A stretch of DNA of 64,000 bases, taken from a virus. Below are positions 1 to 64,000 of the stretch, piece after piece. The stretch lies in IMG/VR virus record IMGVR_UViG_3300032238_000599, positions 80,987 through 144,986 of that record; one strand, written 5' to 3'. How positions within the stretch are numbered: the stretch's first letter is position 1; the number at the start of each line of letters is the position of its first letter. The translations under genes were made by a program, and so were the position numbers. The notes beneath the pieces are model-generated. The model had not been told where the DNA came from and made no database searches. It saw nothing but the letters and a program-made list of their open reading frames with translations.

Positions 1-2
1 CT

Positions 3-3000
3 GCCTATTATAGATTAGAAGAAGTTGTTAACTATGTTGTGCAGAAAAATACAAGTTGGACAAAATCAACTGGTAACAGCACAAGTCAAATAACTACAGG
101 AACTGCTGGCAGTGCCGCAAGTGCTTACTTTGCTAGTGCTCGTATTCAAGATATTAACAACTGGGTAACAGCAGGCAGCGAACAAACTACCGCCAGCGCA
201 TTCACAGGTAGCACAAGTACAACAACTTTAACAGTTACCGCAATTACTAGCGGAACTATTGTTGCAGGATCATGTTTAACTGGTGGCGCAATTGCCGCTG
301 GCACATACATTAACACTCAATTAACAGCAACTAATGCCGCAACGGCAACTACTACAGCAACTGCATCGAGTGGTGCAACAAGTATTACAGTTGCAAGTGC
401 AACTAACATTGTTGCAGGACAATTAATTACAGCAACAAACATTCCACAAGGAACATTTGTACGCAACGACTATGTATCTGGTACAACAATCAACCTAGTA
501 ACTATCTACGGTTCTCCAGTACAAACACTTGGCGCACTAAGCACAACATCAATTAGTTTCTATGCACCAGGAAATACTGGTACATACCAAATCAGTGTAA
601 GCCAAGCACAAAGTTCTACAACATTAACAGGTAATGCAAGCATTACCCCTGTAACATCAGGTGCTTATGCTCTAGCAACATCTGCATTACAAACTGCTTG
701 GACTGCACTACAAGCTCGCCGCACAGAAATTCAAAGCGACACAGTTGTATGGGTACAAAAGTTCTATCAAAACGTTAACTTTAACGCTGGAACAACAAGT
801 CCTTGCTACCGTGATGCTGGTTTAATTGTTGACGCACTTGGATGGGACATGGTTTTAGGTACAAACTTTAACTCTATCACAGTTGGACGTTCATACTATA
901 GAGCAATCGCAAGTGCCCAACTAGTTCTATCAAGTCAGAAGAACGCAGAGATTGGCGCAATTCAATTCATTGGCTATAAAGCTAAGATGGTTGCATCGAG
1001 TGGCGCATCTGCTCAACTTACACAAATGATTGATGATATCAAAGAATATATCAATGGTACTACTTCAATTACTTGTACAGCAACTACCGCTACAACTAAC
1101 GTAATTACAACAAGTTCAACAGCTAACCTAGTACTAGGAATGCCAATTGTGTTTACTGGTACAGTAGCTGGCGGCATTGTTGCAGGACAAACATATTATG
1201 TTTTAGCAATTCCAAGCTCAACAACTTTCACTGTTACTAGTGCAAGCGGTTCTACAGTTGCTCTAACATTAACCACTACAACTAGTCAGTCATTTGCTGG
1301 TGTACAGACAAGTTTACAAACTTATGGTACTATAACTTACGACAATACTCTTGCAACTATTAAAGGGGCTGAAATCTTACGTGCTAATAAGACATTCTTG
1401 TCATATGAAGCTAGTGCATACATTACAGCAACTTACACTTATAGTGTAACTACAACAACAGCAAGCAATGACAGATTTACAGTCAGCGGAACTCATGCTT
1501 TTGTAACTGGAGATCCTGTAGTATTTTCTGGAACACCGTTTGCAGGCAGTGGTGTAACAGCTGGTACAGTTTACTATGTTACATCAACTCCAACTAGTGC
1601 AACATTTACAGTAAGTGCTACACAAGGCGGAACTAACATTGATATTAGTTCAAATGGTAGTGGCACATTTACAGTAGCATACTCATTTGATGCTACAAGC
1701 TGCCGCCGAGATGCCGCAGCCATTATTGATGCTATGGTATATGATTTACAGTACACCGGTAACTATAAGTCACTACGTGCCGCTCAATTATACGTAAATG
1801 CTATCAACGGTTCTAAATTAGAAAACATGTTCTTAGTACGTAACGGTACTGGTGTACGCAACATGACACTACAAGGTCTAAATGGTACACTAACTCAAGT
1901 CAACGTTTATGGAACAAAACGCCCAACAGCAGGTGCTTATGTGGCACTTGATCCTGGATTTGGTCCTAATGACACTAACGTATGGATTACCACACGTTCT
2001 TGCTACTCACAAAACGTAACAATGTTTGGTACAGGGTGCTCCGGCGGCAAGGTCGATGCGGCATTACATGCTGGCGGTAACAAGTCTATGGTTAAGAATG
2101 ACTTTACAACAATTATCAGTGATGGTATTGGTGTATGGTGTACTGGTGCAGGTTCGTTAACAGAATTAGTTTCAGTGTTTAACTACTATGGCTACGCTGG
2201 TTACCTAGCAGAACTAGGTGGACGTATTCGTGCTACGAACGGTAACAGCTCATATGGTACATATGGTGTTATTGCTGAGGGTACTGATACATATGAAACT
2301 TCTATCAATGCTACAGTTACTAACCGTGCTAACCAAGCACTAATTTCTAACGTAGTAACAGACTCTGTTAACAAGGTATGGCGTTTTGAATACTCAAACG
2401 CAGGTAACGCTTATACTAATACTGTACATACAATTAGCGGAACAGGTTACAATGCTGCCGCAACCGCAGATGAATTCCGTGATGCCGCAATATTTGAAAC
2501 TCGTATTGTTGACTTAAACGATAACAACGGCGTCGGCGGCACAAATTATGTAACACAAAGCAATGCCGCCCAGGGTGGTGCAGTAGGTGAAATAACTATT
2601 GCCGCAACTGATACAGCATTATCAACAGCATACACTGGTATGCGTATTCAAATTACTGCTGGTACAGGCGTTGGGCAATATGCAAACATATTAAACTACA
2701 ACAATGGTAATAAGAAAGCTATCATTTACAAGGATAGTTTTGCAACACTGACTATAACTGCTACAACTAATGGTAGCCCAAGTACAGTAACCGTAGCAAG
2801 CACATCAACACTATATGCTAACATGCCATTCTTGGTAGCGTCAACAGTAGGCGGTTTAACATTAAACACAGTTTATTATGTTAAGACTATTGTTAATGCA
2901 ACAACATTCAGCGTAAGCTCAACTGCTGGTGGCACAGCATTTACTAGTGAAATTACAACAACTACAGCACAGTCTGTATCGTTGTATGCCGCAGGATGGG

Positions 3001-5822
3001 ATCATGTTGTTCCGGGAACTACAATTACAAACGTTCTTGACTTAACAACAACTTATATCATTGAACCTCGTATTAACTACACTGGTCCGGGATTGTTAGG
3101 AACAAGTAGAACATTACCAGCAACTGCTACTTGGCAAGCCGCTACATATACATATGGCCAATTCTTAGCAATTGCCAACGGTAGTACAAGCACAGCATAT
3201 TCCCCAGATGGGAAAACATGGGCAAGTGCAGGTGCGTTAACAACTACATCTTATGTTGATGTAGTGTTCGGTGGCGGTGAAGGCGCAATAGCAACCGCAG
3301 TTGTTGGTGGGTTAGGAGGTGTTGGCGCAGTACTTACAGCCGCCCTAGGTCCAGGCGGTGTTGGACAAGTTCAAACAGACCAAGTTGCAACCGTAACAGT
3401 TCTTAACGGCGGTACAGGATATACAACTCCTCCAACAATCGTATTCACAGGTGGCGGCGGATCTAACGCTGTAGCTACTTGTACAGTTCTAAATGGTTCT
3501 ATTGCATCAGTAACTGTTACTGTAAACGGTAGCGCATATACTAGTGCTCCGACAGTAACAGCCGCAACAGATCGTGTAACGCAAATCAATATTGTAGCAC
3601 GTGGTAAGAATTATCTAAGTGCTCCTACCGTTACAATAAGCGGTGGAGGCTCAACTAACCAAGCTACTGGTACAGCGGTATTAACTAATAGTGGTGTAAG
3701 CTCAATTACTATTGGAAATAACGGCGGATCTGGTTATACTAGCACTCCAACAGTAACTATTTTAGATAGTACAGCAAGATATCTAGCAATTAGCGGAACA
3801 GCAGTAAACAACTGTTATCAAACAGTATCTGGAGCTATTACAGCCAGCGCTTGGACAGCAGGATCTAGTACCGGCAAGACAGATTTAAAATCTTTAGCAT
3901 ACGGACAAGTAGGCGGAGTAGGTTTATGGATTGCAGTAGGTGGTACTTCGGCAACTGCAAGTGCAGTATCAAGTTCAGATGGCGGCACAGCATGGACTGA
4001 TCGTTCAAGTGCTATTACTGCACTAAGCGCAGGATACTACGCAGGCGTTGCATTTGGTAATGGTTATTTTGTTGCTGTTAATAACGGCGGCAATAAGACA
4101 TCTTATATGACTGGTAACCCAGCAACTTGGACAGCAGGCGGAACACTACCATTTACTACAGCAGTTAGTGTTGCTTATGGTAACGGACGTTTTGTTGTAT
4201 TAGGTTCTAACGGTGCTGTTGCAATTAGTATTGATAACAGCGCAACTTGGAGCGCAATTGATACTGCAACCGGTACAACAACTAGTGTGTTATCAAGTAG
4301 CTTAACATGGTCTACAATCAGATATGGACAAGGTTTGTTCATGGCAATTGCTCAAGGTACACAAACTTGTGCAACTAGCCCAGACGGTATCAACTGGACA
4401 GTATATGCAACAGGCATGCCAAGCTCAAGCAACTGGAAAGCTCTAGCATTTGGTAATCCAACTTCTGCAACACTAGGCGCACAACCATTATGGATTGCCG
4501 CAAGTAATACATCAGGTTCAATCGCCGCAAGTATTAGAACTGGTGCTCGTCCATTAGGCCGTATGAAAGTAATTGCTGGTGTAATAACTGAAGTTCGTAT
4601 GGTAGAACCAGGAAGCGGATTCCCTAAAGGCAACGTTACTGCTACCACTGTAACAACAAACGTAATTACAACCGACGATACAACTAACTTAGTTGATAGC
4701 ATGCCAGTAGTGTTTACTGGTTGCAGTACTGGCGGTCTAGCAAACAATACAGTTTATTATGTAATTGGCGCAACTATTGTAACTAACACTAGCTTCAAAG
4801 TTAGCTTAACAGCAGGTAGTGCAACACCAGTTACACTAAGTTCACAAACTGTAACAGGTACATATCGTGCAGGTCCAATTGTAACTCAGACAGATCCTAA
4901 CAGAACTAAATCTGCTAACTTATGGTCACGCAATGGCGACGGTGCTCTTGGAAACCCAAGCTTCAACAACCGCGGTACTGGAAACATTACTGCTACAGCC
5001 GCAACAATTGGCGACGGTTATAGCGACTTGTTCCAAACAGGAACTTATGTTAACGTCACCGGTTTATACAGTCAGCCAACTCCAGGTGCAAACGTACAGT
5101 TTGGATCAATTGGCAACGTATGGTATAAACTAGTTAGTGTTGTTAACTTGTTAGGGGTTGCTGGTAACTACTCTGCTAGCTTCCAAATTAACCCAGCTCT
5201 AACTACATTAAATGCACCACCACATGCTGATACAGTAGTAACAAGATTGAAGTATTCACAAGTTCGTTTAACCGGACATGACTTCTTGTACATCGGTACT
5301 GGAAATCAAACACAAACTAACTATCCTTATGTTAACCCAAATAGCGCAATTCAGGCTAATCAAGCTAACAGTTCGGGTGGCGGACGAGTATTCTTTACAA
5401 GTACTGACCAAGACGGTAACTTCAACGTTGGTAACTTATTCGGAGTGCAACAGGCAACTGGTACTGCTACATTAAATGCTAACGCATTTAACTTGTCAGG
5501 ACTACAATCATTGCAACTGGGTTCAGTTAGTTTAGGCGTCGGAAGTGCTGTAATTACACAATTCAGTACAGATCCATACTTTACTGCTAACAGTGACAAC
5601 GTTGTTCCAACACAAAAAGCAATTAAGAGCTATATTAGCTCACAAATTGGTGGCGGAGCAAGTACTTTGAACGTAAATACATTAACAGCTGGTGTGATTT
5701 ACTTGTCTGGAAATAACATCTCAACAACGACAGGTGTTCAAATTAACGTAACAGCTAAAATGAATTTCGTAGGCGGAATAGACGGTGCTCCCGTAGCCCT
5801 TGCGTACTTCATGCAAAAATAA
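3..5822 (+). CDS. Giant virion structural / tail fibre-like protein, 5' truncated by the window edge
   Basis: The frame is open from position 3 (AYYRLEEVVNYVVQKN...). More than 1900 aa, Thr/Gly/Ala-rich, with CxRD...D repeats (CYRDAGLIVDAL, CRRDAAAIIDAM), GxGYTxxPTVT repeats, BNR-like SPDGxxW repeats and a C-terminal VPTQKAIKSYI motif typical of large T4-like phage structural proteins. Confidence 0.75.
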   Translation, partial: AYYRLEEVVNYVVQKNTSWTKSTGNSTSQITTGTAGSAASAYFASARIQDINNWVTAGSEQTTASAFTGSTSTTTLTVTAITSGTIVAGSCLTGGAIAAGTYINTQLTATNAATATTTATASSGATSITVASATNIVAGQLITATNIPQGTFVRNDYVSGTTINLVTIYGSPVQTLGALSTTSISFYAPGNTGTYQISVSQAQSSTTLTGNASITPVTSGAYALATSALQTAWTALQARRTEIQSDTVVWVQKFYQNVNFNAGTTSPCYRDAGLIVDALGWDMVLGTNFNSITVGRSYYRAIASAQLVLSSQKNAEIGAIQFIGYKAKMVASSGASAQLTQMIDDIKEYINGTTSITCTATTATTNVITTSSTANLVLGMPIVFTGTVAGGIVAGQTYYVLAIPSSTTFTVTSASGSTVALTLTTTTSQSFAGVQTSLQTYGTITYDNTLATIKGAEILRANKTFLSYEASAYITATYTYSVTTTTASNDRFTVSGTHAFVTGDPVVFSGTPFAGSGVTAGTVYYVTSTPTSATFTVSATQGGTNIDISSNGSGTFTVAYSFDATSCRRDAAAIIDAMVYDLQYTGNYKSLRAAQLYVNAINGSKLENMFLVRNGTGVRNMTLQGLNGTLTQVNVYGTKRPTAGAYVALDPGFGPNDTNVWITTRSCYSQNVTMFGTGCSGGKVDAALHAGGNKSMVKNDFTTIISDGIGVWCTGAGSLTELVSVFNYYGYAGYLAELGGRIRATNGNSSYGTYGVIAEGTDTYETSINATVTNRANQALISNVVTDSVNKVWRFEYSNAGNAYTNTVHTISGTGYNAAATADEFRDAAIFETRIVDLNDNNGVGGTNYVTQSNAAQGGAVGEITIAATDTALSTAYTGMRIQITAGTGVGQYANILNYNNGNKKAIIYKDSFATLTITATTNGSPSTVTVASTSTLYANMPFLVASTVGGLTLNTVYYVKTIVNATTFSVSSTAGGTAFTSEITTTTAQSVSLYAAGWDHVVPGTTITNVLDLTTTYIIEPRINYTGPGLLGTSRTLPATATWQAATYTYGQFLAIANGSTSTAYSPDGKTWASAGALTTTSYVDVVFGGGEGAIATAVVGGLGGVGAVLTAALGPGGVGQVQTDQVATVTVLNGGTGYTTPPTIVFTGGGGSNAVATCTVLNGSIASVTVTVNGSAYTSAPTVTAATDRVTQINIVARGKNYLSAPTVTISGGGSTNQATGTAVLTNSGVSSITIGNNGGSGYTSTPTVTILDSTARYLAISGTAVNNCYQTVSGAITASAWTAGSSTGKTDLKSLAYGQVGGVGLWIAVGGTSATASAVSSSDGGTAWTDRSSAITALSAGYYAGVAFGNGYFVAVNNGGNKTSYMTGNPATWTAGGTLPFTTAVSVAYGNGRFVVLGSNGAVAISIDNSATWSAIDTATGTTTSVLSSSLTWSTIRYGQGLFMAIAQGTQTCATSPDGINWTVYATGMPSSSNWKALAFGNPTSATLGAQPLWIAASNTSGSIAASIRTGARPLGRMKVIAGVITEVRMVEPGSGFPKGNVTATTVTTNVITTDDTTNLVDSMPVVFTGCSTGGLANNTVYYVIGATIVTNTSFKVSLTAGSATPVTLSSQTVTGTYRAGPIVTQTDPNRTKSANLWSRNGDGALGNPSFNNRGTGNITATAATIGDGYSDLFQTGTYVNVTGLYSQPTPGANVQFGSIGNVWYKLVSVVNLLGVAGNYSASFQINPALTTLNAPPHADTVVTRLKYSQVRLTGHDFLYIGTGNQTQTNYPYVNPNSAIQANQANSSGGGRVFFTSTDQDGNFNVGNLFGVQQATGTATLNANAFNLSGLQSLQLGSVSLGVGSAVITQFSTDPYFTANSDNVVPTQKAIKSYISSQIGGGASTLNVNTLTAGVIYLSGNNISTTTGVQINVTAKMNFVGGIDGAPVALAYFMQK

Positions 5823-5839
5823 TTTTGGAGAAATAAACC

Positions 5840-6187
5840 ATGGCATCAGGAAGATTAGGGATTAGTACAAGTTTAACAGGCGGCTCAAATGCTACTGTTT
5901 ATACTGTTCCAACAGGCTATTACGCCGTACTAAACGTTAACGTTACAAACACTAGCTCTGTTGGTGTTACTGCAAGAGTTGCCGTTACATCAAATCCAGC
6001 GTCAATTGGCGCAAGCGAGTGGATTGAATACGGTGTAGGTATTGCACCTGGCGGAACTTTAGAAAGAACAGGTATTGTAGCAGACGCAGGAAAAGCTATT
6101 GTTGTATGGGCAAGTACTAGCACTTCGGGCTCAATAGGTAGTTGCGTAAACGCTAACGTGTTTGGCATTGAAACTTCAACAACCTAA
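5840..6187 (+). CDS. Small beta-rich virion structural protein
   Basis: GGAG RBS; TVYTVP...NVTN...FGIE pattern typical of small fibre-associated proteins. Confidence 0.6.
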   Translation: MASGRLGISTSLTGGSNATVYTVPTGYYAVLNVNVTNTSSVGVTARVAVTSNPASIGASEWIEYGVGIAPGGTLERTGIVADAGKAIVVWASTSTSGSIGSCVNANVFGIETSTT

Positions 6188-6208
6188 ATAGAACAAGTGA
6201 GATAAAAG

Positions 6209-7084
6209 ATGGCTCGATATAATACAGCGTTTAAAACATTAGTTGTTACCGGAACAGCAACTATTAGCACACCATTGCAGGGAACTGTGCTGGTGTCGCT
6301 TACAAGCACAGCCGGCTATACGGTAACATTACCAAGCCCTGTGTTATTTCCTGGTGCAAGTTTACAAATTTATAATAATACCAGCGGTGCGTGTACATTA
6401 AGCACACCAGCTGGTAACTTTACAGTCGGCGCCGCAGGTGCAAGTACGCAAGCGATTGCATCGGGACAAGTTTTTACTCACGTGTCAGATGGCGCAAACT
6501 GGATTACATGGTCAGATGTAAACGGCCCTGGCTCATTTACTACACTAACAGCAAGCTCAACAGTAACATTAAGTCCTGCAAGTGCCAACGTAGCAATTAG
6601 TCCAAGCGGTAGTGGTAACGTAACTATTGCTCCTGCAAGTCCCGGTGCAATTAACAACATGACCATTGGTGGTAGCACACCATTAGCTGGTACATTTAAT
6701 GCACTAACATCAACTGGTACAACTACGTTACAGTTGATTAGTGAGGTATTAAACACAAAATCGGGTGCAAATGGTACTGTTGTCCATGACGCAAGTACTG
6801 GCGACATTTGGTATCACTCAAGCATTGCATCCTCTTTTACAGCAAACTTTACTAACGTGCCAACTACTTCAAACAGAACTCTAGTTATGACGCTAATACT
6901 AGCTCAAGGTGGCACACCATTTAATGCGACTGGCGTACAAATTAACGGTACTGGTTATAGTATTAACTGGGCCGGTGGTGTTGTACCTTCAGGTCGTGCA
7001 AGTAAGATTGACGTTGTGACGTTCTTCATCTATAACGTAGGTGGAACATTTGCAGTTACTGGACAGATGAGCTCATTCGGCTAA
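6209..7084 (+). CDS. Tail fibre-like protein; C-terminal domain paralogous to that of 51483..52232
   Basis: Thr/Gly/Ser-rich; TVTLP and SDGANW motifs; shared C-terminal FxANFxNVPTT...WAGGVxPxG...GQMSSxG. Confidence 0.65.
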   Translation: MARYNTAFKTLVVTGTATISTPLQGTVLVSLTSTAGYTVTLPSPVLFPGASLQIYNNTSGACTLSTPAGNFTVGAAGASTQAIASGQVFTHVSDGANWITWSDVNGPGSFTTLTASSTVTLSPASANVAISPSGSGNVTIAPASPGAINNMTIGGSTPLAGTFNALTSTGTTTLQLISEVLNTKSGANGTVVHDASTGDIWYHSSIASSFTANFTNVPTTSNRTLVMTLILAQGGTPFNATGVQINGTGYSINWAGGVVPSGRASKIDVVTFFIYNVGGTFAVTGQMSSFG

Positions 7085-7106
7085 TATTGGACACTAGGAG
7101 AATTTA

Positions 7107-8732
7107 ATGCCATTAGTAGGAACATTCGGTGGTAATACCACAGCAAAAGGTGTAGGTGGATATCACCCTGGTGCAGGACCAGTTGACACCACATCCAGCG
7201 CCGCGCAAGGTGTAATTGGTACTACTACTGTATCAGGAAGTTTAAACGGTACAATTTATAACCTAAGTGCTAGTTCAGTTACTGGACAGCGTATTACACA
7301 AGACCCATTTTTTATGGGTAACGTTACCTACAGTTTAGTAGGTGCAACTAGTGGAACAGCTAGTAATACTAACGGTACGAACGTCACTGTTAGTACAACT
7401 ACCGGATTATATACTGGACAAGCAATTTATTTTTCTGGTTACGGCACCGGCGCTTTAAATAGTGCAAGTACTAGTGCGGCTTTAACACCCGGGCAGTATT
7501 GGATTACAGCAATTGGCAGTGGCGTTATCAGCATTGCAAGAACAAGCGGGGGAACTGCTATTAACTTTGGCGGATCTACTACGTTAACTGGCGTTAACTG
7601 GACTACAGGTCTCCCTCCGGGATTTAGCTTTAACGCTTCGACTGGAACTATTAGTGGTAGTTTAACAATTAATGCAAATACAAACCCGGGTGAAAAAGCC
7701 GGTATTATTAATCACACAGTTCCAACAACTGGTGCAAACAGTATTGGTACAGGACCGTATAATCCTAACGGCATTCAGCCAGCAACTTATCGTGTAACTG
7801 TCCGTGCCACAGATAATAGTTATGCTAACAACTATTCAGAGCGTTACTACGATATTAACTTGTCAGTTCCATTTGCTTACAGACAAATTATTACTGTAGG
7901 ATATACTCAAGCGGGATATGCTAATTCAAGTACATGGACCGACAGTCAAAAAACAGTTGGTGCTAATGATACAACAACTTTATTAGCCGGCAACCAAGAA
8001 GCAAGCCATAACTATCAAATGAGCGCACATAACTATACACGTTCATTTACCTATGGAGCTTCTGGTACGCATTGCGGAGCGGCAAGTAACATTATTGCAT
8101 TTAACATGAGAACAGAAACTAACAACACTTCGGGTTATACTAGAAGTTATCCAGTTAGCCAGAATAACTGTTCTACATTAATGAACGAATTTTATTATGC
8201 ATGGATTTCAAGCCCAGCAACAGCTTCAGTGTATGAGCATAATATGACCACTGAAACAATCACCGGCGCAGTTCCAGGCATGAGTTTATCAAATCCTCTA
8301 GTTGGAGGAAACTGGGACGGTTACGGATGGTGGGGCCCAAGCGGCGCAACCATGAACTATGCTACACGTACTAACACATCCGGGCGCGGCGGCCAAGGCG
8401 GCGACGCTCAGTGTAAAGTTCTAATGAACAAACAACGTTACCAGTATGCGGGGCGTGAAGGCTGTCCAAATAGTAACTGGCGCCGCAGTGATATGACTAC
8501 TGCTACAACAAGTGATAGCGCACCAGGAAAGTACTATAACTCAGGTGAAGAAAATCACACAACTGTACAAGATTGGGGCTACTGTGTTGGATATTATGGT
8601 CCTGCTGGACACGTTAATACCAGTTACAAGTTTGTTTATGCTACAGAAGCCAACTCTGGATCTACTTCATCATTAGACTGTAAAGGTGGACACCCGGGAA
8701 ACAGCTCAGCAACAGCGGCATGGCGAGATTAA
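7107..8732 (+). CDS. Virion-like protein with Ig-like (He_PIG-type) segment and a C-terminal Cys/His/Tyr-rich repeat (propeller-like) domain
   Basis: AGGAG RBS; GLPPGFSFNASTGTISG resembles the putative Ig domain; C-terminal GYxxxGY...FxYxTE-type repeats with six Cys. Confidence 0.55.
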   Translation: MPLVGTFGGNTTAKGVGGYHPGAGPVDTTSSAAQGVIGTTTVSGSLNGTIYNLSASSVTGQRITQDPFFMGNVTYSLVGATSGTASNTNGTNVTVSTTTGLYTGQAIYFSGYGTGALNSASTSAALTPGQYWITAIGSGVISIARTSGGTAINFGGSTTLTGVNWTTGLPPGFSFNASTGTISGSLTINANTNPGEKAGIINHTVPTTGANSIGTGPYNPNGIQPATYRVTVRATDNSYANNYSERYYDINLSVPFAYRQIITVGYTQAGYANSSTWTDSQKTVGANDTTTLLAGNQEASHNYQMSAHNYTRSFTYGASGTHCGAASNIIAFNMRTETNNTSGYTRSYPVSQNNCSTLMNEFYYAWISSPATASVYEHNMTTETITGAVPGMSLSNPLVGGNWDGYGWWGPSGATMNYATRTNTSGRGGQGGDAQCKVLMNKQRYQYAGREGCPNSNWRRSDMTTATTSDSAPGKYYNSGEENHTTVQDWGYCVGYYGPAGHVNTSYKFVYATEANSGSTSSLDCKGGHPGNSSATAAWRD

Positions 8733-8772
8733 ACTAATAAATATTCAACAATTTTATTAGCACGGAGACACC

Positions 8773-9666
8773 ATGATCGAAAGAACCGATAGAATATTTG
8801 AGTATCATCAAAAATTTCAATTAAGCAAACCAAATACTGACATATCAATGCTTTCAGAGCGAGAGGTAGAAATTATCAAAATCGCTATGAACAAAGAATG
8901 GACAAACCCTAAATTTAAAATGAAGTGGTTTGTTGGTAACGCACAAGTTACAGCATTTGCACAGTTCCGTCAATTTTTAATGGAACTAAAAGCTAAAGAA
9001 GAAGCCATCGAAGACTTAGAATATAACGTTGCCAAGTATGATATTGAACTTACTCGCAACGAACGTCTTATTGAAGAAAGCCCAGACGATTTAGAACGTA
9101 AACTAGCAGAGTTAGATATTTGGCGTTTAAAACGAGATAAAGAACGTACACAACGTATTCTTCAAAATTGGTATCTAGAGCGCCAGCAATTCTGTGACCT
9201 ACTAGTAGAAATGTCAGGAACTGATGCAGTTAAACTGCCTGACGGTAGTGGTAGAACTTACTGGGATATTATTGGAACCGATGAAGAAGATGTCTATGAA
9301 AAAGTGTTATGGACAAATCGTCTAGCAAAACAAGCGGCCTGCGACATTATGTTCTATGGGCGTATTAATACCGGTAACATGGATGCTATTTTACAAATGG
9401 ATCCTGATCAACAGGCTGAAACATTTGCACTAGCAACTGACTTTAGCATTAAAATACAAACACATTTACATCAGTTACAAGCAAATGCCGAAGAAACTGC
9501 TAGACTTCCAGGTGCACCGTTTGATCTTAAAGAACTAAAAGCTCCTAATATTCCATTAGACGACGGTATAGCACAGAAATTAGATACTATCATGCCTCCC
9601 GCAACACCAATTATGCCTGAGGATGATAAAGATGACAAGGATTTATTAAATGTATATAATGTTTGA
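8773..9666 (+). CDS. Coiled-coil hypothetical protein
   Basis: TAAATA at 8738 and GGAG RBS; central heptad-rich helical region. Confidence 0.6.
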   Translation: MIERTDRIFEYHQKFQLSKPNTDISMLSEREVEIIKIAMNKEWTNPKFKMKWFVGNAQVTAFAQFRQFLMELKAKEEAIEDLEYNVAKYDIELTRNERLIEESPDDLERKLAELDIWRLKRDKERTQRILQNWYLERQQFCDLLVEMSGTDAVKLPDGSGRTYWDIIGTDEEDVYEKVLWTNRLAKQAACDIMFYGRINTGNMDAILQMDPDQQAETFALATDFSIKIQTHLHQLQANAEETARLPGAPFDLKELKAPNIPLDDGIAQKLDTIMPPATPIMPEDDKDDKDLLNVYNV

Positions 9667-10216
9667 ATCCCAACACTGGGAAGATCAGCGAATTAAGTAC
9701 TTTGGAAGTACCTGGTTTATGCAGATTGCACACATCGATGAAGCAGACGAAGCAAGCGTTGATATTACTCCACTAAAAGGTATTGTAATTTCAAAAGATC
9801 TAGCCTATTGCTTAAAGATGCATCATGCAACTGAAGGTAAAATCATTGTCCGTGAACTAAAAGAAATTATGGACTATGCAGACTATGAAAGCCCAACAGA
9901 ATTAAACTACGGTGATAATGGTGGTCGTAAAGATTATTACACGCTAACCGAACAGCAATTGGCTAACTCTATCCAGTTTATTAAAAATATGATGACTATT
10001 TTCATGGACAATTATGGACATAGAAAAGATCCTGCTGCCTTAATGGAACTGAAAAAGCAAGTGATGAATTTGCCTGCTACCGGTACTGTAGAAAATTTAA
10101 ACAATGCTCAAATGTTTATGAGTACATATTTTGAATATCAAACTCCATATACACAACATAGAGAAAAAACACCGTCAATTGGCATACGCTTTCAATTTGA
10201 TGGTGAAGGTTGGTAA
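9650..10216 (+). CDS. Hypothetical protein
   Basis: 188-aa ORF overlapping the upstream stop, AAGGA RBS, followed by a terminator. Confidence 0.6.
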   Translation: MYIMFESQHWEDQRIKYFGSTWFMQIAHIDEADEASVDITPLKGIVISKDLAYCLKMHHATEGKIIVRELKEIMDYADYESPTELNYGDNGGRKDYYTLTEQQLANSIQFIKNMMTIFMDNYGHRKDPAALMELKKQVMNLPATGTVENLNNAQMFMSTYFEYQTPYTQHREKTPSIGIRFQFDGEGW

Positions 10217-10239
10217 ACTCACAACTTCACTAAACAAAC

Positions 10240-10274
10240 AAGATGCTACAATAAGTAATGTAGCATCTTTTTTT
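10240..10274 (+). terminator. Intrinsic terminator with a TAAGTA late-promoter-like motif in its loop
   Basis: AAGATGCTACA-ataagtaa-TGTAGCATCTT, an 11-bp stem running into a T7 tract. Confidence 0.75.
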
Positions 10275-10285
10275 ACGGCAGAATT

Positions 10286-11968
10286 ATGAGAAAAATCTTT
10301 AGCGTACCATTAAATCCAAAACTAAACGAACAACAATTTAACGAGTTTTATGAGTTTTTAAAAACTTATAAAGACTACATTCGTGACGTATATTTTACTA
10401 GCCGAATTGCTCCATTTAAGCAAGACGCAATGGGTGATGTATTCTTTATTCAAGAAGATGAAAGCCAAGCAATTCATGCGGCACTACATATTCAGCGTAC
10501 ACTAGACATTCCTGTTAGCGCAACCTTTAACAATATCAATGTTCCGCCTACGCAACAAAACTTAGATTTGTTTATTAAAAACTTTAAACCATTGTATGAT
10601 GCTGGGGTACGCAATGCTACTATTCCACACACACATTGGATGGCAACAGGACAAATTAAACGTGCATTTCCAGACTTGTATGTTAAAAACACAATCCTAC
10701 GTAATGTAACAACAGCACAAGAAGTAGTTAATCTTGCAGGCTATGGGTTTGACTACATTAACCTTGATAGAGATTTAATGCGTAACAGAGATGCACTATT
10801 ACAAATTAAAAAAGCCAAGCAATATGTTAAAGATACAATGGGCAAAGACATTGCTATTAGCCTGTTAGCTAATGAGGGATGTGCTGGTGGTTGTTCAATG
10901 ATGGATGAACACTATCACTTTAACAACACTAGAGATAGTGCTCGTCCGCAATACTTTAACGATCCTATTAGTCGTGTTAGTTGCCCAAGTTGGGACGTAC
11001 AAGATCCCGCTATCTTCTTAAAACGTGCAAACTTTACTCCATGGAGAGCAGATTGGGACGAGTTTATCGATGAGCTAGGCATTGATAGTATTAAAATGCA
11101 TGGTAGAGAAGCACCTACTCGCCTATACGAAACTATGGATATGATTGAACGTTATGCGGCTGGAGAAGAATTACTGTACCCTACATTTGAACAATACCTA
11201 GAAGACACTAATCTAGCAGAAAAGCCTATTACTGTATGGCGTGAAAAAATTAAAAATTGTAAGTTTGAATGTTGGGATTGTCAATATTGTGATAAAGTCT
11301 ACAAAGCCAAGTCAGATATAGAAGCTAGTGAACTAGTTAAACACGTAGCAGCCTGCATCGAACAAAGTGGTGTACCTACAATTAAGTTAGATATTCCAGG
11401 ATTAACTAGCATTCGTGTACAATCATTGCTTAATAGATTAGCGCAAGGTGTAGATACTTACTTAGAAGTGGGCACAGCATTAGGCGCAACATTCTGCGCG
11501 GTAATCAAAGACAATCCAATTACTGCTATTGCTATTGATAACTGGGTTGACAATGTACAACCTCGTAATGAAGGGCGTGTTGCTATGCCACAAAACGACA
11601 TTCAAGTATTTGCAGAGAATGTACGCAAGTATCAAGGCAATAGTAAAATTACAGTATTGAATGGTAATTGTTTTAATACAGATGTTACACCATTTGCAGG
11701 ACAAGTTAAGATGTTTTTCTATGATGGCCCTCATGAAGTTGAGGCATGTAAGCTAGCAATGACACACTTTGCTCCTGCGCTAGCAGAAGAAGCTATTGTA
11801 ATTTTTGATGATGCCAACTGGAATAATGTAGTTGAAGGTGCAAAGCAAGGCATTGAAGCCGCAGGACTAAAAGTCAGCTATGAAAAAATACTATTAAATG
11901 ATGAAGAAGATGCTAACGCTTGGTGGAACGGTTTGTATATTGCAGTCGTGAGGAAACCTAATGATTAA
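10286..11968 (+). CDS. U32-like (Fe-S, TIM-barrel) domain fused to a class I SAM-dependent methyltransferase (Methyltransf_24-like)
   Basis: INLDRDLMR, LLANEGCAGGCxxxxxHY, KMHGRE and CxxxCxxCxxC in the N-terminal part; YLEVGTALGATF, FFYDGPH and IVIFDD in the C-terminal part. Confidence 0.7.
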   Translation: MRKIFSVPLNPKLNEQQFNEFYEFLKTYKDYIRDVYFTSRIAPFKQDAMGDVFFIQEDESQAIHAALHIQRTLDIPVSATFNNINVPPTQQNLDLFIKNFKPLYDAGVRNATIPHTHWMATGQIKRAFPDLYVKNTILRNVTTAQEVVNLAGYGFDYINLDRDLMRNRDALLQIKKAKQYVKDTMGKDIAISLLANEGCAGGCSMMDEHYHFNNTRDSARPQYFNDPISRVSCPSWDVQDPAIFLKRANFTPWRADWDEFIDELGIDSIKMHGREAPTRLYETMDMIERYAAGEELLYPTFEQYLEDTNLAEKPITVWREKIKNCKFECWDCQYCDKVYKAKSDIEASELVKHVAACIEQSGVPTIKLDIPGLTSIRVQSLLNRLAQGVDTYLEVGTALGATFCAVIKDNPITAIAIDNWVDNVQPRNEGRVAMPQNDIQVFAENVRKYQGNSKITVLNGNCFNTDVTPFAGQVKMFFYDGPHEVEACKLAMTHFAPALAEEAIVIFDDANWNNVVEGAKQGIEAAGLKVSYEKILLNDEEDANAWWNGLYIAVVRKPND

Positions 11969-13487
11969 TAAAGTCAGACGTATTACAATATTTGGTGGTG
12001 GAACTAGTGGTTGGTTAAGTGCCGCATACTTGTCACGCAACCTAAAGATACCTGCAGAAATTACACTAATTGAAGATACTAGTCTAGGACCCATTGGTGT
12101 AGGAGAAGGCACACAGCCTATGACTGCTCGGTTTCTACATGAGTGTGGAATTGAACCCAAAGACTGGTTAAAAGACAGCAATGCTGTGTTCAAATATGGT
12201 GTTGAACTTATTGGATGGAATGACGAGCCTTACTTTGTAGACAATGATGTGCCTATTAACTGTATTGTAGGCAGTAAGTTGTTTACCAGCGATTACTTTA
12301 TTGACAAACCCTACAGCGAAGTTGCCGCGTGGCACCCTGCTTATCAACTAGCCAAGGCAAATGTGTCTAGCAAGTTTGACGAATACCTCGACGTTAATCA
12401 CGGTAGTGGACCCGAAAGTTATGGTGCTGTACACTTTGATGCTTATGCTATCCTACGTAGTATTAAAAACATCTTAGGCGACAGTATCAAACACATTGAC
12501 ACAAAGATTACAGACATTAGACAAGACGTCTACGGCATTACAGAACTTGTAGGTGTCGATGGAACCAAGTATACTGCTGACTTGTTTGTTGATTGCAGTG
12601 GATTTCAAAGTCTGTTACTAGAAAAAACACTAAAAAGCCCCTTCACAAGTTACAGTAACATTTTACCTTGTGACAGCGCAGTAGTATTTCAGACACAGTA
12701 TAAGGATCCGCAGAAAGAATGTCATCCATATACTAAAGCAACTACAATGAACGCTGGATGGCGTTTTACTATTCCCACATTTAAACGTGTAGGTAACGGG
12801 TATGTTTACAGTAGCAAACACATTACACCTGAGCAAGCTGAACAAGAAATGCGTGAAGCGTTAGGTGAGTTTGAAGCACCAGCAAGACATTTAAAAATGA
12901 AGTGTGGCGTACACAAAGAAACAGCAGTTAAAAATGTCTGTGCTGTAGGACTTGCCGCTGGATTTATTGAACCCTTAGAAGCAACAGGCATTACATTTAC
13001 TACAGCCGCAGTTAAATCGTTAACAGAATTACTAAACATGACTAACAATGTTTGGAATGATTTCTGCAGACAAAACATCAATCGCGGGTTTTACGAAATG
13101 ACGACTGAGATTCTAGCATTTGTATGGGCACATTACCATTTCAGTAGCCGCAATGACACTGAGTTTTGGCAAGACATACGTAAGCAAGAGTTAAAAAATG
13201 CACCCAAAGAAGTTCAAGAAATACTAAGTTTCTTTTTGCCACGACCCCAGAAATATATCTTTATAAATCCTAGTAGTATGTTCTGTAACTTTCAGTGGTT
13301 TACCATGTTACATGCAGGTGGCGCATACAAGAATGTTGCTAGCGATCTAAGTGAAAAACAAAAAGCCTATACTAAGTATTTCTTAGATAGCCACACAGCT
13401 AGAGTAAATCTAGCTAAAGAAACATTCCCTAATCAATATGACTATTTAGAAACATGGTACACTGATTGGGACTTATCGGAGTTTTAA
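11961..13487 (+). CDS. Flavin-dependent (tryptophan) halogenase family protein
   Basis: GGGTSGW, IGVGEGT, AVFKYG (catalytic Lys position), FVDCSG, GWRFTIP, FIEPLEATG and FW motifs. Confidence 0.85.
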   Translation: MINKVRRITIFGGGTSGWLSAAYLSRNLKIPAEITLIEDTSLGPIGVGEGTQPMTARFLHECGIEPKDWLKDSNAVFKYGVELIGWNDEPYFVDNDVPINCIVGSKLFTSDYFIDKPYSEVAAWHPAYQLAKANVSSKFDEYLDVNHGSGPESYGAVHFDAYAILRSIKNILGDSIKHIDTKITDIRQDVYGITELVGVDGTKYTADLFVDCSGFQSLLLEKTLKSPFTSYSNILPCDSAVVFQTQYKDPQKECHPYTKATTMNAGWRFTIPTFKRVGNGYVYSSKHITPEQAEQEMREALGEFEAPARHLKMKCGVHKETAVKNVCAVGLAAGFIEPLEATGITFTTAAVKSLTELLNMTNNVWNDFCRQNINRGFYEMTTEILAFVWAHYHFSSRNDTEFWQDIRKQELKNAPKEVQEILSFFLPRPQKYIFINPSSMFCNFQWFTMLHAGGAYKNVASDLSEKQKAYTKYFLDSHTARVNLAKETFPNQYDYLETWYTDWDLSEF

Positions 13488-13928
13488 ATGTTAAAAAAAT
13501 TAACCACAACTAGCTATGAAATTTACGAAGTTGAGCAACGTGAGTCCACTGACGATAACTATCTAGCAGTAAAAATTTGGAAAGATAGACAAAAGCTACG
13601 CCGCTGGCTTATTGGCTTAATGAACGACCGAGAAGTTATTCTTACTTGGCGCGACAGCGGACAAGAAGTAACCGCAGTAGCTACCCGTAAGTTAGGCAAA
13701 TATGATATTGCACCAGTATTACCATCAGATGACGACATGCCTAAGATTAAAGATATTGTTAATCGAGAAGAAGTAGAAGAAATTCGTCACATAGCGTTTT
13801 ATTCTATGCCTGACAAGCAAATTATTGCAGTTTATTTAGACGACATTAGTCACTTTATTGTGTCTAATGAAGGCTTAAAAGAGCTAACAAATAAGCTAGT
13901 TGCAGCCGAACCTTTAATCACAGTATGA
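13488..13928 (+). CDS. Hypothetical protein (possible SH3/WYL-like barrel)
   Basis: 146-aa ORF abutting both neighbours; only weak resemblance to WYL-like domains. Confidence 0.5.
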   Translation: MLKKLTTTSYEIYEVEQRESTDDNYLAVKIWKDRQKLRRWLIGLMNDREVILTWRDSGQEVTAVATRKLGKYDIAPVLPSDDDMPKIKDIVNREEVEEIRHIAFYSMPDKQIIAVYLDDISHFIVSNEGLKELTNKLVAAEPLITV

Positions 13929-15109
13929 AAAGACGATTAGGAATCATCGGCGGCGGCACCGCAGGTATAATGAGTTTATGCCATTTTCTAACTTATTTGG
14001 ACAGCGAGTGGGAAGTTGTCTTAGTCTACGATCCTACAGCAGATATATTTGATGCACCAACTAGTGCTACTCCGGGATTTGTATCTGTCCTAGAAAGAGC
14101 ATTTAATTTTAGTTTATTAGATACTTTGGAACCTCTCAATGCTACACTAAAGTTTGGTTCCATTTGGAAAAATTGGAGGCAGCAAACATTTAATTTGCCT
14201 AACATTGGAGGCAATGCGGCTATACATTTTGATAGTCTTAAATTTAGAGACTATGTACTACCTAAATTAGAAGAGCATTGGCCTAATAAATTTAAATCTA
14301 TCACAGGACATCTTGACAGTCTTACAAATAAAGAAACACATGTTAGTGCCGTAGTCAACGGTGTTGAACACGTATTCAATTATGCTATGGACTGTCGTGG
14401 CGCACCTAATGACTGGGCGGACTATGAAGTATTAACTGATATGCCAGTTAATCATTCTTTTGTTCACAGTAAGAAATCGCCAGGTGACTGGACATATTCT
14501 GGGCAGAATGCAACTCCTTATGGTTGGATGTTTGAAATTCCCTTAGGTGATAGGCAATGCTATGGATATCATTACAATGATAATATCACTAGCAAAGAAG
14601 ATGCATTGGCAAATTTTGCAGAAATTATCAACGTCCCAGTTGAAGAATTGACAGTAACAGAATATCAATATAAAAGCTATTATGCAAACAAAGTGTTTGA
14701 CGGCAGGATAATGAAGAACGGGAATCGAGCTGTATTCTTTGAACCTATTAGTGCAAACTCTGTTTACATTTTTGATCAAGCCAACAGAATTTTTTATGCT
14801 TATTTGGCTAACAATATCAAAACCCCTGAAATTGTAAATCGAGAGTTTGTAAAAGTAGCAAATGATTTGCGAGAATTAATTTGCTATTACTATCACGGTG
14901 GTAGTATATACGACACTAAATTCTGGGACTATGCTAAAGAAGTTACCGGCAACGTTATTAGAAAAAGTGAAACAATTAAAGAAATTAGTTCCCAGTGTAA
15001 AAATTGGGTAGATAAACAAGCACCAGTTTATGCCCCAACTTGGTTTTTTACAGGTATACAACTTTACCATTTAGACAAAAATTTTGGCTACGGGTATTTT
15101 TCACAATAA
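13925..15109 (+). CDS. Short, cyanophage-type tryptophan halogenase family protein
   Basis: IIGGGTAG, ATLKFG, AIHFD, DCRG, GWMFEIP, NGNRAVFFEPI and FW motifs. Confidence 0.8.
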   Translation: MKRRLGIIGGGTAGIMSLCHFLTYLDSEWEVVLVYDPTADIFDAPTSATPGFVSVLERAFNFSLLDTLEPLNATLKFGSIWKNWRQQTFNLPNIGGNAAIHFDSLKFRDYVLPKLEEHWPNKFKSITGHLDSLTNKETHVSAVVNGVEHVFNYAMDCRGAPNDWADYEVLTDMPVNHSFVHSKKSPGDWTYSGQNATPYGWMFEIPLGDRQCYGYHYNDNITSKEDALANFAEIINVPVEELTVTEYQYKSYYANKVFDGRIMKNGNRAVFFEPISANSVYIFDQANRIFYAYLANNIKTPEIVNREFVKVANDLRELICYYYHGGSIYDTKFWDYAKEVTGNVIRKSETIKEISSQCKNWVDKQAPVYAPTWFFTGIQLYHLDKNFGYGYFSQ

Positions 15110-15117
15110 GTAATCAT

Positions 15118-15735
15118 ATGACATATCCACTAACCAACGACACTATAATGGCAACAGCATTAATGCCACCTTGGGCAAAACTAGACAATGTGTTTACTAC
15201 AGAGGAACTAGATAGAATCATAGCCTACTGCTCACAGTTTCAATTAGATGCTGGCGTAATTGGTAGTTACAATAAACAGACTGTAGATAAAGAACTACGC
15301 AAAAGTCAAATTAAAATGCTAGAGCCCAATAGCGAAACACAATGGATTTTTGAAAGACTAAATGCGGCAATATTTGATGCTAATAATTTCTTTTTTAGAT
15401 TTAACATAGTAGGTTACGACTTCTTACAGTACACAGAGTACAGCACTTTCGGTGATAACTACGGTTTCCACACTGATATGAGCTACGGCAAAGACGGTCG
15501 CGCTGAACCACACGCTCATAGAAAACTAAGTTTCATTCTAGTACTAGCTGAAGAAACTGAATACCAGGGCGCAGAGTTAGAGTTCATGGTATCCACAGAC
15601 GAAAAAGTTAAATGCGTCCAAAAAAAAGGTGACTTAATTTTATTCCCATCTTGGATACTACATCGCATTACTCCTATTATTAGTGGCAAACGTAAATCAT
15701 TAGTTGGTTGGGTAACAGGACCTAAATTCAAATGA
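15118..15735 (+). CDS. 2OG-Fe(II) oxygenase (prolyl-4-hydroxylase-like)
   Basis: HTD...RKLS...FPSWILHRITP...RKSLVGW; start moved to ATG 15118, 5 nt after TAAGTA. Confidence 0.85.
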   Translation: MTYPLTNDTIMATALMPPWAKLDNVFTTEELDRIIAYCSQFQLDAGVIGSYNKQTVDKELRKSQIKMLEPNSETQWIFERLNAAIFDANNFFFRFNIVGYDFLQYTEYSTFGDNYGFHTDMSYGKDGRAEPHAHRKLSFILVLAEETEYQGAELEFMVSTDEKVKCVQKKGDLILFPSWILHRITPIISGKRKSLVGWVTGPKFK

Positions 15736-16328
15736 CACAAATTAAACTTGTTCCTTTATTTCATTCTGATCTTTTTATCTTAGAAAACGTAGGTACTCGA
15801 GAACAAATCGATGCTCTAGTAAAACAAATTGCCGCCGAGAAAAAATCAGGCGCGGTAACACAGCCTCGCTCCAATGAAGGGTGCTGGCGAAGCAGTAGTA
15901 TGTGGACTGATATTGATTGGTTATACAAACGTATTGAAGAATTATTACAAACTGCTATAGACCACTACACTAAAATTGATAATGATTTTAAACCAGGTCC
16001 TGGAGTTACAGTAGAACAATGGACAAATGTAAATGATCCTGGATCAAGAAATGTGTTTCACGCTCATAAGTCGGCAGCATTTTCAGTGTGCTACTACATG
16101 CAAGCATCTGGGACCGGAGCATTACGGTTTGTAAATCCTAGTAACATTCTTAATGACTGCAATCACATAAGTCCCTTTACAAGAGGATTTCCTTACTATC
16201 CTAATGATAGAGATTTAGTGTTGTGGCCAGCATGGCTTCCGCACGAAGTAGAACCAAACTTATCAAAAAAACAACGCATTAATATGGCGTTTGACATAAC
16301 TTTTAAAGACACTACATCTCCTCAATGA
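15732..16328 (+). CDS. 2OG-Fe(II) oxygenase (TIGR02466-like, HxH type)
   Basis: WTNVN, HAH, FSVCYY, LWPAWLPHEV and RINMAF motifs. Confidence 0.8.
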   Translation: MTQIKLVPLFHSDLFILENVGTREQIDALVKQIAAEKKSGAVTQPRSNEGCWRSSSMWTDIDWLYKRIEELLQTAIDHYTKIDNDFKPGPGVTVEQWTNVNDPGSRNVFHAHKSAAFSVCYYMQASGTGALRFVNPSNILNDCNHISPFTRGFPYYPNDRDLVLWPAWLPHEVEPNLSKKQRINMAFDITFKDTTSPQ

Positions 16329-16372
16329 TAAGTAAATCAGCACTACATTGTAGTGCTTTTTAAGGAGAAAAG

Positions 16373-17413
16373 ATGGACTTCATCACAACTGTCCTGTTAA
16401 AGGACATTTCGTATCTATGGATGATATTCTTCATTATGATCACTGCCGGACTAGCAAAAGAGTATCAACTCTTTGCCCCGGCATTTGCCTATGTAAGAAA
16501 TACATTCCGTAGCAATAAGTTCGTTGTAGTACTCTTAAGCGCAATTGGAGGAGTTCTTCCAATTGAAGGCCGAGTCACTGTGTCAGCAGGTTTGCTTGAT
16601 ACAGTAGCACCTAAGGAAGGGCATGGCCGCGAGAAGTTGGGTATTGTTGATTACTTGAGTACGCACCACTATTATCTGTGGAGCCCTCTTGAGAAAACAG
16701 TTATCCTACCTATTGCGGCGTTTGGTCTAACTTACGGTGCGTGGCTTGGCTTAATTGCACCCTTGTTAGTTGTCAGTTTTGTATTCATCGCTTGGTACAT
16801 TTGGTCACAAGTACATGATGAAGAAATTACAATTACGCCCGGAAACTTTAAACTATCGGCAGTTTTACGCAATGTTTTACCAATGTTTATAGCCATTGGT
16901 TTTTACATCTATGAAAGCAAGTGGATGATTGCCTGTTTTGGTTTCCTAACACTATACTACATCATCATTAGCCAACAATGGAATATTAAGAAATTACTTT
17001 CTTATGTTCGATGGGATGTGTTAGCATGGGTAGGTGCAGTTATCGCATTAGGTAACTACATGAAAACTTATGATAGCGCATGGCAAACTATGCTAAAAGG
17101 AAGTATGCTCGACCCGCATACATTCGTAGGTATGGTAGCTATATCAGCTATTGGTTTCTTAGCTAGCTTCTTAATGGGTAGCAGTGGTAAATTTATTGCA
17201 ATTGCCGTATTAATGTCTCAAGTCTTCGGTGTTGAGTACTTTTTATGGTTCTTTGCTATTGACTTTGCTGGCTACTTAATTAGTCCTACACACAAATGTG
17301 TTATGATCGGTAATCGATATTTTGGTACACCTGTGGGAACTTACTATAAAGCACTAGGAACCTGGGGAGGATTGTTGCTAGCAACTGCTGGCGCAATTAC
17401 TTTCTTAAATTAA
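16373..17413 (+). CDS. Polytopic membrane transporter, probably ion-transporter (IT) superfamily (DUF401/CitMHS-like)
   Basis: AAGGAG RBS; many hydrophobic segments; GVLPIEG, MGSSG and ISPTHKC motifs. Confidence 0.65.
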   Translation: MDFITTVLLKDISYLWMIFFIMITAGLAKEYQLFAPAFAYVRNTFRSNKFVVVLLSAIGGVLPIEGRVTVSAGLLDTVAPKEGHGREKLGIVDYLSTHHYYLWSPLEKTVILPIAAFGLTYGAWLGLIAPLLVVSFVFIAWYIWSQVHDEEITITPGNFKLSAVLRNVLPMFIAIGFYIYESKWMIACFGFLTLYYIIISQQWNIKKLLSYVRWDVLAWVGAVIALGNYMKTYDSAWQTMLKGSMLDPHTFVGMVAISAIGFLASFLMGSSGKFIAIAVLMSQVFGVEYFLWFFAIDFAGYLISPTHKCVMIGNRYFGTPVGTYYKALGTWGGLLLATAGAITFLN

Positions 17414-17854
17414 GTCGATTAAATCAAATACAGTCTGAAGTTTTGTTCGGATTGTTTTGTTTGAGAAACTGTTTCGAAGCCCCTGATGAAGGGGCTTTGG
17501 CGCATAATCAATTGTGCTCCATGCCCATGCACAATGTTCTTCGCTTAGTACAGGAATAAATTCATCTTGTATGACGCACAAGTAAGTATGAAAATTAAAC
17601 ACTCTATCATTACTCACAAAAGTTTCAAGTGGAATAGTTTTTAAAATTTTAGGATGGCTACCAATTTCTTCAGAGACTTCACGTTGTAACCCCTGCCAAG
17701 GTGTTTCACCTTCAACGTTAGTGCCACCAACTAGCCCCCAAGTTCCCTTATGTTTGCCGTTGTTTTTTTGAAGTAATAAAAATCTTCCAGTAGACTTTGC
17801 GTAGAATAACGCACCACTGCAAACAATTTGATCTGTTATAATTCTAGGGACCAT
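17405..17854 (-). CDS. NUDIX hydrolase
   Basis: Nudix box GGTNVEGETPWQGLQREVSEEIG. Confidence 0.9.
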   Translation of the reverse strand: MVPRIITDQIVCSGALFYAKSTGRFLLLQKNNGKHKGTWGLVGGTNVEGETPWQGLQREVSEEIGSHPKILKTIPLETFVSNDRVFNFHTYLCVIQDEFIPVLSEEHCAWAWSTIDYAPKPLHQGLRNSFSNKTIRTKLQTVFDLIDLI

Positions 17855-19314
17855 GATCCTGCTCTATACTCACCTTCAAAGGACTTGACCCATGCTAGGC
17901 CTGCCCATTTGTACTGTACTCCAGTATATATGTTAGTTTGATAGACTGTTGGATCAGATTCGGAATGACTAGTTGAATTAAAAATTATATGCCATGTATC
18001 GCCATCCCACTCAATAATGTCGTTTTCTTTAGCAACAAAATCACTGCCGTCATTATTTTTCCAAGCATCCGGACCATCATCGTTAGAATTGTCACCCAAG
18101 TCTTCAATAATTAAATATCGAGTTCCTGCGCTAGGATTAAGTCCAGAACCTTTAGGTCCAGTTTTTTGAGGATCAATAATAGCATCAAAGGTTCCAGGAC
18201 TACTTACACGAACAGTTGAATACTCGCCAAATCCTGCAATTAATGTATTGGTTGGGTAGGTATCTTGGTCCCATGATACACTCATTAACGTATCATCCAT
18301 GGGATTTAATGCAACAGTTCCGACTATCTCATGTCCATCGTCTTGTATTAATCTGATAATACTAAAACCTGCACGATACATTCCGGGATACTGATCTAAA
18401 ACTGTACGCCAATTGATAGCGGGCCCTATTTTTTCTGCAATAGCAATAGCATCTCTTGATGGAATAACAGCTTCGTGAACATCTAATAATTTAGCAACCC
18501 CACCGTAAACTTGTAGACCAAAATTGCTAACTGTAGCGTGTGCTCGAGCAATTGGAGCATTTGGTAAATTAGTACTACCAGTAAGACCAGGATCGACCCC
18601 TAAGCCGTCGATATAACCGTTATCTCCATAATTTGCACCAGTGAATACATTACTAATAATACTTGTAATAATACCCAATTGCTTTACTTTAACTGGAGGA
18701 CTAATCCATACAGGTGTGCTAACAGTTAATGTAGCAATATCAATAGGACTATCTGCTCCTACCGGCACAGAGCGAGAACTAAAATTAGTACTATCTAGAT
18801 TTAAAACACTTAAACTTGTCCAGTCAATATAGTTGTCTGTTGTTTGTAACTCGACACTAGGATTAAACAACACTAGAATTTGTTCCATTAACTGTAATTT
18901 TTGTTCTGCACTAGTAGTCCACAAATCAACTTTTAAAGTTAACTTATACGGAGTAGGCATTAGGCGCTCAACAGTATAGTTCTCACCTTGTTCTCCAGTG
19001 TATTCGTAGTTTCCTGTACTTGGGTTGATCCAAGTATTACGCTCACGAATATGTACTTTACCTACATATGTTTGATCAGCAAGTCTAGATGTATCTAGTT
19101 CTAATCCACTAATATAAACAGCAATTCGTGGTGCAGAATTAATTTTGTTATCTGAGTTTTGTCTAATAATATTAGCAACTTGTCTATCTTGATCGCCATA
19201 CATTACTGGTACACGCACAAGTGTACCGTCACTATATTGAACTACAAAGTTACTAAAAAAACGTATAACTTGTACAATATATCGTCTTATCTGTCCGTCA
19301 TAAAAATATTGCAT
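17836..19314 (-). CDS. gp15: Tail sheath stabilizer / tail terminator (T4 gp15-like) with C-terminal extension
   Basis: YFYDGQIRRY...VPVMYG, MPTPY and QLMEQILVLFNP motifs; adjacent to the neck genes. Confidence 0.75.
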   Translation of the reverse strand: MQYFYDGQIRRYIVQVIRFFSNFVVQYSDGTLVRVPVMYGDQDRQVANIIRQNSDNKINSAPRIAVYISGLELDTSRLADQTYVGKVHIRERNTWINPSTGNYEYTGEQGENYTVERLMPTPYKLTLKVDLWTTSAEQKLQLMEQILVLFNPSVELQTTDNYIDWTSLSVLNLDSTNFSSRSVPVGADSPIDIATLTVSTPVWISPPVKVKQLGIITSIISNVFTGANYGDNGYIDGLGVDPGLTGSTNLPNAPIARAHATVSNFGLQVYGGVAKLLDVHEAVIPSRDAIAIAEKIGPAINWRTVLDQYPGMYRAGFSIIRLIQDDGHEIVGTVALNPMDDTLMSVSWDQDTYPTNTLIAGFGEYSTVRVSSPGTFDAIIDPQKTGPKGSGLNPSAGTRYLIIEDLGDNSNDDGPDAWKNNDGSDFVAKENDIIEWDGDTWHIIFNSTSHSESDPTVYQTNIYTGVQYKWAGLAWVKSFEGEYRAGSWSLEL

Positions 19315-20720
19315 TATAAATCAGCCTTTGGTTTAAGAGCTTTACTCAATGATTGACGTTCAGGAACGCTTTCTGTAAATAATTTCCATTGAATAGTATC
19401 GCCAACAACAGCAGGTTCAGGTTGGAATGTAATTAGCGCATTTCCACTAGTTCCTAAAGTAACTATGCCATTACGTTTTACATCATTATAAAATACTGTG
19501 GCAACCATGCCTGGTACATATGGTTTGTTTGTTTGAACACTAGATCTATTAGTGTTGTCACACACATAGACATCAAATCCAATTTGTACAGATCCTGTGA
19601 TATTGCTATTATTAATAAAACTAGTTTTTTGTGTTTGACGAGTTGGATTCGTTATTGGGTCAATTGGTTTAGTAGGATCCTCATTAGTCATAGTCATGCG
19701 TACAGAATCTTCAACTTTAATCCACATGATACCATCGAATCGAAATAGTCTATTAGGTAAAAAGTCTGTACGCAAAAAGAAATCATCGTTAGTTGGATTA
19801 TTTGGAAAAGAAATACCATGCCCAAAATAAGCACCGTTTGGTGCAATACCATCACCTAACAAGTATCCAGTATATCCACTTCTCTTTGGTCGAGAAGCAA
19901 TATCGCTAGCGTTAAGTTCAGTTGAACTAGCGTCTAACAATGTACTGATAGCCGGATCAGTGTCGTCAACGTCAACGGTTCTAAGTAAAGGCCTGCCAGT
20001 ATTTTGATCAACAGCTAGTGTATAAAATTGTTGAGTTTCGTATCCACTCTTTGCCGCGTTAGCTTCTGCTTCAGCAAGGATAGCATCATTAATTCCTAAC
20101 TCGACAGATCTAGTACTTAATGCTTCACCGACAGTAACGGCGCTTTCGGATCCGTCTGCTAATAGTAATTTAGAATTTAGTAAGTCAGCAAATTGTTGGC
20201 TGTCTGTAATTTTCTTAAGTTTTAAACGATATAAATGTGGCCACCAAGTTTGACTAAATCCTTCACTAGCACGACCTACATCTTCAATAACGTAATATCT
20301 TGGAAGGGCAACTTCGTAATCATTAAGAGCAAAGTCATCACGTAAATGTGGAAACTCTAATACGTCTCCGCTTAGTGGTTTTCTTCCAACTAGTTTTATC
20401 CAATCATTGATATGTACAGTTAAAAATACTGTATCATTATCAATAAACAAACCAAATTGACTTAAATTAAAATCAATATTTGCAACATTATAATGACCAC
20501 GAACTTTGTAGATATCTTTATCGTATTTACGATCTCGATTTTCTAAAAATACAAGATCTTGTATTTGTGTTACATCTTTAAAATTGTCACCTTCACCGGT
20601 TCCAATGTATTTGTGCAGGTACAATTCAGTAGCGCCAATCTGAAACATTTCAGAAATCTGGCGATCAATGAAAGAGTAATCCTGTCCTTTTTCGGGCTTA
20701 AATAGACTTAATCGTGGCAT
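19314..20720 (-). CDS. gp14: Neck protein (T4 gp14-like)
   Basis: FLENRDRKY, LSQFGL and PxxGDVLEFP motifs; start at ATG 20720 (MPRLSL), 7 nt after a minus-strand TAAATA. Confidence 0.65.
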   Translation of the reverse strand: MPRLSLFKPEKGQDYSFIDRQISEMFQIGATELYLHKYIGTGEGDNFKDVTQIQDLVFLENRDRKYDKDIYKVRGHYNVANIDFNLSQFGLFIDNDTVFLTVHINDWIKLVGRKPLSGDVLEFPHLRDDFALNDYEVALPRYYVIEDVGRASEGFSQTWWPHLYRLKLKKITDSQQFADLLNSKLLLADGSESAVTVGEALSTRSVELGINDAILAEAEANAAKSGYETQQFYTLAVDQNTGRPLLRTVDVDDTDPAISTLLDASSTELNASDIASRPKRSGYTGYLLGDGIAPNGAYFGHGISFPNNPTNDDFFLRTDFLPNRLFRFDGIMWIKVEDSVRMTMTNEDPTKPIDPITNPTRQTQKTSFINNSNITGSVQIGFDVYVCDNTNRSSVQTNKPYVPGMVATVFYNDVKRNGIVTLGTSGNALITFQPEPAVVGDTIQWKLFTESVPERQSLSKALKPKADL

Positions 20721-20727
20721 AGTAACA

Positions 20728-20747
20728 TATTTATCGACAGCTAAATA
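20728..20747. promoter_or_regulatory. Divergent pair of late promoter motifs (TAAATA on both strands)
   Basis: tattta at 20728-20733 (minus-strand TAAATA) and taaata at 20742-20747, between divergent gp14 and gp13. Confidence 0.65.
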
Positions 20748-20765
20748 TTGTAAGAGAGGAAATAT

Positions 20766-21542
20766 ATGGACGCTACAATAGCACAGGAAAAACGACAAGA
20801 AGTTTATGACTACTGTAAAACCATGCTAGGAGACGGCATGGTTGAAGTAGAATTAGACCCTATTCACTACGATACAGCGTTAAGTAAAGCCCTGGCAAAA
20901 TTTCGCCAGCGCAGTAGCGGTGCTGTAGAAGAAGCATACTACTTTCTAGAACTAAAAGTAGATCAAAACGAATATCGATTACCTGACGAAATTATCGAAG
21001 TACGTAGCCTCTTCCGTAGAACAATCGGCAGCAGAACAGGCATGGGCAGTGGCGGAACATTATTTGAGCCGTTTAACTTAGCTTACACAAACACCTATTT
21101 GCTTAACTCTACAATGTTAGGTGGTATTGCTACCTACGATATGTTTGCACAGTATCAAGAAATGGTTGGGCGTATGTTTGGTGCCTATATTGAATTTCAA
21201 TGGATTGCACATAGTCATACCCTACGCATCCTACAGCGACCATTTGCCGAAGGTGAAATGATCCTAATCCGCGGTTATAACTATAAACCAGACTGGGTTA
21301 TTATCGGCGATGTATACTCTGGGCAATGGATTAAAGATTACAGTCTAGCAGTTTGTAAAGGTATTTTAGGTGAAGCCCGCGGCAAGTTTGCCAACATTGC
21401 AGGCCCGGGCGGTGCAGGCGGTCTAAATGGCGCAGACTTAAAAACAGCTAGTAAAGACGAAATTACCACCTTAGAAAAAGAACTACAAGAACATATCCCA
21501 GCAGGATCTGGCGGTACTGGTTACACATTAATAATTGGCTAA
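20766..21542 (+). CDS. gp13: Neck protein (T4 gp13-like)
   Basis: YCKTMLG...VEVEL, WIKDYSLAVCK..LGEARGKF, GPGG..LNG motifs. Confidence 0.8.
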   Translation: MDATIAQEKRQEVYDYCKTMLGDGMVEVELDPIHYDTALSKALAKFRQRSSGAVEEAYYFLELKVDQNEYRLPDEIIEVRSLFRRTIGSRTGMGSGGTLFEPFNLAYTNTYLLNSTMLGGIATYDMFAQYQEMVGRMFGAYIEFQWIAHSHTLRILQRPFAEGEMILIRGYNYKPDWVIIGDVYSGQWIKDYSLAVCKGILGEARGKFANIAGPGGAGGLNGADLKTASKDEITTLEKELQEHIPAGSGGTGYTLIIG

Positions 21543-21549
21543 AAAATTA

Positions 21550-21578
21550 TTGACATAGCTGTGTGCTGGTTATATAAT
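21550..21578 (+). promoter_or_regulatory. Consensus sigma70 promoter
   Basis: TTGACA-N17-TATAAT upstream of the dNMP kinase gene. Confidence 0.85.
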
Positions 21579-21599
21579 AGCGTTACTTATGGAGGCGCT

Positions 21600-22289
21600 A
21601 TGATTATAGGAGTATGTGGTTTTATTGGTTCAGGCAAGGATACTATTGCCGATTATCTAACTAACTTTCACGGTTATCGACGTGAATCATTTGCTAATAC
21701 ATTAAAAGACGCAGTAGCCCAAGTGTTTGGTTGGGACCGCACCATGCTTGAAGGCCGCACAACTAGTGCTCGAGAATGGCGTGAACAAGTAGATCCATGG
21801 TGGGCAGAACGCCTAAACATGCCTAATCTTACTCCACGTTGGGTCTTACAATACTGGGGCACAGAAGTATGCCGCAAAGCATTCCACGATGATATCTGGA
21901 TTGCCGCCCTTGAGAACAAACTCCGTAACTCAAAAGACGATATTGTCATTAGTGATTGCCGCTTTCCTAACGAAATTAAATCAATTCAAAATGCTGGCGG
22001 ACAAATAATTTGTGTAGAACGCGGTGTTCGACCGCACTGGTATGATATTGCAATACAAGCAAACAAAGGAAGTGCAAACGCTCAAGACTGGTTAAAAACT
22101 GAAGGCATTCATGCCAGTGAAACTAGTTGGGTTGGAACTAAGTTTGATGCAATTATGGACAATAATGGCAGTATTGATGATTTATATGCCCAAGTTAAAT
22201 TGCTTATAAATCTGGAACAAGATCCCCTTGTTTCCACTGAACGCCCTCTTTATGCAGGACTCGGGCGCAGTTTGCACACACAGTCTTAA
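21600..22289 (+). CDS. Deoxynucleoside monophosphate kinase (T4 gp1-like)
   Basis: IIGVCGFIGSGKDT, SFANTLK, PRWVLQYWGTE and ISDCRFPNE motifs; GGAGG RBS before ATG 21600. Confidence 0.9.
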   Translation: MIIGVCGFIGSGKDTIADYLTNFHGYRRESFANTLKDAVAQVFGWDRTMLEGRTTSAREWREQVDPWWAERLNMPNLTPRWVLQYWGTEVCRKAFHDDIWIAALENKLRNSKDDIVISDCRFPNEIKSIQNAGGQIICVERGVRPHWYDIAIQANKGSANAQDWLKTEGIHASETSWVGTKFDAIMDNNGSIDDLYAQVKLLINLEQDPLVSTERPLYAGLGRSLHTQS

Positions 22290-22545
22290 GATTAGCAGGG
22301 CGGCAGTTATTAAGATTGCCGTCTATATGAAACACGTTAAACTGTTCTTTGTGCTTTGATTTAAATCCGCACTTATCACATTGAGTTTTTACTCTATAAC
22401 CGCTAACATACCATCTCGGTAATCCTTTACCTACACCGCCGTAGCGAAGGCAATTCTCACACATGGACCTATAATAGGTCCTTCCTTCTTTTTTATAGTT
22501 AACAGCCTTGGGGTTTAAGCCGCATTTGCACATAGGTCTTGCCAT
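22204..22545 (-). CDS. HNH-type zinc-binding endonuclease-like protein
   Basis: CxC and CxxC pairs plus HIDGNLNNCRPANLKTVCANC; start ATG 22545, 5 nt after a minus-strand TAAATA. Confidence 0.75.
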   Translation of the reverse strand: MARPMCKCGLNPKAVNYKKEGRTYYRSMCENCLRYGGVGKGLPRWYVSGYRVKTQCDKCGFKSKHKEQFNVFHIDGNLNNCRPANLKTVCANCARVLHKEGVQWKQGDLVPDL

Positions 22546-22655
22546 AACATTATTTATTGCCCTTTTCTTGCCCTTTTTGTTTTCTGCATTAGCCAGCCAA
22601 AAAATCAAATTAACGCTAAATATTTGTAGAGTTAGGACTCAAGGAGAGAACGAAC

Positions 22656-25600
22656 ATGGCCCAATTAAGTTCACCAGGCGTAAGCGTAACAGTTATAGAC
22701 GAAAGTTTCTATACACCTGCCGCTGCCGGAACAACACCTCTAATCGTCGTTGCGTCAGCACAAGATAAATCAAACGGTTCTGGAACAGGTACTGCACCAG
22801 GAACATTGAAAGCTAATGCAGGACAAGTATATCTATTAACAAGCCAGAAAGATCTTGCTGATACTTTTGGCACACCAATCTTTAAAACAGATGCAAGCAA
22901 CAATCCAGTACACGCTGGCGAACTAAATGAATATGGTCTACAAGCCGCTTATTCATTCTTAGGTGTAAGCAATCGTGTATATGCTGTTCGTGCAGACGTT
23001 GATCTAGCAGAATTAGAAGCAAGTGCATCAGCACCAACAGGTCCAGCATCAAACGGAACTTATTGGGTTGACACCGCTACTACATCATTTGGTATTTTTG
23101 AATGGAATTCATCTCTAGCAACTACTACAGGCGGTCAAACATTTACTGTTAGAACACCGATTGTTATTACAGACAAAACTAAAGTAGTTAATTTTGCTGG
23201 ACAAGATTACACCCCAAAGAAATCAGTCGGAGCAATTGGGGACTATGCTGTTGTAGCAGTAACATCATTATTTAAATTATGGTTTAAAAACCAAGCAGGA
23301 ACATGGGTTGAAGTAGGAAGCACTGGTGGTAACGGTTTACCGTACACTAGCTGGACTAACAGCTGGCCAATCGCTGTATCAACTGGTTCTGTAACTACTG
23401 CTATTGCAAACTCTGTAGGATTTACTACAACAACAGATGACGGGTCACCTCAATCTCATACATATGCCGGCGGCGCCGATCTAGATGCATTTGCAAGTTT
23501 TATTAATACAGGTGACGGCGGAGATCCGCTTGTACCAGGTTTATCTGCTAAAGTTGTTAGCGGCAAACTACAGTATTTTAGCGACGGCACATTTGGAAAA
23601 ATTGTGTTCGGTGGCTCACTATTTGGCTCGTCTGGTTGGAACGGAGTTGGCGGATCTACAAAGCCATATTACACTCCAATTATCACAATTCAGCCACACA
23701 CGCAAGTTCCAACATATAAGCGCGGCGACACTGATGCTATTACCGAAGATGTATCACCACTAGGACGTCCTACAGGCAGTATTTGGATTAAGACTACAGA
23801 ACCTAACGCGGGGGCTAAGTGGAGAATTAAACGTTTCAATTCTGCAACAGCCGCATGGGAATCAAGCACAGCGCCATTATACAAAGACAACGCCGAAGCG
23901 TTGTATGGCTTAGACAAAGCAGGTGGCGGTGTAAATTTAGCTCAAGGTACATTGTATGTTAAGTTTAACGACAGTGAAGAAAGTCCTAATCTAGCAAACT
24001 TTAAAGTTTATCGTCGTACTGGCGTTGACTCTACAAAAATTGTGTCAGCTGTGTTTACTGATTCTACTTTAGATGCTGGCACATATACAATCTTTATTGC
24101 TGAAACCTTAAAAGGTCAATCTACAATTGGCGCAGTTCATGAAATTGAATTCACTGTTGACGGATTTGCTGTAAGTTCAGGAGAAGCAGTTGCTGGTGAA
24201 ATCAATGCCGCAGGTTTAACTAACGTTGTAGCTGATTTTGATTCAGTGACTAGAAAACTTTCAATCTATCACAAGCTAGCAGGAGACTTTAGACTAGCAG
24301 AAGGTGCAGGAAATCCATTGGCAGCAATGGGGTTTGTTGCTGGAACTACTGCTAATTTATATGCAACACCTGTAGGTGACATGGATTACGAAATGGTAGC
24401 TAGTTTATGGGCACCATTGAGCGCAGTAAACAGTGATAGTGCTCCATCAAGTTTACCAGCAGACGGGCGTCTATGGTACAATTCAATGATCGACGAAGTT
24501 GACATGATGATTCATGATGGATCAAAATGGGTCGGATACTTAACTTCTACAAGCCCATACTACAATTCATCAGTAGCTGATCAAACAGATCCTATGGGTC
24601 CGATTGTTAGCGCCACAGCACCAATAGAACAAAGCGACGGAACTGATTTAAAAGAAGGCGATCTATGGATCAGCACAGCTGATTTAGAGAATTTTCCTCT
24701 AATCCACCGTTGGAATAACGATACTAAGAAATGGGTATTGTTAGATAAAACTGATCAGACAACAGAAAACGGTGTTCTATTCCATGACGCTCGTTGGACT
24801 GCTGACGGCATTGATGCAACAAGTGAAGCAAGCTCAATTGAAGAATTATTAATCAGCAACTATGTTGACCCAGACTGTCCAGATCCAGCACTATATCCAA
24901 AAGGTATGTTGCTATGGAACTTACGCCGTTCTGGATTTAACGTAAAAGAGTTTAAAGAAAACTATATTGACACAACTGCTAGCAATCCACGAGTTGGACT
25001 AGGCGACGGCGAAGCAATGTCTGACTATTACCCACATCGTTGGGTTAGTGTAGCCGCTAACAACGAAGACGGCAGCGGAGCGTTTGGTCGTTTCGCACAG
25101 CGTAAAGTAGTGATTCAAGGACTACAAGCTCTTGTAAATGCTAACCAACAAATCCGTGATGAAGAAGCTCGCATATTCAACTTAATTGCTTGCCCAGGAT
25201 ATCCTGAACTTATTGGCGAGTTAGTTAGCTTGAACTATGATCGTGGGTTGACAGCATTTGTTGTAGGCGATACACCTGCAAGATTGAAGAGCGATGCAAC
25301 TACACTAAACAACTGGGGTACAAATCAAGCTCTTGTATTAGAAGATAATGATAAGGGTCTTGTGTCAAGTGACGAATACTTAGGTATTTTCTATCCATGG
25401 GGTTACACAAGTGATAACTTAGGTAACAACGTAGTTGTTCCTCCAAGCCACATGATGTTACGTACAATCGCTCTAAGCGATAACGTTTCTTATCCATGGT
25501 TTGCTCCAGCAGGTACACGCCGTGGTGGTATTACAAACGCAACAGCAGTAGGTTATGTAGATCCAACATCAGGCGAATTCCAATCAGTGGCATTGAACAC

Positions 25601-26033
25601 TGGACAACGTGATACACTAGCTGGTATCAAAGTTAACCCAATTACATTCATTACTGGTACTGGACTTGTTAACTATGGACAATACACTCGTGCTAAGAAC
25701 GCTAGTGCATTAGATCGTATTAACGTAGCTCGTCTAGTTGTTTATCTACGTAGACAGTTAAGTTTGCTAGCTAAACCATATGTGTTTGAACCAAACGATA
25801 AGATTACCAGAGATGAAATTAAGCAAGCGGCTGAAAGTCTAATGCTTGAATTAGTTGGACAACGTGCTCTATACGACTACATTGTAGTCTGCGACACAAG
25901 TAACAACACACCATCAAGAATTGATCGTAATGAACTATATCTTGACATAGCCATTGAACCAGTCAAGGCAGTGGAATTTATCTATATTCCATTACGCTTG
26001 AAGAACACTGGCGAAATTAAAGGCTTAGGCTAA
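22656..26033 (+). CDS. gp18: Contractile tail sheath protein with large insertion domains
   Basis: LSSPGVSVTVIDES N-terminus; YPWFAPAGTRRG, ALDRINVARL, FEPND and PVKAVEFIYI motifs; TAAATA at 22617 and AAGGAG RBS. Confidence 0.95.
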   Translation: MAQLSSPGVSVTVIDESFYTPAAAGTTPLIVVASAQDKSNGSGTGTAPGTLKANAGQVYLLTSQKDLADTFGTPIFKTDASNNPVHAGELNEYGLQAAYSFLGVSNRVYAVRADVDLAELEASASAPTGPASNGTYWVDTATTSFGIFEWNSSLATTTGGQTFTVRTPIVITDKTKVVNFAGQDYTPKKSVGAIGDYAVVAVTSLFKLWFKNQAGTWVEVGSTGGNGLPYTSWTNSWPIAVSTGSVTTAIANSVGFTTTTDDGSPQSHTYAGGADLDAFASFINTGDGGDPLVPGLSAKVVSGKLQYFSDGTFGKIVFGGSLFGSSGWNGVGGSTKPYYTPIITIQPHTQVPTYKRGDTDAITEDVSPLGRPTGSIWIKTTEPNAGAKWRIKRFNSATAAWESSTAPLYKDNAEALYGLDKAGGGVNLAQGTLYVKFNDSEESPNLANFKVYRRTGVDSTKIVSAVFTDSTLDAGTYTIFIAETLKGQSTIGAVHEIEFTVDGFAVSSGEAVAGEINAAGLTNVVADFDSVTRKLSIYHKLAGDFRLAEGAGNPLAAMGFVAGTTANLYATPVGDMDYEMVASLWAPLSAVNSDSAPSSLPADGRLWYNSMIDEVDMMIHDGSKWVGYLTSTSPYYNSSVADQTDPMGPIVSATAPIEQSDGTDLKEGDLWISTADLENFPLIHRWNNDTKKWVLLDKTDQTTENGVLFHDARWTADGIDATSEASSIEELLISNYVDPDCPDPALYPKGMLLWNLRRSGFNVKEFKENYIDTTASNPRVGLGDGEAMSDYYPHRWVSVAANNEDGSGAFGRFAQRKVVIQGLQALVNANQQIRDEEARIFNLIACPGYPELIGELVSLNYDRGLTAFVVGDTPARLKSDATTLNNWGTNQALVLEDNDKGLVSSDEYLGIFYPWGYTSDNLGNNVVVPPSHMMLRTIALSDNVSYPWFAPAGTRRGGITNATAVGYVDPTSGEFQSVALNTGQRDTLAGIKVNPITFITGTGLVNYGQYTRAKNASALDRINVARLVVYLRRQLSLLAKPYVFEPNDKITRDEIKQAAESLMLELVGQRALYDYIVVCDTSNNTPSRIDRNELYLDIAIEPVKAVEFIYIPLRLKNTGEIKGLG

Positions 26034-26050
26034 AATTTAGGAGACTATAA

Positions 26051-26677
26051 ATGGCTGTCGCAACATTAAGTAAATTTACAGTACCTTTGGCAAGTGACGC
26101 TAGTGCGTCAGCCCAAGGTATGTTGATGCCAAAGCTAAAGTATCGCTTTAGAGTGAGCTTTGAAAACTTTGGCGTATCAACTCCAACAACAGAACTAACC
26201 AAGCAGGTTATTACAGCGGCTCGTCCAAACGTACAATTTGCTGATCAAGTAATTGAAATTTACAACAGTAAAATTCACTATGCTGGTAAGCACACATGGC
26301 AAACTATTGCTATTAGTTTACGTGATGACGTAACTGGCGCTGTTAGTAAGCTAGTCGGCGAACAGATGCAAAAGCAATTTGACTTCTTTGAGCAGTCAAG
26401 TGCGGCTTCTGGTGTTGACTACAAGTTTACACTACGTATTGAAATATTGGATGGCGGTAACGGCGCTAATACTCCAAACGTATTAGAAACTTGGGAGTGC
26501 TATGGTTGCTATGTAACACAAGCTAACTATCAAACTCTAGGTTACGCAGAACAAGGACCAGTACAGATTGACTTAACAATTCAACCTGATAACTGTATCC
26601 AGAGCCCACAAGGCACAGGAATTGGCTCAGTCGTTGGACGTACAATTAGTACTCTAGCAACTGGTGGCGGTAAGTAA
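26051..26677 (+). CDS. gp19: Tail tube protein
   Basis: Follows the sheath gene; PKLKYRFRV, YAGKHTW and WECYGC motifs; AGGAG RBS. Confidence 0.85.
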   Translation: MAVATLSKFTVPLASDASASAQGMLMPKLKYRFRVSFENFGVSTPTTELTKQVITAARPNVQFADQVIEIYNSKIHYAGKHTWQTIAISLRDDVTGAVSKLVGEQMQKQFDFFEQSSAASGVDYKFTLRIEILDGGNGANTPNVLETWECYGCYVTQANYQTLGYAEQGPVQIDLTIQPDNCIQSPQGTGIGSVVGRTISTLATGGGK

Positions 26678-26681
26678 GAAG

Positions 26682-26704
26682 AAAGGCTGGCAACAGCCTT
26701 TTTT
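26682..26704 (+). terminator. Intrinsic terminator after the tube gene
   Basis: AAAGGCTG-gcaa-CAGCCTTT running into a T tract. Confidence 0.85.
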
Positions 26705-26753
26705 CATGACTAATCTTTAACTACGCATATAATTCGTTCCGATAAATAATTAT

Positions 26754-27836
26754 ATGGCAAATATATTCACTGGTTTTTTAAATGGTGTTGTTAATGGTGC
26801 AACACACCCTAAAGGGCAGATGGGCGACTTTCAACATGCCGCTCGCATGTTTACCGACGACACATTTCGTCTTGCCCCTAAATTAAAATTTCAATTCCAT
26901 GTGGCGTTTAGCATTAATCCTAGCGCACTAAAAAATATTGGATTAACACTTCGACACAAAAACGAAATCAATATGTTAGTTAAGAGTGTGTCTCTTCCTA
27001 ATTTTAATATTGCAACAGAAACACTACATCAATACAATCGTAAAAAAGTTATACAAACAAAAATTGATTACCAACCAATAAACATTAAATTCCATGATGA
27101 TAACATGGGAGTTGTAAATCAATTATGGCAAAACTATTACGGATATTATTTTGCAGACAGTACAACATCAAAGACACCAGGAGCATACAACAGAACAGCT
27201 ATGCTAAACGCAAGTTATCTTAGAGGTACTTATGGTTTAGACAATAACAGTAGTGTTCCGTTTTTTAATAAGATTACAATTTATCAAATGGCTCGACAAG
27301 AGTATGTTAGTTACACTCTAGTAAATCCGTTAATCACTAATTGGAATCATGAAGGTATGGATTATGCTTCAAGTGCTACTCATGAAAATCAAATGACACT
27401 AGCATACGAAGCAGTGAACTACGGTGCAGGAAGAGTGCAACGCGGAGATCCAGAAGGATTTGCTTTAGAACATTACGATCTAAGCCCAAGCCCATTAAGC
27501 GTAGCTGGCGGTGGAACTGCTACCTTGTTTGGTAACGGTGGCGTTATTGCTGGCGCGGCCGATGTACTTGGTAGTATTTTTAGTGGGCAAGCATTTGAAA
27601 GTCCTGCAAATTTTATTAGTACTGCAATTAAAACAGTAAATACCTATCAGAATTCTAAGAAATTAACAAACGCAGGAGTTACCCAAGAAGGTAAAAACAT
27701 CATTGTTAAGACATTAAATTCTGTAGCAACTACTGGAGTAAGTGGTGTAAATGGTGTAGTGTTTCCACAAAGCTCAGTTAATGTAAACACATCAACGGCA
27801 GCAACTCCTATTAACTTAAACGGCAACGGACCTTAA
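26754..27836 (+). CDS. Tube-like baseplate protein (gp54/gp48-like tail tube initiator)
   Basis: VKSVSLP, QYNRK, YQPINIKFHDD and YTLVNPLIT tube-fold pattern. Confidence 0.6.
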   Translation: MANIFTGFLNGVVNGATHPKGQMGDFQHAARMFTDDTFRLAPKLKFQFHVAFSINPSALKNIGLTLRHKNEINMLVKSVSLPNFNIATETLHQYNRKKVIQTKIDYQPINIKFHDDNMGVVNQLWQNYYGYYFADSTTSKTPGAYNRTAMLNASYLRGTYGLDNNSSVPFFNKITIYQMARQEYVSYTLVNPLITNWNHEGMDYASSATHENQMTLAYEAVNYGAGRVQRGDPEGFALEHYDLSPSPLSVAGGGTATLFGNGGVIAGAADVLGSIFSGQAFESPANFISTAIKTVNTYQNSKKLTNAGVTQEGKNIIVKTLNSVATTGVSGVNGVVFPQSSVNVNTSTAATPINLNGNGP

Positions 27837-27838
27837 AA

Positions 27839-28213
27839 ATGATTACTACAAATAATTTACCAGCAACAGAGTCGTCAGACAGCAGTACTGATGTTAAATT
27901 ATTCTTTGACAAATTTTTCTTACATGAAGTAAGTTTTCCAGCGGCAGAAATTGACACAGTTACTGGATTCTTTTTAAAAAGAGGATTCGATGATACTGCT
28001 AGTAAAAGTGTTACCATTGTATTATTAAACCAAGCACGTCAAGATAGTGTTAACGTATTTCAATTAATTGATACTCTAAAAGGTTTAACTGATGTACAGC
28101 TAAGTCAAGTTGTTGCAGAAGTGCTTAACGCTTATAGAGAAAAAACTAGCATCTTAGGATACAAGACTGCAGAATTAGTTGACTTATTTGAAAGTCGCAA
28201 CATTGTAGTATGA
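27839..28213 (+). CDS. Hypothetical protein (tail/baseplate module)
   Basis: 124-aa ORF coupled to both neighbours. Confidence 0.6.
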   Translation: MITTNNLPATESSDSSTDVKLFFDKFFLHEVSFPAAEIDTVTGFFLKRGFDDTASKSVTIVLLNQARQDSVNVFQLIDTLKGLTDVQLSQVVAEVLNAYREKTSILGYKTAELVDLFESRNIVV

Positions 28214-28644
28214 GCAGATTCGCCCAAGGTAAATTTGTACCCAAAAACCCAGCAAAATATATAGGAAACAAAGTTCCAACATATCGCTCAAGCTGGGAAT
28301 GGCAATTCATGTCGTTTTGTGATACACATACTAGTGTACAAAAATGGGCTTGCGAAGCAATTAAAATTCCATACAGAAATCCCTTAACTGGCAAACATAC
28401 AATATATGTACCAGATTTTTTTATACAATACGTAGATAAAAATAATGCTACACTTGTAGAACTAATAGAAATTAAACCTGAAAATCAGGCCAAACTAGAA
28501 AGTGTAGGACGTAACAAAACACATCAGGCACAATTTATACAAAACCAAGCAAAGTGGGCGGCAGCTGGTGCTTGGTGTAAACAGCAAGGAATTCGCTTTA
28601 GGGTAGTAACAGAAAAGGATCTATTCCATAACGGACGTAGATAA
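28210..28644 (+). CDS. gp4: Head completion nuclease (T4 gp4 / TnsA-N-like)
   Basis: YRSSWE..FCD, W..E..IPY, YVPDF, IEIKP and AKW motifs. Confidence 0.85.
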   Translation: MSRFAQGKFVPKNPAKYIGNKVPTYRSSWEWQFMSFCDTHTSVQKWACEAIKIPYRNPLTGKHTIYVPDFFIQYVDKNNATLVELIEIKPENQAKLESVGRNKTHQAQFIQNQAKWAAAGAWCKQQGIRFRVVTEKDLFHNGRR

Positions 28645-28652
28645 GTAATGTT

Positions 28653-29135
28653 ATGACTAAAAAACTTGAAGAATTATTAAATTTGCCCGAAAGCAAAAAA
28701 ATAATCAAAGACGACGCTAAAAAGAAAGAAGCTGTTCCCGCGGTTCAACCATTGCTCCGTGATATGGAAGAATTTGATAAAATATCAGCCGCACTTCCAC
28801 AAGTCAAAGGACTAGGGGATGTTAGTGACAGCGAATTAGATGCTCTAGCGCAACGTGCTCAAGATGCCTATGACGATTTAATGGACCTGGGTATGAACGT
28901 TGAAGCAAGATATAGCGGTAGAGTGTTTGAAGTAGCCGCAAGTATGTTAAAAAATGCTATCGATGCTAAATCTGCAAAGATTGATAAAAAGTTAAAAATG
29001 ATCGAATTGCAACTTAAGAAACAAAAATTGGATCAAGAAGCTAACCCAGAAGGAAATGGTGTTACATTAAACGGTGACGGATTCATTGTATCGGATCGTA
29101 ACAGCCTACTTGAAAAACTTAAGAATTTGAAATAA
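28653..29135 (+). CDS. Probable terminase small subunit (gp16-like)
   Basis: Helical 160-aa protein with RVFEVAASMLK resembling the gp16 PRxYEVxxxLxK motif; near TerL. Confidence 0.55.
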   Translation: MTKKLEELLNLPESKKIIKDDAKKKEAVPAVQPLLRDMEEFDKISAALPQVKGLGDVSDSELDALAQRAQDAYDDLMDLGMNVEARYSGRVFEVAASMLKNAIDAKSAKIDKKLKMIELQLKKQKLDQEANPEGNGVTLNGDGFIVSDRNSLLEKLKNLK

Positions 29136-29158
29136 ATATAAGATAACAGAGAATCCCT

Positions 29159-29782
29159 ATGAATTTATTTGGAACATTTAAACAATACCTAAGCGAAAGT
29201 AAAAAGACCTATAGCTTTAGAGTAAAAATTGCAGGTGCATTACCTGAAGGCTGTGAAAAAAACATGAAAGAATGTCTAGCTAAATTTGACTGCGCCGCAG
29301 TTAAATCAGTTAGTCGTACACCTATTCAAGAAAGTCCAATGGATTTTCCAGCATTGAAAAATTTAGAAGTGCATACTTTCGATATTGATTGTAATTACCC
29401 TTCAATTAGTCCAGCAGTTAAAGATCAAATTAGCGAAGTGTTAGGCATACCTCAAGGACGTATTGTAGTTCGTACACCACAAGAACAAGCTGAGATCGAA
29501 TTAAACCAATCTCATATGAAAGTACCGGGTGAAGGCGAAAGTTTACTTGAAAAAGATTACGAAAAAAATGATGATGCACAAAAACTAGTAGGTGAAACTC
29601 ACGTAACTAGTTTCTTAAAAGAATTAGATAAAATAAATGCTGAACGAAAAGCAAAGATTGTAAAACATGAAGGCAAAGAAGAAGGCGGGATGAGTGATCC
29701 GGAATTTGAAGAGCCTAAGGATAGCAAAAAAAGCCCACTAAAAGGTTTAACTGGTAATCCAGACCCACGTAAAGGAAAATAA
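29159..29782 (+). CDS. Hypothetical protein, probable internal head protein
   Basis: TAAATA at 29133; N-terminal TFKQYLSES resembling T4 capsid-targeting propeptides. Confidence 0.5.
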   Translation: MNLFGTFKQYLSESKKTYSFRVKIAGALPEGCEKNMKECLAKFDCAAVKSVSRTPIQESPMDFPALKNLEVHTFDIDCNYPSISPAVKDQISEVLGIPQGRIVVRTPQEQAEIELNQSHMKVPGEGESLLEKDYEKNDDAQKLVGETHVTSFLKELDKINAERKAKIVKHEGKEEGGMSDPEFEEPKDSKKSPLKGLTGNPDPRKGK

Positions 29783-29783
29783 A

Positions 29784-30365
29784 ATGAATTTTAATGAACT
29801 AATGACAAAATTGTCAGAAATAGAAGGGTCTGGTACTGTACCACACGATTCAACTGCTAGTCCACTATCACACGTTGATGCAGAAATTGAAGAATGTGGT
29901 ATGCCAGGCATGAGCAACATGCCAAGTGGCATGATGGGCATGAGAGAAGAGCCACCAAAACAAGCTGACTCTGTTACTATGAATGTTAGCATGAATGGTA
30001 GTGGCGCAGGCGGCATTCGTGACTTAATGTCGTTGTTAAGAAACATTGAAGATGGTGGTGCAGAAGACGCTATGCCAACAGTATTGTCAATAGATGAACC
30101 TGAGATGGGTATTGCAATAGGCGGTGATGACGAACACGAGCACGGACACGATGATCACAAAAAGCTACTTGGCGATGTGGGAGAAGAATATGCTAACGAA
30201 CCAGACGAAATGTATTCTGGAGTTAGTGCATCTGTACACAACGGTGCTGATTTGAACAGATCTAAAAGAGGATTTGCGGCAGCTCAGCCAGGTGATAATG
30301 CCATGGCAACTGAGAGCTTAAAAGCACAACTAAAAAATCTGTATACCGAAGTTAAAAACAGATAA
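29784..30365 (+). CDS. Acidic, low-complexity hypothetical protein (probable head/scaffold-associated)
   Basis: AAGGA RBS; rich in Glu, Asp, Met and Gly. Confidence 0.5.
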   Translation: MNFNELMTKLSEIEGSGTVPHDSTASPLSHVDAEIEECGMPGMSNMPSGMMGMREEPPKQADSVTMNVSMNGSGAGGIRDLMSLLRNIEDGGAEDAMPTVLSIDEPEMGIAIGGDDEHEHGHDDHKKLLGDVGEEYANEPDEMYSGVSASVHNGADLNRSKRGFAAAQPGDNAMATESLKAQLKNLYTEVKNR

Positions 30366-30384
30366 TTCTGCTATAAGTACGCTC

Positions 30385-30410
30385 AAAGCGGCCACCATGG
30401 CCGCTTTTTT
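30385..30410 (+). terminator. Intrinsic terminator
   Basis: AAAGCGGCCA-cca-TGGCCGCTTT running into a T tract; immediately followed by TAAATA of the terminase gene. Confidence 0.85.
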
Positions 30411-30425
30411 ATTGTAAATAGTATT

Positions 30426-32027
30426 ATGGGAAAATCATTAGACGGTGTCTTAACCAAAAAGGCACACAAACAAGAAAAGTTTACTGAGCAACAAGTTCAA
30501 GACTTGTTAATGTGTGCTGACCTCGAAACGGGATATTTGCATTTTTCTAAAAACTTTTTTTACATACAACACCCTACTAAAGGTAAAATGTTGTTTGAAC
30601 CTTTTGACTATCAAGTAAGATTGTTAGACACTTATCACGGTAGTCGATTTAATGTAAACATGTTACCTCGACAAATGGGCAAGACTACTTGTGCTAGTGC
30701 TTATTTGTTATGGTATGCTATGTTTCATCCAGACTCAACACTACTTGTTGCCGCGCACAAATACACAGGCGCACAAGAAATTATGCAACGTATTCGTTAC
30801 GCATATGAAGATTGTCCTGATCATATTCGTTGCGGTGTTGTAAGTTACAACAAACAGTCAATTGAATTTGATAACGGTTCGCGTATTGTAGCACAAACAA
30901 CAACGGCTAATACAGGTCGCGGTATGTCTATTACACTATTATACTGTGACGAGTTTGCGTTTGTACAACCTAACATTGCTGAAGAATTCTGGACTTCTAT
31001 TTCGCCTACACTAGCAACTGGTGGACGAGCAATTATTACATCGACACCTAATAGTGACGAAGATACATTTGCACAAATCTGGAAAGATGCAAACAAACAT
31101 TTTGACGAATATGGAAATGAAAGTCCTGAAGGTTTAGGCATCAACGGATTTAAAGGATTTACTTGTTCTTGGAACGAACATCCTGATAGAGATGACGAAT
31201 GGGCAATTACAGAACGTGGGCGTATTGGCGAAGAAAAGTTTCGACGTGAATATGGATGTGAATTCTTAATCTACGACGAAACACTGATTAACAGTATTAA
31301 ACTTAGCGAACTGTCAGGCAGAGATCCTATCAGTCGAATGGGGCAAACTAGAATTTACAAAAAACCTGAAGCTGGAAATCTCTATCTTGTAAGTTTAGAT
31401 CCTAGTCTTGGAACTGGCGGCAACTATAGTGCTATTGAAGTTATAGAACTGCCCAGTTTTGAACAAGTGGCCGAGTGGCATCATAATATGACTCCTATAC
31501 AAGGGCAAATTAAAATCATGCGAGAAATTCTTGAGTGGATTCAAGATCATATTGGACAAGAAAACAGTAACAGCATATACTGGTCAATTGAAAATAACAA
31601 CATCGGTGAAGCAGGACTTGTTTGTATTAGGGACGTAGGCGAAGAGCATTTTCCAGGCATGTTTGTAAGCGAACCAATTCGTAAAGGACATGTACGTAAA
31701 TTCCGTAAGGGATTTAATACAACACATAAGAGTAAGATTTCAGCCTGTGCTAGATTGAAACATTTAATTGAACAGGGCACATTTAAAATGCACAGTAGGC
31801 CCTTAATAACTGAATTAAAAGCCTTCATTGCACAAGGTATTACATTTAAAGCTAAAGTAGGTGAATACGACGACTTAGTCAGTGCGTTATTACTAGCTGT
31901 ACGCATGAGCGCGGTGCTAGCGGACTGGGATCCACGTGTTTTTGAAACACTAAGCAGTCGAGAAGACTGGGACGAAGAAGATTATGAACCGCCGATGCCT
32001 ATATTTGTTTCAACAGGGCTAGGATAA
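30426..32027 (+). CDS. terL: Terminase large subunit (T4 gp17-like)
   Basis: PRQMGKTT Walker A, YCDEFAF Walker B, ITSTPN, FRREYGCEF, nuclease SLDPSLG and YDDLV motifs. Confidence 0.95.
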   Translation: MGKSLDGVLTKKAHKQEKFTEQQVQDLLMCADLETGYLHFSKNFFYIQHPTKGKMLFEPFDYQVRLLDTYHGSRFNVNMLPRQMGKTTCASAYLLWYAMFHPDSTLLVAAHKYTGAQEIMQRIRYAYEDCPDHIRCGVVSYNKQSIEFDNGSRIVAQTTTANTGRGMSITLLYCDEFAFVQPNIAEEFWTSISPTLATGGRAIITSTPNSDEDTFAQIWKDANKHFDEYGNESPEGLGINGFKGFTCSWNEHPDRDDEWAITERGRIGEEKFRREYGCEFLIYDETLINSIKLSELSGRDPISRMGQTRIYKKPEAGNLYLVSLDPSLGTGGNYSAIEVIELPSFEQVAEWHHNMTPIQGQIKIMREILEWIQDHIGQENSNSIYWSIENNNIGEAGLVCIRDVGEEHFPGMFVSEPIRKGHVRKFRKGFNTTHKSKISACARLKHLIEQGTFKMHSRPLITELKAFIAQGITFKAKVGEYDDLVSALLLAVRMSAVLADWDPRVFETLSSREDWDEEDYEPPMPIFVSTGLG

Positions 32028-32034
32028 ATACAAC

Positions 32035-34140
32035 ATGAACGCAAATCTAGAAAACATTGCAGAAGAACTATTTGGAAAAATACGTACCCGCTTTCCTACC
32101 ATTCAATTAGGGGATGAAAAGGGCGAAGTTATTGCCAACGAAAATGATATTGGCCAAGCACGATTTTTCGAATTTGACTATGTAAAAGAAGGAATTCCTT
32201 TAGGTAGTGTAAGCATTCAGTTAAGTGAAAAAAATGGCTTAACAGTTATGTATAGCAACGATCTAGTAGAAGGCCAAGGACAAAACCTAGTAAATGAATG
32301 GTATGGTTTCCTTAAAAGCCTTAGAGAATTTGCCAAGAAAAGATTATTAAATTTTGACACACGTGATCTTGTTAAGAGCAATCTAGACAAACGCGATTAC
32401 GAATTTTTAGCCAAGACTGGAGAAGGCCAAATGACCGAAAGTAAATTATGGGGAACTAACAGAACTAGTTTCCAAGATATGGGAGAAGCTAAAATTATAG
32501 TTAAGCATAGCAAAAATGTTAACTATGATAATCCAGCTGGACGAACACTTCATATCGAAAGCATCTTTATTGAAAATGCAGAAGGTGAGCGTTTTAAATA
32601 TCCATATAAGCATCTTAATGGCGCCCGTGCTCTTGCAAGACACGTTGCACACGGTGGCACACCATACGATCAAATTGGCGAACATGTTATTGGTCTAAGT
32701 GAAGAATTAAGCAAGTTACGTTTCTTTAAAGGCTATGTAAGCCGCCAAGAACAAGTAAGTGAAGCAATGGGAAATGTAACTGACAAAGTTATCGAGCGTA
32801 TTGATCAAGTTAAAAAAGAAATACATCAACTACAATCAGAAAGTCATTACCAATCGTTTGTTGAAAGTTTTCAAACACAAGAAGCTCGTGCTATTCCCGA
32901 AGACATTATGAATGACTGGGTTGATCGTTTAACTGTTCGCAGTTTTAACGAAGCTTTAAAAGATGTCTTCCCTTACATTTATAAACTAGTAGGCGAAGAC
33001 GGCGTACAGGTTAAAGAACTTTCTGTCGACGACATAATTGGTGAAGCTGAAGAAGAATGTGAAGAATGCGGAATGCTTGAAAGTAAGTGTGAGTGTGATG
33101 ACGAAATAGAAGAAAGTTTTGACCTAGTCCAAGAATTCGAAAATGCTATCGAACAAATTGTAAAAGAAGATGATGACTTGTTTAGTACTGACGGACAAGT
33201 TCAACAGTCTGCAATTGATAAACTAAATCGTTTAATGGCACAAGAATTAAAAGCAGGTCCAGATGGTACTAACGCTACTATGACATTGAAAGGATTAATC
33301 GATGATTCAGAGTTTACAAAAACTCTAAAGTCATTGCCTGCAGAAACCGATATTCGTCCTTTAGTAAAAGGTTATGTTGACACTAACTATCCAGAGCTAG
33401 CAGATAAATTAAACTTTGGAAGTGAAAGCGGTGTAGATAGCTCAAGCCCTGCAGAACCTCCAGCGCCGGCGGCAGCACCTGCTGAAGCTCCTCCAGCAGC
33501 ACCAGAGGCAACGGCTGCTCCTGCTGAACAACCAGCACCTGCTACAGAAAGTACTGATCGTAAATCAAAAGGTGGTGCAAGAGAAGTTGTAGAATTTATT
33601 AAATCATTCTATGATAGAGATCGCGGAACATTCCCTAAAGGCGAAATGGGCGTTATGATTGCTGCCAAGAAAGAATTTGGTGATCATGTTGTACCAGTAG
33701 CTAAACGTGTAATTGAAACCTTATCTACTATTGGACAACCAAAGCGTGCCGAGCATGAAGAGATGGAAGGTATTAAAAAACTAGCCGGTTTGAACCGTGG
33801 CGAAGTAGAAGAAGAAATGCCTCCTATGATAGATCCAAATGCTATGATGAAACAGCAAATGGACAGAATGCAAGGTAAGATGCCTAATCTAGATCCTGCT
33901 ACTATGATGAAAAGTCAGCAAGACAGAATAGCAAACATGAAAACAAAAATGCCAACTGATGGCGGAGATAGCTATAAAGTAAATGGCAAGCCTGTTTCAA
34001 AACAAGAATACGATGCATTTATGGCGCAACATCCAGAGCTTGCTCAGAATATGAAAGACCCAATGAACGTAGTCAAAGGCAATCCTGAGCTAGCTAGAAT
34101 TAAGAAAATGGCTGGCATGAGCAACGATAACGATTGGTAA
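32035..34140 (+). CDS. Large acidic hypothetical protein, probable internal head protein
   Basis: Glu-rich with a Pro/Ala linker and two IKK(L/M)AG motifs; preceded by TAAATA. Confidence 0.55.
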   Translation: MNANLENIAEELFGKIRTRFPTIQLGDEKGEVIANENDIGQARFFEFDYVKEGIPLGSVSIQLSEKNGLTVMYSNDLVEGQGQNLVNEWYGFLKSLREFAKKRLLNFDTRDLVKSNLDKRDYEFLAKTGEGQMTESKLWGTNRTSFQDMGEAKIIVKHSKNVNYDNPAGRTLHIESIFIENAEGERFKYPYKHLNGARALARHVAHGGTPYDQIGEHVIGLSEELSKLRFFKGYVSRQEQVSEAMGNVTDKVIERIDQVKKEIHQLQSESHYQSFVESFQTQEARAIPEDIMNDWVDRLTVRSFNEALKDVFPYIYKLVGEDGVQVKELSVDDIIGEAEEECEECGMLESKCECDDEIEESFDLVQEFENAIEQIVKEDDDLFSTDGQVQQSAIDKLNRLMAQELKAGPDGTNATMTLKGLIDDSEFTKTLKSLPAETDIRPLVKGYVDTNYPELADKLNFGSESGVDSSSPAEPPAPAAAPAEAPPAAPEATAAPAEQPAPATESTDRKSKGGAREVVEFIKSFYDRDRGTFPKGEMGVMIAAKKEFGDHVVPVAKRVIETLSTIGQPKRAEHEEMEGIKKLAGLNRGEVEEEMPPMIDPNAMMKQQMDRMQGKMPNLDPATMMKSQQDRIANMKTKMPTDGGDSYKVNGKPVSKQEYDAFMAQHPELAQNMKDPMNVVKGNPELARIKKMAGMSNDNDW

Positions 34141-34155
34141 TACTAAGGATATTTT

Positions 34156-35379
34156 ATGAACGATCAAACATTTAAAGGGTTTAAATTCTATAGAGATTTA
34201 TTAAACGAAGCTCCGTACACCGGAATTGATCCAATTATACGTCAACGTTTAGGAATGCAACCTGCAACACAAGCCGAGATAGATGCATACACTAAAGCTA
34301 ATCCAGGTGGATTGCGAGACAGAAATGGTAACCCTATTAGAGATGGGTCAGGACAGCCAATTCAAAGCGGTGGAACTAATGCTGTAGTAAGTGCGGCAAC
34401 GCAAGCGGCACAAGCGGCAACGCCTGCTCCACAAACAGGAGATGCCGCAAACCCAATGCAAAAAGACCCAGCACAAGCGGCACAAGCGGCACAAGCGGCA
34501 CAAGCGGCACAAGCCCCACAAACAGGTGCTGCCGCAAACCCAATGCAAAAAGACCCAGCACAAGCGGCACAAGCGGCACAAGCCGCCGCGCCACAAGGTT
34601 CTATTGCTACTGATACAACAGATCCATTAGCACCAAACAATCAGCCTAAACAACCGCCAGCTATGACAGCTTCCGATCAAGAAGATGCTGACATGGGTGC
34701 CGCAATGCGAGCTAATCAAAATCAAGCAGGACATGATGCGGCAATTGCTAGCGGAGCACAAGATGATGCTACTGGAGTGGATGCCGCAGTTGCCGCAAAT
34801 GCCGCAAAACCAGCTACTGCTGCCGGAGCAGCCGCCCAGCCAGCAAGACCAGTAACTAAGACACCTACCGCAAAAGGCGACCCAAAAATTGTTGCTTATC
34901 AAAATGAGTTAATTAAGAAAGGTGCTAAAATTAAAGCAGACGGAATTTATGGACCGGCAACTAATCAAGCCGCAACACAATTTGGTTTGCCACCTCCGGC
35001 TGGAATCAAAACTACTGCTAATGCTGGCGGCCCAACAAAAACTCTACCAGCAGGCACGCCTCCGATGAAGAGTAAAATTGGCCAAGCTATTACAGGACAA
35101 CAACCAAATATTGCAAAACCTGCCCCAACTGGTGCCGCAACACAGCCAGCAACTACCGGCACTACTAACCAATCAGTGCAAGGCAATATGAAAATGGGTA
35201 AACCAGATGGTCCTATTACATTCAATGGTAAAGTAGTGCAACCAGGCGCACCAGAATATGCAGCCGCTTCAGATGCATTAATTAAGGCACAACAAAAATC
35301 TCAAAACATGAGAAGACCTATGGGTGCTCAACCAACTGGTGGAACAATTAGACAAGGTGCGGCAAGCACTACTTATTAA
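34156..35379 (+). CDS. Low-complexity Ala/Gln/Pro protein with a peptidoglycan-binding (PG_binding_1-like) domain
   Basis: IVAYQNEL...ADGIYGPATNQA motif; AAGGA RBS; AQA repeats. Confidence 0.65.
   Translation: MNDQTFKGFKFYRDLLNEAPYTGIDPIIRQRLGMQPATQAEIDAYTKANPGGLRDRNGNPIRDGSGQPIQSGGTNAVVSAATQAAQAATPAPQTGDAANPMQKDPAQAAQAAQAAQAAQAPQTGAAANPMQKDPAQAAQAAQAAAPQGSIATDTTDPLAPNNQPKQPPAMTASDQEDADMGAAMRANQNQAGHDAAIASGAQDDATGVDAAVAANAAKPATAAGAAAQPARPVTKTPTAKGDPKIVAYQNELIKKGAKIKADGIYGPATNQAATQFGLPPPAGIKTTANAGGPTKTLPAGTPPMKSKIGQAITGQQPNIAKPAPTGAATQPATTGTTNQSVQGNMKMGKPDGPITFNGKVVQPGAPEYAAASDALIKAQQKSQNMRRPMGAQPTGGTIRQGAASTTY
34429..34584 (+). repeat. 87-bp intragenic duplication with nested 9-bp GCACAAGCG tandem repeats
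   Basis: CCACAAACAGG...AAAGACCCA starts at 34429 and 34516, followed by 5 and 3 units of GCACAAGC(G/C). Confidence 0.9.
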
Positions 35380-35415
35380 TTGGTAAAAATAAATCAGTTT
35401 TAAGCAAGATTTCTC

Positions 35416-35444
35416 TTGCAAACATAAATAAAAGTGCGTATACT
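35416..35444 (+). promoter_or_regulatory. sigma70-like promoter for the gp32 operon, with TAAATA in the spacer
   Basis: TTGCAA-N17-TATACT; TAAATA at 35425-35430. Confidence 0.65.
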
Positions 35445-35468
35445 ACGGTATATGCACTTTTTGTTTTT
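35430..35468 (+). terminator. cUACGg-capped hairpin followed by a U-rich tract
   Basis: AAAAGTGCGTATAC-tacg-GTATATGCACTTTT then TGTTTTT. Confidence 0.65.
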
Positions 35469-35531
35469 ACATAGTGTAGAAACAATTAAAGGCAATATAA
35501 AAGGCTATTAAAATTTATTAGGAGGCTCATT

Positions 35532-36515
35532 ATGGCATCATTAGCTGAAATTCGCGCAAAATTAAAGGAACAAGAAGGTAATCGTTCAAACAACGATGGT
35601 AACAGAACAGGTGGAGATAATTCCATTTATCCGTTCTGGAACTTAAAGGAAGGTTCCGAATCAACAGTCCGTTTTCTTCCTGACGGAAATACCGATAATA
35701 CATTTTTCTGGGTAGAACGTGCAATGATCAAATTGCCTTTTGCTGGGGTCAAAGGCGAAAGTGAAAGCAAGCAGGTTATTGTTAATGTTCCTTGTATGGA
35801 AATGTACGGTGATACTTGCCCAATCCTTTCAGAGGTTCGTGGCTGGTTTAAAGATCCAAGTCTTGAAGACATGGGTCGTAAATACTGGAAGAAACGTTCT
35901 TATATCGCTCAAGGATTTGTTGTCGAAGACGGCCTTGCAGAAAAAGAAACACCAGAAAACCCAATTCGTCGATTCATCATCGGCCCTCAAATTTATCAAC
36001 TTATCCGTGCAGGTTTGTTAGATCCAGAAATGGATGAAAGCCCGACACACTATGCCAAGGGTACTGATTTTAAATTAATCAAAACTTCAAAAGGTGGCTA
36101 TGCTGATTATTCTACATCAAAGTGGAGCCGTCGTACTCGTCCATTAGACGATGCTGAATCAGCCGCAATTGAAAAGAATGGGTTGTTTAATCTAAAAGAT
36201 TACTTGCCTAAGAAACCAGGCGAAATTGAACTCAAAGTTATCAAAGAAATGTTTGAAGCATCAGTAGATGGTGAAGCATTTGACATGGAACGTTGGGGAC
36301 AATACTTCCGCCCAGCAGGTATGAGTGCCGCAACTGGCGATCCTAATTCTGTTAAAGCCGCTCCAAAAGCCGCTCCAGCAGATGATGAGTTTGATGACGA
36401 ACCTCCAGCAGTAAAATCTGCTCCTGCTCCTAAAGCAGAACCAGCCGCAAAGGCTGAAGGTGGCGACAGTCGTGCCCAAGACATCTTGGCAATGATTCGT
36501 AACCGTCAAAAGTAA
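35532..36515 (+). CDS. gp32: Single-stranded DNA-binding protein (T4 gp32-like)
   Basis: VRFLPD, C...CPI, YWKKRSY and YADYSTSKW motifs; acidic Ala/Pro tail; AGGAGG RBS. Confidence 0.85.
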   Translation: MASLAEIRAKLKEQEGNRSNNDGNRTGGDNSIYPFWNLKEGSESTVRFLPDGNTDNTFFWVERAMIKLPFAGVKGESESKQVIVNVPCMEMYGDTCPILSEVRGWFKDPSLEDMGRKYWKKRSYIAQGFVVEDGLAEKETPENPIRRFIIGPQIYQLIRAGLLDPEMDESPTHYAKGTDFKLIKTSKGGYADYSTSKWSRRTRPLDDAESAAIEKNGLFNLKDYLPKKPGEIELKVIKEMFEASVDGEAFDMERWGQYFRPAGMSAATGDPNSVKAAPKAAPADDEFDDEPPAVKSAPAPKAEPAAKAEGGDSRAQDILAMIRNRQK

Positions 36516-36519
36516 TTTA

Positions 36520-36540
36520 ATAGGGGGCAAGTCCCCCTAT
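36520..36540 (+). other. Intergenic hairpin (possible attenuator or processing site)
   Basis: ATAGGGGG-caagt-CCCCCTAT between gp32 and uvsX; no strong U tract. Confidence 0.55.
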
Positions 36541-36563
36541 TCATCATTTAGGAGAACCCCATT

Positions 36564-37634
36564 ATGGCTACAAAAGCCTTCGATTTATCAAAATTTCGCA
36601 AGACGTTGACTAAGAGCATCGACGGTCTTAGCGTTGGATTCCAGGACCCAACTGATTGGGTTAGTACTGGAAATTATGCTCTAAATTATCTTATCAGCGG
36701 TGATTTCAATCGAGGAATTCCGCTAGGTAAGGTTACTGTATTCGCCGGTGAATCTGGTGCAGGCAAAAGTTACATTTGTTCAGGTAATCTTGTTCGCAAT
36801 GCACAAGAACAAGGAATTTATGTTGTTCTAGTTGACAGCGAAAATGCTCTTGATGAAAAATGGCTACATGCTCTTAACGTAGATACCAGCGAAGACAAAC
36901 TACTTAAACTTAATATGGCTATGATTGATGACGTTGCTAAAACTATCAACGAATTCATGAAAGAGTACAAAGTTATGCCAGAAGATTCTCGTCCTAAGGT
37001 CTTATTTGTCATAGACTCATTGGGTATGTTGCTTACCCCTACCGATGTCAACCAGTTTGAAGCGGGAGACCTTAAAGGCGATATGGGCCGTAAACCTAAA
37101 GCATTAACAGCACTAGTTCGTAACTGTGTTAACATGTTTGGCGCGGCAAATGTTGGACTAGTTGCTACTAATCACACATACGCAAGCCAAGATATGTTTG
37201 ACCCAGATGACAAAATTAGTGGTGGTCAAGGTTTTATCTATGCATCAAGTATTGTTGTTGCTATGAAAAAGCTCAAACTTAAAGAAGACGAAGATGGTAA
37301 CAAGATTTCAGAAGTAAAAGGTATTCGTGCCGCATGTAAGATCATGAAGACACGCTATGCTAAACCTTTTGAGTCAGTACAAGTTAAGATTCCTTATGAA
37401 ACAGGTATGAACCCTTACAGCGGGCTAGTTGATTTGTTTGAAGCCAAAGGTTTCTTACAAAAAGATGGCAACAGACTTAAATACGCTGGGTCAGATGAGG
37501 TAAAACTTTACCGTAAAGAATGGGAAAGAAATGAGAACGGCTGTCTTGATAAAGTGATGATTGACTTTGCCGAGAATCCTATTGTACAATCTAACATCGA
37601 CCTTGAAACTGGGGAAATTTTAGAACATGAATGA
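36564..37634 (+). CDS. uvsX: RecA-like recombinase UvsX
   Basis: STGNYALN, FAGESGAGKS, DSE, VIDSLG, NHTY and ISGG motifs. Confidence 0.92.
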   Translation: MATKAFDLSKFRKTLTKSIDGLSVGFQDPTDWVSTGNYALNYLISGDFNRGIPLGKVTVFAGESGAGKSYICSGNLVRNAQEQGIYVVLVDSENALDEKWLHALNVDTSEDKLLKLNMAMIDDVAKTINEFMKEYKVMPEDSRPKVLFVIDSLGMLLTPTDVNQFEAGDLKGDMGRKPKALTALVRNCVNMFGAANVGLVATNHTYASQDMFDPDDKISGGQGFIYASSIVVAMKKLKLKEDEDGNKISEVKGIRAACKIMKTRYAKPFESVQVKIPYETGMNPYSGLVDLFEAKGFLQKDGNRLKYAGSDEVKLYRKEWERNENGCLDKVMIDFAENPIVQSNIDLETGEILEHE

Positions 37635-37878
37635 GAATCAAATTGCCGATATTTGGATGCTATTTAAAGAGTATCTAGACAAAAAAACAATGGATGTAGT
37701 AGCAGAACGCTTTGTCGACTTGTTAGCCGACTACGGTGTTAGTGACAGTGTATTAAGTGCCGCTTCAGGTACTGATGAGGTCTTAGACGATGCTATCAGT
37801 TTTTATCTAGATGAAACTAGCGAAGAAGAAGAAGGATTTGAAGAAGATAACTGGGACTACGGCGAAGACGACGATTAA
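37627..37878 (+). CDS. Small, highly acidic hypothetical protein
   Basis: 83 aa ending DETSEEEEGFEEDNWDYGEDDD. Confidence 0.65.
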   Translation: MNENQIADIWMLFKEYLDKKTMDVVAERFVDLLADYGVSDSVLSAASGTDEVLDDAISFYLDETSEEEEGFEEDNWDYGEDDD

Positions 37879-37880
37879 TT

Positions 37881-38333
37881 ATGTGGTACTCAAAGATTAG
37901 TAAGGACATTTCCTACATTCCAGATGCTGTGGAATATTTCAATGCCGAATTAGAGGACGCAAGAAGTGATGCTCGTATAACGGGAAATATAGAAAAGGCC
38001 GCGGCCAGTATGCCAGGTATTGTGGAACAACGGTTTAGTCAACTTCAAGAGATTGAAGCTATTCTTGAGTACCTCAACATTGAACTAAGACGACTACGTA
38101 GTCAACATTTTCGAAAATATTTAGAAAATTATCAACGGGCTTTGTCTTCTAGAGACTGTGAAAAGTTTGTGGAAGGCGAAGCTGACGTTGTTGACTTTGA
38201 AAAAATTATTAATGAGTTTGCCTTGCTAAGAAATCGATGGCTAGGTATTACTAAAGCACTTGATGTTAAGCAATGGCAGTTATCCAATGTGATTAAACTA
38301 AGAACTGCTGGCATGGAAGACGCTACTTTATGA
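37881..38333 (+). CDS. uvsY: Recombination mediator UvsY-like
   Basis: Helical 150-aa protein near uvsX; C-terminal K..D.KQWQLSNVIKLR pattern. Confidence 0.7.
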   Translation: MWYSKISKDISYIPDAVEYFNAELEDARSDARITGNIEKAAASMPGIVEQRFSQLQEIEAILEYLNIELRRLRSQHFRKYLENYQRALSSRDCEKFVEGEADVVDFEKIINEFALLRNRWLGITKALDVKQWQLSNVIKLRTAGMEDATL

Positions 38334-39151
38334 AGCAAAAACCAACTTTATTTTTTAATGGTTGTAGTTTTGTTCACGGTGATAGTTTACTAACAGATTT
38401 TCCAGGAGAGCTTAATCTTTCCGATCGTGTTAGCAAACTAACTGACCATAAAACTGTAAATCTTGCAATTTATGGTGCTACTAACGACCTAATTACTTTT
38501 ACAACCATTGAATATTTTAACAACCTTTCTCCAGAAGAGAGAAAAAATCATGTGGCATGCATTGGATGGACCGAGTGTTCACGTACAATGATTCCACATC
38601 CGTATCTTGACATCCCTGACAGGGATTATATCAACCCTGACAACATTTACAACTTGCAAAAACTGTGGATGCACCTAAATCTCATTGTTTTGAAACATGC
38701 AGACGAAGATGTGCGTGAAAGGTTCCGCCCGTTAGTGAAAGAAATGCTTATACACATGGGCGAGCCCTATTGGTTTAAAGAGCATGTCAAAAATATTATC
38801 TTACTTGAAAATTATTTCAAGGCAAATGGCATTCCATATATGTTTTGGAACAGCATTGGCTTACCTATTAACAGACTAGACAAGCAAACTAGGGCAACTT
38901 TCGAAAAATACGTCGATTGGACAAAATGGATCAACTGGGCTGAACTAGATTTAGGAGTAAACCTTGCTCCGCCACCGAACGCCACACATCAATACAATCA
39001 AAAATACGGTGTGCTCGGTATGATGATGAATGATAGCGTAAAATATGAGGATGTGTGGACTAGTACAGGACATCCTGGACCTATCACTTGTCAAAAATGG
39101 GCTGAAGTTTTAGTACAACATTTAAAAATCAAAAATCTCATAGAAATTTGA
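38330..39151 (+). CDS. SGNH/GDSL-hydrolase-like protein
   Basis: FNGCSFVHG, NLAIYGATN, IGWT..R and C-terminal GHP motifs. Confidence 0.65.
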   Translation: MKQKPTLFFNGCSFVHGDSLLTDFPGELNLSDRVSKLTDHKTVNLAIYGATNDLITFTTIEYFNNLSPEERKNHVACIGWTECSRTMIPHPYLDIPDRDYINPDNIYNLQKLWMHLNLIVLKHADEDVRERFRPLVKEMLIHMGEPYWFKEHVKNIILLENYFKANGIPYMFWNSIGLPINRLDKQTRATFEKYVDWTKWINWAELDLGVNLAPPPNATHQYNQKYGVLGMMMNDSVKYEDVWTSTGHPGPITCQKWAEVLVQHLKIKNLIEI

Positions 39152-39176
39152 CATTTTTGTTAACGTATGTTATAAT
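39148..39176 (+). promoter_or_regulatory. Consensus sigma70 promoter, probably giving a leaderless mRNA
   Basis: TTGACA-N17-TATAAT; ATG 39183 follows the -10 box after 6 nt. Confidence 0.85.
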
Positions 39177-39182
39177 AAAAAC

Positions 39183-40376
39183 ATGACCACTATTGATAAA
39201 ATACTAAAAGAAATTTCCGCTATTGGATTTGATAAGTTGCAACCTAGCTTGCCTAAGCGAGATGTGAAAATTCTTAAAAATTTGGTGGTTTTAATCACTA
39301 GGCCTGAATACATTTCAGAAAATCAAGGAAAATTATTAATAAAAATTTTCAATGAAAACATTAGCTCCCTTAGTTTTCTAAATTTAGACTTAGCTGAAAT
39401 TTTAAAATCGCCATCGTGGTCGAGGCCCTTTCGAAAAATTATACAAACTCGAAAAATTGGAATTTTTCAGGCAGACACCGGTGAAAAATCAATTCAACTT
39501 GAATTCACGTTCACTAGTACGTTAAAGAAAATTTTACAAAACCTCACAAAATCTATTCAAGACGGAACTTCTAGTGTTACTATTGTTAGCGGAAGAATTT
39601 ATCGAATTCCACTCACAGAAAAAAATCTAGTGCTAGTAGTAGATGCATTTAAAAACCATAATTTTGAGGTTTCCACGGAAATTTTAAGTTTTTACGAAAC
39701 CATAAAATCTTGGGATGGTAAAGAATTTAAGAAAAATTTTGAAATTTTTTCTGAAAGCAATTCATCTCTAAGAGAAACTATTAAAAAAATGTTAAATCTT
39801 GAAACTGAGCCATCGGAGTTGATTCTTAGTGATCGAAAAATTCAGTTTCAGTACCAATTTTTACCAAAAAAAACTGAAGATACATTAACGTCGATTATAG
39901 CAAATAGAACTTCCAGCAAAGTTTATGTTAACAGTACAACATATTCAATGATAGACTTGGTAGCATCATTAAAAGAGCTACATCGGTTGCCATTGCTAGT
40001 TGTTTTTAATGGTTATAGTGAAACAGAAAGCCTAAAAAATCTGGAAATTTTGAGTCAAGCATTAGAAAATTCTAAAATTGATGATCGTGTAGGAATTTAT
40101 TTCCGCTTTGAAAATACTAACAGCGGAAAAGTTTTTAATCAAACTATTGCAGAGAAAAAATATAATTCTTTCCTTGACACTGACATTAATTGCGCTGGAA
40201 TTATTGGTGGAAAAATACCAAAATTTTTCCTTTCTTCCGCATGGCGCCCACAAGCTGTTATTAGTTTTACTAATAATTTAAAACACAATAAAGCCTCTGT
40301 CTATTGCAATAGTTGTGATTTAATTGTATACTATAACGAAAAGAAACCTCTAATAATAAACAATAATGACTTGTAA
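39183..40376 (+). CDS. Hypothetical protein upstream of uvsW
   Basis: 397-aa, very AT-rich ORF with its own promoter; overlaps the uvsW start. Confidence 0.6.
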   Translation: MTTIDKILKEISAIGFDKLQPSLPKRDVKILKNLVVLITRPEYISENQGKLLIKIFNENISSLSFLNLDLAEILKSPSWSRPFRKIIQTRKIGIFQADTGEKSIQLEFTFTSTLKKILQNLTKSIQDGTSSVTIVSGRIYRIPLTEKNLVLVVDAFKNHNFEVSTEILSFYETIKSWDGKEFKKNFEIFSESNSSLRETIKKMLNLETEPSELILSDRKIQFQYQFLPKKTEDTLTSIIANRTSSKVYVNSTTYSMIDLVASLKELHRLPLLVVFNGYSETESLKNLEILSQALENSKIDDRVGIYFRFENTNSGKVFNQTIAEKKYNSFLDTDINCAGIIGGKIPKFFLSSAWRPQAVISFTNNLKHNKASVYCNSCDLIVYYNEKKPLIINNNDL

Positions 40377-41820
40377 ATTAATCATTCGAGATGAAGTTAA
40401 TATTAAGCTAGAAGGCCTAGAAGTTGAGGTAAGACGTAAACTTGTAAATGCCTTCAAGTATGAAATACCTTACGCTCGTTATCAGCCTGCATATAAATTA
40501 GGTAGATGGGATGGCACAGTTAGTTTATTTGGATTAGGCGGTAACGGTTATCTATATCAACTAGAAAAAGTTCTTGAAATTTTAACAAATCAAGGCGTTG
40601 AAATCGACGAAATAGAAGATCTAAGAAATTCTGTTAAATTAAATTTTACTGAAATCGCACAAGATTTTTGGGGCGACATGTGTTGGCCAACTGGACATAG
40701 ATTTGCTGGGGAACCTATACGTCTTAGAGATGATCAAGTTGACGTTGTTAATAATTTTTTAAAAAATCCACAAAGTTTACAAGAGGTAGCAACAGGTGCA
40801 GGTAAGACCATTATGACTGCAACCATGGCTAAAATATGTGAGCCATATGGCCGAACTATCGTCATAGTACCTAATAAAGATCTTGTTACCCAGACAGAAG
40901 AAGATTTTCGAAATGTCAAACTAGATGTCGGTGTTTATTTCGGTGATAGGAAAGAACTTGGCAAAACACACACTATTTGTACTTGGCAAAGTCTAAACAT
41001 TTTAGATAAAAAATCTCATGATAATGCAACACTAACACTGGCTGAATTTCTTGACGGTGTTCAAACAGTAATTGTTGACGAAGTACACATGGCTAAAGCA
41101 GATGTGTTAAAAAAATTATTAACGCAAAACTTAGCCAATGCTCCAATTCGTTGGGGACTAACAGGAACAGTACCAAAAGAGAAATATGAACACGAACAGA
41201 TATTTGCAAGTATTGGTCCAGTTGTAGGACGAGTGACAGCTAAGGAATTACAAGATAAAGGCGTATTATCTAATTGTCATGTTAACATTGTACAAATGGT
41301 TGACATTAGGGAATTTAGAAGTTATACTGATGAAGTTAAGTATCTTGTAACAGATGACGATAGAATGATTTACATCAGTAAGTTAATTAAATCTATTTCA
41401 GAATCTGGAAATACATTGGTACTTGTAAATCGTATAGACTCAGGTAGGTTCCTAGTCAACGAGATAGAAGATAGTGCTTTTATTTCCGGTGAGGTTAAAG
41501 GCTCTACTCGAAAAGAGGAATACAAGGGACATGCAACTGCTGATAACAAGATTACTGTGGCGACTTATGGTGTGGCCGCTGTGGGTATTAATATCCCTCG
41601 TATTTTTAATCTGGTTCTTTTGGAATCCGGAAAGAGCTTTACACGAGTTATACAAAGCATTGGGCGAGGTATTAGAAAAGCTGAAGACAAAGACTTCGTA
41701 CAAATCTGGGATTTAACGTCAACTTGCAAATATGCAAAACGACATCTCACAGAAAGGAAGAAATTTTATAAAGACGCCAAATATCCATTTACAATAGAAA
41801 AGGTAGACTGGCAAAAATAA
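40366..41820 (+). CDS. uvsW: SF2 DNA helicase UvsW
   Basis: WDG, LRDDQ, ATGAGKT, VDEVH, GLTGT, GINIP and QSIGRG motifs. Confidence 0.9.
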   Translation: MTCKLIIRDEVNIKLEGLEVEVRRKLVNAFKYEIPYARYQPAYKLGRWDGTVSLFGLGGNGYLYQLEKVLEILTNQGVEIDEIEDLRNSVKLNFTEIAQDFWGDMCWPTGHRFAGEPIRLRDDQVDVVNNFLKNPQSLQEVATGAGKTIMTATMAKICEPYGRTIVIVPNKDLVTQTEEDFRNVKLDVGVYFGDRKELGKTHTICTWQSLNILDKKSHDNATLTLAEFLDGVQTVIVDEVHMAKADVLKKLLTQNLANAPIRWGLTGTVPKEKYEHEQIFASIGPVVGRVTAKELQDKGVLSNCHVNIVQMVDIREFRSYTDEVKYLVTDDDRMIYISKLIKSISESGNTLVLVNRIDSGRFLVNEIEDSAFISGEVKGSTRKEEYKGHATADNKITVATYGVAAVGINIPRIFNLVLLESGKSFTRVIQSIGRGIRKAEDKDFVQIWDLTSTCKYAKRHLTERKKFYKDAKYPFTIEKVDWQK

Positions 41821-41824
41821 CAAC

Positions 41825-42331
41825 ATGCAAATATTAACATTAGAAAATAAAACATTTCAACTAAACAATTTACCCGATGAGGTAGATGAAAACACTAGGT
41901 TTGCTGTATTAGACAACAGCGCACCTGCAGAACCAGACTTCTTTTTTGTACCATTAATATTTTTAGAAAGTTTTAATGCGCCAGCAATGGTATTAAGAAT
42001 CGGTGAAAACGAAGTAACAATGCCCATAGATTGGAGCATTGCAGTTGGCGATAGTTCTAGTTCGTGCGATATTGAAATACTTCCGCTTACAAGTCTTAAT
42101 GATAGGGGATTTGAAGCATTAGTTTTTAATCCCCTAAGTTCATTTAGGGTAGAATTTAAAAAAATTGAAATTATAAATTTTTACAATGATGTTAAATGGT
42201 ATTTCCCTAAGATGCGTAACGGGCAATTATTAGCAGTTCCAACTCAGCAAGGACACAAACCAGAGTGTTCATACTTTGTTAAAGAGATTAGTAGACAAAG
42301 TGAAATTATTCAATTAGACAAATTATTATGA
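41825..42331 (+). CDS. Hypothetical protein
   Basis: 168-aa beta-rich ORF in the replication operon. Confidence 0.6.
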   Translation: MQILTLENKTFQLNNLPDEVDENTRFAVLDNSAPAEPDFFFVPLIFLESFNAPAMVLRIGENEVTMPIDWSIAVGDSSSSCDIEILPLTSLNDRGFEALVFNPLSSFRVEFKKIEIINFYNDVKWYFPKMRNGQLLAVPTQQGHKPECSYFVKEISRQSEIIQLDKLL

Positions 42332-42975
42332 CATTAAAAGTTGCATATTTCCAACCAGTAGTACTAGCAATAGACCAAGTTCCGCCAGTTGAATTTAGCC
42401 GTATGTACAGCCTAGTAGAAAGTCTACACAACCGTCCTGAACTTAATGATGCTGACAATCCTTTTATCAGTATCCGTGGCGGACAACAGATACAAGTATA
42501 TCCTAATGAATATAACTTAGATGTTAAATGGTTAGTTGATTGGGTTGAGTTAATGGCGCAAGGTTATATGGAATTAATCATTGCTCAAAGCGGAACTGAG
42601 GACTTAAAATACTGCAAACCTGTCTGTGTTAGTATTTGGACTATTCGTCAACAAGAAGGCGACTACCAGGAAATGCATAGTCACCCAACAGGCAATTTAA
42701 GTGGTAACATCTATATCACTGCTCCAGAACTTGATGATGATTTAAAACAACCAAGTGACAGTCAAATTCTTTTTAGACTTCCACATACACGAGATGTTGG
42801 CAAGTTTATTATGAATGACACTTGGAAATATAGTCCAGCACCCGGAACGTTTGTCCTATTCCCAAGTTATCTTCCACATACAGTTTACCCATGGAAGGGT
42901 CCTGGTTATAGAACAGTAATGGCGTTCGATATCAAGTTAATTCCCAAGGATGAACTAGCTAATGGGAACACTTAA
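42328..42975 (+). CDS. 2OG-Fe(II) oxygenase (HxH type)
   Basis: HSH, LSGNIY, LFPSYLPHTVYP and RTVMAF motifs. Confidence 0.8.
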   Translation: MTLKVAYFQPVVLAIDQVPPVEFSRMYSLVESLHNRPELNDADNPFISIRGGQQIQVYPNEYNLDVKWLVDWVELMAQGYMELIIAQSGTEDLKYCKPVCVSIWTIRQQEGDYQEMHSHPTGNLSGNIYITAPELDDDLKQPSDSQILFRLPHTRDVGKFIMNDTWKYSPAPGTFVLFPSYLPHTVYPWKGPGYRTVMAFDIKLIPKDELANGNT

Positions 42976-43231
42976 ACCCGGTGCCACTTACATATATGAA
43001 CGTTCTGGCGGAACAGTTTATGCCAGAGAATTTGGATCCACAGAACGAAAAGTAATCGGGTATGAATGGCCAAATAAAGCAGATCCCCTCCAATATGATT
43101 TAGTCGAAACACAACTTTGGCAAGATATTGTTCATGCAGGGAAAACCAATCCCACTTTACAAAAAGCCTTAGATCGTGCTAAAATGTTGTACAACATGAG
43201 TGAAGAATATGAGCGAAAAGATCGAACTTAA
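42962..43231 (+). CDS. Hypothetical protein
   Basis: 89-aa ORF overlapping both neighbours. Confidence 0.55.
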   Translation: MGTLKPGATYIYERSGGTVYAREFGSTERKVIGYEWPNKADPLQYDLVETQLWQDIVHAGKTNPTLQKALDRAKMLYNMSEEYERKDRT

Positions 43232-43685
43232 AGAAAAACTAGCCGCAGTAGACATGAACTTTCGTTCCCTATGGGATGAAATAGATGACGCCCAACGAAA
43301 AAGTTTGAAGAGCGAACTTTATATTTTAAATCGATATATCAGTAGTGCAAAAGGTCAGAACAGAGAAACACAAGAACATTTTGTGTTAACTGTCAACGAA
43401 TATTTTAATAAAAATTGGAACGACCTACAGAAACATCCTAAACTGTTATGGCTATTACTTTGTATGTGTTCTTGGGATGGTCAAAAAATTATGTTCCACG
43501 AATGGATAGGATTTAAGAAAAAGAAGGGCGACACTAAAATTCTTAAATTTTTACTTGAAATTTATCCTAATAGAAAACACGACGAACTTGAAATGTTAGC
43601 ACAAACCATGACGGGTAAAGAAGCAAGAGAGCTTGCTAGAACGCATGGGTACGATGACAAACAAGTTGAAAAGATGTTTAAATAA
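43200..43685 (+). CDS. Possible clamp-loader small subunit (T4 gp62-like)
   Basis: LNRYISS...VNE..N...H...W pattern and size resemble gp62 homologues; replication context. Confidence 0.45.
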   Translation: MKNMSEKIELKEKLAAVDMNFRSLWDEIDDAQRKSLKSELYILNRYISSAKGQNRETQEHFVLTVNEYFNKNWNDLQKHPKLLWLLLCMCSWDGQKIMFHEWIGFKKKKGDTKILKFLLEIYPNRKHDELEMLAQTMTGKEARELARTHGYDDKQVEKMFK

Positions 43686-43687
43686 TA

Positions 43688-44389
43688 GTGATGCTAAACT
43701 TGAAACCAGTAGATCAACCTTATGTATGTTCGCATTGTAATAGCGGATTTATGAAGGAAAAAACATTAACTGTTCATATGTGCGAACAGAAGCGTAGGTA
43801 TTTGGCTCGTTCAGAGAAACACGTTCAGATAGGTTATCAAGCATACATTAAATTTTATCAGCTTACACAAAGATTCCAAGGCGAAAAAACCTATGACGAA
43901 TTTTCACGTAGTCCGTATTACAACGCTTTCATAAAATTTGGAAGTTTTGTTAGCAATGTTAACCCGTTGTATCCTCAACATTATATCGACTGGGTAGTAA
44001 CTAGTAACGTGAAATTAGATCACTGGTGTCGTCAAGAACTCTACGACAAGTATGTGCTTGAGTTGATTAAAACAGAAAATGTAGAGACAGCATTACAACG
44101 AACGCTAGCTCATATGATGGATTGGGCAGAAGAAAAAAATGCAGTATGGAATCATTATTTTGATTACGTAAGCCTTAGTCGTGCTACATTTGATATTAGA
44201 GATGGTAAGATAAGTCCGTGGGTTATACTTAACTGCCAAGCAGGAAAAACAATGCTATCTAAAATGAATGACGAACAGCTAGAAGCTATAAGTGCCGTAA
44301 TTGATCCAGAGTATTGGATGAGGACATTCCGTAAGCAAAAACAAGATGTAGAACTTGTTCGACAAGTTCTTGAGGAAGCTAAATTATGA
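43688..44389 (+). CDS. Hypothetical protein with an N-terminal C2HC zinc finger
   Basis: YVCSHCNSGFMKEKTLTVHMC. Confidence 0.6.
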   Translation: MMLNLKPVDQPYVCSHCNSGFMKEKTLTVHMCEQKRRYLARSEKHVQIGYQAYIKFYQLTQRFQGEKTYDEFSRSPYYNAFIKFGSFVSNVNPLYPQHYIDWVVTSNVKLDHWCRQELYDKYVLELIKTENVETALQRTLAHMMDWAEEKNAVWNHYFDYVSLSRATFDIRDGKISPWVILNCQAGKTMLSKMNDEQLEAISAVIDPEYWMRTFRKQKQDVELVRQVLEEAKL

Positions 44390-44568
44390 TTACCCCAGGA
44401 AATACAGAAGCAGTACAGTTAGGCCTAGAAGTAATTTTAAGTGAAGACGATAAAACAGTCTATGTAAAATTTACAGGTTTTGAAAACATAGAAGAAGCAG
44501 ATAATTATGCTTCTTACTTAACTGATACATTACCATTATTACTTTTTGAATCTGAAATAAAACACTAA
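44386..44568 (+). CDS. Small acidic hypothetical protein
   Basis: 60 aa; ATGA and TAATG overlaps with both neighbours. Confidence 0.55.
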   Translation: MITPGNTEAVQLGLEVILSEDDKTVYVKFTGFENIEEADNYASYLTDTLPLLLFESEIKH

Positions 44569-45146
44569 TGCCAGATATTGACATTGACTTTGCAGATCGA
44601 TCTAAAGCTCTTGAACATTTCAAGCATGTTACTGCGACTATAGAAGACAACGGCACTTTTAAAAAACACAATTCAGGAATATATTGTACTTCTATTCCGT
44701 ACAATCCAATTACTGGTATGAGTACCATTGACTATAAGTCGGCAGAAGACCGAGGTTATTTTAAGATCGATTTTTTGAATGTTAATGTTTATAACGGTGT
44801 AAAAGACGAAGCACATTTAATTCAATTAATGGAGACTGAACCACTATGGGATCTATTAGAACAAGATGACTTTACAAATTTACTGTTCCACATAAATGGG
44901 CATGGCTACTTGATGAGGCAAATGAAACCTACGAGTATAGAAGAGTTAGCAATGTGTTTGTCTTTGATACGCCCTGCGAAAAAACATCTAGTTGGGAAGA
45001 CGTGGACGGAGATTGGGATGACGATTTGGGAGAAACCGGAGAACGGTGAATACTACTTTAAGAAGAGCCACGCAGTTGCGTATGCTATGGCTATTGTAGT
45101 ACAAATGAATTTAATTTGTGAACAGATAAGTTACGGATACAGTTAA
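44568..45146 (+). CDS. Minimal DnaE-like (family C DNA polymerase) catalytic core
   Basis: PDIDIDF, HNSG, GYFKIDFL, LIRPA and YYFKKSHAVAYA match DnaE motifs in order, within only 192 aa. Confidence 0.85.
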   Translation: MPDIDIDFADRSKALEHFKHVTATIEDNGTFKKHNSGIYCTSIPYNPITGMSTIDYKSAEDRGYFKIDFLNVNVYNGVKDEAHLIQLMETEPLWDLLEQDDFTNLLFHINGHGYLMRQMKPTSIEELAMCLSLIRPAKKHLVGKTWTEIGMTIWEKPENGEYYFKKSHAVAYAMAIVVQMNLICEQISYGYS

Positions 45147-45517
45147 CGAGTTTTTCTAACAAGCTGAACTGATTTTCTTTTAATTCTTTTTAAAGTTAGG
45201 TTCATTAAATTGACCACTGGTCCTAACACAATTCTTACATCCTTGCTGTTAAATGTTTTAATAGCATATCTATAAGGTTCAATTTGCGTCCTTAAAAATA
45301 TGTTGATAGGAACTTGTCTATTTGATTCCCACCACCAAGTTTCTCCTATTTCTAAAAATCCTGATTTTTCTTCAGGTGTTCGAATAGAATTAAGATCGTA
45401 AAAACTAGTTACGTACTGGTCTTGGTTAATAATAATCCCAACATACTCGTTTTCGCCGTAGTTTATCACACTTATAAACGGAAGTTGCTCTTCAATATTG
45501 TCTCGTAATTTTATCAT
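45143..45517 (-). CDS. Hypothetical protein
   Basis: 124-aa ORF (YVGIIIN, WWWESNR) convergent with the mini-DnaE. Confidence 0.6.
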   Translation of the reverse strand: MIKLRDNIEEQLPFISVINYGENEYVGIIINQDQYVTSFYDLNSIRTPEEKSGFLEIGETWWWESNRQVPINIFLRTQIEPYRYAIKTFNSKDVRIVLGPVVNLMNLTLKRIKRKSVQLVRKTR

Positions 45518-45539
45518 AAATATAGCTAAGGATTGCCAA

Positions 45540-46385
45540 ATGCAAAAAATTTCAAGTTATTTATTACACAATAGAATAGAGTTGGTTGCCGATTTGGCAG
45601 GATTTATCACGGAGTATAAACCAGTGTACAAAAGACATATCAGAGTCTATCGCGGAATAGACAATCTATTAGAATTCGACGTTAAAAACGCCGATCAAAA
45701 ACGCATTGACTTAGGAGAGTTTGACACTTTAGAAATGCATGTGATGGACAATACCGGACAAGCATTACCAAGTAGCCCGTATACTGTAGAACCCTTAGAT
45801 CAAGAAACATCTAAGGGACTAGCTACAGTAACTATCCCAGCAATTGATTTAGACGGTCTTATTGCACAGGGGCTAACTTATTCTGTTGTTGCAAATGGCA
45901 ATACTATTCTTTATGCTGATAGCAGATTTGGAGCGAGTGGAAATATCGATTTAATTACTACAGCTATCCCAGTAGCTAAGCCTGTACAAAAATATGATCA
46001 TTTCTTAGGACTAGGCGATTTTAACAATACAACTATAACATATACTAGCGATGCAGTTAGTTTAAGAACAAGAGATGCTGTTCCTCCAAATCATATTCAT
46101 GTGGAAATTTCAGTTACAAATCTTAAAGGTACCATATGGGTAGAAGCAACAAAACAAGAAGTTATTGGGCACGAATCGTTTACTCATAGTAATGGCACAA
46201 GAGTCTATGAACAAGTTTTAAACCCGGCAACTACTGACACTATTACAGTTCCGTTAATTGATTTATTAGAAACTGGTTATACTTATATACGTGTTAATTG
46301 GACTACAGACCCAACTATAACAACTGGTAAAATTGATTTTTTCACAGTAGAATTCCACGCTCATCCTCCAGAAGTACCATGTTAA
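45540..46385 (+). CDS. Probable structural (baseplate/Ig-like) protein
   Basis: TAAATA at 45517 and AAGGA RBS before ATG 45540; beta-rich; VYRGIDN..F.VKN.DQK motif. Confidence 0.5.
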   Translation: MQKISSYLLHNRIELVADLAGFITEYKPVYKRHIRVYRGIDNLLEFDVKNADQKRIDLGEFDTLEMHVMDNTGQALPSSPYTVEPLDQETSKGLATVTIPAIDLDGLIAQGLTYSVVANGNTILYADSRFGASGNIDLITTAIPVAKPVQKYDHFLGLGDFNNTTITYTSDAVSLRTRDAVPPNHIHVEISVTNLKGTIWVEATKQEVIGHESFTHSNGTRVYEQVLNPATTDTITVPLIDLLETGYTYIRVNWTTDPTITTGKIDFFTVEFHAHPPEVPC

Positions 46386-46399
46386 GTTAATCAAACTTC

Positions 46400-46428
46400 T
46401 TGACTGTTTTTAGTTAGTCTGTTATAAT
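46400..46428 (+). promoter_or_regulatory. sigma70 promoter, probably giving a leaderless primase mRNA
   Basis: TTGACT-N17-TATAAT; ATG 46434 follows after 5 nt. Confidence 0.8.
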
Positions 46429-46433
46429 ATAGT

Positions 46434-47447
46434 ATGAGTCTAATTGTAGAAACAGTTCAAAACTATCTTCCTGCTAGAAGAAAACATACCCCCAGTGGTT
46501 GGATAAGTTTTAATGCACCGTGTTGTAGCGACAAACGCCAGCGTGGTGGTCTCATCTTTAATACCGGCGACGCAGTAAGCTACCACTGTTTTAATTGTGG
46601 CTTCAAAGCTAGTTGGCAACCTGGAAGACAAATTAGCCAAAAGATGAGTAAGCTGTTGCGATTATTCAATGTACCCGACGATACAATTAATCAACTGAGA
46701 TTAGAAGCTCTAAGATTAAATGATACATCAAGTGTTGAAATCCGTAGTATAGTTCCTAAGTTTGATGCTCGTGCATTACCAATGGATGCTAAAAGTTTAG
46801 ACGAGTGGACTACTTGGATCAATTTGCAAGGTTGGGAAAATGCCGACCAAGAACTTATCAATGCTTTTTGTTATATACGAAATATTAGAGGATTAGATCC
46901 CTATGCCCATCCTTACTACTGGACTAGCAAAGTTGGATTTAAGAATAGAATTATAATTCCGTTTTACAAAGATGGTGTGATAGTTGGCTGGACTGCTAGG
47001 GCAACTAAACCAGATGTTAAGCCAAAGTTTTTAAGTGAACAACAACCGGGGTATGTGTTTAATTTAGATGCACAAGACAACAATAGACAATTCGTAATTG
47101 TTTGCGAAGGTCCGTTTGATGCACTAAGTATTGATGGATGTGCGCTACTAGGTGCAGAAATTAAAGACAGTCAAAACTGGTTGCTAAAACAGCTAGGCAA
47201 AGAAATTGTTCTAGTTCCAGACAGAGATCACGAAGGCCCTAGAACTGTAGAGCAGGCGATAGAATACGGGTGGACAGTTAGCATGCCTGACTGGCCTGAC
47301 AATGTCAAAGACGTTAATGATGCAATGCTAAAATTAGGAAGGCTAACAACCTTATACTTAATTTTACAAGCAAAGGAATCAAATAGTCTTAAGATACAGT
47401 TAAGAGCAAAAAAATGGTTTAAGGACGTAAATGAAAAAGCTAATTAA
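46434..47447 (+). CDS. DNA primase (T4 gp61-like; Zn finger plus TOPRIM)
   Basis: FNAPCC...YHCFNCG, RIIIPF, GWTAR, VCEGPFDA, PDRD and KDVND motifs. Confidence 0.9.
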   Translation: MSLIVETVQNYLPARRKHTPSGWISFNAPCCSDKRQRGGLIFNTGDAVSYHCFNCGFKASWQPGRQISQKMSKLLRLFNVPDDTINQLRLEALRLNDTSSVEIRSIVPKFDARALPMDAKSLDEWTTWINLQGWENADQELINAFCYIRNIRGLDPYAHPYYWTSKVGFKNRIIIPFYKDGVIVGWTARATKPDVKPKFLSEQQPGYVFNLDAQDNNRQFVIVCEGPFDALSIDGCALLGAEIKDSQNWLLKQLGKEIVLVPDRDHEGPRTVEQAIEYGWTVSMPDWPDNVKDVNDAMLKLGRLTTLYLILQAKESNSLKIQLRAKKWFKDVNEKAN

Positions 47448-47544
47448 TTTTATATTAACCCCGTGGCGCAAATGGAAACAGCATCAAGAGTACAAAAAAC
47501 GTCTTAAAGAAATTCAAGAACGAGATCCGTTTATATACAAATGA
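47431..47544 (+). CDS. 37-aa basic peptide ending in RDPFIYK (not in the ORF track)
   Basis: AAGGA RBS; MKKLINFILTPWRKWKQHQEYKKRLKEIQERDPFIYK; ATGA overlap with the carbamoyltransferase. Confidence 0.65.
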   Translation: MKKLINFILTPWRKWKQHQEYKKRLKEIQERDPFIYK

Positions 47545-49016
47545 TTACGTGGGGAATATCAGCAAACAGTCATGACGCGGCATTAGCTGTGTTTCTTGAC
47601 GAGCACTTAGTATTTGCTAGTCATAGCGAAAGATTTAGCAAGAAGAAAAACGACAAGCACTTGTGCAAAGAACTTGTCGATTATGCTAAAAATAAATTCT
47701 ATGGACTACCAGATCGAGTGTACTGGTATGAAAATCCTTATTTAAAAACAGCAAGACAACTGTATGCAGGGCAAGGATGGAAGTGGGAAGACAATGATAT
47801 AAAATCATATCTAAGCCGTTGGAATATTAATGGACGATTACATTATACTAATCATCATCGTAGTCATGCCGCTACTGGTTATTTTACTAGTGGCTTTGAC
47901 GATGCTTGTATTTTAGTAATTGATGCCATCGGAGAATTCGAAACTCTTACTATTTGGAAAGCAGAAGGTAATCGATTAAAGAAATTATACAGTAAGTGGT
48001 TTCCAAATAGTATTGGATTATTTTACAGCGCCATTACGCAACGACTAGCCCTACGTCCTTTAGAAGATGAATATATTTTAATGGGTATGAGTGCATATGG
48101 CAATGTTGACAACTTGTATACTCGTATGCGAGACGATTTTGTAGACAAATATCACGACTACACTTTTGCTAAAAATTTACACAGAGGTTGTTTAGATTGG
48201 GCGCCAGACCTAACAGTCAATGACAGTTTTGACGTTGCTGCCGCTACACAAGAAATATATGAAAGATTTTTTGAAACAGCACTAGGACATGCTAAAAAAT
48301 TAACAGGTAGCAACAATCTAGTCTTAATGGGCGGCTGTGCTCTTAACTGTGTTGCTAATCGATTAACAGGCAAGTATTTTGATAATACTTGGATTATGCC
48401 TAACCCTGGAGATGCAGGTAGTGCTATCGGTGCAGTACTGGCACACAACCCTCAGTGGCGTATTGAACCCAAACATTTCACTCCTTTCTTAGGATATGAT
48501 ATGGGGTACAAATCTACCAATGAAGAAATTGTAGATTATTTGATAGAAAATAAAATTTGCGGTGTTGCAAGAGGGCCCGCAGAGTTTGGGCCTAGAGCAT
48601 TAGGCAACAGAAGTTTGTTAGCCGATCCTCGGGGTAATGATATAAAGGAACGTGTAAATGATATTAAAAGAAGAGAACAATTTAGACCATTTGCGCCAGT
48701 TATTCTGGAGGAGTTATGTGATACTTACTTTGATATGCCTAATGGTTGGAGTAACAGTAGGTATATGCAAGTCATCGCTCGCTGTAGGGTTCCTGAGCTT
48801 TTTCCTGCTATTGTGCATCACGACGGCACTTCTCGTGTACAAACTGTCTCGAGAGACGGATCACCATTGCGACTGTTGCTCGAAAGATGGTATACATTAA
48901 CTGGTTGCCCAATGTTACTAAACACTAGTTTAAACATTAAAGGACGGCCAATGGTTAATGACCATGCTGATGCAAGAACATTTGAAGCCCACCATAATGT
49001 TAGGGTATTCACATAA
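47541..49016 (+). CDS. O-carbamoyltransferase (NodU/CmcH/TobZ family)
   Basis: HDAA, ERFSKKK, HHRSHAA, DAIGE, GGCALN, PGDAG, EFGPRALGNRS, RPFAP, DGTSRVQTV and LNTSLN motifs. Confidence 0.93.
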   Translation: MITWGISANSHDAALAVFLDEHLVFASHSERFSKKKNDKHLCKELVDYAKNKFYGLPDRVYWYENPYLKTARQLYAGQGWKWEDNDIKSYLSRWNINGRLHYTNHHRSHAATGYFTSGFDDACILVIDAIGEFETLTIWKAEGNRLKKLYSKWFPNSIGLFYSAITQRLALRPLEDEYILMGMSAYGNVDNLYTRMRDDFVDKYHDYTFAKNLHRGCLDWAPDLTVNDSFDVAAATQEIYERFFETALGHAKKLTGSNNLVLMGGCALNCVANRLTGKYFDNTWIMPNPGDAGSAIGAVLAHNPQWRIEPKHFTPFLGYDMGYKSTNEEIVDYLIENKICGVARGPAEFGPRALGNRSLLADPRGNDIKERVNDIKRREQFRPFAPVILEELCDTYFDMPNGWSNSRYMQVIARCRVPELFPAIVHHDGTSRVQTVSRDGSPLRLLLERWYTLTGCPMLLNTSLNIKGRPMVNDHADARTFEAHHNVRVFT

Positions 49017-49035
49017 AAGAGTATATAATATTACA

Positions 49036-50484
49036 ATGACTAGACAGAACGCAGACTACGGATTTGACATCCAAAAATTATATTTAGAAATGATGATGAG
49101 TGACGCAGAAACATTTGTGCGTTGCCAGAGTATTTTTGATCACACTCTGTTTGATCGAAAGCTACAAGATGTAGCACAGTTTATTAACAGCTATGTAGAA
49201 GAAAACAGAGTAATGCCTACATTTGATATTGTTAAGGCAACTACTCATGTAGAACTAGCGAATCCTGGGGAACTACACGAAAATCACTATGATTGGTTAC
49301 TTGGTGAATTTGAAACATTTATTAGACACAAGGGTTTAGAAAGAGCGATTTTACAATCCGCAGACTTACTGGAAAAAGGCGAGTATGGCCCAGTAGAGGA
49401 CCTAGTTAAAAAAGCTGTTCAAGTTGGTTTGACTAAGGACATGGGTACTGATTATTTTTCAGATCCACGTGCTCGATTGATGAAGATTAAAGACAAGAAC
49501 GGACAAGTTAGTACTGGTTGGAAAACTATGGATCACAAACTTTTCGGTGGTATGAACCGCGGAGAGTTGAACATTTTTGCAGGCGGATCGGGCGCAGGCA
49601 AGTCGTTATTTCTTGCAAATTTAGGATGTAATTGGGCACTAGCAGGGCTTAATGTTTTGTACCTAACATTGGAACTTTCAGAAGAGCTTGTTAGTATGCG
49701 TATTGATAGTATGCTTACAGGAGTGCCAACTAGGGATATTTTCAAAGATCTAGACGATGTTGAAATGAAAGTGAAAATGATTGGCAAAAAGTCGGGACAG
49801 ATGCAGGTCAAATATATGCCTAGTGGTAAAACTAGTAACGATTTGCGTAGCTATATTAAAGAATATGAAATTAAAACAGGACGTAAGTTAGATGTTCTAT
49901 TAGTTGACTACTTGGACTTGCTCATGCCAATTAGTAAGAAAATTTCAGCAGAGAACTTGTTTATTAAAGACAAGTATGTATCAGAAGAACTACGTAATCT
50001 AGCAGTGGAATTAAACTGTGTGTTCGTTACTGCGGCACAGTTGAACAGGGGCGCAGTTGAGGAGGTGGAATTTGACCATTCACATATTTCAGGTGGTTTA
50101 TCAAAGATTCAAACAGCAGATAACGTATTTGGTATCTTTACCAGTAGAGCTATGCGAGAGCGCGGTCGTTATCAAATTCAACTTATGAAGACACGTTCAA
50201 GTAGTGGTGTTGGAGCAAAAATTGATCTAGAGTTTGATGTTGACACATTGCGTATTCGAGATCTTGAAGAAGATATGGACAATGCTCCAACAAGTCGTGG
50301 AGGTAGTATTCTTGAAAGTATCAAACAACGTACATCAACAGTAACAACTATTGATCCGTCTACCGGAGAAATTAGCTCTGATCCTACACTAGGAGTTAGT
50401 GTTGCTAAGGTTAAACCTCAAGTAGAAAGTTCAAAACTACGACAACTATTGAGTAATTTACCAAACGATTCCGATCCGTTTTAA
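49036..50484 (+). CDS. gp41: Replicative DnaB-family helicase (T4 gp41-like)
   Basis: AGGSGAGKS, YLTLELSE, VDYLDL, TAAQLNR and KTR motifs; likely start ATG 49036. Confidence 0.9.
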   Translation: MTRQNADYGFDIQKLYLEMMMSDAETFVRCQSIFDHTLFDRKLQDVAQFINSYVEENRVMPTFDIVKATTHVELANPGELHENHYDWLLGEFETFIRHKGLERAILQSADLLEKGEYGPVEDLVKKAVQVGLTKDMGTDYFSDPRARLMKIKDKNGQVSTGWKTMDHKLFGGMNRGELNIFAGGSGAGKSLFLANLGCNWALAGLNVLYLTLELSEELVSMRIDSMLTGVPTRDIFKDLDDVEMKVKMIGKKSGQMQVKYMPSGKTSNDLRSYIKEYEIKTGRKLDVLLVDYLDLLMPISKKISAENLFIKDKYVSEELRNLAVELNCVFVTAAQLNRGAVEEVEFDHSHISGGLSKIQTADNVFGIFTSRAMRERGRYQIQLMKTRSSSGVGAKIDLEFDVDTLRIRDLEEDMDNAPTSRGGSILESIKQRTSTVTTIDPSTGEISSDPTLGVSVAKVKPQVESSKLRQLLSNLPNDSDPF

Positions 50485-50538
50485 CGATTTTGTAATCATT
50501 AAATAAATAAGTACATATATAATAATGAGAGCAAAAAA

Positions 50539-50982
50539 ATGCAACTGTACCACGTTCGAGACCTAAATGATCCACTTGCCAGCATCATTAAAGATGATCC
50601 TGTAAGAGCTCATATACCTCTTGAACAACGTATAAATGAAAATGCAGAAATACTAGTACTCAAAGAAGGCGAAAAAGTTCTTGCGGCAACTTGCTTACAA
50701 TGGCTTAAAGAAGTTCCCGAAGACGAGCAAGATTTACAGGACTTAGAAAAAACTCACGATGTAGCAGTATTCTACACCATTTGGAGTTACAGTCCAGGTG
50801 CCGGTGCTAAACTAATCAAACAAGCCGCAAGTTGGATTTTAGAAGCAGTTGAGGAGTGTAAAACCATTGTTACACTAAGCCCACAAACTGATATGGCTAG
50901 AAAATTCCATCTAAATAATGGTGCTACGATCCGCAAAGAAAACAGTACCAGCGTTAACTACCAATACTATTCAAAAGACTAA
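50539..50982 (+). CDS. GNAT-like protein
   Basis: FYTIWSY.PGAGAKLI (motif-A-like) and TLSP...ARKFHL.NG; overlapping TAAATA/TAAGTA motifs at 50500-50513. Confidence 0.5.
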   Translation: MQLYHVRDLNDPLASIIKDDPVRAHIPLEQRINENAEILVLKEGEKVLAATCLQWLKEVPEDEQDLQDLEKTHDVAVFYTIWSYSPGAGAKLIKQAASWILEAVEECKTIVTLSPQTDMARKFHLNNGATIRKENSTSVNYQYYSKD

Positions 50983-51027
50983 TAAAATTTTTGGTAAATA
51001 CTAGCAGTAAAAGCGAGGATTTACCAA

Positions 51028-51483
51028 ATGACATTACCTTTGCGTTCTATTAGGCTTATAGGACGAAATACTAAATCACTAGACGCTACTGCTGGCGATC
51101 CCGGCGAAATTTTCTACGACACAACTAACGATACCCTAAGAGTTTACGACGGTAGACAAATTGGTGGCTATATTTTAGCTAGAGTTAGTTCTGGTGGCGG
51201 AAGTGGTGGCGGAACAGTAACCGGCGGAACTGTAACGGCAAGTGATACAGCGCCTGCTAGTCCTAGTACAGGAAGCGTTTGGTTTAATACTGCAACAAAC
51301 AAGCTCTATATATACGAGCAAAGCTATTGGGTTCAACCTAGCGTACCGCAATTTGGTGCAGGCTATGTTGAGATTGACGGTGATACATCTTCATACATAT
51401 TTGCGGCAACTGACAGCGAATTTGACGGTGCAACCTCTACAGCAACTACTAGCGATTCACTAATTGATGGAGGGACAGCTTAA
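51028..51483 (+). CDS. Small tail fibre-associated protein
   Basis: GEIFYD...LRVYDG, APASP..GSVWFN..KLYIY and terminal IDGG motifs; TAAATA at 50995. Confidence 0.65.
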   Translation: MTLPLRSIRLIGRNTKSLDATAGDPGEIFYDTTNDTLRVYDGRQIGGYILARVSSGGGSGGGTVTGGTVTASDTAPASPSTGSVWFNTATNKLYIYEQSYWVQPSVPQFGAGYVEIDGDTSSYIFAATDSEFDGATSTATTSDSLIDGGTA

Positions 51484-52232
51484 TGTCTTCACGTATAAGA
51501 TTACGCCGAGATACCGCGGCAAATTGGACAACAAACAATCCAGTTCTAGCACTAGGAGAACCAGGTCTAGAAACTGATACACGCCAACTAAAGTTTGGTG
51601 ATGGAACAACAGCATGGACTAGTTTAGTCTACGGTGCAGGCGGTGCACCTGTTGCAAGTACAAGCGTTTCTGGTACTGTAAAAGTTGATGGAACAAGTAT
51701 TGTAATTGCTAACGGTGTTATTTCAGCAACAGGCGAATTAGGTATACCGGTTGCAAGTACATCAGTATTAGGTGGTGTTAAAATAGATGGCACATCTATT
51801 TCAATTAACAACGGAGTTATTAGCGCATCAGTTACCGGTGTATATAACAATGCAACTTTTACTGGTACCACTACACTACAACAAACACAAGAAGTTGTTC
51901 AAGTTTTAGCTAATGCTGGCGGAACAGTAACACATGATTTTTCATTAGGTCAACTATGGCAACATACTACGCCAACTGGTAACTTTGCGGCAAATTTTAT
52001 TAATGTACCTACTACTGCAAATAGATCAATGGCAGTAACATTAATTTTAGTTCAAGGTGCAAATCCTTATATTGCTAGTTCCGTACAAATTAACGGTGTT
52101 AATCAAGTTATTAAATGGGCTGGTGGTGTTCAACCAGCAGGTACAGGAAACAAAATAGACGTCTTAACTTTCATTATGACATATGTTAATAGTGCTTGGA
52201 CAGTCTTCGGACAGATGAGTTCATACGGTTAA
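51483..52232 (+). CDS. Tail fibre protein with hyaluronidase-N/Mtd-N-like head and a C-terminal domain shared with 6209..7084
   Basis: IRLRRDTAANW..NPVLALGEPGLETDT..KFGDG; two PVASTSVxGxVKxDG repeats. Confidence 0.75.
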   Translation: MSSRIRLRRDTAANWTTNNPVLALGEPGLETDTRQLKFGDGTTAWTSLVYGAGGAPVASTSVSGTVKVDGTSIVIANGVISATGELGIPVASTSVLGGVKIDGTSISINNGVISASVTGVYNNATFTGTTTLQQTQEVVQVLANAGGTVTHDFSLGQLWQHTTPTGNFAANFINVPTTANRSMAVTLILVQGANPYIASSVQINGVNQVIKWAGGVQPAGTGNKIDVLTFIMTYVNSAWTVFGQMSSYG

Positions 52233-52240
52233 GGACTAAC

Positions 52241-53122
52241 ATGGCTTTTAATTTTCCAACAACTGGTCTAGTAGCTAATGTTACAACAGCTACTAACGGA
52301 GATACCACCTGGATTTGGACTGGTAGTACATGGGATTTAAAACCAGTAACAGATCCAGTTGTTAATAATTTAACAGTAGTAGGTAGCTTTGTATCCGAAG
52401 CACAACAAAGTTTTGTAAGAAACGTTGTGCCTACAGTATCAGCTCTTTCAACAATAACTAATGCAAACTGGAAGGGATTAAATGTTTTTGTAACAGAGAC
52501 TGGCGCACTATACTATGCCGACGGTACTGACTGGAATCGAATTGCCAAATATACAGAAACAGGATTTAGAAACTTAGCAGTTAGTGGAAATGATACCCTA
52601 ACTAGCCTAAGTTCAACAACATTGAACATTGTAGGATCTGGAAGTACTATAGTTAGTACAGATTCTGCAACAAATACAGTTACTATTACCGGCGAAGCCA
52701 CAGGTATTGTCAGTAGCGGACAAGCAGGACGTTTAGCATACTATGCCTCAACTGGCAGTACGGTCAGTGACATTGGATCTAGTGTCATATGGAACGGTAC
52801 AAGTTTAACCATAGGTGGCGGTTTAACTGTTAACACACTATCAGTCAGCAACGCTACTACCGTAGGAAGCCTCACGGTAAATAGCTCAGTGACGGCAAGC
52901 GGCAGTATTTCTGCAACTGGAGCTATTTCAGCAGGTTCATCAATTACTGCTACAAGTAACGCTATTATTGGCGGAGACTTGTCAGTAAGCGGGAAAGCAA
53001 CTGTTGGCGCTCCAACCGCATCAACACACGCGGCAACTAAAGGCTATGTTGACACAGCATCAGCGGCCGCATTGGCTTTGGCAAATGCTAGATCAATCGC
53101 CATGTCTATCGCAATAGGGTAA
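52241..53122 (+). CDS. Tail fibre-like protein
   Basis: AAGGA RBS; MAFNFP...WIWTGSTW N-terminus; HAATKGYVD motif. Confidence 0.7.
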   Translation: MAFNFPTTGLVANVTTATNGDTTWIWTGSTWDLKPVTDPVVNNLTVVGSFVSEAQQSFVRNVVPTVSALSTITNANWKGLNVFVTETGALYYADGTDWNRIAKYTETGFRNLAVSGNDTLTSLSSTTLNIVGSGSTIVSTDSATNTVTITGEATGIVSSGQAGRLAYYASTGSTVSDIGSSVIWNGTSLTIGGGLTVNTLSVSNATTVGSLTVNSSVTASGSISATGAISAGSSITATSNAIIGGDLSVSGKATVGAPTASTHAATKGYVDTASAAALALANARSIAMSIAIG

Positions 53123-53138
53123 TTACAGGAAATTTTAA

Positions 53139-56100
53139 ATGTCAAAGAAACTGATTAGCACTTATAAGTTTGTACCAGGAATTGTAGTTCCTGACACAGC
53201 CTTATATCCAAATTGTACAGCACTTTTAGAAGCAAACAAAAAGTTTCTTCAAGAAGAAACTATTGCATATATTCAATACAACAGCGCCAACAACATTGCA
53301 CCGTTTGTCTACTATACTTACAATGCAGATAAATGCCGTCGTGACGTTAGTTATGTTCTAGAAGGTTACCTAAGCGATTTAAAACACGGTGGCAACAAAC
53401 AAACTGTACACAACGCACAGAAATATTTTGAAAACGGTATTCCTCAAGTAGACGGAGATCGTACTCCTGAAATTGCCGCGCATACATTTATTAAAAACTT
53501 AGTTCAAAACTTTGTATTGGCTAATATTGTTTATAGTGCTCGTAATACTGTAATATCACAAGTAACATTACCTATAACTGCTGAAGCTCTTGGAAAAACA
53601 AAACTATCAGATCTAAATGACATAATTGTTAACGTAATTACTAACGGTCTAACTAGTTTACCTGCTATTTCAACTAATCGCGGATATGTTAAGTTCCCAG
53701 GTTTTTACAAGCTAAAAGACATTCTTTTAATTACAAATACATCAAGAAACATCATTATGTATAACTTTGCTGATCCTTCATACAAGGCAGAAGTTACATA
53801 TTATGAAACAGCAGATAGCGATTTCCCAGGTGCATTGTACGGCACAGATAAGATTACTACAGTAACATTTGATATTGATACAAGTGCCATGATGGTCACT
53901 GACAATATTCAAATTTACGTCTCGGCTAAGAGTTTAGAAGTTAGACTTAACCCAATCGGTACTGACGCTATGGAACGTCAAAAGGTTGGTATTCCACAGT
54001 CCATGCTTGACGCGGACTTTGAGTACGGACTACAACCAACTAAGTGGCAGGCCATCTCTATGATGCGTAACTATCCTGCGGTTTACGAAATTCCAAGTAG
54101 TGACCAATCAGTTATTAGTGTTACAACTGATGCAAGTACATCGACAGCTAATACCGGTGCTAGTTTAATTACAGTTACAACAGTATCGCCACACGGGTTT
54201 GTTGTAAATACACCGTTTACAATTAAAGCTCTTGCTAACTCAGTTAACGGATTTAGCCGTGCTGAAGGAACATTCTTAGTTAACTCTGTTCCAACTACAA
54301 CATCATTTACCTACTATTCAAAATCAAAAGTAGGTACAAGTAACGGACAGTTATTAAGTTCAACCTATACTCAGCTACGTAAAGCATCCTATTATACCGG
54401 TGCTGCCGTAGGTAATCCAACATTCTCAGTGTATAGTGCAGGTTCGAGCGGTACTATAACAACAGTATTTACAACTGATATTAGCCAGGATCGTATTGGT
54501 TTTAGTGGTGCAATACCTCCACTAGGTGCTCCAATTACAGGTACAGGTATTCCATCCGGTGCTCAAATTACTGCTATTAACGGCCCAGGAGGAACTGGCG
54601 CAACTACATCATTAACTGTTACAGCTAACATCGGCGATACTAGTATTGTTGTTGATAATACTACAGGTATTGTTCCTGGTATGGTTATTGACCGCGGCGA
54701 TGGCACAGCAGTTCAAGTTGCTGACATTAGCGGTAATACTGTAACACTAAGTGGTGCCTTAACAGCACAGACGCTAGGAAGCACCCAGAGCTACACTGGA
54801 TTAAGTCAATCGTCTACTAACGGCACAGGTAGTGGTGCTGTGTTTACAGTTTCAAGAACTGCAGGTAGTTATATTACAACAGTTACTAATCCAGGCGGCG
54901 GATATTTGCAAGGTGATGTTTGTGTTATTGCAGGTACTAGTTTAGGCGGATTAGCGCCAACAAATAATGCCACTATTACAGTTACTTCAGCTAGTGATAA
55001 AAATACAGTAGCAACATTTTCCGGCGGCTCATTAGTTGCATCATCTGCATACAATCCAAGTTCTACTACTAACTTAGCTACCACAGGTGGTAACGGTACT
55101 GGATTAACAGTTGATGTAACATTAGATGGAAGTAATGTTCCAACTAGCGTAATTATTAAAACTCCTGGTAAGAACTATACTCCAGGAAGTACAGTAAAAA
55201 TTCTTAGCGGAGTAACACGAGGTGTTGTGTTATCAACTGGTATTAGAGTTCCAGGTAGCGGATATACTACAACTAATAACGTAGCAGTAAGTGGCGGTAG
55301 CGGAACAGGACTTACTGTCGATATTGTAGCAGATCCCGTAGGTGGAGTAAAACAAGTTAACATTGGCAATGCTGGCTCAGGATATTCTAACAGTCAAGTT
55401 AGTCCAACTGGTGGCAGCGGCACTGGATTAGTAGTATCCATTGGAACTAGTGGCGGATCTATTATTAGTATTAGTATTAATAATAGAGGTAGCGGATATA
55501 CAGTTGGTAATACATTGACAATTCCAGGAGGTAGTGGAACTGCTACTATTACAGTTACCGGGTCGGTAACTAATGCTGAAGTTACAAACGTTACAATTAA
55601 TAACCCTGGATCTGGATATGTTTCTGGCGAAACAGTTACAATTCCCGGCGGCACAGGTAGTAATTTCCAAATTGGTAACGTAACAGCAGATGCTACTATA
55701 CAGATTGGCACCGTTAATACCGGTGGTGTTATTCTTAGTGTTAATACTTCAGGCACAACAATTAGTAGCCCAACAAAGAACTTTATCAGTGCAATTACAA
55801 TTAGTGATTTAACAACAGCTTCAGTGCCATCAGGTACATCATTAAGTTATAGTGCTATTGCTACTATTGAAGTAGCATTTAGTACAGCTCACGGATTTGT
55901 TCCAGGTAATACAATTACAGCACAGATTACAAGTACAGACACTGGAGCCCAGTTAGCCGCTGGTGCATACTTTGTTGAAAACGTTCCAACGCCAACTACT
56001 TTACGCTATACAGCACGTACAGCTGGTACAATCGCTAACACGTTAACTGGTATCTTGTATGCTCGTCCAGACTCATTCTTTATTCATAGACCGTTTGACG

Positions 56101-59100
56101 GTGGTGTACAATTAGGTACGGCGAGCCCAGCTCACGGCGCCGCCGCAATTCGTATGAGTAAGAAATACATTCGTTACCAATCAGGTAAGGGTGTTATGTA
56201 CAACACAGGTGCTCTATTTGCTCCATCATATGACTTACGTAGTCTAGTAGCAACTGGAACTACAGCTGGTAACCTTATCACAGTTACTACAGACGATACT
56301 GACCACGGCTGTCAGGTAGGTAGTCAGATTACAATTACTGGTGTAACAACTAGCGGTTATAATAATATCTATACTGTACAAGATATTATTAACGAACGTG
56401 TACTAACGGTAGTTGCTAAATCAGCACTAGGTAATGCTAATGCACAACTAGGTAACCCATGTCAAATGACTGTACGTACATGGCATGGTTCTACAGTACG
56501 TGCAGGTATCTTCGATGATCAAAACGGTATGTTTTGGCAATACGACGGACAAAAGATGGCTGTTGTACAGCGTTCGAGTACATTCCAGATTGCAGGAACT
56601 ATTGCCATTGCCGCTAACTCAAATGCTGTTACAGGTAACAATACTCGCTTTACACAACAATTAGCCGCTGGTGACCGTGTGGTTATTCGCGGTATGAGTC
56701 ATATTATTACTGCTATTGCTAGTGATACTAGTATGACTGTTGCTCCAGACTATCGTGGTGTTAACAACGCGACTGAAGTTAAAATTGTTAAGACTGTTGA
56801 CAAAGTTGTTCCACAAGAATACTGGAACGGTGATGCTTGTAACGGTTCTGGACAAAGTGGTTACAATCTAGATGTAACTAAAATGCAGATGATTGGTATT
56901 CAGCACACATGGTACGGTGCTGGATTTATTGACTTTATGTTAAGAGGCAGTGAAGGTAACTATATCTTCGTACACCGCTTCCGTAACTCAAACGTTAACA
57001 CAGAAGCTTACATGCGTACAGGTAACCAGCCAGTTCGTTATGACGTTACCAACGAAGGCGCCCGTGGTAAACTACGTGAAGATATGAATGCTCAACAAAC
57101 ATATATTCCGTTAGTAGCAGGCGATGCTTATTGGTTCCCAACTGCTGGTACAATATACATTGATAACGAAATGATTCGTTACACAGGTAATGACGGCACT
57201 AACTTAACTGGTTGTACCCGTGGTGCTACACTAACACAGTTTGCCGCAGGTAGTCAGCGTACATTCGTTGGCGGCATTGCCACAACACACTCGGCTAATA
57301 CAGGTGGTGTGTTGATTTCAAATACTATTACTCCAAACATTAGTCACTGGGGTAGTGCGTTTATGATTGACGGCCAGTTTGACAGTGACCGTGGTTACAT
57401 TTTTAACTATGCGGCTACTGGTGTAAGCGTTTCAGTTGATAAGAAAACAGCTTTCCTAATGCGTCTAGCACCTAGTGTTTCAAACGCACAAACAGGCGAC
57501 CTAGGCGATAAAGAACTACTAAACAGAGCGCAGTTGCTACTAAGTCAGATTTCTGTAACTAGCGATAGTGTGTCAGGAGGTGGCGCGATTGTTGTTGAAG
57601 GCGTAATTAACCCAAGTAACTATCCAGATGATCCTACTAAGATTACCTGGACTGGTTTGAACTCGGCTGCGGCTGGTGGACAGCCATCCTTTACACAGAT
57701 TGCTAACGGTGGTTCTGTATCATGGGGCGGTGGCGCTTCAACTAGCACAGCTACAATTCAAGGTGCGTTTACTACAACAATTACAGCTAAGTCATTCAGC
57801 CCAATTACTACAACCTTTACAGCTACCAGCTTCAGTACAGTTACACAAAACTTAACTGCAACTAGCTTTGGCACAACAAGCAACACTGGTACTATTACAG
57901 CACGTGGTAACCTAGCTGGAACTTTTGGTGCTACCTATGCATCTGCAATCAATACAGCACGTAGAGATATCATGGTCTTAACTACAGACTACGACAACTA
58001 CATTCTTACTAACACTATGAGTGTAGGTGATACACTAGCTGTAACCTCAGTACTAACAGTTAACACTAAGATTACTAGCATTACAAGAAACGTGTCAGGT
58101 ACTGCGTATACACAAATCCAGTTTGACTTAACACCGGCTGCTTCTACAGCAGGTACAGGTAACCAAGCAGTAACAGTGACGCTTGTACTAGGTGCAACAT
58201 ACAATACTGCATTGAGCTCAACACGTACAGACTTTTTAATTACTAACGCACAATATGACGGATTTACTGCAACACCATTGCGTGTAGGGGATGGGCTAAG
58301 TGTTGCTACCTACTTAACTGGTGGACAAACGGTACAGTCATTTACACGTAACTATGTGATTATTAACGGTACTGGATATACACGTATTGTTATGTCAGCG
58401 GCTGCTACATCAAGCAGTCCAGTTGCCGCAAGTAACGGTGCTCAAAACATTACGGTGGTTGACACTAACGCTTTAACAGTAACGTTTGCCTCAGCCATTT
58501 CGAGTGTAAGAGCTACATTCTTAGTGCCACAAACACAGGCAGCTTCCACTACAGCCAAGATCAATGACGTACTAAGTACTGCTACATATCTAGCTGGTGG
58601 ACAAACACTATCTAGTATTACACAGAACTATGCCACACTTGGCGGTACAGCCTATGCGCTAGTTACCATGAGTGGTGTAGGTACACTATCAAGTACTACA
58701 GGAACAGGTAACAACTTGACTATCACTGTTACATCAGCTGATACAAGTACATATGGCCGTGCGCTGTCAACAGGTCGTGTGGACTTCTTGATCACTGATA
58801 CAGAATACAATGCCAGCGGTATTTTAGCAGGTGACGGTCTAAGTGTTGCCACATACTTAACCGGTGGACAAACTATTATCAGTGCTACACCAGGTTATAC
58901 CACAATCAGTTCAGTAAGTTACACACGTATTGTTATGTCAGCGGCAGCTAACTCTAGTTCAACTAGCGGTGGCGGCAATGATATTACTATTACTGTAACA
59001 GCCGCAGGTAGTTCTGCTAGCTATGCGTCAACTAACTACTTGTTCTTTACAAGTGCTAGCTGGACAGCATCAAACGCCATTGTTGGTACACGAGTTGCGT

Positions 59101-59471
59101 CAGATCAAACACAGTATCCATCAGGTACATCTGTATCTACTGTAAGCACACGTACATTCGGTGCTACAACAGTATATCGTGTGGTATTTACACAGTCAGC
59201 TAACACTACGCAAAACGCGGCGTCAACACTGAAATTCCAGTTCGGCGCTAACTATGCCTTACCAGGTGAACAAGTTTTTGCGTTCGTATCCAACCCAGGA
59301 TCAACTGACATATTACCATTGTTAGACTTGAAGGAATTAACATCAACTGCCATTGGTGGACGTGGTACATTCCCTAACGGTCCGGACGTATTGGCTATCA
59401 ACGTGTATAAGGTTGCAGGAACCGCTACTAACGCCAGCTTAACAGTACGTTGGTCAGAAGCACAGGCTTAA
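53139..59471 (+). CDS. Giant virion structural protein (baseplate wedge / long-fibre-like, 2110 aa)
   Basis: KCRRDVSY repeat, DADFEYGLQPTKW, GSGY repeats, RYQSGKG, WYGAG and SHWGS motifs found in large T4-like structural proteins. Confidence 0.75.
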   Translation: MSKKLISTYKFVPGIVVPDTALYPNCTALLEANKKFLQEETIAYIQYNSANNIAPFVYYTYNADKCRRDVSYVLEGYLSDLKHGGNKQTVHNAQKYFENGIPQVDGDRTPEIAAHTFIKNLVQNFVLANIVYSARNTVISQVTLPITAEALGKTKLSDLNDIIVNVITNGLTSLPAISTNRGYVKFPGFYKLKDILLITNTSRNIIMYNFADPSYKAEVTYYETADSDFPGALYGTDKITTVTFDIDTSAMMVTDNIQIYVSAKSLEVRLNPIGTDAMERQKVGIPQSMLDADFEYGLQPTKWQAISMMRNYPAVYEIPSSDQSVISVTTDASTSTANTGASLITVTTVSPHGFVVNTPFTIKALANSVNGFSRAEGTFLVNSVPTTTSFTYYSKSKVGTSNGQLLSSTYTQLRKASYYTGAAVGNPTFSVYSAGSSGTITTVFTTDISQDRIGFSGAIPPLGAPITGTGIPSGAQITAINGPGGTGATTSLTVTANIGDTSIVVDNTTGIVPGMVIDRGDGTAVQVADISGNTVTLSGALTAQTLGSTQSYTGLSQSSTNGTGSGAVFTVSRTAGSYITTVTNPGGGYLQGDVCVIAGTSLGGLAPTNNATITVTSASDKNTVATFSGGSLVASSAYNPSSTTNLATTGGNGTGLTVDVTLDGSNVPTSVIIKTPGKNYTPGSTVKILSGVTRGVVLSTGIRVPGSGYTTTNNVAVSGGSGTGLTVDIVADPVGGVKQVNIGNAGSGYSNSQVSPTGGSGTGLVVSIGTSGGSIISISINNRGSGYTVGNTLTIPGGSGTATITVTGSVTNAEVTNVTINNPGSGYVSGETVTIPGGTGSNFQIGNVTADATIQIGTVNTGGVILSVNTSGTTISSPTKNFISAITISDLTTASVPSGTSLSYSAIATIEVAFSTAHGFVPGNTITAQITSTDTGAQLAAGAYFVENVPTPTTLRYTARTAGTIANTLTGILYARPDSFFIHRPFDGGVQLGTASPAHGAAAIRMSKKYIRYQSGKGVMYNTGALFAPSYDLRSLVATGTTAGNLITVTTDDTDHGCQVGSQITITGVTTSGYNNIYTVQDIINERVLTVVAKSALGNANAQLGNPCQMTVRTWHGSTVRAGIFDDQNGMFWQYDGQKMAVVQRSSTFQIAGTIAIAANSNAVTGNNTRFTQQLAAGDRVVIRGMSHIITAIASDTSMTVAPDYRGVNNATEVKIVKTVDKVVPQEYWNGDACNGSGQSGYNLDVTKMQMIGIQHTWYGAGFIDFMLRGSEGNYIFVHRFRNSNVNTEAYMRTGNQPVRYDVTNEGARGKLREDMNAQQTYIPLVAGDAYWFPTAGTIYIDNEMIRYTGNDGTNLTGCTRGATLTQFAAGSQRTFVGGIATTHSANTGGVLISNTITPNISHWGSAFMIDGQFDSDRGYIFNYAATGVSVSVDKKTAFLMRLAPSVSNAQTGDLGDKELLNRAQLLLSQISVTSDSVSGGGAIVVEGVINPSNYPDDPTKITWTGLNSAAAGGQPSFTQIANGGSVSWGGGASTSTATIQGAFTTTITAKSFSPITTTFTATSFSTVTQNLTATSFGTTSNTGTITARGNLAGTFGATYASAINTARRDIMVLTTDYDNYILTNTMSVGDTLAVTSVLTVNTKITSITRNVSGTAYTQIQFDLTPAASTAGTGNQAVTVTLVLGATYNTALSSTRTDFLITNAQYDGFTATPLRVGDGLSVATYLTGGQTVQSFTRNYVIINGTGYTRIVMSAAATSSSPVAASNGAQNITVVDTNALTVTFASAISSVRATFLVPQTQAASTTAKINDVLSTATYLAGGQTLSSITQNYATLGGTAYALVTMSGVGTLSSTTGTGNNLTITVTSADTSTYGRALSTGRVDFLITDTEYNASGILAGDGLSVATYLTGGQTIISATPGYTTISSVSYTRIVMSAAANSSSTSGGGNDITITVTAAGSSASYASTNYLFFTSASWTASNAIVGTRVASDQTQYPSGTSVSTVSTRTFGATTVYRVVFTQSANTTQNAASTLKFQFGANYALPGEQVFAFVSNPGSTDILPLLDLKELTSTAIGGRGTFPNGPDVLAINVYKVAGTATNASLTVRWSEAQA
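57930..59050 (+). repeat. Four approximately 90-aa tandem domain repeats within the giant protein
   Basis: T(Y/F)xxA(I/L)...(G/N)DxLxxxxxL recurs four times; GDGLSVATYLTGGQT and YTRIVMSAAA each occur twice. Confidence 0.75.
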
Positions 59472-59477
59472 AACGAT

Positions 59478-59732
59478 ATGGATTGGCAACAATCCAAAGA
59501 TCTAAGGTGGCGCCAGGAATTAACTGGCACTGCCCCTGCGCTGTTCGATCAGACTAGAGAAGTTTGGAATTTATACATTGAAGGCCCCGCAGGTGCTGTT
59601 CGAGCAGATGATATGGGCTTGTATATTGGTGCTCCTAGCCAAGCTATTGAAACAGCCTACTGGGACATTGTACATACCCTAGACGGGCATTATCATTGTT
59701 GTTTAACGGGCAAGGTTTGGTACTTGACGTAA
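59478..59732 (+). CDS. Hypothetical protein
   Basis: 84-aa ORF directly after the giant gene. Confidence 0.5.
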   Translation: MDWQQSKDLRWRQELTGTAPALFDQTREVWNLYIEGPAGAVRADDMGLYIGAPSQAIETAYWDIVHTLDGHYHCCLTGKVWYLT

Positions 59733-59923
59733 CGCCTACGTTCCCACCACATGATCCAATTGCCTGTATGTGCTAGGGCCATGACAAACCACATCAAAGG
59801 CATTTCCCAAGAGCCCATTAACGAGCTAGAACAGATGCTAGGCGGTGCTAACCAACTGACGACCGCCCCCGTATAGAACAAGGGCGCTGGCACTAGACTG
59901 ATTACAGTATTAACTAACTTCAT
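59693..59923 (-). CDS. Small membrane protein
   Basis: Two hydrophobic segments; ATGA overlap with the upstream oxygenase gene. Confidence 0.5.
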   Translation of the reverse strand: MKLVNTVISLVPAPLFYTGAVVSWLAPPSICSSSLMGSWEMPLMWFVMALAHTGNWIMWWERRRYVKYQTLPVKQQ

Positions 59924-60492
59924 TTCTTGTTGGGACGTAGCCCTAGCTGTGGACGACCATCATAGGCCAAGTGCTTGTTGGCGCCAAGAGCATCTACATA
60001 ATGCATGAAAACTTGTAGGCAACCTAAGCCTGTAAATGGCTCACGCCAATGGGTAACATCACAGCCTTTATAGGTAGCCGCATCTCCAGGTTGTAGCACA
60101 ATAGCTTCCCCATCCATGTAGATAGGCCAAGGTTCGGGATCTGCCAATAAATTCATAGTTAGCGAGTATTCACAGCTGGGTCGATCTGTATGCTGAACCA
60201 TACGAGCACCCTGCCAATGATAACGAGCATAGCTATATGTAGGTATAAGTTCTACTCCCCAATGCGCTTCTACAACAGGCTTTAGAGTAGCCAGTAGTCC
60301 TTCTGTAATAGCGGGCGCATAGATATCCCAGCAAGTGTCAGTTACCGATCCCTTGGCAGTAAAAGCAGAGTAATCGCTACGATCTGTTCCAGTTAGAAAG
60401 TATAGGTTTTCACGAGTTTGATTAAGTGTATTGATCATTAACAAGCGAGTCTGCTCATTGACAATTTGGGGTATCACATCGTATTTTTTCAT
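59920..60492 (-). CDS. 2OG-Fe(II) oxygenase
   Basis: PTYSYAR, HTDRPSCEYS, WPIY, HWRE and QVFMHYV motifs; start ATG 60492, 5 nt after a minus-strand TAAATA. Confidence 0.8.
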   Translation of the reverse strand: MKKYDVIPQIVNEQTRLLMINTLNQTRENLYFLTGTDRSDYSAFTAKGSVTDTCWDIYAPAITEGLLATLKPVVEAHWGVELIPTYSYARYHWQGARMVQHTDRPSCEYSLTMNLLADPEPWPIYMDGEAIVLQPGDAATYKGCDVTHWREPFTGLGCLQVFMHYVDALGANKHLAYDGRPQLGLRPNKK

Positions 60493-60551
60493 ATACATAT
60501 TTACTAGTGCTTTTTATCCCTAGCCGCAAACTTGAATAAATATATGCACTT

Positions 60552-61178
60552 ATGTCAAACGATCTACGCATTACTCAAATCAAACTTAAACTGTTAGAAG
60601 GACAGGATCTAACCATACAAGAACAGCAGATGCTCAGTGAAGTAGCACCCATGTTATTATTTGGCAATTGGCTACGTCAAAAAGCCACAGCTTGGATCAA
60701 GGATCAAATAGCCCAGGCAGTCAAAGGTCAGATTGTGGCCAAAGATGCGTGGACACAGGCAGATCAAGCTGTGGCAGCGGCTCTGGGACAAGAAGACAAG
60801 GAAATAGGTTCAACAATGACAGCCTATATAATGAGTCTAATACAAGGTGGTAATCCCATACAGGCCGCTATACAAATGGGCGTGGGAGCGGCAAAAGAGT
60901 ATGCCATGAAAGCCAGCGGCGCACAAGATGCTATTGATCAAACCAAGCAGGCAGTCACAGGACAAGCAGTACAAGCTCTAGCACAGGTGGCTCCTGGAGC
61001 AGCCGCACTCGTGCCACAGAAGACTCCACAAGGCAATCCACAGGCACAGAAAGCAGATCCACAAGCACAAGAAATCAAACAGTTTGCCCTACAGCTAGAA
61101 CCCATAGCTGATGACTGGGAAGAGAAAGTACAGACTGTTAAACCTCCCCAAAGTCAACAAGCTCCCAAGCTAGGATAA
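60552..61178 (+). CDS. Gln/Ala-rich hypothetical protein (possible internal head protein)
   Basis: TAAATA at 60537; LLEG and LSEVAP LxE motifs near the N-terminus. Confidence 0.5.
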   Translation: MSNDLRITQIKLKLLEGQDLTIQEQQMLSEVAPMLLFGNWLRQKATAWIKDQIAQAVKGQIVAKDAWTQADQAVAAALGQEDKEIGSTMTAYIMSLIQGGNPIQAAIQMGVGAAKEYAMKASGAQDAIDQTKQAVTGQAVQALAQVAPGAAALVPQKTPQGNPQAQKADPQAQEIKQFALQLEPIADDWEEKVQTVKPPQSQQAPKLG

Positions 61179-61179
61179 C

Positions 61180-61304
61180 CCGCGGAGCGGACAGCAGAAT
61201 TTCAGCTTGCGCGAAGCGCAGAGCGAAGCGATACAAAAACGGTAAAGAGATTTTGCCCTTGGGTTAACTACGTTGTTAATGCTGTGCTAGGCTCCGCCGC
61301 ACAG
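61180..61304. other. Cluster of GNA-triloop mini-hairpins between convergent genes
   Basis: CCGC-GGA-GCGG (61180-61190), TGCGC-GAA-GCGCA (61208-61220) and GC-GAA-GC (61223-61229) on plus; GGC-GGA-GCC (61290-61298) on minus, inside a CTGTGC/GCACAG stem. Confidence 0.7.
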
Positions 61305-61309
61305 TAGCT

Positions 61310-61492
61310 CTAGAGTGTGCGCGAAACTTCTAACAAGTATTCACTGTGAGCAAGCAGTAGTCCCTGTCCATTTGCATCTGGACGCATATAATAATACTCT
61401 AACCATACTAGAGCACCACTACGCATACGTTGGGGCAACCATGCATAAAAGCGTGTATAGGTACGATCGTTGACTGTGTATATTTTACGCAT
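61310..61492 (-). CDS. Small hypothetical protein
   Basis: RFYAWLP..M.SG..VWLE.Y motif seen in small phage proteins; overlaps the upstream stop. Confidence 0.55.
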   Translation of the reverse strand: MRKIYTVNDRTYTRFYAWLPQRMRSGALVWLEYYYMRPDANGQGLLLAHSEYLLEVSRTL

Positions 61493-61700
61493 TGGGTAAT
61501 CCTGTAGCTAGATCTAGACTAGGATCTACATAGTGAGCACAGTCTGAAAAGCGTAAGATGAACTCTGTATATACTGTGCCCGTGGGAACCCAAAAGCGTG
61601 TACGGTTTAAGTGTACTTCACAGCGTAATTTATAGTGTGCAATAAAGTCGAAAACTTCACGACAACGTGGATCTGAGTTTAGCACGTAATAGTGATGCAT
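61485..61700 (-). CDS. Small hypothetical protein
   Basis: GGAG RBS; EVHLNRTRFWVP motif. Confidence 0.55.
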   Translation of the reverse strand: MHHYYVLNSDPRCREVFDFIAHYKLRCEVHLNRTRFWVPTGTVYTEFILRFSDCAHYVDPSLDLATGLPNA

Positions 61701-61991
61701 AGTAACTCCATGAGAATTTCCAATAATACGGGATCGAGTTCAAGAGGGGCAATCATAATATTATATAGCCCGATCGGGGTCTACACATCAAAAAAAATAT
61801 TTTTGTAAAATTTTTTAGAGCCCGAAATGGTACCGGCATGGTGAAAAAATTACCGCGCAAAAAATATACATGGAGTACTTTTCTTTTCAGGGTGGTGATT
61901 CTAACTCGGTGGCGTTAGGGTTGTTGCGTTTTAGCAACTGTTTATAATGTATAGCCCCGACCCCCCACTCCCTTCACCATCCGACCGAGAG

Positions 61992-62035
61992 AAAAAAAAA
62001 TCCTAGGAGCCGGGAGCGAATCGGACATCCTAGGA
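61992..62035 (-). terminator. Intrinsic terminator of the early operon
   Basis: TCCTAGGA...TCCTAGGA stem followed on the minus strand by nine T. Confidence 0.75.
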
Positions 62036-62129
62036 CGCAAAACATCTAGGCATTGCACCCGATGTTTTTAGGTTACTGTAGGTAAATACTCTGCCGGGAG
62101 CGAATCGGTCTTATCAGTATCTACTACAG
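61992..62129 (-). ncRNA. Candidate structured RNA (three hairpins, the last an intrinsic terminator) with two CCG-AUUCGCUCC-CGG loops
   Basis: Exact 16-bp repeat GCCGGGAGCGAATCGG at 62009-62024 and 62093-62108, each enclosed by a longer stem; G-U pairs and a U9 tail support the minus strand. Confidence 0.6.
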
Positions 62130-62134
62130 CGTAG

Positions 62135-63034
62135 TTAAGCCCTACGCATTACAGTAACCTCAGCAACAGCTTGCCAGCGATCTGGAAAGCTCTTCTTCAA
62201 GTCTGCTAACTTGAGCACAGTCCTAAGACTTAGCTCGCGCAGTTTCTTCTTATTGTCTTCCATAAACTCTACGACTTCACGAGTACCTTCTTCCCCGAAG
62301 TCATAGCTATCTAACATACCACAGTCTCTGATCACTTGCTTGATACGCAAGACCTTCTCACGCTCTGTGTCAATAGTCAAGTCCAAATAGTGGCAACGGC
62401 TCTCAATAGCTTCCAAGTGATCACGAAGCTTCTTGCTCTTAACGTGCTCGAACTTAATATTAGTAATGAACACACAGCCGCCATTGTACTCAAATGAGTT
62501 GGGCACACCTTCTTGACGTAGGAGTCTGCTGTCAGTGTTCCAATGGATAGTACGCTTCTTGCTTGTATCCAGAGCTGCCTTGAGAATGTTCAAGCTCAAG
62601 TCATCAAGCAGTACTGAGTCGCAGTCATCGAACACAAGGATGCTCTTCTTATCACTGAACTCGTAGAGCTTCTTATAGAGTCCAATAGCTGACATTGCAC
62701 CCTTGACGATCTCGTACTTCTTGAGCTTCTCGTCCTGTGCTACAGTAGCAAACACATCGTGCTTGCTGAGTACACTCTCTACACCAAATGACTTGCCCAC
62801 ACCCGGAGGGCCTGTAACGATCATTGCTCTCACAGCGCCCTTCTTAACGGCACGTGTCATGTCGTCTAGGATTTCAAAGCGATCCTTCAAACGAGTCATG
62901 ATAGCTTCGTCTGACTCTTTGGCTACTGCGGCTTCTTTGGCTCGCTGTACCTGCGTGTCTACCTCAAGGCTAGCTGTAGTACCTTTAGAACTCTTGCGCT
63001 GTGCCAGCATCTCCATTGTTACAACTCTGCTCAT
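62135..63034 (-). CDS. P-loop (AAA+-like) ATPase, early gene
   Basis: GPPGVGKS Walker A, LVFDDCD Walker B, FITN and SR arginine finger; RBS AGGAGCGACA. Confidence 0.85.
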   Translation of the reverse strand: MSRVVTMEMLAQRKSSKGTTASLEVDTQVQRAKEAAVAKESDEAIMTRLKDRFEILDDMTRAVKKGAVRAMIVTGPPGVGKSFGVESVLSKHDVFATVAQDEKLKKYEIVKGAMSAIGLYKKLYEFSDKKSILVFDDCDSVLLDDLSLNILKAALDTSKKRTIHWNTDSRLLRQEGVPNSFEYNGGCVFITNIKFEHVKSKKLRDHLEAIESRCHYLDLTIDTEREKVLRIKQVIRDCGMLDSYDFGEEGTREVVEFMEDNKKKLRELSLRTVLKLADLKKSFPDRWQAVAEVTVMRRA

Positions 63035-63062
63035 TGTCGCTCCTGTGTGTTGTTAAGTGTCT

Positions 63063-63091
63063 ATTATACTATGTCTAGTCTTGGCAGTCAA
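63063..63091 (-). promoter_or_regulatory. sigma70 early promoter
   Basis: TTGACT-N17-TATAAT on the minus strand. Confidence 0.85.
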
Positions 63092-63243
63092 CTAGTTTGG
63101 CTTACTCGTTTGACCCAGGCTTGCCCATTGTACTGAGCTTCTACCATAGCCTGGGCCTGTGCTTGACTAGGAGCCTCAACAACCTGGCGGACTTCGCTGG
63201 TTGCTGAGTTAGTGCCCAATTGGAATATGACTTCGTACTGCAT
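63088..63243 (-). CDS. 51-aa hypothetical early protein (not in the ORF track)
   Basis: MQYEVIFQLGTNSATSEVRQVVEAPSQAQAQAMVEAQYNGQAWVKRVSQTS; TAATG overlap with the upstream gene; fills the gap exactly. Confidence 0.65.
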   Translation of the reverse strand: MQYEVIFQLGTNSATSEVRQVVEAPSQAQAQAMVEAQYNGQAWVKRVSQTS

Positions 63244-63566
63244 TAGTCTAGTCTCGATCCTGCGTAGGCTTTGAGTCCCAGGGCCTGTAGGAAGTTGGCT
63301 AGTGCATAGGCACCCGCTTCTTTGATGTCCACGTTCTGTACAGGCAAGTCACCTGGGTTCCAAAGGCTAAGGCATTTGGGTTTGTAGTCCTTGCGGAAGC
63401 CTGCTCGGATCAGTTCCTGCGCTTGCTTTGAGTTAGTACGATCTACATAGACCTCTACCCAAGCAAATCCACATGCACCGCGATCGCCGCCCCACTTTTG
63501 GTATTCAGCCATTGATGCCTGTTTAGCTAGGGTAAAGCCCGGTTGAATCATTTCTGCTGTAATCAT
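63243..63566 (-). CDS. Hypothetical early protein (GACGFAWV motif)
   Basis: Start moved to ATG 63566 with RBS AGGAGCGACACT; ends AGSRLD. Confidence 0.7.
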   Translation of the reverse strand: MITAEMIQPGFTLAKQASMAEYQKWGGDRGACGFAWVEVYVDRTNSKQAQELIRAGFRKDYKPKCLSLWNPGDLPVQNVDIKEAGAYALANFLQALGLKAYAGSRLD

Positions 63567-63600
63567 AGTGTCGCTCCTATTAATTGCTGTTGAAGTAGTT

Positions 63601-63629
63601 ATTATACTGTCTTTAGACCCAACTGTCAA
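63601..63629 (-). promoter_or_regulatory. Consensus sigma70 early promoter
   Basis: TTGACA-N17-TATAAT on the minus strand, overlapping the 3' end of the upstream gene. Confidence 0.88.
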
Positions 63630-63996
63630 CCATTACTACGGGCTTCTTCAGCACTCGTTTGACAAAGTCCTCGGGCTCGTCATCGCAACGCACTAGCATA
63701 AAGCCCATGCTCTCTACCAAGTCTACCTCGCAGATCTGTACGTCTATGCCTGCTTTGTCCAGGGCAATGTTCATCTTAGTCAGGGCATACTTGACGCCTG
63801 CTTCAAACACCATATGGTCTGTGTTGGTGACTTCTTCAAAGTCAAACTCTTTCTCCATGACCTCTGCGTACTCCTCACCGTCTGCTACGATGAAAGGGCG
63901 GATCTTCTTCCAGGCCTTTTGATCGGTACAGTCAAAGTGGTCACAGGCTTCGTTGAGGTCAAAGCTCGCGAAGTTGTCATAATTTGTTTTAGCCAT
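63613..63996 (-). CDS. Acidic hypothetical early protein
   Basis: 127-aa ORF with the same codon style as the other early genes. Confidence 0.65.
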   Translation of the reverse strand: MAKTNYDNFASFDLNEACDHFDCTDQKAWKKIRPFIVADGEEYAEVMEKEFDFEEVTNTDHMVFEAGVKYALTKMNIALDKAGIDVQICEVDLVESMGFMLVRCDDEPEDFVKRVLKKPVVMVDSWV

Positions 63997-64000
63997 TTGG

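Follow-up and report, generated by a model that had tools for sequence, protein, structure and literature searches.

A 192-residue protein of an uncultured giant phage is very probably the C-terminal unit of a split minimal DNA polymerase III alpha

Introduction

In cyanobacteria, DnaE is encoded by two distant genes, and the two products are joined by a split intein through protein trans-splicing. Among phages, a split minimal DNA polymerase III alpha (Pol III alpha) of the group 2.2 jumbo phages was described from sequence by Iyer, Anantharaman, Krishnan, Burroughs and Aravind (2021, Viruses 13:63, PMC7824862). These authors assigned Mg2+ and template binding to the C-terminal unit and NTP binding to the N-terminal unit, and they suggested that the phage minimal Pol III alpha serves one-strand synthesis or repair. 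The paper on phage CBB (PMC5259590) noticed only the N-terminal unit, as a truncated alpha-like protein of 172 aa, and the paper on phage Atu_ph07 (PMC6102473) annotated alpha and epsilon subunits; homologues of gp43 are listed in the annotations of both phages. We found no experimental study of the family, biochemical or genetic, in the literature searched.

Here we analyse a 64-kb stretch of DNA (the window) that is part of a 145-kb record from an uncultured giant phage, estimated to be 39% complete. One of its genes encodes a 192-aa protein, and we are highly confident that this protein is a unit of the split minimal Pol III alpha family. We refer to it as the C-unit, and to the partner seen in related phages as the N-unit.

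Results

The gene and its motifs

The gene at 44568-45146 on the plus strand is translated as 192 codons and is stop-free throughout. Its features in the window are as follows.

44568-45146, plus strand: very probable C-unit gene of a split minimal Pol III alpha (P0001), 192 aa, comprising the palm portion that holds the metal ligands (its second part) and a shortened set of fingers
44566-44570, plus strand: TAATG, the stop/start overlap of a 60-aa ORF (44386-44568) with the C-unit gene, read from the sequence
44571-44591, plus strand: PDIDIDF, residues 2-8; D3 and D5 are the counterparts of the metal ligands D401 and D403 of E. coli, and D7 that of D405
44664-44684, plus strand: KHNSGIY, residues 33-39; the H..G palm strand, corresponding to E. 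coli HAGG 511-514, which there follows the thumb
44754-44777, plus strand: GYFKIDFL, residues 63-70; K66 is the counterpart of E. coli K553, and D68 that of D555, the third catalytic Asp
44964-44981, plus strand: LIRPAK, residues 133-138; finger motif, aligned with E. coli ALFRPG (R639-P640)
45057-45086, plus strand: FKKSHAVAYA, residues 164-173; finger helix, aligned with E. coli FNKSHSAAYA 756-765

Residues were mapped by aligning E. coli dnaE to profiles of the phage family, and the family profile aligns with E. coli DnaE 538-641 and 740-769. The E. coli protein carries PDFDVDF at 400-406 and KFDFL at 553-557, so that D3, D5 and D68 are equivalent to D401, D403 and D555. In the fingers, R135-P136 correspond to R639-P640, and K166 and H168 correspond to K758 and H760. 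The N-terminus of the C-unit is equivalent to E. coli M399, and its C-terminus lies ~20 residues past the KSHAxAY helix, where the alignment ends at positions 781-784 of the 1160 residues of E. coli DnaE.

The distances between the motifs indicate which parts of a bacterial DnaE are missing. Whereas 105 residues separate D405 from H511 in E. coli, only 26 separate D7 from H34, and the thumb is therefore absent from the 192-aa protein. A phmmer alignment gives a similar result for M. tuberculosis DnaE1, in which 143 residues make up the stretch from DxD to H..G that has 42 residues here. Compared with bacterial DnaE, a further ~85-90 finger residues are gone between the RP and KSH motifs, and the alignment to E. 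coli DnaE places no PHP, HhH or OB part in the protein. Upstream, the 60-aa ORF that ends in the TAATG overlap itself overlaps the preceding gene (43688-44389) as ATGA. A preliminary description of this DNA had reported an intact, translationally coupled gene with DnaE motifs in DnaE order, all three catalytic aspartates, and neither thumb nor PHP, HhH and OB domains. Each of these observations is borne out by the open frame, the overlap and the residue mapping.

Sequence family and conservation

Searches with general profile collections return little for the 192-aa protein. The Pfam search yielded only a sub-threshold match to a finger domain, and the NCBIfam DnaE models scored 21 bits, far below their cut-offs of 434-1002. 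Against the PDB, phmmer found four weak colinear stretches to M. tuberculosis DnaE1 (5lew; 413-425, 482-515, 568-664 and 773-788), with MPDIDIDF identical in the two proteins. The phage family PHROG 11778, annotated as DNA polymerase, matches residues 3-186 over profile positions 8-194 of 197 (E 6e-69).

This family is large. Full-length homologues were found by tblastn in 96 jumbo-phage records, including RaK2, 121Q, GAP32, CBB, PA5oct, XaC1, SCTP-2, Atu_ph07 and Phosso, and the C-unit is 33-55% identical to the copies in cultured phages. More than 549 IMG/VR contigs encode the family, and an exhaustive HMMER search gave 431 clusters at 50% identity, with complete members of 183-219 aa. At the nucleotide level, a megablast search of the phage collection with window positions 40000-50000 found nothing.

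Conservation is concentrated in the polymerase motifs. Across 86 homologues that are 29-54% identical, there is no exception to D3, D5, K66, D68 or P136, and D7, H34, G37, R135, K138, K165 and H168 are conserved in at least 90% of these diverged sequences. The dN/dS ratio against close relatives is 0.05-0.13, a range obtained with synonymous sites near saturation. Given the invariant aspartates, the uniform length and these dN/dS values, the gene is under purifying selection and functional rather than a remnant. The preliminary description had named variable length, loss of the aspartates or a fold other than a palm as signs of decay or misassignment, and it had proposed a dN/dS comparison; homologue length, the aspartates and the dN/dS values, together with the predicted fold described below, all speak for a maintained gene.

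Predicted fold

We predicted the structure of the C-unit with AlphaFold2 from the alignment of 86 homologues. The model has a pLDDT of 96.6 and a pTM of 0.88. The best 18 Foldseek matches to this model are all Pol III alpha, DnaE or PolC, and the best 15 VIA matches are all Pol III alpha or PolC. In the VIA comparison with Taq Pol III alpha 461-841 (3e0d), 188 of the 192 residues are aligned with a Z of 9.7 and an rmsd of 3.5. The comparison with E. coli 400-781 (2hnh) gives Z 9.0 and that with PolC Z 9.4, the value also given for 5lew, and the next unrelated chain reaches Z 3.1. The model thus matches only family C polymerases, and the predicted fold corresponds to the second part of the Pol III alpha palm together with the fingers. 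We note that AlphaFold2 saw DnaE structures in training, and models of DnaE-like sequences may lean on them.

The partner N-unit and the division of the palm

The GRGS strand and helices of the palm are absent from the C-unit, and in relatives they are found on a separate N-unit of ~170 aa. In 121Q and Phosso, positions 16-96 of PF07733 match a separate ORF of ~180 aa (E 1e-10 to 1e-13), which has G-x-G-R-G-S-S inside and ends with ...EFL[KN]. More generally, N-units terminate with FL[RK], a few residues short of the PDxDxDF of the C-unit, and the N-unit profile aligns with E. coli 323-392, spanning R362-G363-S364. The Pol-beta-like core is therefore not found on one chain, as DxD and the third Asp lie in the C-unit and hG[GS] lies on the N-unit. 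The N-unit ends at the equivalent of E. coli L392 and the C-unit starts at the equivalent of M399, which leaves no room for an intein. From these alignments, the break in the palm is placed in a short loop.

No N-unit was found on the 145-kb record, which is estimated to be 39% complete. We considered relatives, defined as IMG/VR contigs whose C-units are 66-75% identical to the 192-aa protein. An N-unit is encoded by each of the six relatives that are more complete than this record, as well as by 121Q and Phosso, and its distance from the C-unit ranges from 31 to ~220 kb; in 121Q the N- and C-units are at 44.2 kb and 13.3 kb. In the four relatives of 60-83% completeness it lies 55-185 kb away, and both of the 100%-complete relatives (383 and 364 kb) carry the two units ~180 kb apart. 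Among isolates, the genus tallies of N-unit and C-unit coincide except for eight Bacillus phages, which have a full-length DnaE, and one partial Klebsiella record. By these comparisons, the C-unit is best described as half of a two-gene enzyme and not as a complete catalytic unit.

Natural fusions of the two units

Forms in which N- and C-unit are fused occur in three clusters only. They are 375-376 aa long, with a short linker between the units.

L183, 519-1649, plus strand: fused form P0155 (others are P0090 and P0154), with N- and C-unit joined, at the C-unit locus

The fused gene occupies the C-unit locus, and its downstream genes are as in the split forms. In the C-unit tree, the three fused forms make up one clade (support 1.0), which is enclosed by split forms (0.99 support for the enclosing clade) and lies twelve nodes from the midpoint root. 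Since the fused clade is nested among split forms, the fusion looks secondary, and the tree suggests that it is probably derived from the split state.

The model of the fused form P0090 has a pLDDT of 86.2, with residues 80-375 mostly above 90 and the linker at ~63; in the alignment used for folding, the last 14 residues of the N-units were misplaced. This model aligns with Taq Pol III alpha over 288 residues with a Z of 22.4 and an rmsd of 3.0, a value that belongs to a fused relative ~38% identical to the 192-aa protein and not to the split pair. It also aligns with M. tuberculosis DnaE1 302-800, and its best match outside family C has a Z of 3.7. In the P0090 model, the N- and C-units together are thus predicted to rebuild one C-family palm with fingers.

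The replication module and neighbouring genes

The C-unit gene lies inside a replication and recombination module. The module begins with a gp32-like SSB, UvsX, UvsY, two unknown genes, UvsW, phrog_11279 and a 2OG-Fe(II) oxygenase. After the oxygenase come phrog_11758, phrog_11058, a small ORF, the C-unit and the convergent phrog_11637, followed by a structural-like protein, primase, a carbamoyltransferase and a DnaB-like helicase. The order UvsX-UvsY...UvsW...C-unit...primase-helicase is common to 121Q and, in part, to Phosso. The two genes that flank the C-unit and its small upstream ORF are as follows.

43688-44389, plus strand: conserved neighbour phrog_11058 (E 2e-64), 233 aa, with an N-terminal C-x2-C...H-x-C zinc-finger-like motif
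45143-45517, minus strand: convergent phrog_11637 gene, 124 aa, whose 3' end overlaps the C-unit stop by 4 nt

In 121Q, the homologue of phrog_11058 (gp14, E 6e-38) lies a short distance upstream of the C-unit, and so does the homologue in Phosso (gene 433, E 2e-50). The 233-aa protein has no Pfam or NCBIfam family, and all that an Atlas search returned was viral clusters of hypothetical proteins and a single weak C2H2 lead. We treat this neighbour as genomic context and not as a demonstrated subunit. A phrog_11637 gene occupies the equivalent position in 121Q, in Phosso and in the contig with the fused form (E 8e-10).

Several other genes of the module deserve mention. Of the 263 positions of the phrog_11758 profile, the 161-aa ORF at 43200-43685 (plus strand) covers only 137-251, and an 89-aa ORF at 42962-43231 (plus strand), in another frame, overlaps its start. 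Combined, the two ORFs have about the length of 121Q gp13 (281 aa), and 42962-43231 and 43200-43685 may be one frameshifted or two-frame gene. The 2OG-Fe(II) oxygenase is encoded at 42328-42975 (plus strand), and a Nol-like carbamoyltransferase at 47541-49016 (plus strand) stands between primase and the DnaB-like helicase; the presence of both inside the module may point to nucleotide or DNA modification. Between UvsY and UvsW lie the genes at 38330-39151 and 39183-40376 (both plus strand), and the same slot in 121Q holds a DnaQ-like 'polymerase exonuclease subunit'. The 273-aa ORF at 38330-39151 was considered as the counterpart of the 121Q subunit and rejected, as the two are not homologous; its protein gives only a sub-threshold match to DUF6071.

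PolB (PF00136) has no match anywhere on the 145-kb record, the window included, and neither PF00929 (DnaQ) nor PF02811 (PHP) has one; for a fragment that is 39% complete, these negatives do not speak for a true absence from the genome. The preliminary description had pointed to the missing family B polymerase in the window and had proposed a search of the rest of the genome for PHP, exonuclease and PolB genes. The lack of PolB holds for the record as a whole, and it is very probably an effect of the record being a fragment, since relatives carry PolB. A PolB of ~890-1010 aa is encoded in 121Q, in Phosso, in both 100%-complete relatives and in three of the four partial ones. With PolB present in the relatives, the split Pol III alpha is therefore very probably not the sole replicase.

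Discussion

Taken together, it is likely that the 192-aa protein is the C-unit of a minimal Pol III alpha that is encoded by two genes, of the type found in T4-like group 2.2 jumbo phages (RaK2, PA5oct, Atu_ph07), which has an N-unit as its partner and acts as a low-processivity polymerase beside PolB. In this mechanism, the C-unit would supply the metal-binding residues D3, D5 and D68, together with K66, the lysine beside the third Asp, and trimmed fingers bearing the RP and KSH motifs. The ~170-aa N-unit, expected in the missing ~60% of the genome, would supply the first palm strand and the helices with GRGS. The two chains may associate non-covalently into a heterodimer, and the pair would then form one Pol-beta-like palm with fingers, devoid of thumb, PHP, clamp-binding, HhH and OB parts. 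We infer that the pair would bind a dNTP through GRGS, K66 and the RP and KSH residues of the fingers, and that D3, D5 and D68 would carry out two-metal nucleotidyl transfer. Beside the family B replicase, such an enzyme could fill gaps, for instance, or take part in recombination-dependent or one-strand synthesis. What the analysis itself establishes is which protein this is, how it is predicted to fold and how well it is conserved, and that both halves and PolB occur together in relatives; the pairing, the catalysis and the role proposed here go beyond that.

As to its biochemical role, we lean towards a DNA polymerase that is distributive, depends on a template and works beside PolB, because the C-family finger elements are kept, the gene is located in the replication module, and contacts from a thumb or to a clamp are missing. 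The same architecture also weighs against this reading. With neither a thumb nor a clamp-binding region in the predicted structure, it would be hard to account for how primer-template DNA is held.

The absence of thumb, clamp-binding, HhH and OB parts would also suit an enzyme in which N- and C-unit come together for chemistry other than templated replication, such as template-independent addition, priming or end-tailing, or the making of a nucleotide product. The weak neighbours of the fused model outside family C (terminal transferases, the MenT toxin and cGAS-like proteins, Z at most 3.7) are in keeping with such an activity, but they score far under the Pol III matches, the C-family finger motifs RP and KSHAxAY are among the most conserved positions, and the gene sits inside a replication and recombination module. 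We consider this reading unlikely. It seems to us rather improbable that the enzyme has additional subunits, with the conserved, translationally coupled genes upstream (phrog_11058, phrog_11758 and the small ORF) standing in for the missing thumb and DNA-holding domains and giving it a dedicated role in recombination-dependent replication.

The preliminary description had offered two readings, namely a catalytic subunit of a split family C replicase and a minimal nucleotidyltransferase with another job. For the latter, in which the 192-aa protein would be a self-sufficient 'mini-DnaE', one may cite its three catalytic aspartates and its confident folding alone in silico. However, the strand and helix that carry hG[GS] in a Pol-beta-like core, and with them the GRGS of the palm, are encoded by the N-unit, no relative of sufficient completeness is without an N-unit, and the natural fusions join exactly these two units, so that independent action is very unlikely. 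The former is right in that the protein belongs to a family C polymerase divided between genes, and is corrected in that it is neither a complete catalytic unit nor, very probably, the sole replicase. That the C-unit serves as catalytic subunit of the main replicase in place of a family B polymerase is suggested by the lack of PolB, PHP and DnaQ matches on the 145-kb record, but this record is 39% complete, PolB accompanies the C-unit in 121Q, Phosso, both 100%-complete relatives and three of the four partial ones, and the published CBB and Atu_ph07 annotations include gp43 homologues; we give this possibility hardly any weight. That the gene is what remains of a dnaE captured from bacteria and now decaying, as the shortness of the protein next to the 1160-aa E. 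coli DnaE might suggest, is refuted by the family size (431 clusters), the uniform length of complete members, the invariant catalytic residues, the dN/dS of about 0.05-0.13 and the synteny kept from E. coli to Sinorhizobium phages.

The family, which is widespread in giant phages, represents a natural minimal form of the core of the bacterial replicative polymerase, with a palm and trimmed fingers on two chains. Knowledge of its activity would establish how small a family C polymerase can be and still work, and it would explain why the gene is retained beside a family B replicase.

The closest known system is that of Iyer et al. (2021). The protein is like their C-unit and PHROG 11778 in its size of ~190 aa, in starting with PDxDxDF, in its place in a replication module and in the type of phage, and it shows no difference in kind; this copy comes from an uncultured, incomplete genome. 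Relatives have the far-off N-unit and a family B polymerase, whereas neither is on this 39%-complete record. The gene is thus a further member of a family published in 2021 and no new kind of feature.

With bacterial DnaE and PolC (2hnh, 3e0d, 5lew and 3f2b), the phage protein has in common the palm and finger core, the catalytic triad, the equivalent of K553, and the RP and KSH motifs. The bacterial enzymes have PHP, thumb, beta-binding/HhH, OB and tau-binding domains, whereas the phage C-unit is devoid of them, and the phage palm is divided over two polypeptides. The split DnaE of cyanobacteria is likewise a family C polymerase from two distant genes, but its split point is elsewhere. The phage halves have no extra residues at the split and no intein, and therefore must stay separate chains.

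Follow-up and report, generated by a model that had tools for sequence, protein, structure and literature searches.

In an uncultured giant T4-like phage, the 3'UTR of an early ATPase gene presents the heptamer UCGCUCC in two hairpin loops, and its complement, GGAGCGA, tags the ribosome-binding site (RBS) of the same gene and of further early genes. In related phages, tag and loop change together, which very probably reflects base-pairing, although pairing in vivo is itself inferred. We consider it likely that, in this clade, the 3'UTR is an anti-RBS RNA that represses the ATPase mRNA and the other tagged early mRNAs. Repression as the effect and its timing are likewise inferences, as transcript, 3'-end and functional data are lacking.

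The early block and its terminal hairpins

The window, i.e., the whole stretch of 64,000 nucleotides that was analyzed, ends in a block of early genes on the minus strand, listed here in the direction of transcription:

63613..63996, minus: first early gene of the window, 127 aa (ORF list); RBS cut off by the contig end
63601..63629, minus: sigma-70-type early promoter P1, TTGACA-17-TATAAT (12/12 matches)
63567..63578, minus: tagged RBS 1, AGGAGCGACACU / AGGAGCGACACT before the ATG, with GGAGCGA at 63571-63577
63243..63566, minus: early gene, 107 aa, phrog_22149, function unknown (ORF list and PHROG)
63088..63243, minus: 51-aa ORF without an RBS of its own, the ATG of which overlaps the preceding stop (TAATG; sequence)
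63063..63091, minus: sigma-70-type early promoter P2, TTGACT-17-TATAAT (11/12 matches)
63035..63044, minus: tagged RBS 2, AGGAGCGACA before the ATPase ATG, with GGAGCGA at 63037-63043
62135..63034, minus: early AAA-type ATPase, 299 aa, phrog_1250, function unknown (Pfam AAA_16/AAA and PHROG)
62075..62130, minus: hairpin 1 (HP1), apical 15-mer CCGAUUCGCUCCCGG at 62094-62108, anti-tag UCGCUCC at 62097-62103
62039..62068, minus: hairpin 2 (HP2), without anti-tag, variable or absent in relatives
62001..62035, minus: hairpin 3 (HP3), intrinsic terminator stem, same 15-mer at 62010-62024, anti-tag at 62013-62019
61992..62000, minus: U9 tract (T9), final part of the terminator, at which the early transcript stops (sequence)

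Both promoter-proximal genes, encoding the 107-aa protein and the ATPase, use the RBS AGGAGCGAC, each downstream of a near-perfect sigma-70 promoter, and a count over the whole 145-kb record found AGGAGCGAC confined to these two RBSs. Judged from its sequence, the 51-aa ORF is probably translationally coupled to the 107-aa gene. In a 356-kb relative (G001), the homologue of the 127-aa gene has GGGAGCGACC-N5-ATG at its start, with a sigma-70 promoter upstream (site 3201). The promoters and Shine-Dalgarno sequences (SDs) of the system look compatible with E. coli. A DNA search of a phage collection with the window region gave no match.

The ATPase matches phrog_1250 with an E value of 1.8e-83 and, by alignment, is a homologue of NrdC.10 of phage T4 (36% identity, E 2e-53), the homology spanning most of the protein. 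PHROG gives its function as unknown, and no PDB relative was found by sequence. The first protein search returned more than 8000 relatives; for the distant representative P0144, no viral contigs were found.

Three hairpins followed by the U9 tract lie 3' of the ATPase stop on the minus strand. These hairpins, the U-tract, the apex shared by HP1 and HP3, and the two RBSs had been reported in a preliminary description of this DNA, and all of them are present. The shared apex is an identical 15-nt sequence, CCG-AUUCGCUCC-CGG, and in the whole 145-kb record the 15-mer CCGAUUCGCUCCCGG was found only in these two loops. On the minus strand, the element folds with a minimum free energy of -46 kcal/mol (z -2.78; 1 of 200 shuffles as good), whereas the plus-strand fold of the whole element is no better than that of shuffles (z -0.64). 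HP3 alone reaches -17.1 kcal/mol (z -3.21) and, with the adjoining U9, meets the criterion for a rho-independent terminator; a simple terminator scanner missed it because its loop is longer than 8 nt.

Conservation and co-variation of loop and tag

The exact 15-mer was found in at least 120 viral contigs, and about 80 ATPase loci retain one to three such loops on unrelated stems. Comparison of 101 distinct hairpins behind ATPase homologues (68-81% identity) revealed that only the 15-mer is conserved, with 92 distinct pairs of flanks. The loop core, for which conservation in relatives had been predicted, is invariant across about 100 distinct hairpins, and its 7 nt are fully unpaired in 77% of the minimum free energy folds compared to 9% with shuffled flanks. 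It had also been argued that G.U pairs favor the minus strand as the one that acts as RNA. This is true of the fold in the window but does not extend to the relatives, where the outer stems of the 101 hairpins contain 52 G.U pairs on the coding strand versus 90 on the opposite strand; neither these counts nor the folding energies single out the coding strand, and the opposite strand performs slightly better. Since this test does not discriminate, the strand assignment rests on gene orientation, on a run of at least five T after the last loop in 52 of 66 relative loci, and on the overlap of the hairpin motif with the ATPase stop codon in 8 loci.

The tag is likewise restricted in its distribution. 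In G001, RBSs make up 16 of the 25 GGAGCGA sites and cluster in the early block; 10 of these 16 lie behind TTGAC-N17-TATAAT promoters in the part adjoining the ATPase. Across 994 kb of loop-bearing contigs, RBSs account for 351 of 580 sites. The consensus of 504 distinct tagged RBSs is A-GGAGCGA-A, and 89% of them have a -10 box 16-24 nt upstream and are followed by the ATG after 2-5 nt. The test for the proposed enrichment at early genes thus came out in its favor, the tag being nearly confined to RBSs that lie 16-24 nt downstream of a sigma-70 -10 box. Elsewhere in the window, GGAGCGA is present at two further sites (15866-15872, minus; 45930-45936, plus), neither of which is at the start of a gene. 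Outside the window, a third tagged RBS at record position 62556 precedes an 828-aa DUF1565 protein that looks structural, which was counted against the anti-RBS interpretation.

Complementarity to the loop can exceed the heptamer. Some RBSs are extended to GGGAGCGAAUC and thereby match the loop over 11 nt, and tagged genes elsewhere in the genome have complements of 10-11 nt. The duplex of tagged RBS 1 with the loop 11-mer was calculated at -13.1 kcal/mol, compared to -6.5 kcal/mol with the canonical anti-SD. More generally, tagged RBS regions gave -13 to -19 kcal/mol with the loop (genome medians about -5) and about -6.5 to -8.8 kcal/mol with the canonical anti-SD. As the loop has 9 nt on a 3-bp apical stem, the helix would be limited to about 7-8 bp. 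RNAcofold of the leaders with the 3'UTR yielded only small ddG values of -2.3 and -3.7 kcal/mol through opening of HP3 or pairing with the U-tract; the program cannot represent pairing of a loop whose hairpin stays closed, and these values therefore carry no weight either way.

In the window alone, a 7-nt complement between the 22-nt RBS region and the 170-nt 3'UTR is not significant (314 of 2000 shuffles, p ~0.16). The match is weak here, and significance comes from the relatives. The expectation that loop and RBS would co-vary was fulfilled: where ATPase lineages have diverged, a changed RBS is accompanied by a matching change in the 3'UTR of the same gene, and the relation holds in about 10 lineages. 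The co-varying pairs (ATPase RBS / 3'UTR) are as follows:

GAUGGAGCG / CGCUCCAUC
GGAGGAGCAA / UUGCUCCUCC
GAGGAGCAAG / CUUGCUCCUC
GGAGAGAG / CUCUCUCC
AGGAGUAACUA / UAGUUACUCCU
AAGGAGCAA / UUGCUCCUU, with a G.U intermediate in lineage L273
UGAGAGGU / ACCUCUCA, twice in tandem
AAAGGAACAGA / UCUGUUCCUUU
CAUCCACGCAAA / UUUGCGUGGAUG

An A-U / G.U / G-C series is also present. Folding was carried out for three lineages (L231, L245, L246) and in each placed the complement in an open hairpin loop shortly after the stop. Shuffle p values for the RBS/3'UTR complement range from 0.0005 to 0.06 per lineage. In addition, each RBS region was compared with each 3'UTR in a matrix in which own pairs form the diagonal, and partners were permuted. 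The diagonal sum was 111, compared to 76 +/- 5 after permutation (maximum 101), and none of 50,000 permutations reached 111. This unbiased test replaced a permutation of hand-registered flank pairs, which was dropped as biased since its sites had been chosen against the own RBS. Several lineages lack tag and loop together. For T4 NrdC.10, no complement between the RBS and the 3' region was seen by eye, indicating that the system is absent in T4. In Pseudomonas phage Cassandra (PA5oct-like), there is only an 8-nt match inside a stem, which was not counted.

A putative anti-RBS RNA and competing explanations

According to the mechanism that we propose, the hairpin loops would hold (G)AUUCGCUCC(C) open for pairing with a private RBS tag, (A)GGAGCGA(A), i.e., an SD whose 3' extension CGA(A) reaches into the spacer. 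The tag would mark the ATPase mRNA and other promoter-proximal early mRNAs transcribed by the host sigma-70 RNA polymerase. The duplex would take in the SD and all of the spacer except the last 2-5 nt ahead of the AUG. Binding of the 30S subunit should therefore be blocked, and the duplex might also form a nuclease substrate, so that translation of early genes would be limited or shut off. Pairing could occur between the 5' and 3' UTRs of the same mRNA, between mRNAs, or through a 3' fragment that the terminator hairpin protects and keeps stable. Release of such a fragment, like a role as a timer or in superinfection, is an inference. Since one class of promoters drives both the regulator and its targets, a shut-off or timer presupposes, as a mere assumption so far, that the hairpin fragment outlives the mRNAs. 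Among the partners of the 3'UTR, the RBS of the ATPase itself is the most conserved, which suggests that self-regulation was probably the ancestral role and that the early-gene regulon is probably a later extension in this clade.

A more far-reaching possibility, which we regard as speculative and rather unlikely, is an RNA-only temporal code of the lock-and-key type, in which, in each lineage of these T4-like giant phages, a private SD extension on immediate-early mRNAs would be matched by an anti-code in terminator-linked hairpins that turns off early translation without any protein factor. As the codes differ between lineages, a phage could then discriminate between its early mRNAs and those of a relative infecting the same cell, and the code might play a part in superinfection or competition.

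The 3'UTR might instead pair solely with the RBS of its own ATPase, in the manner of icaR or OppZ, the tag elsewhere being a copied promoter-leader cassette. The longest complements are indeed always those with the ATPase's own RBS, and in many diverged lineages a stretch of about 9 kb contains the tag at two places only, namely the ATPase RBS and, inverted, its 3'UTR. We nevertheless think that restriction to self-regulation is improbable. In three lineages (L040, L051, L075), the ATPase RBS is untagged while the UCGCUCC loops are retained unchanged and neighboring early genes are tagged, and the same hairpin ends two other early transcripts whose own RBSs are untagged; on sequence grounds, both arrangements were counted in favor of action in trans. 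The presence of two loops in the window and up to three in relatives, as well as the long complements at tagged genes elsewhere in the genome, are also at odds with a single target.

The evidence for pairing would be equally satisfied if the loops did not repress but shielded tagged RBSs from a nuclease cutting at GGAG-type sites, or tethered or stabilized early mRNAs, and T4-like phages do inactivate early mRNAs by cleavage at GGAG (RegB). However, initiation is blocked by default once the SD is in a duplex, and a search for RegB (PF10715) in four relatives with a completeness of 94% or more returned no homologue, though without a positive control, as the control genomes gave no match either. 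We hold this explanation to be quite improbable.

Sequence co-variation alone cannot distinguish an RNA complement from an inverted site in double-stranded DNA. A protein could thus recognize such a site at the start and, in inverted orientation, at the end of early units, or separate proteins could bind tag and loop, without any RNA-RNA pairing. It would then be difficult to understand why the anti-tag is in an open apex on freely varying stems, always 3' of the stop codon and 5' of the U-tract on the strand that is transcribed, why the tag retains SD-like spacing to the ATG, and why L273 has a G.U-compatible intermediate; we give protein binding little credence. The idea, raised in the preliminary description, that GGAGCGA loops on a transcript of the plus strand serve to decoy an RBS-binding factor can practically be dismissed: the CCG/CGG apical stem is possible on either strand and isolated hairpins fold slightly better on the opposite one, but the plus strand has no T-run, the whole element folds there no better than shuffles, and the element directly follows or overlaps the ATPase stop on the coding strand and ends in a U-tract.

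If repression by an anti-RBS RNA is true, a very abundant group of uncultured freshwater and marine T4-like and jumbo phages relies on RNA rather than protein for post-transcriptional control. A private RBS code on immediate-early genes, together with an anti-code that co-evolves at the 3' ends of the transcripts, would then program the early-to-middle switch in a compact, protein-free manner. It would also provide a natural set of orthogonal RBS/anti-RBS pairs and a sequence signature that flags early genes in uncultured phage genomes.

Relation to known regulatory RNAs

Rfam returned nothing for the whole window at the gathering score and nothing relevant for the loci of four relatives; on the element at E values up to 10, only terminator-driven chance matches to anti-hemB and NsiR1 were obtained (~14 bits each). 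Literature searches on the motif and on phage anti-SD RNAs yielded no description of such a system.

What is known of post-transcriptional control in lytic phages comes mostly from model phages and their protein factors, for instance T4 with RegA and RegB. The endoribonuclease RegB inactivates early mRNAs by cleavage at GGAG ribosome-binding sites. The resemblance is a functional analogy only, i.e., selective inactivation of early mRNAs via GGAG RBSs in a T4-like phage, and in contrast to this protein nuclease the proposed system would consist of RNA alone. In RNAIII and RsaE of Gram-positive bacteria, unpaired C-rich hairpin loops seed pairing with SDs, as proposed here. Their targets are ordinary G-rich SDs of host genes, whereas the extra CGA(A) in the phage would confer specificity for a phage-defined class of genes.

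In architecture, the element resembles the Cuckoo/CcsR sRNA family of Alphaproteobacteria, which, according to the part of the source available to us, has two to four adjacent hairpins with the loop motif CCUCCUCCC (PMC4615179). Adjacent hairpins with highly variable stems and an identical pyrimidine-rich, anti-SD-like loop are present in both. The phage loop, however, is AUUCGCUCC and not CCUCCUCCC, a motif that the window does not fulfill, and the element is a 3'UTR without a match to an Rfam model, not a stand-alone gene. Only the diverged lineage L245/L260 has CCUCCUCCC within its loop, which may be convergence.

OppZ and CarZ of Vibrio cholerae are autoregulatory sRNAs derived from 3'UTRs (PMC7398697, as far as the accessible portion goes). 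The phage element shares with them the location at the 3' end of a targeted operon and the use of its terminator, here HP3 and U9 after the ATPase stop, as well as the putative negative feedback by base-pairing. It differs in a target set that would exceed its own operon and in its setting in the early block of a lytic phage; whether their processing by RNase E and dependence on Hfq apply to it is unknown. A mechanistic parallel may be drawn to the icaR mRNA of Staphylococcus aureus, in which, in the available excerpt of the report, the 3'UTR pairs through a UCCCCUG motif with the mRNA's own SD (PMC3868564). The phage 3'UTR likewise contains a motif complementary to the SD of its own mRNA, UCGCUCC in two loops versus GGAGCGA, and pairing would be expected both to prevent the initiation complex from forming and to create double-stranded RNA open to nuclease attack. 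Compared to icaR, the regulator is phage-encoded, its motif is placed in one to three hairpin loops including that of the terminator, and its putative target is an SD plus a private tag common to many early genes, with tag and loop diversifying together.

Organization of the early locus

The window forms the terminal 64 kb of a 144,986-bp IMG/VR record with an estimated completeness of 39% (CheckV). Since relatives with contigs of 345-400 kb reach completeness ratings of 94-100%, the source is an uncultured jumbo phage, and because the contig terminates within the early block, part of this block is missing. Its genes include those for a terminase and a helicase, along with two giant ORFs (at least 1939 aa, 3-5822, plus strand; 2110 aa, 53139-59471, plus strand, the latter without a Pfam match at E 0.01). 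Two further genes resemble auxiliary metabolism genes, one for a ferrochelatase-like protein (phrog_2954; 59920-60498, minus strand) and one for a Nol-like carbamoyltransferase (phrog_1601; 47541-49016, plus strand). The early locus is organized as follows.

Early locus, minus strand throughout, in order of transcription
63629..63601: promoter P1, TTGACA-17-TATAAT
after P1: RBS AGGAGCGACACU of the 107-aa gene
following: 107-aa gene, then a coupled 51-aa ORF
63091..63063: promoter P2, TTGACT-17-TATAAT
after P2: RBS AGGAGCGACA of the ATPase gene
63034..62135: 299-aa AAA-type ATPase
after the ATPase: three hairpins, then a U9 tract
62130..62075: first hairpin, HP1
62068..62039: second hairpin, HP2
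62035..62001: third hairpin, HP3

HP1 and HP3 have the identical apex CCG-AUUCGCUCC-CGG (15-mer) despite unrelated stems, and the UCGCUCC within it pairs without mismatch to GGAGCGA, the extended Shine-Dalgarno (SD) sequence or "tag" of the early RBSs. In the 145-kb record, AGGAGCGAC is confined to the two early RBSs and the 15-mer to the HP1 and HP3 loops. The element folds on the minus strand with -46 kcal/mol (z -2.78; opposite strand, z -0.64). Coordinates, fold, and record counts thus agree with the arrangement of hairpins, shared apex, and tagged RBSs in the preliminary description. Within the window, the match is weak evidence: 7 nt of complementarity between a single RBS region and a 3'UTR of 170 nt is to be expected fairly often by chance (p ~0.16, shuffles). 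A GTG ORF of 38 codons (61942-62058, minus strand), overlapping HP2, HP3, and the terminator, is most likely spurious.

Directly after the terminator lies a conserved non-coding stretch (61975-61860, minus strand) common to many relatives, in which a G-rich box and TATA (GGGGGTCGGGGC-TATAcAT) are followed by a small hairpin (CTGTTG..CAACAG), GGTGc-AAATCACC, and AAGTACTT..TTTTTT-GCGCG. The stretch has no Rfam match and may represent a second promoter class or a further non-coding RNA. A similar box (CCCCGATCGGGC-TATATAAT; 61790-61755, minus strand) is located ~200 nt beyond the first, upstream of small ORFs at 61700..61485 and 61492..61310.

Loop and tag in related phages

We searched viral contigs for the ATPase and kept the best 80 of 199 related loci (68-81% protein identity). 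Nearly all of these carry one to three hairpins after the stop codon with the loop GAU-UCGCUCC-C, usually with a T-run after the last hairpin (52/66 loci); in eight loci, TGA and the first copy of the motif overlap. The expectation that the loop is conserved in relatives was met: the 15-mer is the sole conserved part of 101 distinct hairpins with 92 different flank pairs. The MFE folds of these hairpins leave its 7-nt core entirely unpaired in 77% of cases, compared to 9% with shuffled flanks. The exact 15-mer was found in at least 120 viral contigs, in some of which the hairpin also terminates other early transcripts, behind a ~90-aa and a ~101-aa gene; both have homologues in the early block of G001, a 356-kb relative.

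The proposed link of GGAGCGA to early genes likewise held. Of the 25 GGAGCGA sites in G001, 16 serve as RBSs; ten of these follow TTGAC-N17-TATAAT promoters that cluster near the ATPase, at the two ends of the contig. Across 994 kb of contigs bearing the loop, the motif occurs 580 times, 351 times as the RBS of an ORF of at least 40 codons. The consensus of 504 distinct tagged RBSs is A-GGAGCGA-A, 2-5 nt from ATG, and 89% have a -10 box whose end lies 16-24 nt upstream, leaving very short leaders. In five large relatives, additional ("third") copies of the loop 11-mer proved to be sense-strand RBSs (GGGAGCGAAUC-N2-5-ATG), that is, 11-nt complements of the loop. Predicted duplexes between the loop and tagged RBS regions reach -13 to -19 kcal/mol, compared to genome medians of ~-5 and to ~-6.5 to -8.8 kcal/mol with the canonical anti-SD.

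Two further sites were observed. A third tagged RBS in the record (62556-65052, outside the window; L335:257-2753) precedes an 828-aa DUF1565 (beta-helix) protein that looks structural rather than early; this tag may be chance or a real late target. In G001 (278600-279550; L216/L217), the leader of a gene for a 194-aa membrane-like protein contains two copies of GGAGCGAAUC, which are 10-11-nt loop complements; its divergent neighbour was judged by eye to encode a CspA-type cold-shock protein.

Co-variation of the ATPase RBS and its 3'UTR

Among loci of lower-identity ATPase representatives, the RBS region and the gene's own 3'UTR are altered jointly across diverged lineages.

ATPase RBS / 3'UTR sequences by locus
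L231: GAUGGAGCG / CGCUCCAUC
L245, L260, L261, L265: GGAGGAGCAA / UUGCUCCUCC
L266, L267: GAGGAGCAAG / CUUGCUCCUC
L271, L280, L282: GGAGAGAG(A) / (U)CUCUCUCC
L277: AGGAGUAACUA / UAGUUACUCCU, overlapping the stop codon
L283: AAGGAGCAA / UUGCUCCUU
L259: UGAGAGGU / ACCUCUCA, two tandem copies
L246: AAAGGAACAGA / UCUGUUCCUUU
L297: CAUCCACGCAAA / UUUGCGUGGAUG
L332: GAGGGCA / UGCCCUC

L273 is a G.U intermediate between the L277 and L283 pairs. In the three lineages folded (L231, L245, L246), the first hairpin presents the complement in an open loop, and the terminator is a separate structure downstream. Per-lineage shuffles gave p 0.0005-0.06, except for L332 (p ~0.12). In an unbiased matrix test scoring each RBS region against each 3'UTR of 12 lineages, own pairs totalled 111, compared to 76 +/- 5 (maximum 101) for permuted partners; none of 50,000 permutations attained 111. 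Loop and RBS therefore co-vary, which was the key test of the preliminary description. Neither tag nor loop was present in the inspected ATPase loci L233-243, L251, L253, L255, L256, L288-290, L294, T4, and Cassandra. In the GGAGGAGCAA lineage (L245:1159-1201 and the L260/L261 3'UTRs), a large loop includes CCUCCUCCC, the defining motif of alphaproteobacterial cuckoo/CcsR RNAs, which could be convergence or a hint to the host.

Inferred mode of action and known systems

The element, whose anatomy, conservation, early-gene restriction, and co-variation we observed, is real and strongly conserved. Pairing of loop and tag is well supported by computation; the function is inferred. Paired as RNA, the duplex would cover SD and spacer, block 30S binding, and thereby limit or end early translation. 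As the anti-tag shares promoters with its targets, shut-off could be delayed only if the hairpin fragment outlasted the mRNAs; otherwise the circuit would be simple negative feedback. The main alternative, which co-variation cannot exclude, is a single protein that recognizes one double-stranded DNA site, present in opposite orientations at tag and loop. It is opposed by the presentation of the anti-tag in open hairpin apices, the SD-like spacing of tag and ATG, its invariable location on the transcribed strand, and the existence of a G.U intermediate.

The restriction of the tag in many diverged lineages to the ATPase RBS and, inverted, the ATPase 3'UTR points to self-regulation as the putative ancestral state. 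Three observations from the GGAGCGA clade argue that the element acts on other mRNAs too: untagged ATPase genes with tagged neighbours still carry loops, the hairpin terminates other transcripts whose own RBSs lack the tag, and each genome has 10-16 tagged genes.

Rfam searches of the window, the element, and the loci of four relatives revealed no family membership, and we found no description of the system in the literature. The ATPase is a homologue of T4 NrdC.10, whose function is unknown; in T4 itself, inspection by eye shows no complement between the NrdC.10 RBS and 3' region. Functionally, the element recalls RegB, which attacks the GGAG sites of early mRNAs; a search of four near-complete relatives, run without a positive control, detected no RegB homologue. 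The inferred mode of action resembles that of icaR 5'-3' UTR pairing (PMC3868564) and of OppZ/CarZ (PMC7398697), and cuckoo/CcsR RNAs (PMC4615179) look similar, with several hairpins, one loop motif, and free stems. The element is kin to known anti-SD and 3'UTR regulators and stands out for an RBS code that is private and co-evolves, in a phage group of very high abundance.
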